A stretch of DNA of 64,000 nt from assembly GCA_000708835.1 (NCBI GenBank), contig DF237073.1:1-64000 (forward strand). Reading direction: 5' to 3'. The notes beneath the pieces are model-generated. The model ran no database searches, was not told where the DNA came from, and was given only the letters and a program-made list of their open reading frames with translations. Source of the DNA: Klebsormidium nitens (lineage: Eukaryota > Plantae > Klebsormidiophyceae). Below, one piece after another: positions 1 to 64,000 of this stretch; position 1 is the first letter of the stretch; the number at the start of each line of letters is the position of its first letter. A program made the position numbers and the translations under genes.

Positions 1-689
1 ACTTTCGGCCACTGGTTAAGACTTCCGTGTTGATATAGCACCAGCCCATTGCGCTGGATGCTCATGTCAATGAGCTCAGTAGTCTAAAGAAGTGGCCTTC
101 GTCACCCCCATTTGAGGGGTCCCATGACACTGAGGTGCGTTGATGAGCTTCTCTGCCACTGTCAAATTCCTGAGCCTCGTCTTGGCGCCATTCATCAAGA
201 TTCAAGGCGTTCTGCTGCATGGGCCGGCACACTCAAGTCTCAGGTGCTTGAACTTGAAGCAGAGCTCTGTGGACCATATCCTCTCATACTGTGCCACAAA
301 TTGGTTACAACTTATTGACTCAAATGCAGAGGCTCGACGCTCTGGGCTCCCTCTGGGCTACGGTAATATGCCCTTGAAGATGGATACTCTTACCCTGCCT
401 ACCTATCATTGGCATCAGCATACCGTATCCAGGACGCCAGTCATGAGGGTCTTGACTCTTGTGGCAAACAATCTCGAAAGTACACCTTGTAAATGGTGCT
501 GCTACCGTATGTGAGTATAGGTAGGTGGGATATCAATGCAGAAACACTGTATAAGAAGGATGTATACGACGTGCACGGCCTTGCAGCACCTATCCGCTGT
601 CCGGTATCGGTGCTTTAATATATATGTCATATTTTGGCGCGACCTGACGAGCTGAACCAAGAATGAGGGAGGAATCCATCTGACATTGA

Positions 690-1021
690 TAGGGCGGTCA
701 CATATAAACATTTTCGGGGTGCACCGTCCCTCAGGGACCGAATTCTTGTCCCTCAGGGACCGAAAACCGGTGATTTCGTCCCCCAGAATTTCAACTCGAT
801 ATTCTGGGGGACGGTACGCCCCTCAGGGACGCCGGTAAAAATTTTAAGGGACGGTCGGCGGTCACTCCTCGGACAGTATGCCGCGCCGGAGAATTCGGGA
901 AGCTTTAGCTTTTCGCGCAAAGTGTCCCTGAGGGAAATATGACCAAAGCAGATTCTCGGGGAGCATGCGCTCCCTCGGGGAACACTCGCCACTTCCCGAG
1001 AACTCATATGTGACCGCCCTA
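690..1021. mobile_element. MITE-like non-autonomous DNA transposon, 332 bp, with perfect 16-bp terminal inverted repeats
   Basis: tagggcggtcacatat at 690-705 is the exact reverse complement of atatgtgaccgcccta at 1006-1021. The interior has repeated ccctcaggg/ccctgaggg motifs and a 13-bp-stem hairpin (777-813). No credible ORF. Confidence 0.8.
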
Positions 1022-1710
1022 TGAGACTCAGAGACGAGCCGTGTTGACTCTGCTCGGAGCTGGGCAGTGGGTAGACAGGCGCATGGACACAGCGCAAGTT
1101 CACTTCCAACATCAAGGTCCACAATTCAGCAGCTGAAGGGCTCACACAAGGAATTCTAGGATTGCATTGGAAGTGAGCAGACGGTGTGAAAACGCGAGGG
1201 CGAGGTATGCGTTTCATACAACATATAGTGAAGATATCGTAGTTGAAGTTTTACTGACAAGCTTTTGCCGTCGCTTCTAAGAGAAGTCGTCCATTAGCCT
1301 TCTTCGATTGCAAGAATCTTGCTTAGTGACTGCTCAAACAAAAGGCTTAGCAAAGATGGAAAGGAAGCCTTCATGAAGCTGATTATCAGGTTGTAGCAAC
1401 GTATGTGTGGCCGATATAACATTACCCTGCGGAGATTTTCAAGACAGATGGAAGAATGCAAGAATTGAGGAAAGCGGAACGGATTACTTCAACCAGAGCT
1501 TGGTGCGATCCAATAAAGCAGAAAGCTGTGTGGAAGCGTGGTAATCTGTTGATCTGGTGATCTGACAATGGTTTATGTATGAGAAGCACAAGACTTATCC
1601 ATCCTAACTCTGCAGGTTGTGCACGGCCTTGGCTTTGAAGCTTTCAAGCATTGAGAAGAGGAGAACAACAAGACTAGACATGCAAAAAAGTAGCCGGTCG
1701 CTGCTTCGAA

Positions 1711-4700
1711 ATGTATGCTTACCCATTCCAACGAGAGGGCAATGTCAAAGAGGTGAGTAGATTCTTGTCGCACACATTTTTCGGGCGAGCATTTTGTCCA
1801 GGCCTCCTTCCCCTCTTTCGTTTCTTCGCCGAGCACGAGCACGATCCACAATTTAACCATTTGCTCTTGCCTGTGCAGCAGCTTCAGTCGATGCTGAACA
1901 CATCGGGGGGGGCCGGTCTTGATGTTGCAAATGCAGGGAGACCATTTGCTTCGCCTTATGCACCAGCACAGTCACAGGGTGCAAATTCAGGCCCCTTTCA
2001 TCATGGAGGTACGTGAAGTTATGGTGGCATGACCATGCGTACTTACGAAACCCTTAGACACAAGTATCTGGAGCAACATCTCATATGCTGCCGGTAGTAG
2101 CAGCATCTTTTAAGTAGTAGTCTTTTGATATGGAGAGTTTTGAGAGATTTCTTACTTCAAATTCCTTCTTTTCCAGGGAACTTGCCTTCTCTCCACAATA
2201 TCCAAGGGAGCTTCAATATGCAGAATATGCCGAGCGGACTGCCTTCTAGAAATCCAGGACTTCCATCTGCTGCTCAGCAGCAAGTGGGGGGCGGAATTGG
2301 GGGTCGTTTTGGGGGAGGGCAATTGCCTGGCACGTTACAACAGGTAAGCCTTGAAAAAATCTTTCGTGGCTGGTTAAGGCAGATTGAGAAAGGTCAGTTT
2401 ATGGTTGGGATTAAGGCGTGCTGCTTGTTGTGGAAACTAGTAGAAGTTAGCAAGCAATGATCGAGGCCCAACTTTCATTCCTTGTCAGGATGCTCTGATC
2501 AGGATTCAGTTCAGACCTTATCACAAACCGTTCCTTGACAGATTCCGCACACTGGGATGCACGGGCACAATGCGCTGGCTAGCAGGACGGGGCTTGGCAC
2601 GGGGGCGAATGCTTCGATGAACGGGTTAGGCAGAGGCCTGAATGTTGGGGCGCCGCAGTTAGGAGCCGGTTTAAACCGACTGGGTGCTCCTGGCAGTAGC
2701 GTATCTGGGGGAGCTCTCAATGTTGGGGCTAGCAACACGGTTGGGGGTGGTGTGGGGCTGAATCGAACAATAGCCAATGCGGGCCTCAATGCACCGGGTT
2801 TAACAGGAAGCAGAAGTGCTAGCAGCAGTGGCCCGAGTCTTCCGAGCGGAGCAGCAATCCAGGCGCCAGGTCGGCCAGCCGCCCCGGGGACCTCTGTGCT
2901 GCAACAGAACGCTCCGTCCTCCTCGTTCAATTCATCGGACAGTCTTCTCGCAATGATCAACCGAGGTACGCTCTGGATGTCCTTGGTTGACTGAGACGCT
3001 TTTGGCTTCTGTGGCCAGACAAAATTTTGGGTGAGATGCTTTTGCCTTCCGCGATACACGAGGACTTGGGCTTCGTTAGTTAGACCGTGAAAGGTGCAGG
3101 CATGTGAACTTCTGAGAACACTTCTCAACAGATCACAGTCAGGCTTTTTCCCTGTGCTAACACCTGATTCGCCTCGCAGGTATGCAAAGTCAAGCTCCAT
3201 CTGCAAACGGGCAGCTAAGCAATCTGGCAAAGGAGGAAAGGGGCGGGGAAAGTATTGCTTTTGACTTGGATGACTTCCCGTCCCTGAGCACGCGACCAAC
3301 TTCAGGCGGGTCTGGAGCTCTGCAGGGTGTGGCAGGTAGGCTGAACATGCCTAGTTCCTGAAAAGCTTCTGGAAATTGTGAGCCTCAAGGTTGCCATAGG
3401 CTGACAAAAGGATATATCAACGTCACTGTTGCCGTCAGTTGATGCTTATGAAAGCACTGCATGCTAGACTCGGTGTTCCATCAAAATGAACTGCGGTCTG
3501 CTGATACCACTTTCTTACTGCTTCTGAGACTGAGCCTTGTGTATGCCAGGCGCTCTACGAAAGGCTGCTGCGGCCAATGTAATACAGCAGCACCAGGAGT
3601 TCAGTATACAAAATGAAGACTTTCCTGCACTCCCAGGATTCAAAGGTGAGTCTTTTCTTGAAAAGGAACAAATGTGGTGCATTTGGTCGTGCCCTTGCAT
3701 GGGACACGAGAGCAAAGTCTCACCTTTCACCTTTTTTGTTGGGAAAGCTGCTCGTAAGTCGAGCCTTCGAGAGGAGTCAAGAGGTCTCTTACTGCCTATT
3801 TTGTGCACTAGTCAAGCAGGCGGCAGGCTTCACTGCATTCTTGATCTTTTGCAGCTGGAGGCGAGATTGGAAGTGAGCTGCACCATAAAGAACATCAGCA
3901 TGACAACCTCGTGCAGAATCAACATTTTGGGGTAGGTTCTCTTCCAAGCGAGTCTTGCCTGTCGACCCTGAGCACAGTTGGACTGCAGAGTTGCGTACGC
4001 TTCACCTCTTCCGCCATTCTTTCGGACTGTTCCTGACTGAAAGGTAAGAAATGCCAGGTTCTGGTAGGTCATAGGATTGGTTGGAATCGGTTTTGATTCT
4101 GTTTCTTCTGACATACAGCTGGGGAGGTCCGGAGGCTTTCCGCTCGGGACAAGCTACCTGCACCAACAGCAGCAACAACAGGTGAGACAACCTCGCAAGC
4201 CTGTACATGCTCCGCGATGAGATTCCCTTGACCCGGAGCTTCTGCTATGAAAGTTGGCGCCGACGAGAGCGCTGATCAGTCGAGAAAGGGCACCTTCTGC
4301 TTGTTCCGCAGCACTCTGAGTTTTCTTGCGCTGTTCTTGTCTCTTTCAGGGGGGAGGCTTAGGCGGAGTTTCAAGACCTGGAGGAGCAGGGTTGTCACAG
4401 TACGATCAATTAGTCTCTCAGCATCATTTCCAGCAACAGCAAGCGCAGCTCAGGTCGGGTTTGAACCAGGAGGGAAGCGCGAAGGACGGGGGTCAGAAGT
4501 CCATACAGGGTTCCTCGGATCGATTTGGACTTCTAGGGCTCCTTAGTGTGATAAGGATGAGTGATCCGGACCTGACGACGCTGGCACTGGGAACGGACTT
4601 GACGACGCTGGGGCTGAACCTCAACTCGCGGGAGAACCTGTACAAGACCTTCGCTTCTCCTTGGGCCGATGGCCCAGTGCGGGGCGAGCCGGAGTTCACG

Positions 4701-6333
4701 CTGCCGGCTTGCTACGTGCAACCAGCACCACGATTGCAGGCAAGTTTTTTTCCATGAATCGTTCGCTGACCCATACATCGACCAGCAGTCTCCCCTAACC
4801 AATCTACACGAGGATGATCACCGGGCATCCTTTTTTTAGAGGACGGACTTAGTTCGTCGCAAAGTCGCCAGAGAGCTGTCAGTCTACAGGCAGACTTTGA
4901 AAGCCTGATCAGCTTTTGAGTAACCTTACCTGCAACTGTGGTTTGTATTACAGGCCATTGTTGACCCCGATGCACCTTTCGTATATGGGTTTTGCATGAG
5001 CGTTTTCAGAATGCAAGATGAAGACGGGGCCGTAGCTTCGGGATCGTCGGCTAATTCTGACCTGTGACACCTTTGATACTCGTTGTTGATGGTTCCGTTT
5101 CTGTGTGCAGCCGGGCTACTTCTCCAAGTTTCAGCAAGACACGCTATTCTACATATTCTATAGGTGGGTTGGTGCCTTCCTTATCTAGTTTCTGCCGTTA
5201 TCGAAGAAGTCAGGAATGTGTCAGCCTCTTTCGTTGGCACCGTCGGCCATCCACTCAGGACAATCGCTCAGGCCGTTACACTACACGTGAGCTCGGATTC
5301 GCCGCCATCGCCCAATTCAGAACCTGTCTCGAGCGTCGTCAACTTGAGCCAGCAGGCACTGGGTTCAAAATCGTCAGAGTCGCGTCTCAGTAAACGACAC
5401 CCTTGGCTGCCAGGACAAGCCAGTAACCCATGGTTGGATGGCACTTGTATATGGTGAACCAAGATAAGTCGAAGCAAGACAGCTCAGTTGCAAGCTCTTT
5501 GATCTGTTTGCAGCATGCCGCACGACGAAGCCCAACTATACGCTGCCGACGAACTGTGAGTACACGCGTTCGCTTCTGCATGTATATTTGTGATTATAGA
5601 TGTTCTGACTGGATTCTGCAAATCATCTTTTTCCTTGGCTGTTACTCGGCTGAGTACGTCAGGGCTTCTTTGGCCTGTCTGTCCGGGATCAAGCGCACTA
5701 TGTGAATCAAAAAGATACCATTAGGCGACAGCGAAAGGGCTTCTGCTTTCGGTCCAAACGGACTGTCTGCAGAAATTTACCAAGCTTTTGAGGATTTGGA
5801 GGTATGTGCGCATGCTTGCTACCTGTGTTCCGCGCAACACTTCATCGATCGAGTTTCCCTGCTTTGTCTGCGCTAATCTGGTCCCGTCCTTACTTTTTTC
5901 CAGATCGAATCGAGGCTGGTGGTTTCACAAGGACCTGCAAATGTGGCTCATGCGAGTACCGAACACCGAGACGGTTGTGAAAACGAGCACGTTTGAGAGG
6001 GGTTCGTACTACTTCTTCGATCCAACCGTATGGGAAACAACTCGAAAGGTATGCGCCCTTTCTGGCTCCTCTACTTGTAATGATGCCCTGATTTGCAAGA
6101 CGGTTATGCGGAGACGGTTCTGGCTTGTCACCAGCCTGTAGCTCTTTGTGAAATAATGTCACTAGAGGTGGCTTGTACTCAATTGACTAGCATTTGTGCT
6201 TGGCATCAGGCAAGCGCTCCCTTGCATTGCTTCCTTCGGTTCCTCACTCGACTTCCATCTTTGGGTACAGGAAAACTTCGTGCTCCAGTACGAATTGCTG
6301 GAGGCAAGGCCGCAATTACCTGCTCAACGATAG
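1711..6333 (+). CDS. NOT2: CCR4-NOT complex subunit NOT2 (VIP2-like)
   Basis: Approximate exons: 1711-1752, 1879-2008, 2177-2343, 2542-2965, 3180-3335, 3550-3645, 3855-3931, 4119-4181, 4350-4739, 5111-5163, 5514-5555, 5904-6048, 6271-6333. Motifs: QEFSIQNEDFPALPGFK; DRFGLLGLLSVIRMSDPDLTTLALGTDLTTLGLNLNS; NOT-box FSKFQQDTLFYIFYSMPHDEAQLYAADELSNRGWWFHK...ERGSYYFFDPTVWETTRKENFVLQYELLE. An apparent +1 frameshift occurs near 3240-3250. The start codon is uncertain. Confidence 0.95.
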
Positions 6334-8726
6334 TTGTCTGCAGAAACACTCTTGTGCTGTGCCTTCTGCAAGCTGTAAAAAGAGCCTAATGTTCCTTGGT
6401 CGATCCCGTGCCTGATGATCTGGCTCTGCGCTTACATTTGCTGTCATTTGTGACGGTGTGCCAGAGCTGTGTAAAATGACGTCCGCGTTTGTCCGATCAG
6501 GAATTCTACTTCGCAATGTCGATCATGTTAGTTCGCGGGCAGCACTAACTGTACCACATATGCATGACGTGCGCGCCTATACGTCGTGTGAGTGATCTTG
6601 CAGTTTGGAGTGCCCCCTTTGTTAAGATAGGCGCATGGAGATGAGCACGTCGCTGGCAAACAACTTAAGTATTCTGAAGAGGACTTCGCATATACCATTG
6701 ATATGTCTGGCCCCAGGATGGTATGTATATTAAAGTATGCTCATGCAACGAATACTTGAGCACGATTGCAATGCCTCATGTGCATGTAGCCGATCTTGGT
6801 GCCGCGGCCGCGCGCCATATACGCACTGGCGCTTTGCATATAATATGCATGCCCGGGCGCGTCCGACCGGGTCCAATCATGTTCTCGTCACATTTGGAAT
6901 ATTGCACTTACTGTGAGGTGCATCCAATCCGCCCGCGCTTCAGCCTGACGGTGCATATATAAGCTGCTCGAAATAAGTCTTGGTTTGGAAACCTAGATCT
7001 ACGCACATGCAGCTGGCATGTGTGCATATGTGCATCCAGTCTTTTATTATACGAGGTGACTGCCACGAAAAGTGCAGAAGTATAGCCTGACTGAACCGTA
7101 CACCGGGCAGTAGGGTCTGCCAGCAGTCATCTCGTCATTCCCGTCCAATGCAACGTCAGCAATTGACGAGTAAACCATCGCGAAAGCCGCATGGTCGGCC
7201 GGCCGGCATTTCATAACGTTCCAAGCATGCTACAGCAACGTCAGAGGTCCGCCTCACAATACAATGCACAATCCGCAGAAAAGACGGTTCGTAGTCAATG
7301 ATCCGCGCGACTTGTGGTGAGAAAGTGACGATAGTCCGGCTTCTAGCTCACTGCTGAGTTTCGGCAACATGCAACTACGATAGCAGCTGTCTACAGACTA
7401 AAGCGTGGCTGCTTGCGATTATTATGCAGGAACCAGGTTAAGGCAAAACCTCCTGGTGTCCTGAATTATACTCTACTGTAGATCTACCGCTGTATCACCG
7501 CCCAGTTCCAGATTCAAAAGCGGGGCTTCATATGCACCGAAGCATCGGAAACCAGTAAGAGGTTCGTCCGCGGCCAGAAGCGAGGACGGCATCCTCTCTG
7601 TTTGCATCTAACTTCGAGAGTCTGGAACAGCCATTGTATTAGGCTCGCAGTCAACCTGTGAACCAAGGCAGCACTTCATCCTCAGCGGCGAAAGGGATCC
7701 GCCTCATCTCTTAAGCTTGACAACAAGTCACGTACACGGCAATCATGTCAGAGTTTTCCTGGATGATACACTTGGTAGATGTCTTTCCCCTGTACTGCTG
7801 GATATCTTCGGACGTAAGGATAGAATAACGGCAAGCCTTTGATATACAAGTCCAATATTGGAAGTCACGCCCTCGAATCTATGATTTCGTCTGTCAGCGG
7901 AACTCCCTCGTAGTATCTCTGGCAGCGGCTCCAACGTTGGCCGCAACTTTCGAGGTCGCTTGCAAGAAGCTGGAAGCAGTTAGTGAGTCAAGTGTCCAAG
8001 CTTGATCCCTCTGCAGGAACTCAACGGTCTATCTTAAAAACGATCTGAGGTTCCTGAACGATGTTGTACGTCAAAAGATTGGACATCCTCGCCAACGAAG
8101 TCCTAGCTGCTCTGAACAGGAATGGATTGGCCTGCCTGAATCGCTCAAGAATCATGGCTGCTGTCTTCTTCTCACTGCATCCGACGAGCTTCCAACGTGC
8201 GATAAACGGCTCCTGAAATCATACTGGAGGTATGCAACAAAGCTCAGCATTTCAATTTTGTTGAAACGGAGCTCTCTGCAGCTTTGAGGGCTTTTGCATG
8301 CCTCTGACTGGTCGAAGTTTTGTAGACGCGTTGCCGTTTGCTCCACCTGGCGTGAATCTTTCCTGTCAAGAACGACATTGTTTGATAAGCAGGAGATGAT
8401 GACACACTTTCTGAGCCAAACTTTTGCCTGCATTGCTTGCTCAATCTCTCTTCAACGCACAAAGTGGACGAAGTGCAAGCGTGTCTGGCTGACTGACAGA
8501 AGATGAAGCGCTGGATTTCCTCTTTCAAGAGAGGGGGAATCGACCTAGAGACTCAGAAGAAGCATGTTAGTCAAAGCAACTTGCATAGGCACCTCAACAT
8601 GAGGCTGCTCTTGGCCCTCACGATTGGCAACAGGTCCTCGAGGTAAACTATTTTAGAGCGCCCTCCATCTTGTGACAAAAGCTTTTTTCAAGAGCAAACG
8701 AGGGCGCTACTTTGGTCTTTCTCAAG

Positions 8727-11700
8727 ATGCTGCCGACTCCTTCCGACAAGCCTGGCTCCCAAACTGACGAGACTCATGATGCTGCAACAGTGGCTTCTAT
8801 TATCGACGCTTACTACGGGCCCCATGCAAGGTCGGAGGATGCGAGAACCCTGAACTTCCTGAATGATCAAGGTAGGACCTGCGCTCACTGCATTTCAACA
8901 ATTGAAAATGAATGCCTAACCTCTACTGGAATTGAGGTTTCTGTGACTGGCATTTTTGCAGCAGATTTGCTTCCCCCAAACAGAGTAGGATAGCTTAAAG
9001 CAGCGGATGGTGCAAAAGTTTACTCTTTTGTTCACGATATGGTAGCCAGACTGTCTCTGAAGGGCCACCTTTTACATTCATTAGAATATTCATGGCGGGG
9101 AGTGACGTGCTTGCGCGTGATTCCAAAGAAAAGCCAAAGCTTCATAAAGGTAGCAGCTCCTGTGACTCGAGCGAGTCTTCATCTTGCAGCAACATAGCGA
9201 GCCTTCCTCACCGGCATTCCGTTGAGTCCCAATCAGCCTTTGTATCAGAATTCCCTTCATCTCCAAAGACCGCTGCAGTGCTTCCCTCTACTTCCGTGCT
9301 TGCTAGTACAGGCCCTGATGGACGTCGGCCCAACACGGATGCGTCTCACCCCGGCAGCTCCGGCCCTGCATCCACTCCTCCCACGGCCGGGAGCAGCGAC
9401 CTTACCCAGCAGGGGTCCTTTCTCCACCGGGAGAAGGGCCCAATCTCGCCTGCTGTTGCCGTTAGGAGTTCTCCCGGAGAGGAAGAGGGTATTACCAAGA
9501 AGAATGAGTCCCTCAAAGCTGCGGTTGGGGGTATTCACAGTCCCTTGGCTCGTGGCTCTGCGGCTTTTGAAGGAGGGCCTGGTTCTGGGGAGGTGGCGGG
9601 CGAGGTGCGAGAGCAGGCAGCTCTTCGAAGCCTCCTGGCAGAGTTCCAAGGCTCTCCGGCAGACCTTCTCGCCCTTATGCAAAGAGACGAGGAAGCAGAA
9701 GAAGCCGAAATTGAGGAAGGGGGTTCGGGACTGAGGAGGGTAACCTCAAGTGGAAGCGGAGGAGCGGCTCGGATGTTTGATGTGGAGCCATTATTCAGCG
9801 GTGGAATGATGGAAGCTCTCTTGGGAAGAATGGAGGAGCAGAGGGCTGACGAGGACGTTTCCTCGCCTGCAAAGAAGATGATTCTCAGGAACAGCAGCCT
9901 TCAAGTTGGAAAGTGAGTGCAACTTCTTTACCACCACTTTGACACCCTTCAACTTCGCCTGAATTGAATCTTGAGCTGGATTTATTGGTAGGAAACATCC
10001 AAAAAGTATTTTCTCGTCAGTGAGGTTTATGTATCTCTTTTTCCGTCAGAGACGAACCAACGGAGCAAAAGAAAGCCATTGATAACGTTTGAAAGTGGTG
10101 GTAAGCGGTGTTTGGTTCCAACGGCTTTCTCAGGTTTCATGTTAAACTCTGAGTTGACAACAGTAATTCTTTGTCTTATTTGGTATTATTGCCATGCGAG
10201 GACATTCGATCACTGGCAGGAGTGAAGACCTGCTCGTGTTCTTGTCGTCGCGAAAAACGCTCTGATTAGGCAATCCCCATCTGCAGGGTCCTGTCCCCCG
10301 GATCGGAAGGACAAAGCAGGATCTCCCATGATGACCCTATGAAGACTTTGAGCACGACGCCTTTCCCTCTTCGACGAAGCGAAGAGAAGCCGCCAAATGA
10401 GAAGGGCGGCATCGAGCAGCAGCTCGTCACGGAAGAGCCGGCGCAGAGAGGTTCGCAGTTCTGCAAGGCACTCTTGTCCTTTCAGTATCTTCATCTTGAT
10501 GAGTTGGACTACTGTTTCGCAAGCCCAGTATTTCAGACCTTTCCAAGCTTTGAGTAAACATCACCTGCAGGTTTTTTAACCTACTGTTTCTTCGTGCTTC
10601 TCGAGTTGATCTTCCGTTTGCATTTTCTTCTTTTACCCTTGAACTGCATGTGCAGATCCTGTCGTGGCTGACACGATATCTCTCAGCGGCGGGACGAAGA
10701 GGAGGCGTCTCAGCGAGCGCAAGAGGCCAGAGAACAGCACGAGCAGGTTTCGGGGCGTCACACACCACATCAGAACGGGGCGCTGGGAGAGCCACATCTG
10801 GAGAGTGCACCCCTGATCCCATCCTTCTGTGCATTTAGCGTGCTGTACCTTTGCAGCAAGTGAGACCAGGTTTATTGCTGAGAATCAAATAATCATTTGT
10901 GTCAGACCCTAGATGGTATCCGATGCTCAAAGTCCTACTTGTACCATGGAAGAAGAAGCCAAGCTCTGAAAAGCCTTCTTGATGCAGGGAGAACGGCAAG
11001 CAGCTGTATCTTGGAGGCTTTGATTCTGGTAAGTGACCGTCTGCAAGTTCGCTGCAACTTTGTCTTTCTACATTTGAGTCTACATTTGAGTCACATCCTC
11101 TCTGGCATGAAGTAAATTGTCAAGTCTTCCGAAGTTTCTCAAAAAAAAGAGAAGGGAGGCTGGGTCCGATGATGTTGGAACGGAGGACAAACAACTTTTA
11201 CACGCTGGATTGAGCCAATCGTATGCTGTTGCAGAGGAGCAGGCTGCCCTGGCCTACGACATAGCAGCTATCAAATGCAGGTGAGTCAACTGAGCGCGTC
11301 TTCCGTATCATAGAGATCAGTGAAAAGAGTCATGTTATTGGATTGTTCGCCCTCGACACCTGATCGGTAGCTTTGAACGTCTTAGCTGTTTGCATCTTTT
11401 GAGTCTCATTCGATCTTTGTCTTTCTTTCAGAGGCGCGAGCGCACAGACAAACCTTGCGCTAGAAAACTACCGGGCTCACTTCGACGATATATGTAAGTC
11501 GGATGCTGACTCCGTTCTCGAGTTCGCACACGTCGAAAGCTGTTCAGACATCACAGACATGTTCTGCATCAGCAAATTGTGTTTAATCGGAGCCTAAAGG
11601 ATGACTGCTGCTCAGTGCTGTATGATCCACCCGCAAGAGTATCCAAGGGTATTCATTTGGTGTTTTTATCCTGCAGCTGCGGTGTCGAAGGATGAGCTTG

Positions 11701-14233
11701 TCATGTCGCTTCGAAGGCACAGCAAGGGCTTCAGCCGCGGCTCCTCCAAATTTAGAGGAGTGACCAGACACCAGAAGGTACAAGCCCGATCTCCCTGAGA
11801 ATGGCGCTATTTGTTATGAAAGTGTTGTGATTGTCAAGCTGCAAGACACAGAGACCTTTGTTTCTGCCAGTCTACATTTTCGAAGCTTTCTTAAGGTAGG
11901 GAACGCTGCACTGACAGAATTCGATGTTCGAGAACAGGCTTTCCCTCAGCATTGACCCCGTGTCTTTCTTGTGCGTCTATAGGGACGGTGGGANNNNNNN
12001 NNNNNNNNNNNNNNNNNNNNNNNNNNNNNNNNNNNNNNNNNNNNNNNNNNNNNNNNNNNNNNNNNNNNNNNNNNNNNNNNNNNNNNNNNNNNNNNNNNNN
12101 NNNNNNNNNNNNNNNNNNNNNNNNNNNNNNNNNNNNNNNNNNNNNNNNNNNNNNNNNNNNNNNNNNNNNNNNNNNNNNNNNNNNNNNNNNNNNNNNNNNN
12201 NNNNNNNNNNNNNNNNNNNNNNNNNNNNNNNNNNNNNNNNNNNNNNNNNNNNNNNNNNNNNNNNNNNNNNNNNNNNNNNNNNNNNNNNNNNNNNNNNNNN
12301 NNNNNNNNNNNNNNNNNNNNNNNNNNNNNNNNNNNNNNNNNNNNNNNNNNNNNNNNNNNNNNNNNNNNNNNNNNNNNNNNNNNNNNNNNNNNNNNNNNNN
12401 NNNNNNNNNNNNNNNNNNNNNNNCTTGTGCGTCTATAGGGACGGTGGGAAGCCCGCATCGGTCAGCTGCAGGGGAAGAAGTACATGTATCTCGGGCTGTA
12501 CGACACGGAGGAGGAGGCCGCGGCAGCATACGACCGGGAAGCCATCAGGTGAAAACATTTGGCATTAATATCCCTTGTTTTAGCGAGGTGGATGCAACCG
12601 GCACCTTCTCTCTACTGGACTAGAATTGATAGGCCGTAAATCACGCGCCTCTGGTCCATCCGAAACGTCCTGACAACTCTCGCTCGGCTCTTCCAGGCAG
12701 AAGGGCCATCATGCCGTCACCAACTTCGACATCTCGCTGGTACGTTCCAAAACTCAGAGCACCGTCTGCAGCCTTTGCATCCCAAACAAAATTCTCGCCA
12801 GCTTTCGATTTCCCAGTGTTCGCAGCACTCGTTTCCTAGTGTACATTTTGAGTAGACAGCATCCTTTCTCAATGCTTTCTGGCCGACTTATTTTTTCGAC
12901 TTCTTCTTCCCCCCTGTCTTAGTGCCCCGCTCCTTGTGCTTTTCTTTTTTCGCTCGCGCTCTTTCGTTACTGACCTGCATTCAAGCCCGCTTACCGCCAG
13001 GTACTCCGAATTGTGTCTTAAAGCTTCTCGGAATTTCAGAGGTACTGAAACCCGCGCTTACCGGCCAGTACTCGCAGCTCCTCTCCCAGCAAGCCTCCCA
13101 GGCGGTGCAACGTCAGCAGGAGCAACAGCGCGCTCAGAGCCTTCAGCCCCCCCCATTTGCGCCACCCCCCCACGCCCAGCTGCCGCCCACTTCGCCCCCC
13201 TCCCTCCAAGCCTCGCCCCGATACGCGCCCCCCCGCGCGCGCACTCCCCCCTCCCGCCCGCACAGCTCCCCCCGCCAAGTCCGAAGCCCCAGCCTGCGCA
13301 GCCCGGGGGCCTCCAACCGACTGCGGCCGCAGGCCTCCTCCCCAACGTTTTCCCTCAGCGCCGCGCTCGGGCAGACGCCCCCCGGGAGCCCTCCCTACCA
13401 CCGGTCACAATCGTGGCCCCGGACGCAGCCGTTGAGCGGCCCCTACGTGGGCCTCGGGGGGTTCGCCCCGGTCGGCCCGCAACCCTCAGCTGCCGTACCC
13501 GCTGACGTGTCCTTGGAGCAGGCGGCTCTTTGGCGGTCGGTTTTCGGTCAGCCCGGTGGCGCGCACGTGGGCTGGGGCAACGTGCCAATGCCTCAGCCCA
13601 GTCCATCCGAGTTTCAGCCCGGGGCCATGCCACCACAACAGCGGCCAGCCAAATTGGTCGCAAGGCGCGGGCCGGTAGAAGCTCCGCCACTGGCTGCGGG
13701 CAGCCCCCCCCTTGGCAGCGGCGGCGGCACAGGAGGGGCGCAGCCGGTGCCCCAAACCGAGGTGGAGAGTACCCGGCCAGGCCTGGCTGCTCGAAGAAGG
13801 ATGCTGCGAAGGTGACTCTGAACGACGCACTATATCACAGCCTCTTGGCGGCCCATAGCCAGGAAGTGTGCCTTTTCAACTTTCCTTGCAATTCATCGAG
13901 ATTTACTGATGATCCTTGCAAATCCTCGGAGAACTTCGACTGAACGTATGCGCCGGACCTGTTGTGGTTTCCAAGCTAGGCGTTTCTTTGTGTCACTACT
14001 TGCAAAGTAACTTTGTTAGATCTCAAAGTGACATACGTTCTCAATTCGGCAGGCGGAAGATGGCGCTCTCCCAGATGTACCATCAGCAGCGGCAAATCGA
14101 CGACCTCGAACTGGTTGCTCCAGCGGAGCAGTCCCTCCAATCACAGCCCTCGCCTTATCCAGGCCAAGAACAGCCACTAGAGCAAGAACACCTGCAGGGG
14201 TTAGGAGGCCTGCATCCTTCGAGCTACGAGTGA
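8727..14233 (+). CDS. AP2-subfamily transcription factor with two AP2 domains
   Basis: Repeat 1: [20 protein letters not shown](E)[35 protein letters not shown], from exons 10656-10800, 10988-11028, 11235-11280, 11432-11493. Linker and repeat 2: [68 protein letters not shown]...[10 protein letters not shown], from exons 11677-11787, 12439-12548, 12697-12739, 13069-13811. The last exon is 14053-14233. The N-terminal low-complexity exons (8727-8871, about 9150-9912, 10287-10450) are less certain. Confidence 0.93.
11994..12423. other. Assembly gap (430 N) with the same 26 bp on both flanks
   Basis: cttgtgcgtctatagggacggtggga occurs at 11968-11993 and again at 12424-12449. Confidence 0.95.
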
Positions 14234-16017
14234 AACGTGAGACAGGACTAGTTTATTCAGGCTACATTATGGTGGTGGGTGGGGCGGGTAGAACTGTAGA
14301 CATTGCTTTAGACCGGCTGAGATCCTAAGGACGACAACAGGCGAAGTTTGGCAAATTTCAACTCTGGTGCTGTACTGTATAGGATGCTAGAAAAGTAGGC
14401 GGCCTCTCCTGGTTGAGGGTGCAGGTTCAAGATAGCCTTTAGCTCACGGACCTTCTTGCTGTTAGAGGCTGAAGCTCTGAGTGTACAAGAAATGTGCCGC
14501 GGCCCAGCTCGTAAGAGCGAAGAGTTTGGCGCTGTCCCTGGAGCGGGTAGGATTTTAGTTAGGCGAAATCTCATCGAAGTTTCATCAGTGTGTGAACAAC
14601 AGTGTGCGAACAACGGTGCGTAGAACTGCATAGACAGTTTCGCTCGGACAAATTTCTTGTAGGCCACTTCGAACTGCCAATGGCAACATTCATCTGGGTT
14701 CGTTCCTTTTGGAAAGGGCCTTGAATAAGCAGTAAAAGATCTTTAAAAGGACCCGAGGAGTTTGCTGGACTTTCAAGTTGGTCCAAATTGCCACGGTGAC
14801 AAGTGGGTCATGTGTTCCGCTAACATCTGTATGTATGTTGAAACAACTGTCGCTGGACTTGTGATCCTTAAAAATGGGTAGAGGAAACAGGATGTGCTTA
14901 CTAAGTAATTGCTTAACTGTACACAGTGTGCCCTTCAGCAATGCGTCAAGTTCAAAACAAGAATGCCAAAGTCATGAATCGCAGCTTCGCAGCTTTTGAG
15001 TTTACTTCTTCTGGCAATCTCATGGCGACCTCTGAATCTTGCACTACTTAGCCTCGCTCCCTTGGGGTCCCCCAGTCAGGCAGATTATCTGATCGAAGGG
15101 GAACCAGAAAGGTCCCATACTGAGCCTGCTGAAAACAATCAGGTTTGAGGAGTTGTATGCGTTCAGGAGAACTCCAAGTCGTCTCTGATGAGAATCAAGT
15201 TAAGGAGACAACCAGTCCCTTTTGCACAGATCGGTAGGAACGGAGTCATCGCCGTCGTCATCTTCCAAGGCATGGCAATTGGAACCAAGCATAACACCCA
15301 GACACCCGCATGCCATTGGATTCGAGCTGGTCAATTGATCAAATGCACGTCAATATAGGGACCATACGAGGTGGCCGGAAAGTGCTCTAAACCTGGGCAC
15401 AATCTGGAAGGGGTGAGAGGAGTCCCACCGTCTAGCGCTTGTTTGTTTGCACTGTTCCGAGCATTATTGAAACATCGTATTTGTGAATTCAACGTTTGAG
15501 ATGCAGCTACATTTTTGCAGATAATTTTTCGGTCTGCCGCAGACTGCCATGATAAGATTAAAGTATCCGAGCTTGAATCCGTGTACAATGACCTCACAGG
15601 AATGCAGGAATATCGAGAGATCGACTGGCTGATCGAAATTCAATTGAGCGGTTGTAGTCGGCATCGAGCGGCCACCGTAAATATGGTTGCTCAGAATGAA
15701 GAATAAGTGAAAGTCAACAAGCCCTTCATCAGTCTGTAGTCCTTCCTTGCAATCGAATCTGCAAGGATGATCAGGTCTTGCAATCTACCTCTTGCAGTAG
15801 AAACGATGTTGGGTGCGTCTCGAACGTCGATCGGAAGGGTCGGTGGAAACGATCGACGGCTGCGATAAACTGCGCAGAACCCTGGCTCCGTCCACGTAGC
15901 AGCATGGGACAGTGGCCGTCGGCTGCTTCGCGGCCGCCCTGCTTCAGGCTTCAAACTTGAGGGTGGGAGTTCAACGCTGCATTCAACTTCAAGAGTGACA
16001 CTTTGCATGTGGCAGCG

Positions 16018-17224
16018 ATGGGGCCGCTTCTTCTCAGAGGACTGCTCCTTACTCGTGTTCCTGGGTCTCTTCTCAACCGCCATGGCGCCTTTGAAGCTGC
16101 CCTTGGAGCGCGCTTTGTCAGCTCTGCGGAGGGCGCCAGTGCAGAAGCCGGTGAGAGGATGATAACAGTCTTCACTTTTGAGATTTGAAGAATCAAGAGG
16201 CAGCGATTCAACTGCTCCATTCAACATCTGTTCTGCGATAGTTGGCAATGTGGGTGGGTCTCAGTCAGCCCAGAGCTTGCCGCTTACCCTTTCTGAAAGC
16301 TTTGCTGTATCTGAATGCTGTAAGGGTAATCCTCTGTTCCACTGGTCGTCTGCTTCCGGCTGTACTTGGTAAGCTCGTACTCCTTCAGTATTGATTTGTT
16401 TCCGTGGTGGGTTTAGGCTTTCATTTGCACTATACAATTATTCAACTTACCACCACCACATTGATGAGCTTCAACACAGAGTCTTTGATCAACACTCTTG
16501 TTTACTTCTCACGTTGTAGATTGCACATCACCGCTGATCATTTTCCATGTTTTCCATGTTTTCAGCCTGAGAGGTTGAAAATTCATGTGAAGGCTGAAAC
16601 AGAGCACCTGATTGGCCAGCATGTTGGAATCAAACTTCAGACTCAGACGCTTTTAAGTGTGAGGAGTCTGTGGTGGACCTGGCTTTTGCAAAAAGTAGAT
16701 GAGGAATGATCTTATTTCATGGCGCCTTTTGGTTCTCTGGTGCAGATGTGACACCGGATCTCTTCCTCACGAGGATCGGCAAGGGGTGCGAGGGCTTGGT
16801 CGACAAGTTCCCAGGGGGCCTGCAAGAGATCCTTGGAAGTGGCGGCCAAAAGTTGAAGAAGATGGGTGTAGCGGTGAAACAAGTGAGAGCAACTGCCTCT
16901 TTAAGCAACTGCCTTGGTTATGTTTTGTTGCACCAGGTTGCCCCGGCCTTCGCAGTTGGAGATTTCAACTGCTGAACTTTTTCAACTGCTGAACTTGGAA
17001 TCATGCAACTTTTGATTCACACTTGAAGTTTGTCAACCGGAGCACCGTTCCTCCAATGTTCCCATGAAGCGCACTTGATAATGTAGGGGCTTGTGGATTG
17101 GAGGCTGAGTCGAATAGCTTATATTTGCATGATCTGACCCCTCTGCAAACTGTTTGCACTGCAGCGTAAGCTGATCATGCGACACACAGAGCAGTTCAAG
17201 CAGGGAGTGTGGCACCCGATGTAA
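16018..17224 (+). CDS. IGR-motif protein (mitochondrial ribosomal protein mS41/Fyv4-like)
   Basis: Exons 16018-16150, 16746-16882 and 17165-17224 are phase-compatible. They encode an Arg/Leu/Ala-rich presequence-like N-terminus, then DVTPDLFLTRIGKGCEGLVDKFPGGLQEILGSGGQKLKKMGVAVKQ-RKLIMRHTEQFKQGVWHPM*, which matches the IGR/SAM-like domain pattern. Confidence 0.85.
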
Positions 17225-19749
17225 GTCTTCAAGCATAAGTGTGGAAGTTTCTATACCTAGAAAGCTCCAGCTTGCATCTTGCTCATACACAGCAGAAACA
17301 TCTATGTAGCAGCAAGATTATCGATTCAAACAGTTTTTCTGGCTGCGATCGTTTGGTTCTGGAGTGAGCCTGATCGAACCTTTGGGGAGGAGGCTGGGTA
17401 AGAGCTTGTGTCAAGGTGTCCATGGTGTTTTCTCAGAGAATCATGGTTGTATTTCTGCAGTCCAGCCGTCTTGAAAGCTAGGAAAGGGCGCATGCCAGCC
17501 GTGGCAACTCCCCTGGCACCTTTGGCAGCGTCTACAACTTTGGAGGACGTGGCAGAGGGGGCAGCCTCAGCGGAAACTGCCGCCGCAGCGGAAACATGTA
17601 AGCTCACCCGAGAACGCAGGAAAGTCGGTAGAGACCGGTCTCCAGGGCTTCAAGACAGACGGATTTATGAAAGAGTCTGGTGATGCGTGAAGAATCCTGA
17701 GGGGAAGAATCCTGAGGGGAAGGCCCCTTGATTCTCCACTCTGATCAGTCCCATCCGAAAAGGCTTTTCCTTTCACCGACATGTTCCAGAATGTGCAGAT
17801 TGAACCTGAACAAGCCCTCAGTTTGTACCATGGCCGTTTGTGACGACGTTGCGAGGAAGCGCCTCAGTTCTTGCATTTGTGGTATGAGAGCCCTTCCCCC
17901 TTCCTAAGTTGACGGGTGTGCACTGGGCGCTAAATATGTAATCCAATTCGGGGCTGTGGCATGAAACTTATCGAGTAGTGACGAGCGACTTGAGTTATGG
18001 TTGAGTAAACCAGCTTTACTCCACCATAAGGAACTTCTTGAAGCGGCATGCGTGCTGATGCTGATTCTTTCTGTCCTGCAGCGGAGCCTTCGACTGAGTC
18101 TTCAGCTGAGCCTTCAGCCTAGCGCTGACTTCAGAAGCGGAGGGGTCCCCAACTTTCTCATGTGGCCCCCCGACTGTCATGGCAGCGCTGGATATGAACG
18201 GAGTCCAGCGAAGCGAATTACGAGCAGTTGCCTGATCAGTTGGACAAACGGCACTCTGAGGCGGGAGGAACCGGAGCTGTCGGAACCAAGAGCAGAAGCT
18301 TCGTTTTTCCAGGTTCGCCGCTTGGCATCCGCACTCAACGTCCTGTTTCAATCGGAATGCCCGTTTGTGAGGCAGACGTCAAGCTAGTTCGCTTTGAGGC
18401 CCGCCAAATAGCTACTCCTAGAGTTGTGGTCAAACGTTATCTGGGTAGAGCGCATGCCCACACGGTCACTATTTGGTGTCAGGTTCTGGCATGCGAGTAC
18501 GGCGTTTTTTGGCAGGAGCGCCTGTCAGAAACCCGCCGATCTGCCATCCCGGGCTTGAGTAGGTTGGTTGCTGGGTTACAAGATCATAGATCAGCAGAAG
18601 ATGTTTCCAGGGACGTGTCACCACTTGATTTGCAGCCGCAAGCAGCAGAAAGCCAGTTTGGAAGACTTTGTTACGATGTTCTTTCTTAAAAGGCCGTGTC
18701 AGTTCGTCGGAACAATGGGGCTGCTGCGATAGGACCTATATTCGTAGGAGGTGCTTACTCGAGGGGCTTCACGTATGCAAGATTCGTTGGATCGACACCA
18801 AGAATAAATATTTGCGGGCAGTTAGGCGCTGCAGAGCTGGCTGCTACTATAGACGATCCAAGCTTGCTAATCAATCATGAGATCCGCGGATGAATGCATT
18901 AATCTTGCCATGACGCTGCACTGAGCGAATATGCGCAACATTGTTTGAAGTACCTAGCTCTGCTCAACGGTTGACTTGCTATGCGTGTTGCGCAATCATG
19001 GAGGGATCTGCCCGATAGAAGATTCGGGTGACCTGAACTATAGCTTGAAGGCAGCATGCTTGGCGAAACGTATCGACGGCTAGGTATAGTGGCATGCCTT
19101 TGACCGCTTGATCGCTTTCGCTGGAGCATGACTGCGCTATGTTTATCTGGAGGATCGAACCTTTGAATTAATGCATTGTCCAACTGCAGAAACTCGTCAT
19201 GACGAACATATACGTGTACGTGACAATACGGCCATGCATCTTGTCTAACAATACGGTAGATTCTTGCACGAAGATCAACAAGTTTCTTCTACACATGCAA
19301 AATTACTGTTTGCAACGATCCGGAAAAACAAAAATCACTATGAAACGCAAGCTTGGGATCACCCTTCCAGATCTCATGAGCACACTGAGGCACCCTGTTC
19401 ATCGAAAGGAAGCCTCGGATTGTCCCCTTGATATCATACACACACCATTGAAGGACGCGCCGTTGAGACTACCCAGTAAGCAGCTTATAAAGTATCTTGC
19501 TTCGCTTTGCATTGGTCGACCACCCCTTCCCTAGAGGCGCCCTTGTCAACGTTCTGTAACTAAGCTCAACTCAAACATCAGTATCGAAGGACCGCAAAAC
19601 TGCCTAACTACAATTCTTCCGAAGCATGTCTAAACCGCAATTTCAAAATTTCGAGCAGATGTATGTACACAGGCTACTGATTCATTCCGATCTTATTTGT
19701 ACGACAGCAGGTCGTCTCTTGGTCACTGAGTACCCAGGCAAATCGACAA

Positions 19750-22700
19750 TCAATGAATTGTAGAACCATCGGGTAGCTCCTCGACGAAAACGGGGCCTGA
19801 TGACGTTACGAGAGGCTTGCCAGCGAAATGTGCGTGCCCGCCTGCATTCGAGTACGACACATGTCACTCACCCAACAAGGCTTTGCAGCCGATGAATTGC
19901 ATTGGCCACCCTCGAAAGGCCAAACAGATTCCTGCCAGAATAATCACTGAACAACAATCCTTTGAAAAGTCTCCCTAACGGCTGCACATCAGTCCCTCCC
20001 AACCGGAAGCAGGCAAGACAACACAACACGCTCTTTTGAACCTCAAAGGAAAATGTTCGAAGTGGCTTCAATGTGATCGGTGTCTTTTCAAAGGACACGG
20101 GATGTTCGTGGCGAAATAGACACAGGGAGTGCGTGGGTGCCGCACAGCCTGCAACACGGCCTACGTGGTGCTCTAGCACTTTCTTAGGGCCGGGGGCTGA
20201 CCTGGGTGCAGCTCCGGCCCGGGGTAAAGAATGTGCGGACAGAATGTCCATTTTAGGTTTGGAATCATCAGCCCTGAACCCCAAATTCTAAAAAGGACGC
20301 GGACAAGCCGTTTGAGGTCGCCCAACAGAAACGACTGGTCACTGTTTTAGAGCCGCTCGTGAGTACCGGTACTCCAACTTTTTGTACGGGCAAAAAGCAA
20401 ACGTCCGAAGTCAGAGTAGAACCGCAGAATTCCGCGAATGGAGAGCAAGCCAAGAAAGGTCCAGACGCCGGGAATACACTCATAATCATCTGAAATTAGC
20501 GAAACAGCAAATGCGCTATCATCAAAAAAGTCAACGCGAGGACTCACCTCTGATCGTCAACAGAGGAACCATTTTCTCCCATACTTTCGAACTCAACTTC
20601 TTGTCCGGACTGTCACTCGGAACACCCCCCTGCAGTGAATGAAACGGAATGAGTGCTCCAGCATCAGAGAAGTGTCATCATAGCACCAGTCACAGCAAGC
20701 GCCAAGTGATACAGATATACGAAGGAGCCCTGCAAAACTTGCCCCAGTCTAAGATACGCCTAAATCGTGTCAAAGAAGATCACATAACTCGTAAGAGCTA
20801 GGAGCACGTTTCATGTGAGCGACTGAGTGATCAAGGGCCTCCCTTACCTCTAGGAATACGCGATCCCCGATGGACGACGACACTGCAGGCTCCAGTACCT
20901 GCAAGGAAAGGACGAAGTCAGAAGAGAGATTCTGAAACAGTGCCACAACCAGGTTGCAAACGAGAGGAAAAAAGGGCTTTTAGCCTTGTCTCTGAGCGTG
21001 GCCTAATTCCCACAAGGAACTTCGTCACAGTCTGTAACCTTTGAGAGGGGAAGTGCTGAAGAGCACACATCGAATCGCAGCACTCAATCCATCATAGACG
21101 TGCCACCAACCCACCCGTCTGCCTTAAAAGCCTTTACACCTTCCCTCCTCTGAAAACCCAGCCCTGTAATGGCACACAGCAGAGCCCTACCTTCACTTTC
21201 CGCTGGTCATCCTTCTCGTCCGTCCCCGCAGCCAGCGGCCCCTCCCCCGCCAGAATCATCGCCTCGCTAGCCACCCCACCCAGCTTGGCCGGCTTCAGAT
21301 TTAGGATCAAAACCACCAGTTTCAGCAGCAGGTCCTCCTTCTTCACGTGCTTCTTCAGCCCCGCAACCACTTGGCGCATCTCCCCCGGCGCAATCTCGAC
21401 CTTGACCACTATGAGCTTTTCGGAGTTGGGGTGGTCCTCGATCTCCGTGACGCGCCCGACTTGGAGCCACGCCTTGGAGAAGTTTTGCTCATCTCCGGGG
21501 GAGAGGCTAGAGGATGGGCCTGCACAAGGAAAGGGGACTGCTGTTCAGAAAGGTTCAGAATACACAACGAAACAAGAGAAATTGTTCAAATGCACGATAG
21601 ACATTCTGCTCATTTTCAATCTAGAACTGGTTTATGGGCCTGCTGAAACAAGGTGATTCACTGTCCAATGGCTGTGCCTGTGCAGCAGAACGACTGAGAC
21701 AGGCCCTGCTTCTGTGAGTAGAGCAGGGGTGCAAGTGCAGAGAAGAAGAGAGGATCAAGGTGAAAACAGGAAAGGGCGTCACTGGACCCTTACAGAGAGA
21801 CGCAAGTTTCTTAACCAACATAGAACCAGTGTTACATCAGCAACCACTGAGACCAGCGACAGCGGTGTATGATTTGGCATCTCAATAAGCACCAATGCGT
21901 TTAACCTTGACCAATGGGTCAAACCTTGACAAAGTGGCTCTGCAGCTTCAAGCTGACCCTTTTGAGAGAACGACCTGAATCCTCTTTTAAAAGCTGACGT
22001 GCACAAGCCCTGATAATCGTCCCACCAGTCAGCCTTGCTTTCAAGGTGCATATCAGCAATCGCTTATAATGCATCAAGGCCATTTTGTAGCAATCAAATA
22101 GCAAGGTTGGGGCCGACAAACCTGGCTCAGCGCTTGGGTCCGGAGTGCCAGCAGGATGCACGTGCGTAGACGGGTCTGCATGCGCCTTGTCTGAAACCCC
22201 GCCAGGGGGGACAGGGGGCCCCACAATCGCAGGAGCGTCACTTGTCGCCGGCTTCAGCACGGTCAGGCCGCCTGAAGGGGAGGCCGCAGCAACCTGGATT
22301 ATGAATGGTGCTCATTCGATTAGTGGTGAAATGCCTGATGGCTGAGTGGCTAAATCCTGTGTGGATGAGAGGTAAGATGCTTGACTACAGAGAGGTAAGC
22401 GGCTTCCATGTTTGATTAAGGGGTGGTGTAACATAATCTGGAGTGCTAAATTGCCAAGGACATGTGGTTCAGCAACAGTAATGAAGTCAACATGTTGACA
22501 CCAAACGGCTCTGCCAGGCTCAGGCCGCACAATTGTAGGAGCGCTGAGAAGATAGGAATGCAACCCAGGAAGAACATCGATAGCCGCTCGCGCTTCGTTG
22601 AACAACATAGCCAGTCAGACAGCATGGTAATCATGGTCCCAGTGGTAATGGTGTCTGGTGGCAATGTGTAACCTACGAGGCAATATTTCCCAGCCATGGG

Positions 22701-23108
22701 CCAACCTGAAGCCCCAGACAACAGCAGTGCACATCGCCTGACGACTTACTCAAAAAGGTGCCATTATTGGCAAAACATTACAAGAGCTTTGAGCGCTCTG
22801 CATTGGAAAAATATTTTTAGCATTCCAATCTTGTCACAAAACACAACACTCCACTTCAAAGCACCCCAATTCATATGTACCTGAGCAAGAGTTTGGGCCT
22901 GAGGTACAAAGGACGGGGCGTCTGCATTTAGCTTCGTGGGCGTTGAGGCGCCTGACGGCCTCGGCGCGTCCTCTCGCAGCGCCGCCGCCCCTTCATGGCC
23001 ATCACCTGAGGATGCCATCGCAGGAGACTTGGAAGGCCGGGCTTGAAGGCGATCAATCAGCTTGTTCACGGTCTCCAAAGCCTTCTCCAAGCTGCTTGTA
23101 TCGGACAT
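19750..23108 (-). CDS. tRNA-binding OB-fold protein (EMAP II/Arc1p/Trbp111-type C-terminal domain) with an N-terminal helix and PAM2 motif
   Basis: Exons 23108-22881, 22293-22122, 21519-21191, 20898-20848, 20629-20548 and 19841-19750 splice in phase. Domain sequence: LQVGRVTEIEDHPNSEKLIVVKVEI...VAGLKKH...LVVLILNLKPAKLGGVASEAMILAG...VLEPAVSSSIGDRVFLEGGVPSDSPDKKLSSKVWEKMVPLLTIRGGHAHFAGKPLVTSSGPVFVEELPDGSTIH*. Confidence 0.88.
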
Positions 23109-25418
23109 GGCGCTCTGGGTGGTGGTGTGTTCTGCTTTGAAGACTTTGAAGATCAAGGAGGAGGCTCACATTATCCACCTGCATACGCGGACCGCTTGGA
23201 CCGGATATCCACTTAAGGCCACCCGAAGGTTAAGCAGACCGAATATGAAAACTGTGGGTTTAAATAATACTGGAATGTAGCTGCGTACCTTTGAAATTGA
23301 ACTGGTTTGTTAACCAACGTATAAGCAGAAAATCAAAGCAAGCATACGACAATCTATCACAGATTCTCGTCCAAAAGAATAGCAGGACCTGACTCTGACT
23401 CTGGCAGAGGTTGCAGAATCAGATTTACATCAAAACTGAGAAAGAAGCCACCCTTTTCACGCATCACGGGGTGGTGATATACTTCGCTTGCATTTCAGCT
23501 CAGAAGGAACGGGTCTCTAAATTCAGCAGCTGGACGTACAGATGCAAGCGGAGGCGCCCACATTCCGGCCGGTGAGGAACGACGCATTGCCGGGTTGCAG
23601 CTTTCACTGCATTGTTTCTGCAATTGTTTGCTCATAAAACAGGGATCTCAAAGTGCGTCACTCTGTTTACCTCCACTGCAACGCAGCATTGCGTTTCACA
23701 TTTGGCCTCAGTACCAGAAAATGATGACTTGGAGCTTCGTCTTCGCTTTGGAAGTTGTTGTTGTCTTTGGAAAGAGAAGCCCGTTCGAAAAACAAGGTCT
23801 TGAAGTGTCAGACAGAGACTTCAGCATTTCTACCACTGGTGGCATGCTTATTTGCGCGCACGTGTGGATGCAGGACGTGCTACATGAGCTCTTCAAACTG
23901 GTCTGGGAAGAAACTGCAAAGGGTGAGAAACTTCTGGCCAGCAACTGATGTTTGCCACTCAAGCACGTCATTTGATTGCCCCGCAACTCGTAGTTCCATC
24001 AATAGCTGATAAGGTTGCCATGGAAGAAAGACACCAGGGAGACTATGTCAGTGAAGCAATGTGAGATGAAACTCAGGTCTGATTCTAGTCATGGAGTGCC
24101 TCAGAATATGGAGGTCCTTCTTTCGCCTTTCCAATAAGCATTAGTTTCTGTCCTGCCATCAGAAGTAGAGGAAGCGGAGGGTGCGCCAGGAGAGGAGACC
24201 CCGGCCGCCGCGGACATTTCCAAGAAGAAGAGAAACACTACAGGCAAGGCCGTGCGAAATCCTTAGCCCTTATAACTCCCCCTTTTTTGCCCTACTACTT
24301 TGTAGGTTGTTAGTCTTACAAGTACCTCCAGTGTTGACGCTGTCACCGTCTCCTCAAGCTCTGAGTTGAAATCTGTTGCATGGACCCTGTGCGATTGGTA
24401 CCAGCTCAGCCGTTGATAGCTCACAGGGGTGGGGTAAGAATTGGGGGCTAAAGCTTTGTTAAAGGGTTCGAGCAGAATGGTCGACAGTGCAAAGCTTTAC
24501 GTTACAGGTTCTTAAAAGCACATTTATTGGAACTCATTTGAGATGCCTCGGTGATCTCAAGCCAATCAGTCTGACCATGCAGCAAACGCACACGCACTCC
24601 GACTGAGCTGCGAGCTCTTGAGGCTGCTCATTGCCGGTGAGGAACTCTTCCTTTCACTGTCGGCACTCACTTGTCGCCGGTTTGGGTTTCAGACTGTGCC
24701 ATCTTTCAGCGTTTTTGCATAGAGGATTCACCGAATAAGTTGGTCGTTCTAGCTGAGTTCTGCTCAAGGGACCTGGCTCTCTGCCAAACAAACAGTGATG
24801 TGAGAGGAGTGGAACTCGTCGGTAAAAGCAAGGTCCTCTCAAAGCCAGCCGTTTACAATCGTTTCACCCATGACGATGACTTATTGTGCCAGAGCCCTCC
24901 TACTCTGCTCAAATGAGTCGTCCTTAGTTAGTCGGTAGGATACAACTTCGGGTTAATTGGGCAACTTTAGAAGGAAGTCGTCATCTTTCCCTTCACTCTG
25001 TTGAAGAGATTGGGAGGGGCACAGATTAGACCACTTAGACCTTAAAGCGCCACAGTGACGTGTTCTGTTCACCAATTGCAGAAGCGGTGGGGAGGGCGGC
25101 CCTGGTTGCGGAAGCCGAGGGACAAGATTGCATCGAAGGCAGCCACCTCGAGCGCATCTTACCACAGCTGCTTCTAGACTTCTGAGCCCCCACTCTCCAC
25201 TGAGGCCGTCTCCAGCAGCAGCTACCAATCCTGGGGCTTCACGTATTGTTGGATAACACGCCCTCTTCCGGGTTCAGAGCAGGTGGTCGTTGACGCATTG
25301 ATCGATGATAGAAGATACTGTGCAACTAACGTTGGGGCCGAAGTGAAGTTGCGGGGGAGACAACTAGAGAGACGATGTCGAGCAGTCGGCGCTTATGTCA
25401 TAAGAGCAGTCCCTGAGC

Positions 25419-28108
25419 ATGACGTCCCCCCGGTCGGTCACCGTAAAAGAAGGCGACAACTTGTGGCGCATCGCCGAGGACCTCGGCGTCAGCTGGGACG
25501 CACTGCGGAAGGCCAACGCTGACGTCACTCATGACGTCATCCAGCCTGGCACCGTCCTCCGAATCCCCCAGCCTCCGCCCCTGGACCCCCCTGAAGCCGT
25601 CGAGGTCGGGGAGGGGGATAGCTTATGGACGATCGGGCAGCGGTGGGGGGTGGACTGGCAGCAGCTGAAGCGGGCGAACGAGCTCGAGGATGACGTCATC
25701 ATGCCGGGCGAGGTGCTGCGGATACCGAGGGGGGAGGGGGGCGTGCGCGGGTGGGTCCAGCGGGCGGTGAAGCGGATAGCGGGCCAGCGGACCAAGCCGG
25801 TGACGGTGCGGGAGGGGGACACCGCGTGGGACATCGCGGCGCGCTTCGGGATCACCGTCACAAAGCTGCAGGTAGTTGTTTCAGAATTCAGGGTTTCATA
25901 GTTGCAGGAAATGAATCGCTCAGCATACCGGGTCTGCGGAGGTTCGTGGGGGTCACGTGCTCATTGAAAAGTAAAGGAGGTGCTTCATAGACTTTTTGAA
26001 ACTCGTTCCCGTCGTGGGTACTTCTGTCTTGTACATGGCAACCGCAGACCGCACATATTTTCTTGCCGATCTTCCGTTGACCCTTTTCGAAAACACACTG
26101 CTGGTCGGAGGCTCTCAGCCGAGGTCCTGAGAATCGCATTTTCTTGCAACCGTAGGCCTTGCCTCGTTTGTGGGGAAGGAAAGAACAGCAAAATATAGAT
26201 CTACTTTGACGAGAGAAACAGTCCTCCCGTGTTCCTTTGCGCAGGCCCTGAACCACGGGCTGTCGCTGGACGCCATCTTCCCGGGAGACGTGGTCCTGGT
26301 GCCTCACTCCGCGCTCGATCGCGCCCAATGTTTCCTGGGGCTCGCCCCGCGCCTCGGGCCACTTCAGCGCGCCGATCCAGACAACCCGGCGTCACCCTTC
26401 GTCTTGGCAGGCCCCCTTCACAGCAGCGAAGAAGGTACGTTCACCAAGGGGGGCTGCACACAACGATGAGGAGGAGCAAGGGACGGTTGCATGCTATTGG
26501 CTGACGCAAACTTTAATCCGTGAGCTGCGCCAGAGTCCCCACTGCCGTGAAAGTTTGGATTCAACGGATGTCGCGTTGACGTGATGCGGGTACGATCGTT
26601 GATGCAAATTCTCGTCCGATCCAAAACGTGCTCACTCCGTCTGCTTTGCATTCGTCAATGCCTTATTTGACCCTCAACTCCAATTTTGACATTAGCTTGG
26701 CCGGCGCCTCCTTTCGATGTAAGAAGCAGCGTCACCGCTGGTTCTTACACCTCGCTGGCGCTGCGCTGTGCAGCCATCGCTCGGATGCGGCAGCGGCACC
26801 GCAAGTTGCTCAACGGCATCCGGCACGTCGAGAGCAGCTTCCTCATGCCGGCGCCCGTTGGTGACGACGGCTTTAGCATCGGACCGCTGCAAATAAGGTA
26901 AAGCTCTCAATTGGATGGACAGGGATTTCCTCCTTGGTTGCCGATGACCGTGTGATGGCTTTCCGGTTTGGTAAAGTGCGTGCTGTGTTTCCCACCGAAA
27001 GTGATTCTGGGAGCGGGAGTAGCGAACTGGAAGGTTTGGGAGAGCGAGCTTGGCTCATGTAGCGGCCGTCAGCCGTAGAGCTAGGAGAAAGCATTCCGCC
27101 AGTCCCATTTTCGACTATCTTGGCGGCGGTGAGACTGTTCAAATCGCCATTGAGGGGTCGCAGCCCACTTCCAAGTCCTCCGAAAGAGGTTCGAGGGAGG
27201 TTCTTGGCAGAGGGTAAGAGAACATAGATTGCGTAGCAGGCGTTTCCTAGAGCGTTCCATTGTGCTTTTTGACAGAAACCCCGTCATAGCCCCGACGCTT
27301 TCTGTTTCCCAGCAAGGAGTACCACATGGACGCGTGGTGGCTGGAGCAACTAGACGCGGCGCACTATGCGCGCGTGGACGAGGTGGAGCACGCGGAGGCG
27401 ACGGCCATCCAGTACTGGCTGCGCTACTGCCCGTGGGCGCTCGACTTCGGGGACTACCAGACGCTCGCGCGCATCCACAATGGGGGGCCCGCCTTCTACG
27501 AGAACCTCAAGACCACCAACTACTGGTGAGCACTATGTATAACGCGATTTGAATGGGATACGAATATCGTAAAAAGTCGGCTGTCTGGAGAAGCTGCAGA
27601 AGGGGGAAAGGGAGTTAAATCTTGCGGCGCGCGAGCCTCAGTCCGAGCAAGCGTTGCAGGCGCCTCCGGGCTTCGTCGCTTACGTTGTTCGTCCTTGAAT
27701 CAACTGGCGCTTCAATAGAATTTGAGATACGCTCCCTGCGTGGCGCAATCAAATTCGTGCAAAGTCGTTGACGTTGCACGTCATGTGTTTGAGGTGTTTC
27801 TTCGTAAAGCCGGAGCGGGTGATACTTGGCACTCTTCGGTACCTCGAGCGAACGTTCAACGGCCGTCGATCCGCTTGCCAACTGTAAGCACGTCCATGTC
27901 TCGCAGGCGGCGGGTGCAGAGCGGGCTTAGAAAGTACGGCTATCGGGAGCGGCCCAAGTTCTACGACTTTCTGCACGAGCCGGCGTCGCCCGACCGCAGA
28001 GCGAAGCAGCTGCGCCTCGAGGCGCCTCTTCTGGGGCTTGTCCTCTCGCCCCTCCTGCGGCGGCCCAAGAAGACGGACGAGCAACAAGGCCCACAGGGGG
28101 GATCTTGA
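25419..28108 (+). CDS. Three LysM domains plus a C-terminal lysozyme-like (i-type/lytic transglycosylase-like) domain
   Basis: Exons 25419-25871, 26245-26434, 26696-26897, 27313-27525 and 27907-28108 have GT-AG boundaries and matching phases. LysM repeats: VTVKEGDNLWRIA..., VEVGEGDSLWTIG..., VTVREGDTAWDIA...IFPGDVVLVP. Catalytic-like region: LLNGIRHVESS...PVGDDGFSIGPLQISKEYHMDAW...YWLRYCP...YQTLARIHNGGP...TTNYWRRVQSGL. The 5' end may be incomplete, because a possible acceptor lies just before the ATG. Confidence 0.88.
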
Positions 28109-29579
28109 GTTGCAAGAGCCTGGGTGTTTTGAAATGTTTTGAAAGTGGACGACTCTGGCGGTAAAAGTCAAAAGAAAAGTTTGAGTGCGTCGTGTGTAGC
28201 TTTTCTGGGTGATTCTTATCTTATCTTATCTGGATGTAAGGATGGTGGTCAAGACAGGGTCGCAAAGATCCGGGATCACGTCTGACATTTTGCAATCCGG
28301 TGTCCATGAAGCGACTTGAGGCAGTAGTGGGGCGTTACTTGCCCTTTAGTGGAGGTCGGCCAAAAGAGTCCATTTCCGACTTCATCGCTGAGGAATGTTG
28401 TCTTAAAAGGTTTGGAGCTGTAAACTCTATGTAACGGCATCATTTCTGCACAAGCAATACGCAAATGGATACCGCTCATATGTGACCGGTGTCTAGCAGG
28501 GTCGCCGGAGGGAAAGCCTATTTGATGACTACCTAGCACCACGTGGCGGACACGGTTAACCATTGTAATATGCAGCATTTGTGATTCTGCGTATGTGATC
28601 GAGCCAAATTACTTAAAAAAACGCCACTCCTGGCCTCTTCTATTTTGAATTCTGATTGAACCGGAAATCTATTGCACATTTGGATGCTTACTAATTATGT
28701 TATGCATGAATTTACCATCAAGTTCAATCATATGCTGTTGACATCCCCTAGGTTGGACTAGATTAGCTAGGCTTAGCGCACGCTCAAATTCGATAAGGTA
28801 GCTAGGCGCTCGGAACTCAAACATTGATTCTTATCTATGCCATGGAAGCCTATGGCCCGTGTGGCTACGGCGTTTGAAAAGAGAACATCATGCATGCTAC
28901 TTAACGGCAGCATGATTAGATGCATACATGGGCTATAGGCTCACGACTGTGTAAATGTTTTTCTAATATATATACATTGCACTGCATAATATACGTACAT
29001 GTCACGGTTCTGTGTGCGTTGTCCATGATACAGGGAAGGACCGCAACCACTAAATTTGACAATCCAGCATGGATACAACTAACGGCAGCACGCCAGCTAC
29101 TGGTCACGGTCCTACGCCTCTGAAATTCTAGCAACGTGCAGCTAAAGAATCGTGCCACGATTCGCACCGCTTGTCCTGCGATTTGACGCTTGCTGTGCCT
29201 ATACCTGTGCCTGTGGTTTTCGCAAAAGACAAACCCTTCACCTTGAACCATCGGAGCCACGTATTGTCAACCTTATGGTCGGTCTGACTAGCCTGGCGTC
29301 GAGCTTTTACAAAGCGGTGCATATGCGACTGCCCCTTAAGGATTGCAGAGGAGATCCCGGTTCCCCCGCAACTCAAAAACCACACCTCGCCAGACTCTTT
29401 CACTAAGGCAGGGCCCTTCAGAAAAGACCATCCCCCCACGTGGCTCTCTGGCGACACCCAGTCCCTGAACCGTAACTAAGAGTCGCCTGCGGACTTTATA
29501 GCACGTGGCTTCGTAAGCAAACCTCAGAGCGGAGCCTCAGCAGATTGGTCGTTCTGGGACCGGTTCCCCGACGCCCTCT

Positions 29580-32500
29580 TCAGGGCCCAGCCCCCCCTGA
29601 TTGCGGCGGCCAGTCCAAAAACTTCCTGCCCACCAATGATGGAGGCATGTACTCTTGCTCCGGCTCCTCCGCTTGACCGGGCGGGTAAATGTAACCCTTG
29701 CCGTAACCCAGTTGCCTCATGAGCCGGGTGGGGGCGTTGCGCAAGTGGAGAGGTACCGGCTCGTTCTGCCCGGTTGATGCCACCGCCTCCTGGGCGGCCT
29801 GTATGGCGCGGTAGCAGGCGACGGACTTGGGCGCCAGCGCGAGGTAGGCGACGCACTGCGCCAGGCACACGTCGCACTCGGGCATACCTAAGAAAAGGAA
29901 CAAATGGTTAGAGTCCCCATGGAGTCTGGTCATGGTAGAGATCGGAAGGATATCCAAAAGACAACGAAGGCGACAGGAAGGAAATAAGCAGCGGTGTGTG
30001 TGCGGATCGCACCGCGTACATGTATCCGTGGCAACATTGGAATCTGCACACAGTTCTAGGTCTCGAAATGAGGTGAGCCCAACCAGCGATACTAAATACG
30101 AGCTTCATATTGAAGACAACAGCCACGAAAGAAGGAGAGTATGAAGCGTATTATGAAAAGAAACAATCCGACTTCGAAACAAACAATACCACCAAACAGC
30201 ACTAGGGCGAGATGACAGAACAATGCACGGAAGATAGCGAAGTTGAGGTCTGACGTCGGGACCTGGTTAATTCAGTGGCTTTGAATCGCAGATATCCAGT
30301 GCTCGCAAGTAGCCTCTCCGCGTCAAGTGCAAGCCCATCTGGGCTCCATACGACGAAGTCGTAGCAGCCCAAGTTTGGTCGCCACACGCGTATGATAGAG
30401 CTCATTTGCGCTCACCGAGAAAGTGGCACGCCTGGTACGCCGCGACCGCCTGCGGCAGCGCGTTCGGGTCCGCCAGCCCGACGTCCTCGCTCGCAAACCG
30501 TACCAGCCGCCGCGCGACGTACAGCGGCCCCTCGCCCCCCCGCAGCATGCGCGCCAGCCAGTAGAGCGCCGCGTCTGCGTCCCCCCCCCGCATCGACTTG
30601 TGCAGCGCGCTTATGACGTTGTAGTGCTCCTCGCCCGTCTTGTCGTACAGCACGTGCGACCGCTGCAGCGCCTCGCTGACGTCAGCGAGGCTGATCACCA
30701 CGGGGCCGCCGACGTCAGCTTTCCGGGGAGACGAGTCGGTGGCACGCTGGGGGCCACTTTCCCCGGGCTTTTCCTCCCCCCCGCCGAGGCTCGACTTCCG
30801 CAGCGGCTCCGAGCTCGCTCGCCCCGACGGCGGGACCCCTTCTGCGTCCCAATGCTGCCACGGAAACTCCGCTCCTTCCACCGGACTCCCGAACGGACCG
30901 TCCGTCAAACCCGCCGAGACTTTCGACGGTAAAGCCCCCCGGCCGGACGGGGAGACGGGAGAGGCCGATTCCGGCCCGCTCGAGGCTCCCGCAATCTCGC
31001 TTAACGGCCCAGCCTCTCGCCTCCGCCCTCCCACTTGCGACGCCCTCTCGAGCGCCGCCCCTGCGGCCATCTCGAGCGCGTTCAATGCCGCCCGAGCATC
31101 TCCGTCTGCGGCTCCCGCTAAGAAGTCGATCGCTGCCTCCTCTGCCGCGAACCGCGGCTTCTTCTCCGGAACGTCGCCGCTCGTGGGCGCGGAGGGCCCT
31201 GTTTCGGGGGCGCGTTGCAGGGACTCCAGGCTGGCCAGGCCCCGCGCCTCGTCCGACAGGGCCCTCTGCAGGACGGCCTTGATGTGCTCCGGCTGGAGCT
31301 TGCTGAGCGTGAAGACGCGGCACCGCGAGAGGAGCGCCGCGTTGAGCTCGAAGGAGGGATTCTCGGTGGTGGCGCCGATGAGGGTCACGTCGCCCGCCTC
31401 GACAGCGGGCAGAAAAGCGTCCTGTAGGGGGAAAGACGGGGTTAAGTGGTGGCGCTTTGCTGATGGTGAGGACTCGTCCTCGGTTGTTCAGAGTGGGCGA
31501 ACCAACCGCCTTCGAACTTCAAGGGGGCCTCTGTTGGTGGGAGTGCTAGCATCAGGTGAGTGAGTATGTGAAGTTTGACAGCAGGTCGACCAAGTTCTCG
31601 ACCACATCGAGACGATAGCAGGCCGAGGTATGTGGGCTCATTTGAGGAGCAAGCCCAGCAATTTTAGAGCCGCTATTCAGAGGCCAGCTTTGCAGGTGAC
31701 TACTATACACATCAAGAAAGACAAGATTGAACAAACGAGATTACCACCAATGAAAAGGGAGATATTACGACACTTTGGAACAAAACTAGCATCAAGATAT
31801 ATCCGTAAACATCCTGTATCTCTATCCTTATCCTTAAACCTGCCCGGATGGCCTTTCCGAACGCTACCACGACTGCGTCTCGAAAAATCTCCAGAGTATG
31901 AACCGAACCTTTTATTGTACGGGAAACATGTTTTGGAGCAATCACGAAGCAATCAAGACGATCTGGAGCCAAGCAGATGGCCCCACCTGTTGGCTCTTAT
32001 TGAATCGGTGCGTCTCGTCCACAAACAGCAGTGTGCGCTGGCCCATCCGCCGCGCGTTCTTCGCCGCCTCCAGCACTTCCCTTACTTCCTTCACACCTGC
32101 CGTCACGGCCGACAGCTGTACAAACCTGCTCGAAACCTGTCTGGCAATAACCCTCGCCAGCGTCGTCTTCCCGCTCCCCGGGGGCCCCCAGAAGATCATC
32201 GACGGGACGGCGTTGCTCACGATCAAGCTCCGGAGCATCGTCCCCGGACCCACGAGCTGCTCCTGCCCCACCAGATCGTCCAGAGTCTGCGGCCGCAGTC
32301 TCTCTGCCAGGGGGGTGAACTTTGCCTGCTTCTTCGGGGGGGTCACGAGGCCCTCGAGCGGCGCGAGCTTCGCCGGGGGGGGTTCCAACCGCTGGAGTTT
32401 TGCCGGCCGCCCCTCTGCTTCAGCCCCCCGCCGCGCCCAAAGGGACGCCTTTCCCCTATCGTCTGGGTCCGCCGAGGCCGCTCGTTTCGCAACTGGGGGG

Positions 32501-32847
32501 TTGAAGAACTGGTTGACTGTCGTCTGTTTCGTGGGCTCGAGGCCCCCCGCTTTTGTACCACCCGCACCGCGCTCTCCCAGGAGCCAGTCCGCCGCCTTCT
32601 CGGCGGAGCCCCCGCCGGTGGCTTGGAGCGCATCCTCTGCCGCTTTCACATCGAAGCCCATGTCGAGAAGCTGGGAGATGAGCAGCAGGTTGCGCGCCCG
32701 CCCCAGGATCTGCGCATTGCCGTCGGCGGCGGGGCCACCACCATTACCGATGACGGTCATAGACCCGGCAGCTTCGCCAATAAGCGGCCGCGGCTTATTC
32801 TGCTCAGAAGCGGGCGCCGCTTCCGAGCCACTGCCTGTGCCCTCCAT
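29580..32847 (-). CDS. WRNIP1: MgsA/RarA/WRNIP1 AAA+ ATPase with an N-terminal UBA domain
   Basis: Exons 32847-31987, 31421-30416 and 29887-29580. Motifs: [20 protein letters not shown]; Walker [10 protein letters not shown]; Walker [20 protein letters not shown]; [24 protein letters not shown]; [28 protein letters not shown]; [26 protein letters not shown]. Confidence 0.95.
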
Positions 32848-33018
32848 TCCTTGATCGAATCATTTGCAGATGCGCGAACAAGGTAGATCTACTGACAAAG
32901 AGCACTTCATTTTACCACGGCTAGTTATTGACACTTTCCCCATTGGACAACGAGCGCCTATCCTTCAGAAACTAGAGAGTTAACCCGGTCTGCTAGTCTG
33001 CACACACCCTACGCCTGC

Positions 33019-33618
33019 TCAGATCGTCCGCCCCCTCAACTCCGCCAGCAGTGAATGCCCCTCCACCTGCAAAGCCGCCGTACCACCGCTCTCAAAACAC
33101 GCGGCGGGCGCCTGCCACCCCTCCGCCCCCAGTACCGCCCCCTCCTCAAACCTCAAAATGTGGAACTCTGCCCCTGAGCCCAAAAACTGCCAGAAAACCG
33201 GTCGCCCCGTCTTCACATCCGCGTAGTACGTTATGAACTCCGCTTTCGTCCACACGTCGCACGCAAAGCCGTCCTTCTCGCGCCTGCCCACGTACTGCCC
33301 CCCGCTCAGCCAGTCCGGGCGCAGGATACCCACGTCAAAGTGGAGCATGCGGCAGCCCCCGCCCTGATCGGAGAAGAAGAAGCTCGTCCCGTTTGTCCAC
33401 TCGATGTCATAAGTGGTGGATCCGAGCTGGCGGTGGATGATGTTAGCGTTGCGCCCCCCGGGGAAGTCGTACCACAGGTCGGTCAGCGCCAGGTGTCCGC
33501 TGCGGTTCTGGAGGCAGACCGCGTGGAACTGGTCGGGCCAGACCGGCGGAGGGGGCGCGGTGGCAAAGCTGAGGGTAATGAGAGAGAGGGCAAGGGCTAA
33601 GAGGGCGAGGATGAGCAT
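33019..33618 (-). CDS. Secreted At4g14100-like protein (ependymin-related/LolA-like fold), intronless
   Basis: 199-aa ORF with a signal peptide (MLILALLALALSLITLSFA), then PPVWPDQFH...LWYDFPGGRNANII...YDIEWTNGTSFFF...CR...VGILRPDWL...CDVWTKAEFITYY...WQAPAACF. This matches my recollection of the plant At4g14100 family. Confidence 0.85.
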   Translation of the reverse strand: MLILALLALALSLITLSFATAPPPPVWPDQFHAVCLQNRSGHLALTDLWYDFPGGRNANIIHRQLGSTTYDIEWTNGTSFFFSDQGGGCRMLHFDVGILRPDWLSGGQYVGRREKDGFACDVWTKAEFITYYADVKTGRPVFWQFLGSGAEFHILRFEEGAVLGAEGWQAPAACFESGGTAALQVEGHSLLAELRGRTI

Positions 33619-34269
33619 CGTGCTGAGAAAGGGCGCCTTATTACATTGGAGGGAATCTTCGAAGCCTTGTCATTTTCTGCGACGTGCGCTTGCACACTGA
33701 TGCATTGCAATTTGCAGGGGCATACCGGGCACGTTTGTGCACTTTGAAGCTCGGCGACCCGGACGGCGGCAGCGTACATGGTCGGTCGCCGCAAGGATGA
33801 CTAATCAGAAAGCCTCTCAGCGACCATGTAATCAATGATTTGCGTGTTTGTGGTCGCCGAGAAGTGGCTGACCAGCGCCAACTTCGACTTTTGCCATGTG
33901 CAGCCACATCCATATCCATTCTAGGGTTTGTCGCCCTGCAGCTGCTATACAAGCTCGAGGGTTTAGGCTCAGCGTAACTAGAGCTAGCGACGCTTTCCTC
34001 CCCCTTTCTTCATTGCAACTTCATATTCCATGCAAGTAAGTATCTGCACAGCACTTGCTATTAGTGCTATCGTTGATCTTCCATGCCGTCTCCAATGTAA
34101 ACGTGGGCTAGCTTCCGGCTGCCAGGCCATGAAGCTGCTATTTTGGGAGGTTGGGGAGGATCTTCTTACTGCCTGCTTGTTGCATTCTCAAAGTGCAAGG
34201 TAATGTTGATGTGGTCAAGATGGAGTGATCAAGCAGAGGGTTACTTAGCCTTCCTGGGTGTTGACAAGA

Positions 34270-36190
34270 ATGGCGGCAGAAGCAGATTTGCTTGAAAAGT
34301 CAGGGGAGGATGACATGGGAGGTCCGCTTTTCAAAGAGCTGCGGGATGCGGGGATAATGGAACCAGACACTTGTGGCTTGCTGCTCAATATCCTCAAGGC
34401 AGTAGATTCAAAAGATCCAGAGAAGAGGCTGATCGCAACCTTTCAGTTGACTCAATGCCTTACTTACGTGCAAGCAACGAAACAGAGTCAAGTCTACATG
34501 AACATGGCGGTCTTGGCGCTTTCGAGGGGGGTGGTCAAGGGTCTCGCTTCCGGCATGAGAGAAGCTGCAGCAGGAGATTGGGCGATTGTTTTGCCTGAGA
34601 AGGATGTCAACTTGATTTTGATGGGGAGAGCGAAAGTCATCGTCAACAAAGCTTCGAATTATACCAAGTGCCTAACTTTTCTGGCCGTAGATTCCCGCTG
34701 CGTAGCGCACATTCTGAGAGAGTTCCCGGATGTGGCAAAGATAGCCACAGCAATTTTTCTTGTCAGACCAGACAGACTGGGGAATCACACCAGCCAATTC
34801 CAGAAGCAAGCAAGGAGGGCGATCATAAGGTTACTCAACAGCATGATGCCGACCTCTCCCAGCTGCATGAAGAAAGTTGCAGAAGACACTGCTTTCTTGA
34901 AGGAAGTTGTGAAGCATGCGCGGAGCATGGAGAAACCTTTGAGCGAGATGATGCCGATGAATGCGCCGCTTCTTCGACAATCATAATCAATGCTTTACGA
35001 AGTGAAGCAGCTGACATGCAGGCTTTGAGAAGTGATCTGTACAAGGTTGCAGAAGACATACTGGGCGAATCTATGAGCAGTGATCATGTCGACCTGGGAA
35101 TCAAGCTCCTCTCTTTGACGTTGGAAAAAGATTGCTCGGAAACTTTGCCTTCAGAGTACCCGTCTCTTGGTTCATCCCTGCTTGCCTTGCTCTTTGCGGT
35201 CAACATTCCCAAAGAGACTCAGTTCTATGCTCACTTTGCGGAGAAGCGATTCTGGAGCCTCGATCTGCGGAGTCTTCCCAAGACTGCAGAGTATGAGGTC
35301 CTCTTCAACCTTTTCAAAGCTGACAAGAAAGCACTGAGCAGGGCAGTTCAAGTGAGCAAGATGTTCTCAAAACCGTCAAACGATTTGTTCAACATAGGGT
35401 GCGTCGAAACCCCAAAAGTGAGACGAAGGAGAGAGCAAGCTGGGGTCCTTGGTCTGGGGCCTCCGCCGGAACGGTTGCTGCCACTCCTGCGGTGTCGGAA
35501 ATGCTCACAACCTGGTTGTGAGAAGGTCGAAAGTGTGGCTGGCACGTTCCAGGTTTGTGGGAGGTGCAAGACTGCTGTCTACTGTAGCAAAGGTAAGGGA
35601 ACTTCCATCTTGGATACTCCAATCAGGATCGTGAAACTTGCCTTGATTGCTCATGTCCCAATTGCTTTTCAACCAAAGGTTCGTGCACCATGACGATGCC
35701 CTTGTTTTGTTTGTTGAATCGATCAGAGTTGACATGCTTCAAATCTGCATTCATCCGAGTTCTGGACTAGAAGATTCGATTCTGGCTGGAGATGCTCTAT
35801 CCGTGAATGAAGGCCTAGAAGGATGTTCTGTCGTAGAACAATCGAAGCACGACTTGTTTTCGTAGATTAACCTGTCCGGCCCTGGTGACAGCCTGGAGCA
35901 TTCAAGATCTGGTACGAAGGGCTACCACTGTATCAGCGCTTGATTCAGAAGGCAGGAGACTTCGCATTCTGATATCAGGAGAATAAGCAACCGAGTAGAA
36001 ACGGGTCCCACGTGAATGGGCTAGGACTTGTTTCGCTCAGGGGTCACACTGACCATAAGCATACTGTATATTCCAGTCACAAACGAAGCATGTCACCCTG
36101 TCTTATCGTTTCTGAGACTTGCTCTTCGCTGGACCTACAGATTGTCAGAAGCGGGCATGGAAAGAAGGGCATAAGGACTTGTGCCACTGA
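34270..36190 (+). CDS. Large MYND zinc-finger protein (apparent frameshift near 34940)
   Basis: Two overlapping long ORFs (34270-34986 and a -1-frame ORF continuing to the donor at 35592), plus a final exon at 36141-36190. MYND motif: KCSQPGC...FQVCGRCKTAVYCSK|DCQKRAWKEGHKDLCH*. Confidence 0.8.
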
Positions 36191-37399
36191 TTGTGGCGGC
36201 TGCTGATTCTCAGGTGAGCCTCGATTTTGCTGATGATTGCACTTTCGTTCTGATCTTATCCGTAGGGCCAAGCTTTAGATAAGCCTCTGCTGTCATCTGG
36301 TCGCCACCCGCCTTGACTGAAGTCGATCTCGCTTCTTGCTGGATTGCTCCAGCCTATGCCAGGTTGGTCTTCAAAGTAAAGTGAATCATTCTGGAAGGAT
36401 CTGTTCGGGGGTAACGAATTGTGCAATTCATATCACTACTAGTTCCTCTTACTCATCCACAGTGTTGCCACAGATCCTGCGCGCACTGCTCAATGCGAAC
36501 TCTTCATGGGATGCATATCCGCTGGACGACACCTATTGTTCTTATCCTCCTGTTTGTGCAGGACTTGGCAATACGTCCGACGAAGAGAAGTTCTTCATCG
36601 GGCCGGCAATATGTAGCCTTGAAGCTCCAAGCCGCGGATGTTCTGTCAAGTACGTAGTGCTAAGACCCCTTCAATCATGCACAAAGTGATGCATACCAGC
36701 TCTCCAAACGTACCCTGAACTTGATTCCTAAAATGAAATTCGCGCTTCCACTGTCTTTCTCTCATTCTCTTTTGTAAAGTTAGATATATTGACTCTCAGC
36801 TTCACAGCGTGGTTCGGCTGTTAAGATGTAAATGTTGAATTAAGCAATCTGCATGTCTCAGTGATTCGAGCTCAGCGCTTGCATGGCGGCCACATATACA
36901 GAACAAGAGCGTGCCGGTCAATCATCACAAGCTACCTATGGTGGGTACCGGCCGAGTCGATTCCGACTCCGGCCGCCACAAAATCGATTTAGCGCGTATC
37001 GAATATCGTCAGTGTTACCGGCGGTTCGCGTCACGGCTACTCAGGTTTATGTTACTCGGGCGGTACAAATACTCAGAGAATTTTGCCGGGCCGTAAGTAA
37101 GTGTGAGGAGATTCTTAAACAGTGTCAGGTTTTACACTTTGAGAGGAGCATCAAATTGGCACGCAAAGAAGAGCCATATGCAGGCTTATAAAAACCTCTG
37201 ACAAGCAGAAAAAAATGTTGGGAGAGCGTCATGAAGGCTCCTTCGAAGCTCCAACATCTTGTTATGTTGAGGACAAATCGGAAGAAGCACCATCGTGGCT
37301 GCAAATTGGCCGCCATTGCTTGCTTCTAAAAAGCGCCATTCCCTACACTCCCGTTTCCATCTTCTGCACTCTCCTTTCAAGTTAGGTACCGCGGTACTC

Positions 37400-37673
37400 T
37401 AGGGTGGTTCGAGTCGGAACTTCCGATCGAAACCATGATTTTCAAATTTCACGTACGGTCAGACTTGATCGGTACCGTACCGCCGGAAACTCCGGAAGTT
37501 TCTGACGATCGGAATGTCAGACAGATTCTAATTTATGAACTCGGACCGGATTCTCAAGTACCGGTCTGCACGGTCGTCAGTACCGCGTACAGTAATTGTC
37601 GCGACGCGACACACCGGTGATTCAAATTTGTGACCGGATCGTCGCGCGATCGAGACCGCCGATACCCACCATA
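37400..37673. mobile_element. Degenerate MITE-like element with imperfect TIRs
   Basis: The left end tagggtggttcgagtcggaacttccgatcg partly matches the reverse complement of the right end cgatcgagaccgccgatacccaccata. The interior has many gtaccg/cggtac motifs and no ORF. The left end resembles those of the elements at 690 and 44625. Confidence 0.5.
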
Positions 37674-38153
37674 GGTTGCTTGTGATAGAAGAATCTCGCG
37701 TGCCCTGGCACTTCGATCGGGCCGGACAGTGCAGTGGACTTTGCGCTGTCTCCACGGTCGGACACAGCTACGCGTTCGTACGGTACTAAAGTATGCATGA
37801 ACTAGTAGTAGCTTACATGTTCATATACACCGTGTATGAACATGCATGGCCACGCACCGATCATGATTGAGCTGGATTGTCGATCATATGCACTAATCAC
37901 GTTGTGAGTCAGCTAGTGGCTACTATCACGGAGGCCCACACACATGTTAAAATCCGCTTTGTGCCGGTGCTCACTGACCCATAAAGTAGCCTAGTCTCAG
38001 CTGCACGGTTACATACAAGCCTGAGAGTCCGTTGCATTAAGGATCAAGCGGGTTCGTGGATGAAGAATTGATTGTGGTATGTATCCACGGGGCAATGACC
38101 GACTATTGCTTTGGATGAGCTGAAAGAGCCTTTTGTCATGGTTCATTTCGAGG

Positions 38154-41100
38154 CTATCCGCCAGTTTTGGGGGGGTAGATCGACCAGAGAGCGATGGCTG
38201 CGTCTCTGCTTGCGGATGCCAGCAACTGGCCACCCGGGGAGAAGGCGACCGACGTAACCTGGCAGAGAAAAGCTGTGTCGTTTTGAGGAGCAGAACCGCA
38301 ATGATCTTACAGCTCTGCATGATCCCAACAGCTTTTGCTAACAATGAAGGTGACGAGACACTGGGCCTTGCACTGCATGTCAAATGCAGGGTATTCAACG
38401 TTGTGCACATCAAAACTTCGTTGGAACAAAGCCACGAAACAATGGACGGCCACTAAACCCCTAGGTAGGGCCCAGTAAACGCTCGTGAGGCGCATCGAAC
38501 AAACAAACAAAACAACCACTACCATTCACCTTTCTCCAGCGAGCCTCCTTTTCTTTGCACCAAAACCAGTCGCAAAGGGTGCAGGGTGCCTGTGCGATCC
38601 AGGTCGAATGCAAGTCGCTCACAGAATTCGAACGGCATTTACTGAAGCTTTGAGAAGCCCAGCAGTGTAAGCTCACCGCTGCTGAGTGGTAGCGAAGCAC
38701 CCCGAGGGGAGTGCGACGCTTGCAGTCGAAGATGCGAACCCTGCGAAGCACGTCACAGGTGGGCCGACGTCATTTGTTGTTGAAACGAAAGTAAACATCC
38801 ACTCCGCCGTAAAGCAGCTCCAATGTCGGAAACTGATTTTAACAACGGCTCGAACGGTCGAAGCGAACGCTGTCGAGAATTGAGATACTCAAAAGGCCCG
38901 CAAAGGAGATCAAACAGCTACTCTGAAGTAGTAGAAAGAGGAGTCAGCAGAAAGGACAGTCTCTCGATGGCAGTAAACAATTAGACAGCCCCTTTCTGAG
39001 GCCGGAACTGATCTGCGCACAACGTGAGTTCGGACTCAAAAAATGACCGGACGAATAGTAGCACTTTACGAACTCAATTGTTTAACCAAAAGCGAGGCGA
39101 CGGTCGAGGTACCTGTGGTCCCAGCCGGCGGTGGCGACGATCCGCTGGTCCTCTCTGAGTGCGATGTCGCCGATGCCGGGCCGCCCTAGGGGAAGTTCCT
39201 TGGCCACACAGCCCCGGCCCTGAAACAGAAGCCCTTTCGTTGAGGAAAGCTCCATATTACTTGGCATGCGATGTATGCAATCAGAACGCTGAAGCAAACA
39301 CTTTCGAGGGTCAAAACTTCGCAATAAAGTCTCGGGCCAGTCGCGCCTACTAGTTTTCAGGATAGCAGGTATCGCTTGAGGAAAAGGCTTCTGCTGAAAT
39401 CAGGTTTGCGCAAGCTGACGGAACGGTTCGTCTTCCTGGTGGGAAGAGCCGCGACGCCACCACAGATCATGGGGCGTGTAAGCAAACGGGCGCATGTAAG
39501 CAAACGGGCGCATGTAAGCCTTACATACGGACTAGCATAACATGCGCTGCCAAATCAGCAAGCGCGCTTTCTCAAAGCACTAAAACCGCCTTCAAAAGTG
39601 CAGAAACGTTTTTCGCGCATGCATCGCATTTGTGAGCAGCTTCGAACACACCGAATCCACGTTCGAGCGGCTGCCGTATTTCCAACCTTAAGTGCCTGAT
39701 CATTTGAAATTTGAGAAGCAACTGGCAACTTATCAAAAGCTACAGAAGCGGTACACCCCGCATGAACAACCCGGCTTTGATGGAGCCCTTTCTATCGGGC
39801 ACTCAATGGCGGCTCCTTTCATTCTGTAGCAGATTCTTGCTCTCATACCTCGGCATACCGTAGGTTGAAGAAGACGACTTTGTCATCAGCGGACCCCGAG
39901 ATGCCGCCACAGCCCGTTCGGTCCACCGCCAGGCTCAGCACTGCTCGCAAACGAGAGAAGGGAGAAGTTTCGGCTCCCACAACGTTGGGACTGACGACAG
40001 TTCCGACCCAAAAGCTACAAGGTAAATAAAGGCCACAAATTTGGTGCATGGTCTGATAAGTTCGTTGTCGACTATTCTCTCGCGGCGCTGGCAAAATCAG
40101 TAAGGTATGATTCGCCTCATCAAGCTTAGTAAGACCGGTGCGGACCGATTCAGACGCATTCGATGTTGGACAGGGAGCCTTCGTGTTCTGTACCATGGAC
40201 TTCAAATTACACAGTGTCTCCCGAATCCATTCAAAACCCTCTCCTTCCAACCAAAAATGCGTCTACGTCATCATCTCGCGATTCGACAAAACAAGCAAGA
40301 TGCAGTCAAAGAGACTCCGAAAGTTTTCAAATGACCATAAGTGCGTACAGTATCAGAAAAGCACTACTAAGCCAGAAATATCAAAATCTAGGCCTACCAG
40401 TTCTCAGTACTGTAATCTGATGATGGGACAGACAAATAAGGCGTACAGAACCCGTACCTGGCTCTGAGTGCAAGCGCTGCCGGATGCAGGGCACGGCGGG
40501 TGAGCGAAGGTCCCACGCCATCACGGTTCCGTCTTCGTACCTACACATGAGAAGCTTCAGGGTTAGGTTAAGCACCACCTTTAAGAGCTAAAAACAAAGC
40601 AAAGGTCGAGGAGAAGGTTCTTTGAGAGCGGACTGAGAACGGTAATCATCGCCACCTCGGCAAGCTGCCCTTACGGACCTCCTCGCAAAAGCGAGAGGAC
40701 ACACTGGGAAAAGTTAGTCCTTCGCACGTCAAGCAGGAAGAGACCTGCTTGAAACCTGAGGTCGCAACAGGCGCTGAGCAGCATTGCCGGTTGCGATCCA
40801 ACCCCAACTTAATTGCAAAGCCTTTCTGGCCTCAACCTTAACCCGAAACTTCTGCGAGGGGCTTCGGAACAGAGCGATACAGGCACTCTCACACTTCTGC
40901 ACGTCTCGTCCCACCCCGTCATGCTGTGGGCGGGCTCAAGAAGAAGCCGACAGGCAGCGCCGTCCCGAGGCGTCACGAAGCCACAGTCAGATGCATGGCC
41001 AAAGTATTTAAGAATTTTTTTCAGGCGACCGATCAGGGCTGTACGGAAGATTTTTGGCAATGAGCTCACCCACCGACGGCTACTGGGGAGGGCGCCGACT

Positions 41101-44100
41101 CGGGTTGGAGCAGGAGTTGGACGGACATGCACATACCTGCGAAGGAGAATCAACCGACTTAGGTGGTTTTGACCGGGGCTGATGGAGTCGGCCGTGGTGT
41201 CTAAAAGTACGGCGCTCTATCGGGATTTGCTTTGAACCTGATGCTGGTCAATCGTGCGCGCACTTCCCATCGAATTGTCCAGATTGAATGGACTAAGCGT
41301 GGGCCTTCGGTTGTGTTCGGAAAAAGGTATTTCACCGAGTTGCATTTGAAGCAATCTCCGGTTACGTCCGCAGTCAAACAAACGGCCACGTTGAGTTCCA
41401 TCGACAGGCTCGAAGCTTGCGGGGACCCTGGGTGATCCTTAAGAAGAGTTTTCGTGACTACATTCCGCGTGCCTCTTGCAAATGAAGCTCGGTTAATTGG
41501 AAGAGGCTGGTGGTCGGAAGAGACGCCAGCGCAACAATTGACCCTCGTTTTCAGCGCCAACTGAAGTTCGATCAATTGCTCGGAAACGCGGAATGCACGC
41601 GATTCTGAAGGGCCGCCTCTTCAGGTTCGAGTCGGCTTGAGATCTCCCACTTTTATTGTCGACGCCGGCCCAGACGCACTTGCATTGGAGTGAATGCTTC
41701 TTGATAAGAACACGCACTTCTTGTACGCTGACTCTCAGAACAGCCGAGGACGTTCGACAAGGGGGTGAGTCGGACGATCGTACCGGCAGAGGGCGTGTCC
41801 GTTTGAAGACCTCCCGCAGGGCCCTCACTCCTGGGCTGCTCGAGTCGTTGCTCCTGGTGGCCAGTGCGAAGGTCCCAGATCTCGATCTGTGACAACAGGT
41901 AACTCTGCGGTCAGCCTCGACGGTCACAGCAAGCGTTAGTTCAAGCTGCACCGTCTTCCAATGTCGCCCTTAAGAACCGGAGAGCATGATCGAGGTTACT
42001 GGTTCAAAGCGGACCGTGTCTATTTGCGCTTACTCTTCATGTTTGAGGACTGAAGCTCGACAGGAGTATATAGCAGGAGCTCCTCCATACCTAAATCTGA
42101 CCGTTCACAAGCTCGAGAATGGATCGACGCTTTTCCAGACACAAAGAAAGCACCAGCAAGTGGCCGCAACACAGAAGGCACGCGGATTGTCCGTACCGTT
42201 GACGGGTCCCCTCCCGCGACGGCCACTAGCTGCTGCGCCGCATCGGCCGCCACCGGATAGGCACCTGCATAAACGAACGCGGATTCGAAGCACGTCTCTA
42301 AGCGACCTGGGCAGAAAACATTTCTAGATCTTCCGCAAGGCTGGCAAAAGTGATAAGCTCTGACGATGAGTCCTGGGCAAGAAGTCAGCTGTGGTTGCGA
42401 GAACGCCTGACAATCTGTGCACCGGACTCCGTGAGGAGGAGCCTAGCATGTTGCCAGGCCAGAAGAAGCTGCTCCTCTTTTGTACCTGTCTCTAGAGCCC
42501 GCTCGCCGGTTCCCTCTTCCGTACTCCGAGCACCTGCCGCCGTGCTTCCCTGGCCGTCCGATTGCAGCCCTGCGGCGAGCCCCGAGCTCTGGCCTCCCAT
42601 CGCTGCAGAAAGCCCTCTCCTCTCGTGGGGGATCCCTCTGCTCGCTTCCCCTAAAGAATCCCGCGAATTACCACCACCCCCTTCTGCTTCATCTTCCCCT
42701 AGGGCATCATTGTCTCCTCTCAGCTGGCTTTCGTCTGTAGCGCTCTGTTTGCTCTCAAAGCTTTCCAGTTTCTGCAGCCGGCCCGCGTCCGATTCACAAC
42801 CTAACCCCCTCCCACTTGTCCCTGCTGCCTCTCGACTCTCCATAGATCTCTGCACATCCCTTGAGGGTTCCGCCTCAGAGGGCTGTAACGGACTCTCGGG
42901 AAAACGTGCTTCAATTGGTGACGGGAGGTGTTGAGCTTCGGCCAGGGAGAGCTTGCAGAAGTTGTAGGAGCCAGTCTCGATTACCAGCAGGGGTTGCCTG
43001 CGCCAGCAAGGGGCGTCAGATTTTGGACAGGGGGAGTGCCTCCAGCAAGCCTGGATCAAAACTCGACCAGTCCAAGCCGAAGGTATAGAGGCTCAATCGA
43101 GTGGCACATGACAGCAAGAGAAAATCCTGCAAGAGTCATCAGATGTTGGTTGAGAGACATTCCTAATTGCTACTGGCACTCAAGAAAAGCCTTATGAATG
43201 CCAAAAGTGCGTTCTGGTGAAAGGCCCACCTTGCAAGGGCAGCCTCCGAGACAGCCCATACTTTCACGACGCCGTCGCGGCCTTGACTGCGGAGACGACA
43301 TTAAAGAGCATTCAATCTAAAGAATCCTCGTGTCTTGAGAAAAGTCGAAAGACAAACATTACTGGTGTTTGGTTGGGGTGCCTTTGGATTCTCTCAGTTC
43401 CGGAGCAGCTTGAGGCCACAGGTTGAATAAAACTTACCAAGCATGCGGCCATCTTCTGACAACATTCCTTGGGGCGATAGATTGTTTGTCGCACCTACCT
43501 GACAAACTTGGAGGGGTTGAGCCTGCTTGCAGCTAACCCGATGACACCAGCGCTGGCTGTGTGGGCCCTGTAGAGAGGAGATTCTTGTCCTGCTCGTTTT
43601 TTAGAGAGTCTGATTAAGAGAGTGGTTTCTACCAGGGCATTCCCAAGTCTTCTGAAGAGGAAGAGACTCACTCAAGAGTTGGAAACGAAGCCCCAAGGCC
43701 CATGTGTAGCTCAGGCAGCAAATCTTGACATGCCAGACTTTTGTACTGCTAGAGTTGCTATCAAGCTGCTGTTCAGTGGTCTCCTGCATGACTCTCAGAG
43801 TAGATATCCTCCCGCTTGGCAAGTCCTGTCACAGCAGCAGGTTCAAAGAAATCATGGTCCATGAACTCGTCATGAGCAGAACATCCTTGCCTTCAACACA
43901 CCCATCGTGCTGTCCTTGAAAGGCGTCAGAGGAGGATTTGGGGTAGCGGACTCATTCACTCCAAGCCCTCAATAGGAATGACCTTTCAGGAACCGGGGCT
44001 CACCTGACAGATGACACGGCTCTGCGCACGCCCAGGTCCCACACTTTCACTTCCCCATCAGCATCTCTGCAGCATCGTCAGGGAAGAGGAGCCTCAGTGA

Positions 44101-44502
44101 TCAGGACGGACATACAAAGAACGAAAAGGGGGGGGCCACTCTGGGAAAAGGGCATATATCAGAACGAAGATTGATGAATGGCTGTTCCACAGTGCTTGCT
44201 ACGGAAGGACATCCACCACATGTTTTGAGTAAAATGTCCAGCTGCGCGCCCAATTGAACTGTGGTGGTGGTGCATGAGGAGAACGTCAAAGCTGACGACC
44301 GATGCACTGATCATTGTGTCCAAAATGGTGTTGCTCATAATGTGGTCGCACCCCTTTACGCAGGTGTGTTGCATTCGTACCCTGAGAGCAGAAGGTTCGA
44401 CTGAGCAGCAAATGCCACAGCCGTGACGTCTGTGCGGTGGCCCCGCAGAACATGGACTGGATCAGGAGCTCGGGGGGTTCGTTGACCGCTTGTGACCGCC
44501 AT
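38154..44502 (-). CDS. DSE1: WD40 protein of the DSE1/GNB1L/ASA1 family
   Basis: The spliced product reads MAVTSGQRTPRAPDPVHVLRGHRTDVTAVAF...SGDADGEVKVWDL...AHTASAGVIGLAAS...FVSQGRDGVVKVW...QPLLVIETGSYNFCKLSL...VAVAGGDPSTIEIWDLRTG...GMCMSVQL...GYEDGTVMAWDLRSP...HSEPVLSLAVD...GISGSADDKVVFF...RPGIGDIALREDQRIVATAGWDHRVRIFD...[40 protein letters not shown]. The last exon is 38258-38154. Confidence 0.92.
39478..39519. repeat. Short tandem repeat, 18-bp unit x about 2.3 (intronic)
   Basis: gtaagcaaacgggcgcat occurs twice, followed by gtaagc, inside a DSE1 intron. Confidence 0.8.
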
Positions 44503-44624
44503 CTACTTCATTCATGAACAGGAACCAGGACTCGTGAAAGAAAGAAAGGCAGCTTAAATTGGGCTTACAAGTGAGCGCATTGCCGCAACACTGCTGCCAT
44601 TTGAAGTTGTGTGCACTGTCAGTG

Positions 44625-44924
44625 TAGGGCGGGTCGAACTTAATTCCCGGGTTCCGGTCCTACCCCCTTTTGGGTGGGTCGGTCGGTCGGGAAAAATTAA
44701 TAGTTGGTTTTTTGCTAGTAGGTTTAAAATATGAAATAATATGGGGTATTTTTGGGGGGAAAACCTCGTTTCTTGGCCCAGATCTTATAGACTCTCAATA
44801 TTTTCAACCCAAAATCGGAAAATCTGGGACAAAATATCCACTATATTTATTATTTTTTTCCAAAGTCCTTCGGATTTTGGGTCGGTCCCGGACCGGAAAC
44901 CGGGATTTAACTTCGAGTCGCCTA
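44625..44924. mobile_element. MITE-like element, about 300 bp, with imperfect TIRs of about 35 bp and an AT-rich interior
   Basis: Left end tagggcgggtcgaacttaattcccgggttccggtcc; reverse complement of the right end taggcgactcgaagttaaatcccggtttccggtcc. The interior is markedly AT-rich. It lies between the divergent DSE1 and MYND start codons. Confidence 0.8.
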
Positions 44925-45227
44925 ACTTTAACTTTAAGCTTGATGGCGTAGAAAGGCGTCTTGAAAAGTTCCTCTTCGCTAGCCGGCGCAGATAAGTCTG
45001 ATAACCCGAAGTCACCACTTGAATGTAAGGCTGTGGGGTCAAATTTTAGAGCTTTGGGGTTTTATTAATCTTGCTTGGGTTCAAGGGTTTCCTTGCTTGG
45101 CCACATTGACTGAGAAGCTGGGCAGACGTCCTGCGCAGGCTGCAGCATTGCTTATTGCAGCTGATTTACTATTATAGTAGGAGAGAGGGGCGGGTAAGAG
45201 ACCTGTGCGAGGCCTTTCAGAGACGCA

Positions 45228-48200
45228 ATGGCGGCGCCAATGCAGAATGGTGCTGGCGAAGCAGCAGGCAATGCTGAAGCACCTATGTTTGTCGGCATGA
45301 ATGAGCCGCTGGAGAGTGTCTTTGCGCGGTTGTTGGAGCACTTGGAGCGGAGTGGGCCGCTCAGTGGACGGCGAAGCCATTGGATCGATCTGCTGAGACA
45401 GGACATGCCCAGCTTGGATCGAAAGCAGAAGATTAAGACTACTTTCAAACTGGACGAGTTCCGGGAAGAGTTGGAGTCAGCATCCTCACAGGACGTCCGC
45501 CTCTTGGCAGACTCAGGATTCTTCAAGGTTCTCTGCGCGTGTCTCCGGGATGCCGATGCAGAGACTTTGGCATGTGCGACAGAGTGCCTCGGGCACTGCA
45601 TTAGGATTGTCCCTGAACTAATTGAGAAGGCCTGGGCATGGGGTGCTTTGAGGCCCGTAGCCACACTTATTTTGAAAGACTGGGAGGTGGCGGACGAGCA
45701 GGCTCTTTATTATGACTTGCCCCTTCAGCACTCCCTTTACTTTCTGGCGACCCTAGGAGGGCCCTGCAACTACGAACAGTTGCGGTGCTCGGAGGAAATA
45801 TGCGAGATCAGTAGGAAGTGCCTGAATTGGTTGAATAAACAGGGCGTGCAAAGGAGAGCTGCTGAGATGCTGGTGGCGCTGTCCAAAGCAAAGGCAGAGA
45901 GCAAGGACGGAGATGACTACCTCCCCTTTGTTTTCAACGCCACCTTAGTTCTCATGTTTGGTTCACATCCTTCGCTCCACTCAAAGGGGCGGCCTGGTGC
46001 CAGGCTGGAAAGTCAGGAGGGTAAGCAGGCTGCGTGATTCCCAGCAGAAACTCTGAGGAGAGACCTTCTCAGAAAACTGACCTCAGTGTTACATCCGTCA
46101 ATTTTCCAAACTCTGTATTTCCGTCAATCTTGCTAAACTTAGTGAATACATTCCTCGGAGTCATGACCTTGGAAGCTGTGAGCGTGAGTCGAGGCTGGGG
46201 CTTTGCATAATGACAACATATTGCTTCTCCCTACCATGTGAAGTTGCATTTCTTTTCAATCAGTGCATCTCATATTTTCTTGGGCAACGTACTGCTTGCT
46301 TCAGAGCCAGCAACATACCACAAGTCTATGGATGCAACAGGATGTCACAAACTGACTCCACGAACTTATTGCAATTGTTCCTTGTCCCTCAGGGCTGGGG
46401 GCCGCCGTGCTGCATTTCATTCAACTGTCCGGGAATCCAGAGTTTATGGAGCGCCCAGAGCCCCGCGGGATCGTAGAGAACAGCACCAAGCTCCTCCTCC
46501 TGCTTTGGTTGCCCTAGTGAGTGCTCAGAGGTTTTCTCGTCAATACCCACTAGTGTTGGTTCCTTCAAGTCGTCTTGTTTACTCTTCCGGATGAGCAATA
46601 CCAATTCAAAAGATTCTTTACATTCTTAAGAGTCAACAACAGCACCAGTGGGCCCTCTGGCGTTTGGAAACGTGTCGTTTTCCACATGTTTAGCAACCTG
46701 AATTCATCATGTAATAGATGGGGGAATTCTTATCAGCTTTCGAGGCTTCTTTCCAAGCAAAGTATTCTTCTTTCAACACCCTGGTTTTAAGCAGCTTACA
46801 ATGAGTTTGTCAGGCTACTCCGATCTCAATAAGTCTCTCACCTGGGGCTGAATCTGACTTGGAAACCATGCAGCAGCCACTTAGTTGCCTGGAAGAAGCC
46901 CTTGCCAGTGGCTTATTGTCGAATCTCGGTGTATCTTCTTTTCAATTACCTGCAGCTCGAGCGCCACCGACTCAGATGCTCTCAGGACGCGGAAGAAAGA
47001 GATTGCTGAGCACCCCGACATTCTCAAGGTCGCCCAAATCCTGAAGGAAGAGGCGGAGTCACAAAGCCATCCCGTGAAGGAAGTGAGCTGCTTTTACTGA
47101 TCGAGAATTTCCTTTCTGAAACTCCCATGTTGAACTGTTTTCCTTCCGTACCTAGATAAAACTTGCAACAGATGGTCAGGGTTGTTGAACGCTAGAAGAT
47201 ACCGATGCGGCTTGTCTAGGTGAGAAAGGAACGGTGTCAACGATCCAGGTGTTTTCGTCCTCCAACATAATAGTCCTGTGCAAGATCATCCGCTGTCTGA
47301 GCCGAAGTTGTACGTCGTTTGGAACACTTTGGAGACACTTCACCGGTTGCAATTGACCAACAAATCAGCTTGCCTCAATAAAGAACCGTTCAAGTCTGAT
47401 GAACGGAAGACCGCCAAGATTTGAATGTCCAAACAAGTTCAGGTCCAATTTCCCACCTTTTGCCGAAGTGTTCGTGAAGTACTGTTGACATCAAGCCGCT
47501 CTTGAGTCCTTCAGGACGTCACCGTCACCCTGGCTAAAGAGGCTGGTAGACTTCGACACAATTTTCTTGTGCTCAGAAGTCAGGGACCGATCTCTGATCC
47601 CCATTCTCTGCCACACTTGCAGTCCACAAAGGCCTGCTTCGCGGCCCTCGTCTGCCTCCTCACCTTCGAGCACCCGCGGCCCCTTCCGCGCGCGACCCTC
47701 GAGAGCGCTCTGCGCATTCTGTGCAATGCTGACGTCAGCGCGGACTGGCTGAGCTGGGACCGATGGAACGTCGTCCTGAACCGCCGGTTCCACGACAACA
47801 CCGTCTCGCCAACGTTCCTCCTGACCCACTTCTTCCCTGCTTTCCTCACCGCGTTCGCCGTCGAGGCCAACCGCTGCAAACCCGCCCGCATTTACGGCCC
47901 CGGTTTGCGGAAGCTCTTCGGCATGGTCGTGTTCCTATCCGGCTGCCTCTGGTTCTCCTACTGCCCGTTGCCGATGTCGTGGGGGACGCCGACCGGCAAG
48001 GAGGCAATCGTGATTCCCAAGGAACTGCTCCCCCGGTTGGTGGACCTCATGATCGAAACTAGAGCGGCCGCTGCGATGGCGTCCCTCACCGGCTTCGCGA
48101 TGTATCGGACGGCGGGGGAGGCGTGCGTGGGGCTGGCTCAAACGGCGGTACAGATGTCGCTCGCCACTTTGAGGCGCTTGAACGAGCAAATGATCCCGGC

Positions 48201-48744
48201 GCTGTTCCACGTCTCGCTGGACGTCTCCCGGGACGACGAGATCATGTGCCTCGCTCGGATGGGCCGTCCGTCGTCCTGTACGGACGAGCTCGTGTCCGGC
48301 ATGCCGGTATTTAAGGTCGAGGTTCTTGGTGCGGACAGCCACGAAGCAGACACCGTAAGGTATGTTTGGGCGCGGAACGTGGTCGAGATCAGTGCCGATG
48401 TGAAGCGTCGAAAAGCAAAGGTTCTCAGCCAGCTAGCGGTTGACATGCGTAGGATAGAGGACGTGCCACTCGTGTGGGAGCTTGACAAAGATGAGCAGCG
48501 GAGATTAGCAATGTTCAATAAGGATCGTCGGGGAGTGTTAAGTAGGCTACACGCGCGACCGCAAGCCGTTGACCCAAGTCATGGAACTGGGCACGGCAAA
48601 GATTCAAGGTGTGCCTCCTGCAGACTTGTCTTGACCAAAGCTAATTTAAAACGCTGTTCAAGGTGCCGTGCCACTACTTACTGTAGCGTTGCGTGCCAAA
48701 AGAAGGACTGGTCTGAACATAAGAACACTTGCAAAAAGACGTGA
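45228..48744 (+). CDS. Large helical-repeat-like protein with a C-terminal MYND zinc finger
   Basis: Exons 45228-46020, 46393-46507, 46956-47082 and 47623-48744 are phase-compatible. The C-terminus is CASCRLVLTKANLKRCSRCRATTYCSVACQKKDWSEHKNTCKKT*. Confidence 0.85.
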
Positions 48745-49498
48745 CTTCGACCGGTGACTAACTAAATCACATCCGGATATTCAGGTAAGCTCACTTTGGC
48801 AGATTCAAATCTCGATGAGCGTTTCGACCATGCATTCATGTGTGGATACTATATAAGATCCGGAAGGGGGTCCGTATCTGAATCACTGACTCACCCGACC
48901 CGACTATAGCTACTAGCTTAAACTGCATGAGCTTGGATATATATCATTTAGACTGGGACTTACAGCATGCCCGGCATGATCGATAGTTCCTGACCGACCG
49001 GCTGCATCACACGTGCAAACATGACATGATGCATTATTTTGGTTGGACTAAATTAATTTCACATATATATGCGCGGCCGAGATTGGCTGAGATTATGTTC
49101 TCCAAATTTGAGAACTTTGATGCATATGGCTTTACTTCTAGTGTGGCGAAAATTGCGCCATGCAGTCACGATGCGCTGCATGTCCACTTATTGTGGGCGG
49201 GCCGGAAAGCTCAGTACGGAAGCCGCATGTAAATTCAGCGCATACAACATCAGCATGAATGCACATCTCAGTGACTGCAGTACTAAAGGAGAGACGAATG
49301 TGAAGGACAAAGAGACGCGGCCACAGCTTGGCACCTGAGAGAGTGTCTTATACGTACACAATCTTACCTTTGCTCGGCGACTCAGTTGGACAGTTAACAT
49401 GTACAGGCTCGCAAAGACCTTGATCTCAAACTTTCGTCACTCACTTGCAACCATCGCTGCCTACTTGTTGCGCTACCTATCTTGGAGCGGCCCTTACC

Positions 49499-53128
<3,630 letters not shown>

Positions 53129-53607
53129 GGTTGAGAGTACTCCCCAATCTTTCCACAAGGAACTCAATTCGAGTAGCAACACACACCACTCAGTCTAGCT
53201 TCATAGAAAAACTTTGCACCACCACCAGCACCAGCTAGCGAGGAAGCGTCCAATGCACCTGATCTCAATTTAGTGGCCCTGTAATTCAAGCAAAGCTCCT
53301 CCTAAAGCAGCTGAGCTGCATGCAATCGGCTCGTGAATCAGTAACAGGCCTGGAAGGAAGATGCAAGGGCGCCCTGAAACTTGTGACTTCGTTGAAAAAC
53401 TTGGAGACTACAACCTACTAGTAGTATAGGGAGAAGTCTTTGGCGCGAAATCTCACAATCTCACCCTATGCTAGTTACTTCTGTCTAACTATTACCGAGG
53501 TCTCGAGCCATTACCACTCGCTAGTGACTAGATTCCCCACCAAGGCATGCAGGACTGGCCAGCTCAAAATCAGCAGCAGCTCAAACCAAAGTGAAGAGGC
53601 TTTCGCC
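53129..53607. promoter_or_regulatory. Probable bidirectional promoter region between PYRB and NLE1
   Basis: The two start codons are head-to-head, 479 bp apart. No specific elements were identified. Confidence 0.5.
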
Positions 53608-56600
53608 ATGGCGGCTAAGAACGTGATAGCTCAGCTGACAGACGCCGAAGGGAAGCCCCTGGGCACGCAGCTTGACCTGCCAGTTGATGCTGGGCCACCT
53701 CAGCTCGAAGCGCTGCTCAACCAATTGCTGCAGAACGATGAGGCGTTACCATATGCATTCTACATTGACAACAATGAGCTTCAGACGCAGCTGGGGCAGC
53801 ATTTGACAGACCACAAGGTGTCAGTAGAAACTGTGCTGCAGATAGTGTATCAGCCCCAGGCTGTGTTCAGGTGAGCGTCCGGTTTTAGGGTTTCGAGCTT
53901 GAGCGCTCTGCAATGCTGTGAGGAGAGAAAAGCTTGTTGCTTGCTCTCGCGATGCTGGGAGTGGTGCGCAGAATCATCTCAATATGTCTATTCAGCATTA
54001 TGGTCAGCATCATGGTTTGCTGTTTGTTGAGGTGGTGGGACAATTGATGGCAGGCTTATGTGAAGATTTATGATTGGACCGCATCTCTGGGCGTTCAATG
54101 TGGATGCAACGCTGTGCTGAAAATGGACAATCAGCTGTTGATCTGTGTGGTTTTCTTATGTAATAGGGCTTTTCTTTCATACTGACTGCATTCCAGCCAA
54201 AGACGTCCCCTATGTATCTCTCGTTCGTTTGAGCATGCTTATCAGTGGAGGAAGAGAACTTTTGACTGCAAGGGCGATCGTTATACCCCAAGCCTGCATT
54301 CAGATCTCAAAGCACTTCCTCTGAATTACACCACCCAAGCATCAAGGTCCATTTGAAGCAATTTGCCTGCTATTGACTTTCCATGAGTCCAATAAGCCAG
54401 AAGCCCCCTTCCCAACGTTGGACGCTCTTTCTACGGCCTCTTTCGCCCCCATGATCAGAAAGCCTCTTCGACCTTCTTATGGACCTCTGACTCTCCCTTC
54501 CTTACCTGAACATCACTCTTCCTTGCCCCCCTTTCCAAGTTTTGATGCTCTCATTTCTGTTTTTCATTTCTGTTTTGAGCAGTCACCTTCTAAGCCCCTT
54601 CTGTAAAACATCACCCCGAAGCCCCTCCCTTCCCTACTTTGTAACTGCCCCCATCACCGTTAGTCCCGTCTCTCCTCCGCACACCTCCTGACGTCTTCCA
54701 TCCTTCCTTTTGAAAAGGCCGTCTGATTTCAAGGTACTCTTGGGCACAAAAGTCCTGCAAAAAATGTCATACGACGGCCCACAATACATCTTGAAAATTG
54801 CCTTTGGCAACTCGAATAACCCTGTGGAGAAAGTTGTTTGGTCGCCCAAAGGGGGCTGGCTTCCCGCCTGCCCCCTTCGAACCTTCGCTTCATCTGTCCA
54901 GGATACGCTTCGTCACTCGTTGTACTGTCACCATCACGTTCTTGCTCCCCATAGCCCGACAACCTTTTTGTCATCCATGCAAAACCGCCAAGCTCCCTCT
55001 GTCCAGGATACGCCCCGTCACCCGCTGCACGGCGACAATCCCAGGCCACGCGGAGGCCGCCCTTGTAGAAACTGCCCCAATCACTGTCCTGTCTCTGCTT
55101 CCCTTAGTTACCGGCAAACTTTCCTGTTGTTTGAACCGCAAACTTTGTTTCACCGTCCAGGATACACCCCGTCACCCGCTGCACTGCCACAATTCCCGGC
55201 CACGCGGAGGCCGTCCTGAGCACCGCGTTCAGCCCCGACGGGCAGCACCTCGCGAGCGGCTCCGGCGACACCACCGTGCGCTTCTGGGACCTCCACACGC
55301 AGACCCCCCTCTTCACATGCTCCGGACACAAAAACTGGGTCCTCTGCATCGCGTGGGCCCCCGACGGGACGCAGCTCGCGAGCGGGGGGATGGACGGGGA
55401 CCTCTGGCTGTGGGATCCCCGGACCGGGAAAGCGGTTGCGGGGCCGCTGAAAGGGCATAAAAAGTGGATAACTAGTCTGGCGTGGGAACCGGCGCACCTG
55501 GCGGCCCCGTGCCGGAGGGTCGCGAGCGCGAGCAAGGACGCGGGGGTGCGGGTGTGGGACACGCAGACGAAGCGGTGTACGATGGTCCTGGCGCAGCACG
55601 CGCTGGCGGTGAGCTGCGTCAAGTGGGGGGGGGACGGGCTGATCTACTCCAGGTGAGGCAGGTGCGGCAGGGGATGATCTGTTACGCCCTTTTTGGTTTT
55701 TTTGTTGCAAGAAAAGTCGGGATCTGCCAGTGCCGGTTGGTGAAATCGGTTTCGAACAAGGTCGTATTAACAGGGTAATCTGCATTACTTGAAAGATGGT
55801 ATTGTTACTTATACCAGGAGCAAGGTGCAAATTTGTTCGTAAGCCAAGTTATGATGATGAGCGTGAAAGATGTTGTAGCGAAAGGCGCGGACGACTCTTA
55901 CTTTGAATTCAAACGACGGACAGCGGGCCAAGTTTGATGGTCGATGAAAACGCAGGATATTGACGTGCGGCTCAGCCACTGCAAGCTTCGCTGTATTTGT
56001 TGTGCGCACCGTTAATAAGGCGACTGGTCCCAAATCCTGCACCCCTTGGAGATTTGGCTGCCCTCAGTAGGCCAGGGTTGACGCTTGTGATTGGGTGAAG
56101 CTGTGACTTGGCAGCGTATCTCTTCGACTGATTGATCTGTGTACGCTAATGTTGGAAAGCCGAGGAGCTCCAAATGTGGCTCTCAGGATGTCAAAAGCGT
56201 GCCGGCCAGCTGGGCCTGCCTCTATTCGGTGCGGACCTATTCTTAAAAAGGAAAATTAGCCGCAACTCTACCTTACCCTGACCGATACAAAGGCGTTGGA
56301 GTCACACCCGTCCAGGCCTGAGGTTTGCACGGTTCCAGGGTCGACGAGAAAGCCAAATCCGCAACAGGACGCGCATCCCGGTCTCTTCGTTTAGACAGGC
56401 AGTTCTGGGCCCGTGCCCGCCCGTCGTTTGGTCCATTGCTCTTTCAGTGTCTTTTCTGCTCTGAGCAGCCCATTTGACGAGTAGCTATCATCGTTGGGTA
56501 CGCAGACCACACCGATCTTCCTCGCTTCTTGCAGCTCCTCGATTGAAGACAACAACTCAGATAAATCCTTTCTCTCATTCACAGACGTTTCCGTCCTCCC

Positions 56601-59436
56601 CTGCCTGCTCTCAGCGGCAGTCCGAACGACCTTGCCATTTGTGCAACTGTGCGTCAGAACAACGTTCTCAGATTCGTTTCATCCACTTATCCGTTCGTCC
56701 GTTCCTTCTTCCGTCTGTCCGTTCAGCCATTCCTCCGTCCGTCTGTCCGTCCATTCATTCGTCCGTCCTCTGATTCCGTTTCCGGTCATTCCGTTCCGCA
56801 GCTCGCGCGACTGTTCAATCAACGTGTGGGAGACGACGACGGGCAAGCTGATTCGGCAGCTGAAAGGCCACGGCCACTGGGTGAATACGCTCGCGCTCAG
56901 CTCCGAGTACGTCCTCCGGTCCGGACCGTTCGACCACACGGGGGCCAAGCCCAGCTCTCCGGAAGAGTGCAAAGAGAAGGCGCTTGCGAGGTGGGGCCAA
57001 CTTCAGTTTACTTGGTCTGTATACGTTCGCGGAGTTTGCTGTGTCTGGCCGCTTGGGCGATTGGACGATCTTGTAGTCCGCCCTTTGTTTCCGCTCTGGC
57101 GGATCCCAGATGTAGTTTGTAATTTGTTTCTGCGTTGTTTGATGGGATTGAAGGACGACTGGGAAGACCGTGGACGAAGACGGAGCCTCAGCATTGAGGT
57201 CACCGGTGAACAGGAAGAAGCGCAACGGTCGCTATTTCGTTGATAGTTGACGTTAGTGGAAGACAAGCTGGGGAAAAGCAGTTGGTTTCGATAGCCGTAG
57301 GTTGTCAGCATTTGGCGCCTTACGGAATAGGTTGGTTTTCGTGTAGAATACCCGCAGAGCATCAGGCTCCGATGGCGTCATATCTGACTCGCATTGGGGT
57401 CGGGCTTGATAGCGCAAAAGGCGCTGGGTCAAGTTGCTTCTCTGATCATATAGAGCCGTTCTTAAGGCGTTTCCTTCATGCAACCTCTGCAAACTTGTTG
57501 GCGAGCACCGGGCTTTCGGACGTTTTCTTCCTGGGTTTGTCAGCATCACGTCGAAGTTCTTCTGATAACTTCGTCGATGCGTTCCGACCCTCGAAGCGCG
57601 ATCATGAGCCCGCGCACGTGTCCTCAACCCTCTTTGCTCCGACCGTCTGCAAGCGTCAATGAAGGGCCCCTCCATCGGCATCTGGCAAACGATCAGCCCT
57701 AAGTGGGCTGATTCTCAACAGCGCCACAAACAGTTACAAAGAAATTGCGGAAAGGGCGTCGACATGCATATTACAAGCACTGTCCATCATTCGCCGGAAG
57801 CTTATCAAGCATGTCTCGCCTCAGGTACACTGCCGTTACAGGCGCCTCCCCCGAGCGCCTCGTCTCCGGCTCCGACGACTTCACGCTCTTCCTGTGGGAA
57901 CCGGGCGTCAGCAAGGCGCCAAAAGCGCGCATGACCGGCCATCAACAGCTGATCAATCAGGTGAGCCGTCTTGGGTCTGTTCACACAGAGCGGGTGTTGT
58001 TGATTTCGAGCGACTGTATAGCTGGGGCTGCCGTCGCTGAGAAAACACCGGGGGTGTTTTGCCAATCCGCCGATCGCACGGTCATACGTCAGCAAAAACA
58101 CCGCGGTTTTGCAAATAGTCACCACGCTCTGGAGCGTGGTGATGAAGTAAACTTTTGCGATGACAATTTCACCGTCGCACGGGACCATTTTTGCGTGCGC
58201 AAGGTACCCCCCGAATTGTGTGGGAGACTTCTGTCAATACAACACCTTCGGTTCTCGGCAATTTAATAAAAGTTCACGCGCTCTGTATGTATAAAGACCC
58301 CTAGTATGTGCAAAGCCGCCAGGTGTCCGACTTCGTTCGTTGTCGTGGCCAAATTCTGTGGTTTGGTCCGAGGGCTTCGTCTTACCTCTCGCAATGATGA
58401 TTTCATGATACTACACTGAATTCGCTGCGGAGTCCCCCTGATGAAGGCGGAGCGCTCTGAAGGTGGTTCTGAACCTTAAGAGACAGGCTACCTATATGTC
58501 CCCGCTGATACTCAAGGCGATTTATTGGGTTACCTTTGCCGAACGGACTCTTCCAAGTTGCTCCCTCTTTTTCCTGGCGTCTGTCTTTCCGTTGCACTCG
58601 TCATATCCGTCAGATATGACCAGGTGTCCTTCTTGCCGCTGCAAAAGTTGTCTTCCTCACCTTATCAGGTCTGTCCCTTATCGTCGATCTCGTCACAATT
58701 TTCACCAGGAGCGTCTCCGCCGTTGATTTTGCGGTTGCGTTCCCAGGTGTTCAAATCCGACTCTTCCAATCGATCTCGTCAGCATCGCCTCCGAACGCCC
58801 CTCTCGCCACTGCTTTCGCCGTGACAGTCCTAAGCGTGCAAGTCTGTATCGTAAGGAATTCGTCAAAGTTGTCACCGGAAGCATCGCTCGCCTTCGTTTT
58901 CGTCATCACCACCCCCAGCTTTTCAAGTTTGTAACCTTGCCGTCCGATCAAGTTATCAGATGCGGTTCCAACCGTTGATTCCGCCGTTCCGCTACCNNNN
59001 NNNNNNNNNNNNNNNNNNNNNNNNNNNNNNNNNNNNNNNNNNNNNNNNNNNNNNNNNNNNNNNNNNNNNNNNNNNNNNNNNNNNNNNNNNNNNNNNNNNN
59101 NNNNNNNNNNNNNNNNNNNNNNNNNNNNNNNNNNNNNNNNNNNNNNNNNNNTTCGACAAGTCCGTCAAGCTGTGGGACGGCTTCTCTGGCGCGTTCGTGG
59201 CGACATTCCGGAGCCACGTGGGCCCCGTGTACCAGATCGCGTGGTCGTCCGACAGCCGCATGCTGGTGTCCGGAAGTAAAGACAGTACGCTCAAAGTGTG
59301 GGACATGCGTACGCGGAAATTGAAAGAAGATCTGCCCGGACATGCGGACGAAGTATACGCGGTGGACTGGAGTCCGAACGGACAAAAAGTGGCGTCCGGC
59401 GGCAAGGACAAGGTGCTCAAGCTGTGGATGCACTGA
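53608..59436 (+). CDS. NLE1: Notchless protein homolog (Rsa4; 60S ribosome biogenesis WD40 protein)
   Basis: Exons 53608-53870, 55161-55652, 56802-56990, 57825-57960 and a last exon starting in the N-gap and ending at 59436. The NLE ubiquitin-like domain (QLEALLNQLLQNDEALPYAFYI...ETVLQIVYQPQAVFR) is followed by WD repeats: GHAEAVLSTAFSPDG, GHKNWVLCIAWAPDG, LKGHGHWVNTLALSSEYVLRSG, ERLVSGSDDFTLFLWEP, DLPGHADEVYAVDWSPNGQKVASGGKD. Confidence 0.97.
54895..55220 (+). repeat. Three copies of the NLE1 intron-1 acceptor plus exon-2 start
   Basis: (c/t)gtccag|gatac-c-cgtcac-cg-tg-ac occurs with exon starts at 54902, 55007 and 55161 (the functional copy). The copies become shorter and more diverged upstream. 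Confidence 0.85.
56685..56801 (+). repeat. Degenerate (tccg/tccat) microsatellite-like tract at an NLE1 intron 3' end
   Basis: atccgttcgtccgttcc...tccgtctgtccgttc...tccgtccgtctgtccgtccattcattcgtccgtcc...ccgttccgcag. Confidence 0.6.
58997..59151. other. Assembly gap (155 N) hiding the start of the last NLE1 exon
   Basis: An N run, after which the sequence resumes in frame at FDKSVKLWDG. Confidence 0.95.
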
Positions 59437-60453
59437 CCGGATGCGCCGCGCGGGACCGAATGACGGAAGGAAGTACCGGAAACGGAGCGACGGAAGTCAA
59501 AAAGCAGTGCATCTCAGAAGGTCCCGGGCGCGAACGAATAGCAATTACGTACAAATTGCAGGTTAGATTTTGCACATCTGGCGATCTGTAATCAAGGACA
59601 ACGTCGGGTCAAATACTGATTCAGCGCAGCGGTAATCAAAAAGCTCCGGTTCGCTCATCGTGCTTGCAGCAAGGAAGTGCTCTCGAGGTCTGAAAGCTCG
59701 GTGTTTCGACTTCCGTGATCCTTGGTCCCACTAGACGGCCAATGCATGCTTTTCGGCATATATAAACTGCAGTACTGCATATTCTTACAGGATGCAGTCA
59801 CTACTTGATCGAAAAGAATCGCCCCTATTCATCCCAAATTACACTGACACGTTTAGTAGCACGAGAGCAGCTAGCGATGCAGTGCTCGTACTCATTATGC
59901 CTCATGAGAGTCTGCGCTCAGCTCGACGTAAGCTTATGATGATTGCTGACATGATCGAGCTAGCTGGTAATTGAAGTACGAAGTTGGTATGCAGCATGCA
60001 GAGCTGCACCGTCTGCAGGGGCCCTTCAAGACTCAAACCGTTGGCAACGTCTTGAACGGGCATTCCCTGTACACGGTTGTCGGACCAAATGAGAGATGTG
60101 CAAGCTCCAGGCCCGTAAAGTGTTTGTTCAGCGGGGATCACTCATGATGCATATGCACTTCTCGCGTCAACCCGAGAAGAGATAGCCGCGCCCGCGCACT
60201 GACAGTTGCTGGATGGTTCTGGCCTGCCTGGTAGGTCTTTCCGCGCGCTATCGGAGCGACGTACGCTTGAAGGCGCAAATGAATTGCTACTTGGAAGAGT
60301 AGCCGCTGTAGGCTGGAGCTGATCTGGTGTATACCGTGACGGTTTTAATTGATTCTGCGCAATCGAGAGCGACTGAAGGGTTCGTGACATCCCAACGTCA
60401 ACAAGCAGCGGCTCGAAGCCATTATGGGCGGCACTTTGAGCTAATGTCCTTTG

Positions 60454-60500
60454 TGCATGTTGCATGCGAAGCACGTGGAACGCAAGACCAAAGCACGTCT
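60454..60500 (+). promoter_or_regulatory. RY elements next to a G-box/ABRE upstream of the oleosin gene
   Basis: TGCATG (reverse complement of CATGCA) at 60454 and 60461, CACGTGG at 60472, and a further ACGT core near 60495. All lie about 400 bp upstream of the ATG at 60869. Confidence 0.35.
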
Positions 60501-60868
60501 TAGTTTGATGTCCGATTGTGGTTCGTTTGGCTTAAGACTGCCAGGACGACTTATTAGCATCTCTGTCCCAACCAGTGCTGAGCAGTGTTAGCTAGTTTGT
60601 CAGAAGGGAGACTGCTGACGAGGACACCCTTGGATAAGTTTGCAGCTGAGAAAGCGTCACGCTTGAAATGATCTTCTTGCGAGTGACTCAAAGCAGTGTC
60701 GAAGCCGCACTACCAAACTCCTCGCTCCTTCCCTCCAAGTTGCGCTGCCGTTCTTCAAATAGACGCTCGCCGCCCGTTCTGCCCATCCTCTCATCCAGCT
60801 CTCTAGCTTTCTTGCTTTCCGGCGTCTCTGTTCTCTTCCCCTTTCCCCGAGACTATCGACTGCGAACC

Positions 60869-62754
60869 ATGTCGGGCCGCGGCGGCGATGTGCGCGAGCG
60901 CGCGGAGCGCGGGGCGGAGCATGCGGAGGAGCAGTTCGGGCAGGCGGTCGGCAAGCCCCGGGAAGAGTGGAGGCCCAGAGATGTGTGGGCGTTCAGGTAA
61001 GGGAGACTTTTGCGGAAGGTTTTGGTGCTGGTGTCAATGCTGTGGCAGTAGATCTTTCTCTGCAAGGTTGTACGTTGTGAGAGTGGTTTCTCTCGGACAT
61101 GCTTTTGCTAATTTTAATTATTGTGCCCAAGAAAAAGAGACTATGATGTTATGCTCTAATCTTTGTTGATTTCCTCCGCAACCCTGTCAAGCGGTTTCGT
61201 GTCTAATTTTCTACCTGACATACCTCCGTGTGTCCTTCGAATCTTCATGCTGCTCTTTGATCGTGAGAATGCTGACATTTCCTTCTTCCTACTTTCTTTC
61301 ATGTTTTCCTCTGCGTTTTCTTAATCGAGCAAAGGTTTGACTCCGGGCAGCATTCTTCACCACTTTTTATTCACCGCTTTTTTCGTCTCCGAATCTTGAT
61401 GGTTTTCTGATGCGTACTTTTTACAGTCATAATAATATCTGATTCCCGAAGTTTCCTCGTATTTTAATGTGTATCATTCTACATGGGCGGTGGTCTTCGA
61501 ATCTTAACCTGCGGTCCGAGTAGTTTCGTGCCTGTTTGCACTCTTTTCAGTCTGCACTCTTCGTGCATGCACACCTTAAAAAGTTGAAACGAGCTTGTGA
61601 CTTCGGGGCGACTTCTTCGATCTAATGTTGGGCTCCTCTCTGCAGCCAAAACCAGAGTGCCTTGCCGTTTTGATGTCTAATCAGCACTGCAGCCAAGATG
61701 GAATGGAAAGAGGTTCTTGACATTTCCAAAGTTTTGCCTTTTTGTGCATGCAGAATCCTCGTTGGCGGCACGATCTTGACTCTGGCAACCGTCGGCGCGA
61801 TCGCTTTCGGTAACTCCGCAATTCCTTTCAGTTTTTCTGGACTTGTTTCTCCGTTTGTTAAAGACAATTCAGCAGGCCCCAGAACTTCGTTTCCGATTCT
61901 CGCCCAGCGTTTCTTGCGGTTCTCACAGATCAGGGAGAGTTGACATGCGTTTGTATATGTTACCGTTGCTTGATCTTCTCGGAAGCAACTTTTGGAAGTG
62001 AAACAATATCGGGTGATCGGCAGAAGGAGATTCACTGCCACATTTCACTGAATCGGGCCTTTCAAAATCTACGTAAATGATGCAAGGCTAATCTGTTTTG
62101 CATCGACGTAGATCTCACGTAGCGCGAATCTGCGTCTTCGCATGCATAGAAACTCTGCAGAGCAAACGGCTGTTTGTTTCCCCTTTTGACTCATTAAACC
62201 TCCAGTCCTAAGCTACTGCAAGCTGAGATCGACTCGGCTTTCGAACTTCTAGAGAAAGTAATTGTGTCCCACCATTGCATCCGACTCTTATTCAAATGCA
62301 AAAGAGCGACTCCATAAGCTCCAGCAAGTCTCAGAACAGCTCCCACATCTCATTCAAGAAGGCGACCACTCCCCGCTTTCCTCGACTGACCCACTCCCTC
62401 TCCCCGCATCCATTCTCAGCATCCCGACGGTGTGTTGTGAATCTTCTTTGTAAGGGCGATAGTTTCCCGTTGACACCAGGTTCTCTCTCTTTTTACGCAA
62501 CGGCGACCAAAAGCCAGCATTTGAACTTACCACATCCTCTTTCCCGCAGGCATGGTCGCCATCCCGACGGTGCTCATCGGCGGCGGCCTGCTGCTGCTGT
62601 TCAGCCCGGTGCTGCTCGGCATCGCGGCCATCACGAGCCCCATCTGGGGCCCGATCGCCGCGCTCGCGCTCGCGGCGCCGCCCGTCCTCGGCGGCCTCAC
62701 GCTCGCGGCCGTCCTCTTCGGGCTGTCCGTCTACTGGTTCTGGAACTTCATCAG
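60869..62754 (+). CDS. Oleosin-like lipid droplet protein (3' end unresolved)
   Basis: Exons 60869-60996, 61754-61809 and 62550-62754 are phase-compatible. A charged N-terminus is followed by 86 consecutive uncharged residues containing FSPVLLGIAAITSPIWGP (proline-knot-like). Unspliced read-through stops at 62800; a downstream exon (for example near 63837) is possible. Confidence 0.8.
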
Positions 62755-63332
62755 GTGGGTCAGCTGCAGGGTTTACATAACCAGTGTCTGGTTTCTGTGA
62801 ATGGATGTCCTCATTGAATTACTGGCCGTCCGCTTCGGGCTGTCCGTCTACTGGTTCTGGAACTTCATCAGGTGGGTTTGCTCGCGCGTTAACAAAACCA
62901 GTGTCGTGTTTCTGCTTGTCTGGGGATTGCTCGTGGCTGGACCGCTGTCGTTTTTGGGCTGTCCGTCTTTTGGTTCTGGAACTTCATCAGGTGGGTTTGA
63001 TCGCGGGTTAGCGTGACCAGGGTCTTGTTTGCTAATTGCTTGGGGATTGCCCGTGGGTGTGCTTGACTGGGGCGTGATCCCCGGCAGTCGTTTTCGGGCT
63101 GTCCGTCTAGTGCTTTTGAAACTTCATCAGGTGGGTTTGTGGTTCGTGGCTTTGATCTGGATTTGCCAGTTTTTGTTTGCATCGGCGGGTTAGTGTCACG
63201 AGTTTCTGGCTTGGGTGACTGCTTTGGGGGTCTGCTAGCGTACTCGTGGGTGTGCTTGACGTGGGAATTGTTACCCGCCATCGTCTTCTTGCTGTCAGTC
63301 TACTGGGTCTGAAAAATCATCAAGTGGGTTTG
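62708..63332 (+). repeat. Degenerate tandem array (5 copies) of the oleosin exon-3 end plus donor site
   Basis: The core cttcgggctgtccgtctactggttctggaacttcatcag|gtgggt starts at about 62716, 62833 (perfect copy), 62952, 63092 and about 63285. The periods are 117, 119, 140 and about 193 bp, and divergence increases downstream. Confidence 0.9.
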
Positions 63333-64000
63333 CTTTGGGTTTGCCGATTTGGATGCCGAAATTACGGGTTGGAAAAGGATCGTTCGTTTATTTCTGATCA
63401 TCGGCTCAAGCTTTCGCAAAATGTTTCTGTACCAAATATATATCGAGTTTCGCAAAACAGTGTGTACAAGGAGTAACTCAAAACAAAGCCCGTTGCATTC
63501 TCTTTGGATGAGAATGAGCAGATGGGCGCGATTTGTTGAAGGGTTTCGAAGCAGTTTCGTAGTGGTGTAGTTGAATCAAAGGCGGTAAAACGTCAAGACA
63601 ATCCCTCTTGTTCCACTCTCTTGTAATAAGGTCTGATTCTTAGGGTTTCTCAATTGTTTATCTGATTGGAAGTGGTCACGAATTGTGGTTTCTCGACGGC
63701 CAGCTATATCAGGGCAGTCGATCGCTGACAAAGCATTCGGAGACGGAGGTTCAATTCATTCGGCCTTCGAGTGACCGGGTCTTTCAGATACAATCGAGCT
63801 CTGACATCTGGTCTTCTTTACAATCGGCCGTAGGCCCCTGAAAGACCAAGAAGGTGTCAGGTCGGTCAACAGTTGCCCACTTAAAGAATCTAAACCTCGG
63901 TTGACCAACTTTTTGATGAAAGTTCATGACGGAACAGAACGCACCCCGCATTTGCGGCCCGCTTCAGATCTCACCAGCTTTTCGCAACCACTAACCAGAT

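What the first reader, a model, noticed from the sequence alone, without database searches (positions are those of the whole stretch)
25419..28108. Intron-containing 3xLysM plus lysozyme-like gene: candidate algal peptidoglycan hydrolase
Seen: three complete LysM repeats are spliced to a domain with a catalytic-type Glu (IRHVESS), a GD-G-SIGPLQI motif, YW, LARIHNGGP and T-x-x-YW-x-x-V. The C-terminus has a hydrophobic stretch followed by basic residues (APLLGLVLSPLLRRPKK). Four spliceosomal introns show the gene is resident in this eukaryote and not contamination. Knowledge: LysM binds peptidoglycan or chitin. The ES...GPxQI...YW...ARIHNGGP signature is typical of invertebrate-type lysozymes and related bacterial/phage lysozyme-like proteins, not plant GH18/GH19 enzymes. 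Mosses and some streptophyte algae retain a plastid peptidoglycan wall, and LysM-containing DipM acts in its splitting. Inference: this is either an undescribed plastid-wall remodelling enzyme or an antibacterial effector, possibly acquired horizontally and fused to LysMs. No clear signal or transit peptide is visible, but an upstream exon is possible.
Basis: partly seen in the sequence, partly recalled or inferred. Interest (0 to 1): 0.85.

Follow-up and report, generated by a model that had tools for sequence, protein, structure and literature searches.

The report
Algal LysM-tagged invertebrate-type lysozyme gene
A green alga expresses a properly spliced nuclear gene joining three peptidoglycan-binding LysM modules to a cysteine-poor "invertebrate-type" lysozyme domain; the unstudied family is found mostly in green lineages reported to keep a peptidoglycan wall around their chloroplasts, so it is a candidate enzyme for cutting or recycling that wall.

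Summary
The gene at 25419-28108 (+) has five coding exons and four GT..AG introns and encodes 393 aa. Assembled transcripts from four studies join every exon exactly as modelled. They also reveal a further non-coding 5' exon.

- **No targeting peptide:** an in-frame stop lies 18 nt before the ATG, so no N-terminal extension is possible.
- **LysM region:** three LysM repeats (Pfam E 3e-37).
- **C-terminal domain:** it is homologous to i-type lysozyme/destabilase. A family profile hits all four solved i-type lysozyme sequences at E 2e-9 to 6e-9. An AlphaFold model of the closest orthologue (pLDDT 94) matches leech destabilase best (Z 13.1). The catalytic Glu and Asp are conserved (E234, D245).
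- **Age of the gene:** this is not a recent transfer. LysM-lysozyme orthologues occur in other streptophyte algae, mosses, liverworts and lycophytes and in early-branching chlorophytes. Ginkgo gave a partial hit. Three introns share position and phase with moss and liverwort.
- **Distribution:** no angiosperm appeared among the named hits. The pattern resembles that of plastid peptidoglycan.
- **Localisation signals:** none was seen in the 16 orthologues examined. None has a presequence or a membrane segment, and the C-terminal "hydrophobic stretch" is not an anchor.

Function is inferred, not shown. My best reading is a LysM-guided muramidase acting on plastid peptidoglycan or its fragments. 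Defence is the main rival. UniProt already auto-names the orthologues "lysozyme", and I found no study of them.

The parts
24298..24636 (+). Non-coding 5' exon; the transcript start is approximate
   Evidence: In all four runs, contigs carry 326-332 nt upstream of the junction. The 30-nt loose end maps uniquely to 24600-24629. The donor is CCG|GTGAGG at 24636/24637.
24637..25081 (+). 5'-UTR intron (GT..AG, 445 nt)
   Evidence: Inferred from the transcript contigs. The apparent fit from 25075 with one mismatch is the end of the upstream exon (ATTGCCG) laid over intron letters.
25082..25418 (+). Remainder of the 5' UTR. The total UTR is about 676 nt and holds seven upstream ATGs. An in-frame TAA lies at 25401-25403.
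   Evidence: mRNA reconstruction and ORF list; upstream stop.
25419..25871 (+). Coding exon 1 (aa 1-151). It holds LysM1 (about 25440-25568), LysM2 (about 25602-25733) and the first half of LysM3 (from about 25797).
   Evidence: Pfam LysM E 3.2e-37 with three stretches; NCBIfam LysM-type hits.
26245..26434 (+). Coding exon 2 (aa 152-214). It holds the second half of LysM3 (to about 26301) and the linker.
   Evidence: Splice junctions seen in transcripts; alignment with orthologues' LysM.
26774..26897 (+). Coding exon 3 (124 nt), the first part of the lysozyme domain. It holds catalytic Glu234 (26830-26832), Asp245 (26863-26865) and GPLQI.
   Evidence: Profile alignment to i-type lysozymes places this Glu and Asp on the Glu and Asp of MES...MDMG in the solved chains. 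The exon is also 124 nt in moss and liverwort.
27313..27525 (+). Coding exon 4, the core of the lysozyme domain (YW...CPWAL...ARIHNGGP...TTNYW).
   Evidence: 246 homologues with E <= 0.001 in the representative search; Atlas feature search points to phage Destabilase clusters.
27907..28108 (+). Coding exon 5: last helix of the domain, a poorly conserved tail that is probably disordered, and the TGA stop.
   Evidence: Gene model; tail disorder in the moss orthologue model; no membrane segment.
28109..28602 (+). 3' UTR. Contigs end at 28393-28433 in three runs and at 28602 in one.
   Evidence: table 8.

Best explanation
**What is shown.** This is a nuclear, spliced, expressed gene for a soluble 393-aa modular glycan hydrolase. 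It has three N-terminal LysM modules, a flexible linker, and a cysteine-poor i-type (destabilase-family) lysozyme domain with the Glu/Asp catalytic pair (E234, D245). A tail follows that is probably disordered.

**Inferred mechanism.** The LysM repeats hold the enzyme on GlcNAc-containing glycan strands. The lysozyme domain then hydrolyses the MurNAc-GlcNAc bond in the way other i-type lysozymes do.

**Inferred role.** The in-vivo substrate is most likely the alga's own plastid peptidoglycan or fragments released from it, during wall turnover, recycling or splitting at chloroplast division. The family is an old, conserved gene that appeared once per named genome here. I found it in green lineages reported to keep plastid peptidoglycan and did not find it in angiosperms.

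**Open point.** No orthologue examined has a presequence or membrane segment. The enzyme therefore probably works in the cytosol or at the plastid surface, or reaches the envelope by a non-canonical route.

I put the molecular identity (LysM plus i-type lysozyme) at about 0.9. I put the plastid-peptidoglycan role at about 0.4-0.45.
For: **Gene and mRNA.** All four coding introns, plus a 5'-UTR intron, are spliced in contigs of four studies, and single contigs span all exons. Neighbouring genes are ordinary eukaryotic ones.

**Domains.** Pfam LysM scores E 3.2e-37. A profile of the C-terminal domain hits leech destabilase 8bbu and the bivalve lysozymes 3ab6, 4pj2 and 2dqa at E 1.9e-9 to 5.8e-9 over nearly the whole domain. 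PF05497 Destabilase is matched by 15 of 18 alignment rows.

**Fold.** The AlphaFold model of the closest orthologue's domain has pLDDT 94.1.
- Foldseek's top six hits are all i-type lysozymes (8bbu E 1.6e-4, TM 0.69/0.73).
- VIA-align gives 8bbu Z 13.1, rmsd 3.0 over 112 residues.
- The nearest predicted Atlas folds are phage Destabilase clusters (TM 0.86).

**Catalytic pair.** The Glu is invariant and the Asp nearly invariant across 76 green, bacterial and phage sequences.

**Ancient vertical gene.**
- The window protein is 38-47% identical over about 290 aa to its best-matching full-length orthologues.
- Named orthologues come from Selaginella, Physcomitrium, Sphagnum, Marchantia, Riccia, Diphasiastrum, Closterium, Mesotaenium, Chara, Mesostigma and Chlorokybus.
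- Chlorophyte members come from Picocystis, Chloropicon and Myrmecia.
- Ginkgo gave a partial 164-aa entry.
- The green sequences form one clade with SH-aLRT 96.
- Three introns share position and phase with moss and liverwort.

**Link to plastid peptidoglycan.**
- No angiosperm appears among the named hits.
- Klebsormidium and moss plastids have labelled peptidoglycan (cited in PMC9434261 and PMC13109935).
- Chloropicon is counted among chlorophytes likely to have the layer (PMC10784329).
- The protein has only 2 Cys and no signal peptide, which fits an intracellular enzyme.
Against: - No enzyme assay, localisation or mutant exists.
- Plastid peptidoglycan lies between the two envelope membranes. 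This protein has no transit peptide, and neither do the 16 orthologues examined. The N-terminus cannot be extended.
- Loss in angiosperms is a common pattern for many gene families, so the taxon distribution is suggestive only. It was read from named database hits, not from a formal survey.
- PMC10784329 reports some seed plants with a full peptidoglycan toolkit, yet no angiosperm homologue was seen here.
- Pfam scores of the plant sequences mostly fall below the Destabilase gathering cut-off.
- Fold and PDB tests used orthologues (56-68% identical in the domain) and exon-wise references, not the window's spliced protein.
- LysM also binds chitin, and i-type lysozymes can have chitinase activity.
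Confidence: 0.45

Rival explanations
1. It is a defence enzyme. On this reading a LysM-guided lysozyme/chitinase degrades the walls or wall fragments of bacteria or fungi that contact or enter the cell, or trims microbial glycans for immune perception. It would have nothing to do with the plastid wall.
For: The same domain evidence applies. Animal i-type lysozymes are antibacterial or digestive (established knowledge). The nearest non-plant relatives are phage and bacterial proteins that presumably lyse walls. Plant LysM proteins are best known from microbe perception (PMC2728734, PMC9434261).
Against: There is no signal peptide or membrane segment in any orthologue examined, and cysteines are almost absent, so classical secretion is unlikely. 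The named genomes each gave one orthologue, the active site is invariant, and branching largely follows the species tree. That is unlike fast-evolving, expanding immune effectors. The gene was held, at least in part, by all 20 transcriptome-like runs found, across at least seven studies, which suggests constitutive expression, although the growth conditions are unknown.
Confidence: 0.25
2. The domain has a different chemistry or no catalysis. It could be a lytic transglycosylase producing 1,6-anhydroMurNAc, or an isopeptidase like leech destabilase acting on gamma-glutamyl bonds. It could also be a glycan-binding regulator or sensor, with the lysozyme fold used only for binding.
For: After the i-type lysozymes, the next structural matches are the lytic transglycosylases MltC (Z 11.3), MltE (Z 10.5) and Slt. 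Some related Atlas clusters carry PF01464 SLT. Destabilase is reported to have isopeptidase activity (my own knowledge, not checked here).
Against: Both the general acid Glu and the second carboxylate Asp typical of hydrolytic i-type lysozymes are conserved. No plant member hits PF01464. Strong conservation of the whole cleft motif set argues for catalysis.
Confidence: 0.12
3. The gene is a recent horizontal acquisition or assembly contamination from a bacterium or phage.
For: The closest non-green relatives are phage and bacterial Destabilase-family proteins.
Against: There are five spliceosomal introns, all removed in RNA, and three have positions and phases shared with moss and liverwort. 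The flanking genes are eukaryotic. Full-length orthologues with the same LysM-lysozyme architecture occur across the green lineage. The green sequences form one supported clade. tblastn of the orthologue's domain against 50,697 phage records found nothing at E 1e-3.
Confidence: 0.02

Closest known systems
Animal i-type lysozymes / destabilase (Pfam PF05497; solved structures 8bbu/8bbw leech destabilase, 2dqa Tapes japonica, 3ab6/4pj2 Meretrix lusoria)
   Same: Homologous catalytic domain (profile E about 2e-9). Same fold (Z 13.1, TM about 0.7). Same Glu and Asp positions and the same GP-x-QI, HNGGP and T-x-x-YW-x-x-V motifs.
   Different: The green-lineage proteins have almost no cysteines (2 in the window protein), whereas animal enzymes are disulfide-rich by my knowledge. 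They have no signal peptide. They are fused to one to three LysM repeats and carry a disordered tail. Identity to the solved structures is only 26-32%. Most score below Pfam's gathering cut-off.
Phage and bacterial 'Destabilase family' single-domain proteins (130-200 aa, metagenomic)
   Same: These are the closest non-green relatives in sequence (34-47% identity across the aligned rows) and in predicted structure (TM 0.86, rmsd 1.8 over 122 residues). They are likewise cysteine-poor.
   Different: Most of those sampled are single-domain proteins of 130-200 aa, too short to carry LysM repeats. They are encoded in phage-like or bacterial contexts. They fall on the other side of a supported branch from all green sequences.
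DipM / NlpD (LysM + LytM/M23 peptidase), required for chloroplast division in Cyanophora and Physcomitrella (PMC4015805)
   Same: LysM repeats deliver a peptidoglycan hydrolase domain. The taxon distribution is similar: charophytes, moss and lycophyte, but not seed plants.
   Different: The catalytic domain is unrelated, being an M23 metallopeptidase that cuts peptide cross-links rather than a glycosidase that cuts glycan strands. No M23 hit was found here. PMC4015805 describes DipM as of cyanobacterial descent.
MltD and other family-1 lytic transglycosylases (SLT domain with LysM repeats)
   Same: Lysozyme-superfamily fold with a catalytic Glu in an E-S/T motif (Z 8-11). MltD combines this domain with LysM repeats.
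   Different: No PF01464 match in any plant member. The domain order is reversed in MltD. The second catalytic carboxylate is conserved here, which points to hydrolysis rather than transglycosylation.

Membership tests
i-type lysozyme / Destabilase (PF05497) | Significant sequence-profile similarity to family members across the domain | tested here: met
   The profile of the green-lineage domain, including the window's exons 3 and 4, hits 8bbu, 3ab6, 4pj2 and 2dqa at E 1.9e-9 to 5.8e-9. Destabilase is the only Pfam family matched, by 15 of 18 rows, best E 9.4e-7.
i-type lysozyme / Destabilase (PF05497) | Score at or above Pfam's gathering cut-off (26.2 bits) | tested here: inconclusive
   The window's exon pieces give no hit when scanned alone. 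In the full-length scan, orthologues score 17.5-26.2 bits and only the Mesostigma protein reaches the cut-off. The spliced window protein could not be submitted because it has no reference.
i-type lysozyme / Destabilase (PF05497) | Lysozyme-like fold closest to solved i-type structures | tested here: met
   The model of orthologue P0153:156-286 has pLDDT 94.1. The best matches are 8bbu, 8bbw, 2dqa, 4pj2 and 3ab6. This is a proxy, 56-68% identical to the window domain.
i-type lysozyme / Destabilase (PF05497) | Catalytic Glu and Asp about 11-12 residues apart | tested here: met
   E234 and D245 of the window protein align with the Glu and Asp of the solved enzymes. The Glu is invariant and the Asp at least 90% conserved in 76 sequences. 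The catalytic role of these residues in the animal enzymes is from my knowledge of the literature.
i-type lysozyme / Destabilase (PF05497) | Secreted, disulfide-rich small protein (the animal type) | tested here: not met
   The protein has 2 Cys and no signal peptide, the LysM starts at residue 7, and an in-frame stop lies upstream. It is therefore a distinct, cysteine-poor subfamily.
i-type lysozyme / Destabilase (PF05497) | Muramidase (and possibly chitinase or isopeptidase) activity | not testable with these tools
   Needs recombinant protein and peptidoglycan or chitin substrates.
LysM domain (PF01476) | Pfam match above the cut-off, repeated | tested here: met
   126.7 bits against a cut-off of 20.9, in three stretches.
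DipM / NlpD | LytM/M23 peptidase domain C-terminal to the LysM repeats | tested here: not met
   No M23 hit in the window exons or in the orthologues. The NCBIfam DipM hits cover only the LysM part and fall far below the cut-off.
SLT lytic transglycosylase (PF01464) | Pfam SLT match, with a single catalytic Glu and no second carboxylate | tested here: not met
   No PF01464 hit in the green sequences. The Asp is conserved. Only fold-level similarity is seen.

The most novel reading that the evidence does not exclude
This family is the missing glycan-strand hydrolase of the green-lineage plastid peptidoglycan system. It would be a host-side LysM-guided i-type lysozyme, lacking any canonical targeting signal, that splits or recycles the chloroplast wall. 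It would have been lost together with the wall in flowering plants. Knock-outs in moss or liverwort would then show division or wall-turnover defects.
Probability: 0.3. Interest if true: 0.8.

Novelty: new variant of a known kind. Interest (0 to 1): 0.55.

Why it matters
Chloroplasts of streptophyte algae, bryophytes and some other green lineages keep a thin peptidoglycan layer that is needed for division. The synthesis genes are well studied. Of the hydrolases, DipM is described (PMC4015805). From memory, MltB and VanY have also been studied in moss.

A conserved gene that pairs peptidoglycan-binding LysM repeats with a muramidase-type domain would be a concrete, testable candidate for cutting or recycling the glycan strands. 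Its distribution resembles that of the wall. Orthologues exist in Physcomitrium and Marchantia, both tractable by knock-out.

It also shows that the so-called invertebrate-type lysozyme fold has an old, cysteine-poor, apparently intracellular branch in plants and algae, related to phage proteins.

If the role is instead in defence, it is an unusual non-secreted lysozyme. Either way the domain identity is already visible to automatic annotation, since UniProt names the orthologues 'lysozyme'. The novelty therefore lies in the biology and not in the detection.

Tried and rejected
1. **Exon-by-exon scans.** Pfam and NCBIfam found only LysM. The lysozyme domain is split by introns and each piece is too short. 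phmmer of exon 4 against PDB sequences found nothing meaningful.
2. **Spliced protein not submitted.** Remote tools therefore received exon references and orthologue ids. The spliced protein was used only in local scripts.
3. **Phage search.** tblastn of the orthologue's domain against the annotated phage collection found no match at E 1e-3. Phage relatives were seen only in metagenomic and Atlas data.
4. **Bacterial genome search.** The single protein P0060 found one Verrucomicrobiota MAG.
5. **The window's own protein was not found.** It was not among the database hits. I do not know why.
6. **Literature.** Searches for i-type lysozyme or destabilase in plants and algae returned nothing relevant. 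The moss peptidoglycan-hydrolase paper (Utsunomiya et al. 2021) is not held. I recall it covered MltB, VanY, NagZ, LdcA and a beta-lactamase-like gene, not this family, but that is memory only.
7. **Readings rejected.**
   - A C-terminal tail anchor.
   - A coding upstream exon.
   - DipM or SLT membership.
   - Contamination or recent transfer.
8. **Earlier notes.** The search of earlier findings had nothing at this place. By words it gave notes from elsewhere in the genome only.
Full report
**1. Gene structure and expression**

Reading the sequence and testing splice candidates gives one clean model on the + strand. The coding exons are 25419-25871, 26245-26434, 26774-26897, 27313-27525 and 27907-28108. 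There are four GT..AG introns of 373, 339, 415 and 381 nt, and a 1182-nt CDS of 393 aa. Exons are GC-rich (0.64-0.69) compared with introns (0.49-0.54).

Public runs hold the stretch. Contigs from four runs of four studies were laid on 24900-28700 and skip exactly these four introns. Two single contigs (2156 and 2142 nt) run through all exons. Low-depth contigs (2-7 against 61-99) cover some introns. These are probably pre-mRNA or DNA traces.

The same contigs carry 326-332 further nucleotides upstream. The loose end maps uniquely to 24600-24629. The junction is 24636|25082, with a GT..AG intron of 445 nt. The 5' UTR is thus about 676 nt and contains seven upstream ATGs. An in-frame TAA at 25401 lies in the same exon as the start codon.

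Flanking genes are ordinary eukaryotic ones: an MgsA/WRNIP1-type AAA+ protein, a tRNA-binding domain, WD40 and zf-MYND. An earlier follow-up elsewhere in this genome calls it Klebsormidium nitens. I did not verify that independently.

**2. Domains**

Exon 1 gives Pfam LysM at E 3.2e-37 with three stretches. The third repeat is completed by exon 2.

The remaining exons gave nothing when scanned singly, because the domain is split. A language-model feature search with exon 4 pointed to phage clusters carrying PF05497 Destabilase. A full HMMER scan of 1.84 billion representatives with exon 4 found 246 proteins at E <= 0.001.

The longer hits are full-length LysM-plus-domain proteins. Locally, the spliced window protein aligns to its best-matching full-length orthologues at 38-47% identity over about 290 residues, E down to 1e-89.

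A profile of the C-terminal domain (A1: 16 orthologues plus the window's exons 3 and 4) hits the four solved i-type lysozyme sequences at E 1.9e-9 to 5.8e-9. These are leech destabilase 8bbu/8bbw, Meretrix 3ab6 and 4pj2, and Tapes 2dqa. The alignment covers the E-S/T motif through to the terminal YW-x-K-V. Destabilase is the only Pfam family matched, by 15 of 18 rows, though mostly under the gathering score.

An AlphaFold model of the closest orthologue's domain (P0153:156-286, 76-row alignment) has pLDDT 94.1.
- Foldseek ranks six i-type lysozyme chains first (8bbu E 1.6e-4, TM 0.69/0.73). MltC, Slt and goose-type lysozymes follow.
- An independent aligner gives 8bbu Z 13.1 (rmsd 3.0, 112 residues), followed by MltC at 11.3 and MltE at 10.5.
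- In the ESM Atlas the nearest shapes are phage Destabilase clusters (TM 0.86).

In the window protein the catalytic pair is E234 (26830-26832) and D245 (26863-26865). Across 76 green, bacterial and phage sequences the Glu is invariant and the Asp at least 90% conserved.

The differences from the animal enzymes are two cysteines only, no signal peptide, the LysM fusion, and a tail. That tail is disordered in the full-length model of the moss orthologue (pLDDT < 50 for residues 275-325). No 19-residue window of the window protein exceeds 1.23 on the Kyte-Doolittle scale, so the C-terminal hydrophobic stretch is not an anchor.

**3. Evolution**

Named orthologues come from these taxa:
- Streptophyte algae: Closterium, Mesotaenium, Chara, Mesostigma, Chlorokybus.
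- Bryophytes and lycophytes: Physcomitrium, Sphagnum, Marchantia, Riccia, Selaginella, Diphasiastrum.
- Chlorophytes: Picocystis, Chloropicon and Myrmecia.
- A partial 164-aa Ginkgo entry.

UniRef names several of them 'lysozyme'. No angiosperm name appeared in any list.

A quick maximum-likelihood tree of 77 domains puts all green sequences in one clade (SH-aLRT 96). That clade has two subfamilies. One is the LysM family, which includes the window gene and branches roughly as the species do. The other contains long proteins from Selaginella and Closterium, which have the domain near the N-terminus, and a short Mesostigma protein. The 49 short phage- or bacterium-like sequences lie on the other side. 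The root is unknown, so no direction of transfer can be claimed.

Gene structures recovered from the Physcomitrium and Marchantia loci show that the three introns inside the lysozyme region are conserved in position and phase.

| Species | Intron 2 (after codon) | Intron 3 | Intron 4 |
|---|---|---|---|
| Window gene | 214.33 | 255.67 | 326.67 |
| Physcomitrium | 139.33 | 180.67 | 250.67 |
| Marchantia | 96.33 | 137.67 | 207.67 |

The middle exon is 124 nt in all three. The fusion and its introns therefore predate the split of Klebsormidium-like algae from land plants, and the fusion itself predates the chlorophyte-streptophyte split. Recent horizontal transfer and contamination are excluded.

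**4. Function**

*Shown:* the architecture, the homology, the fold (by proxy), conservation of the catalytic residues, expression, and the absence of recognisable targeting signals.

*Inferred:* LysM-guided hydrolysis of the glycan strand of peptidoglycan, or possibly of chitin.

For the physiological role, the taxon distribution parallels that reported for plastid peptidoglycan:
- Klebsormidium and moss plastids have been labelled (cited in PMC9434261 and PMC13109935).
- Chloropicon is listed as likely to have the layer (PMC10784329).
- DipM shows the same distribution (PMC4015805).

The gene appeared once per named genome and is conserved, unlike typical immune effectors. That favours a role in splitting, turnover or recycling of the plastid wall.

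Against direct action in the envelope, none of the orthologues examined has a presequence. From memory only (Utsunomiya et al. 2021, not held), moss homologues of the bacterial recycling enzymes NagZ and LdcA localise to the cytosol. That would make a cytosolic step in wall-fragment turnover conceivable.

The main rival is defence against microbes. Lesser rivals are transglycosylase or isopeptidase chemistry, or a non-catalytic role. I put the molecular identity at about 0.9, the plastid-wall role at about 0.4-0.45 and defence at about 0.25.

**5. Novelty**

LysM-hydrolase fusions and i-type lysozymes are both known. Automatic annotation already labels the orthologues 'lysozyme'. I found no paper describing i-type lysozymes in plants or algae. 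The 2009 LysM survey of land plants never mentions lysozyme or destabilase.

I class it as a new variant of a known kind: a cysteine-poor, signal-less, LysM-fused green-lineage branch of the i-type lysozyme family. It carries an attractive but untested link to chloroplast peptidoglycan.

**6. Limits**

Pfam, PDB and structure tests therefore rest on exon references and orthologues. The run kinds are guesses, although the spliced contigs themselves show an RNA origin. Taxon absence is read from named hits only.

Noticed in passing
window 24298-25418: The 5' UTR is unusually long (about 676 nt), split by an intron. It has seven upstream ATGs opening short uORFs of 2-23 codons, the last ending 3 nt before the main ATG. 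This suggests translational control.
   Followed up: partly
proteins P0030 (Mesostigma), P0032/P0228-P0230 (Selaginella, 636-833 aa), P0034/P0035/P0235 (Closterium), P0043, P0077 (1356 aa): A second green-lineage subfamily of the same i-type lysozyme domain. The Selaginella and Closterium members have the domain near the N-terminus, followed by long uncharacterised C-terminal regions. It is sister to the LysM family in the tree.
   Followed up: partly
orthologues P0151 (Physcomitrium), P0162 (Closterium), P0018: Several orthologues start with MG-x-x-x-S, the usual N-myristoylation consensus. That would tether them to a cytosolic membrane face. The window protein (MTSPRS) does not.
   Followed up: no
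window 26489-26705, 26868-27295, 27009-27340, 27593-27879: Low-depth contigs (2-7 against 61-99 for the spliced form) cover parts of introns 2-4 in two runs. They are probably unspliced pre-mRNA or DNA carry-over.
   Followed up: no
cluster of P0017: A EukProt entry labelled Diacronema (Pavlova) lutheri sits in the same 90%-identity cluster as the Picocystis salinarum protein. This is probably culture contamination or mislabelling rather than a haptophyte gene.
   Followed up: no
L001-L003 (metagenome contigs up to 176 kb): The short Destabilase-family homologue P0063 sits among many small same-strand ORFs without Pfam hits, next to Metallophos, NADAR and Band_7 genes. The context looks like a phage or large virus.
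   Followed up: no
window 30405-31487 (-), 21137-21544 (-), 55135-55653 (+), 47506-48741 (+); N runs near 11990-12430 and 59000-59160: Neighbouring exons encode an MgsA/WRNIP1-type AAA+ protein, a tRNA-binding domain, WD40 repeats and a zf-MYND protein. Two assembly gaps lie in the window.
   Followed up: partly
same genome, other windows: Other first-stage notes list several bacterial-type peptidoglycan-related genes in this genome: Amidase_3, a NamZ-like gene, an AmiE/PBP4B-like gene, NlpC/P60 and further LysM proteins. If real, together with this gene they would suggest a sizeable host-encoded peptidoglycan turnover toolkit. I checked none of them.
   Followed up: no
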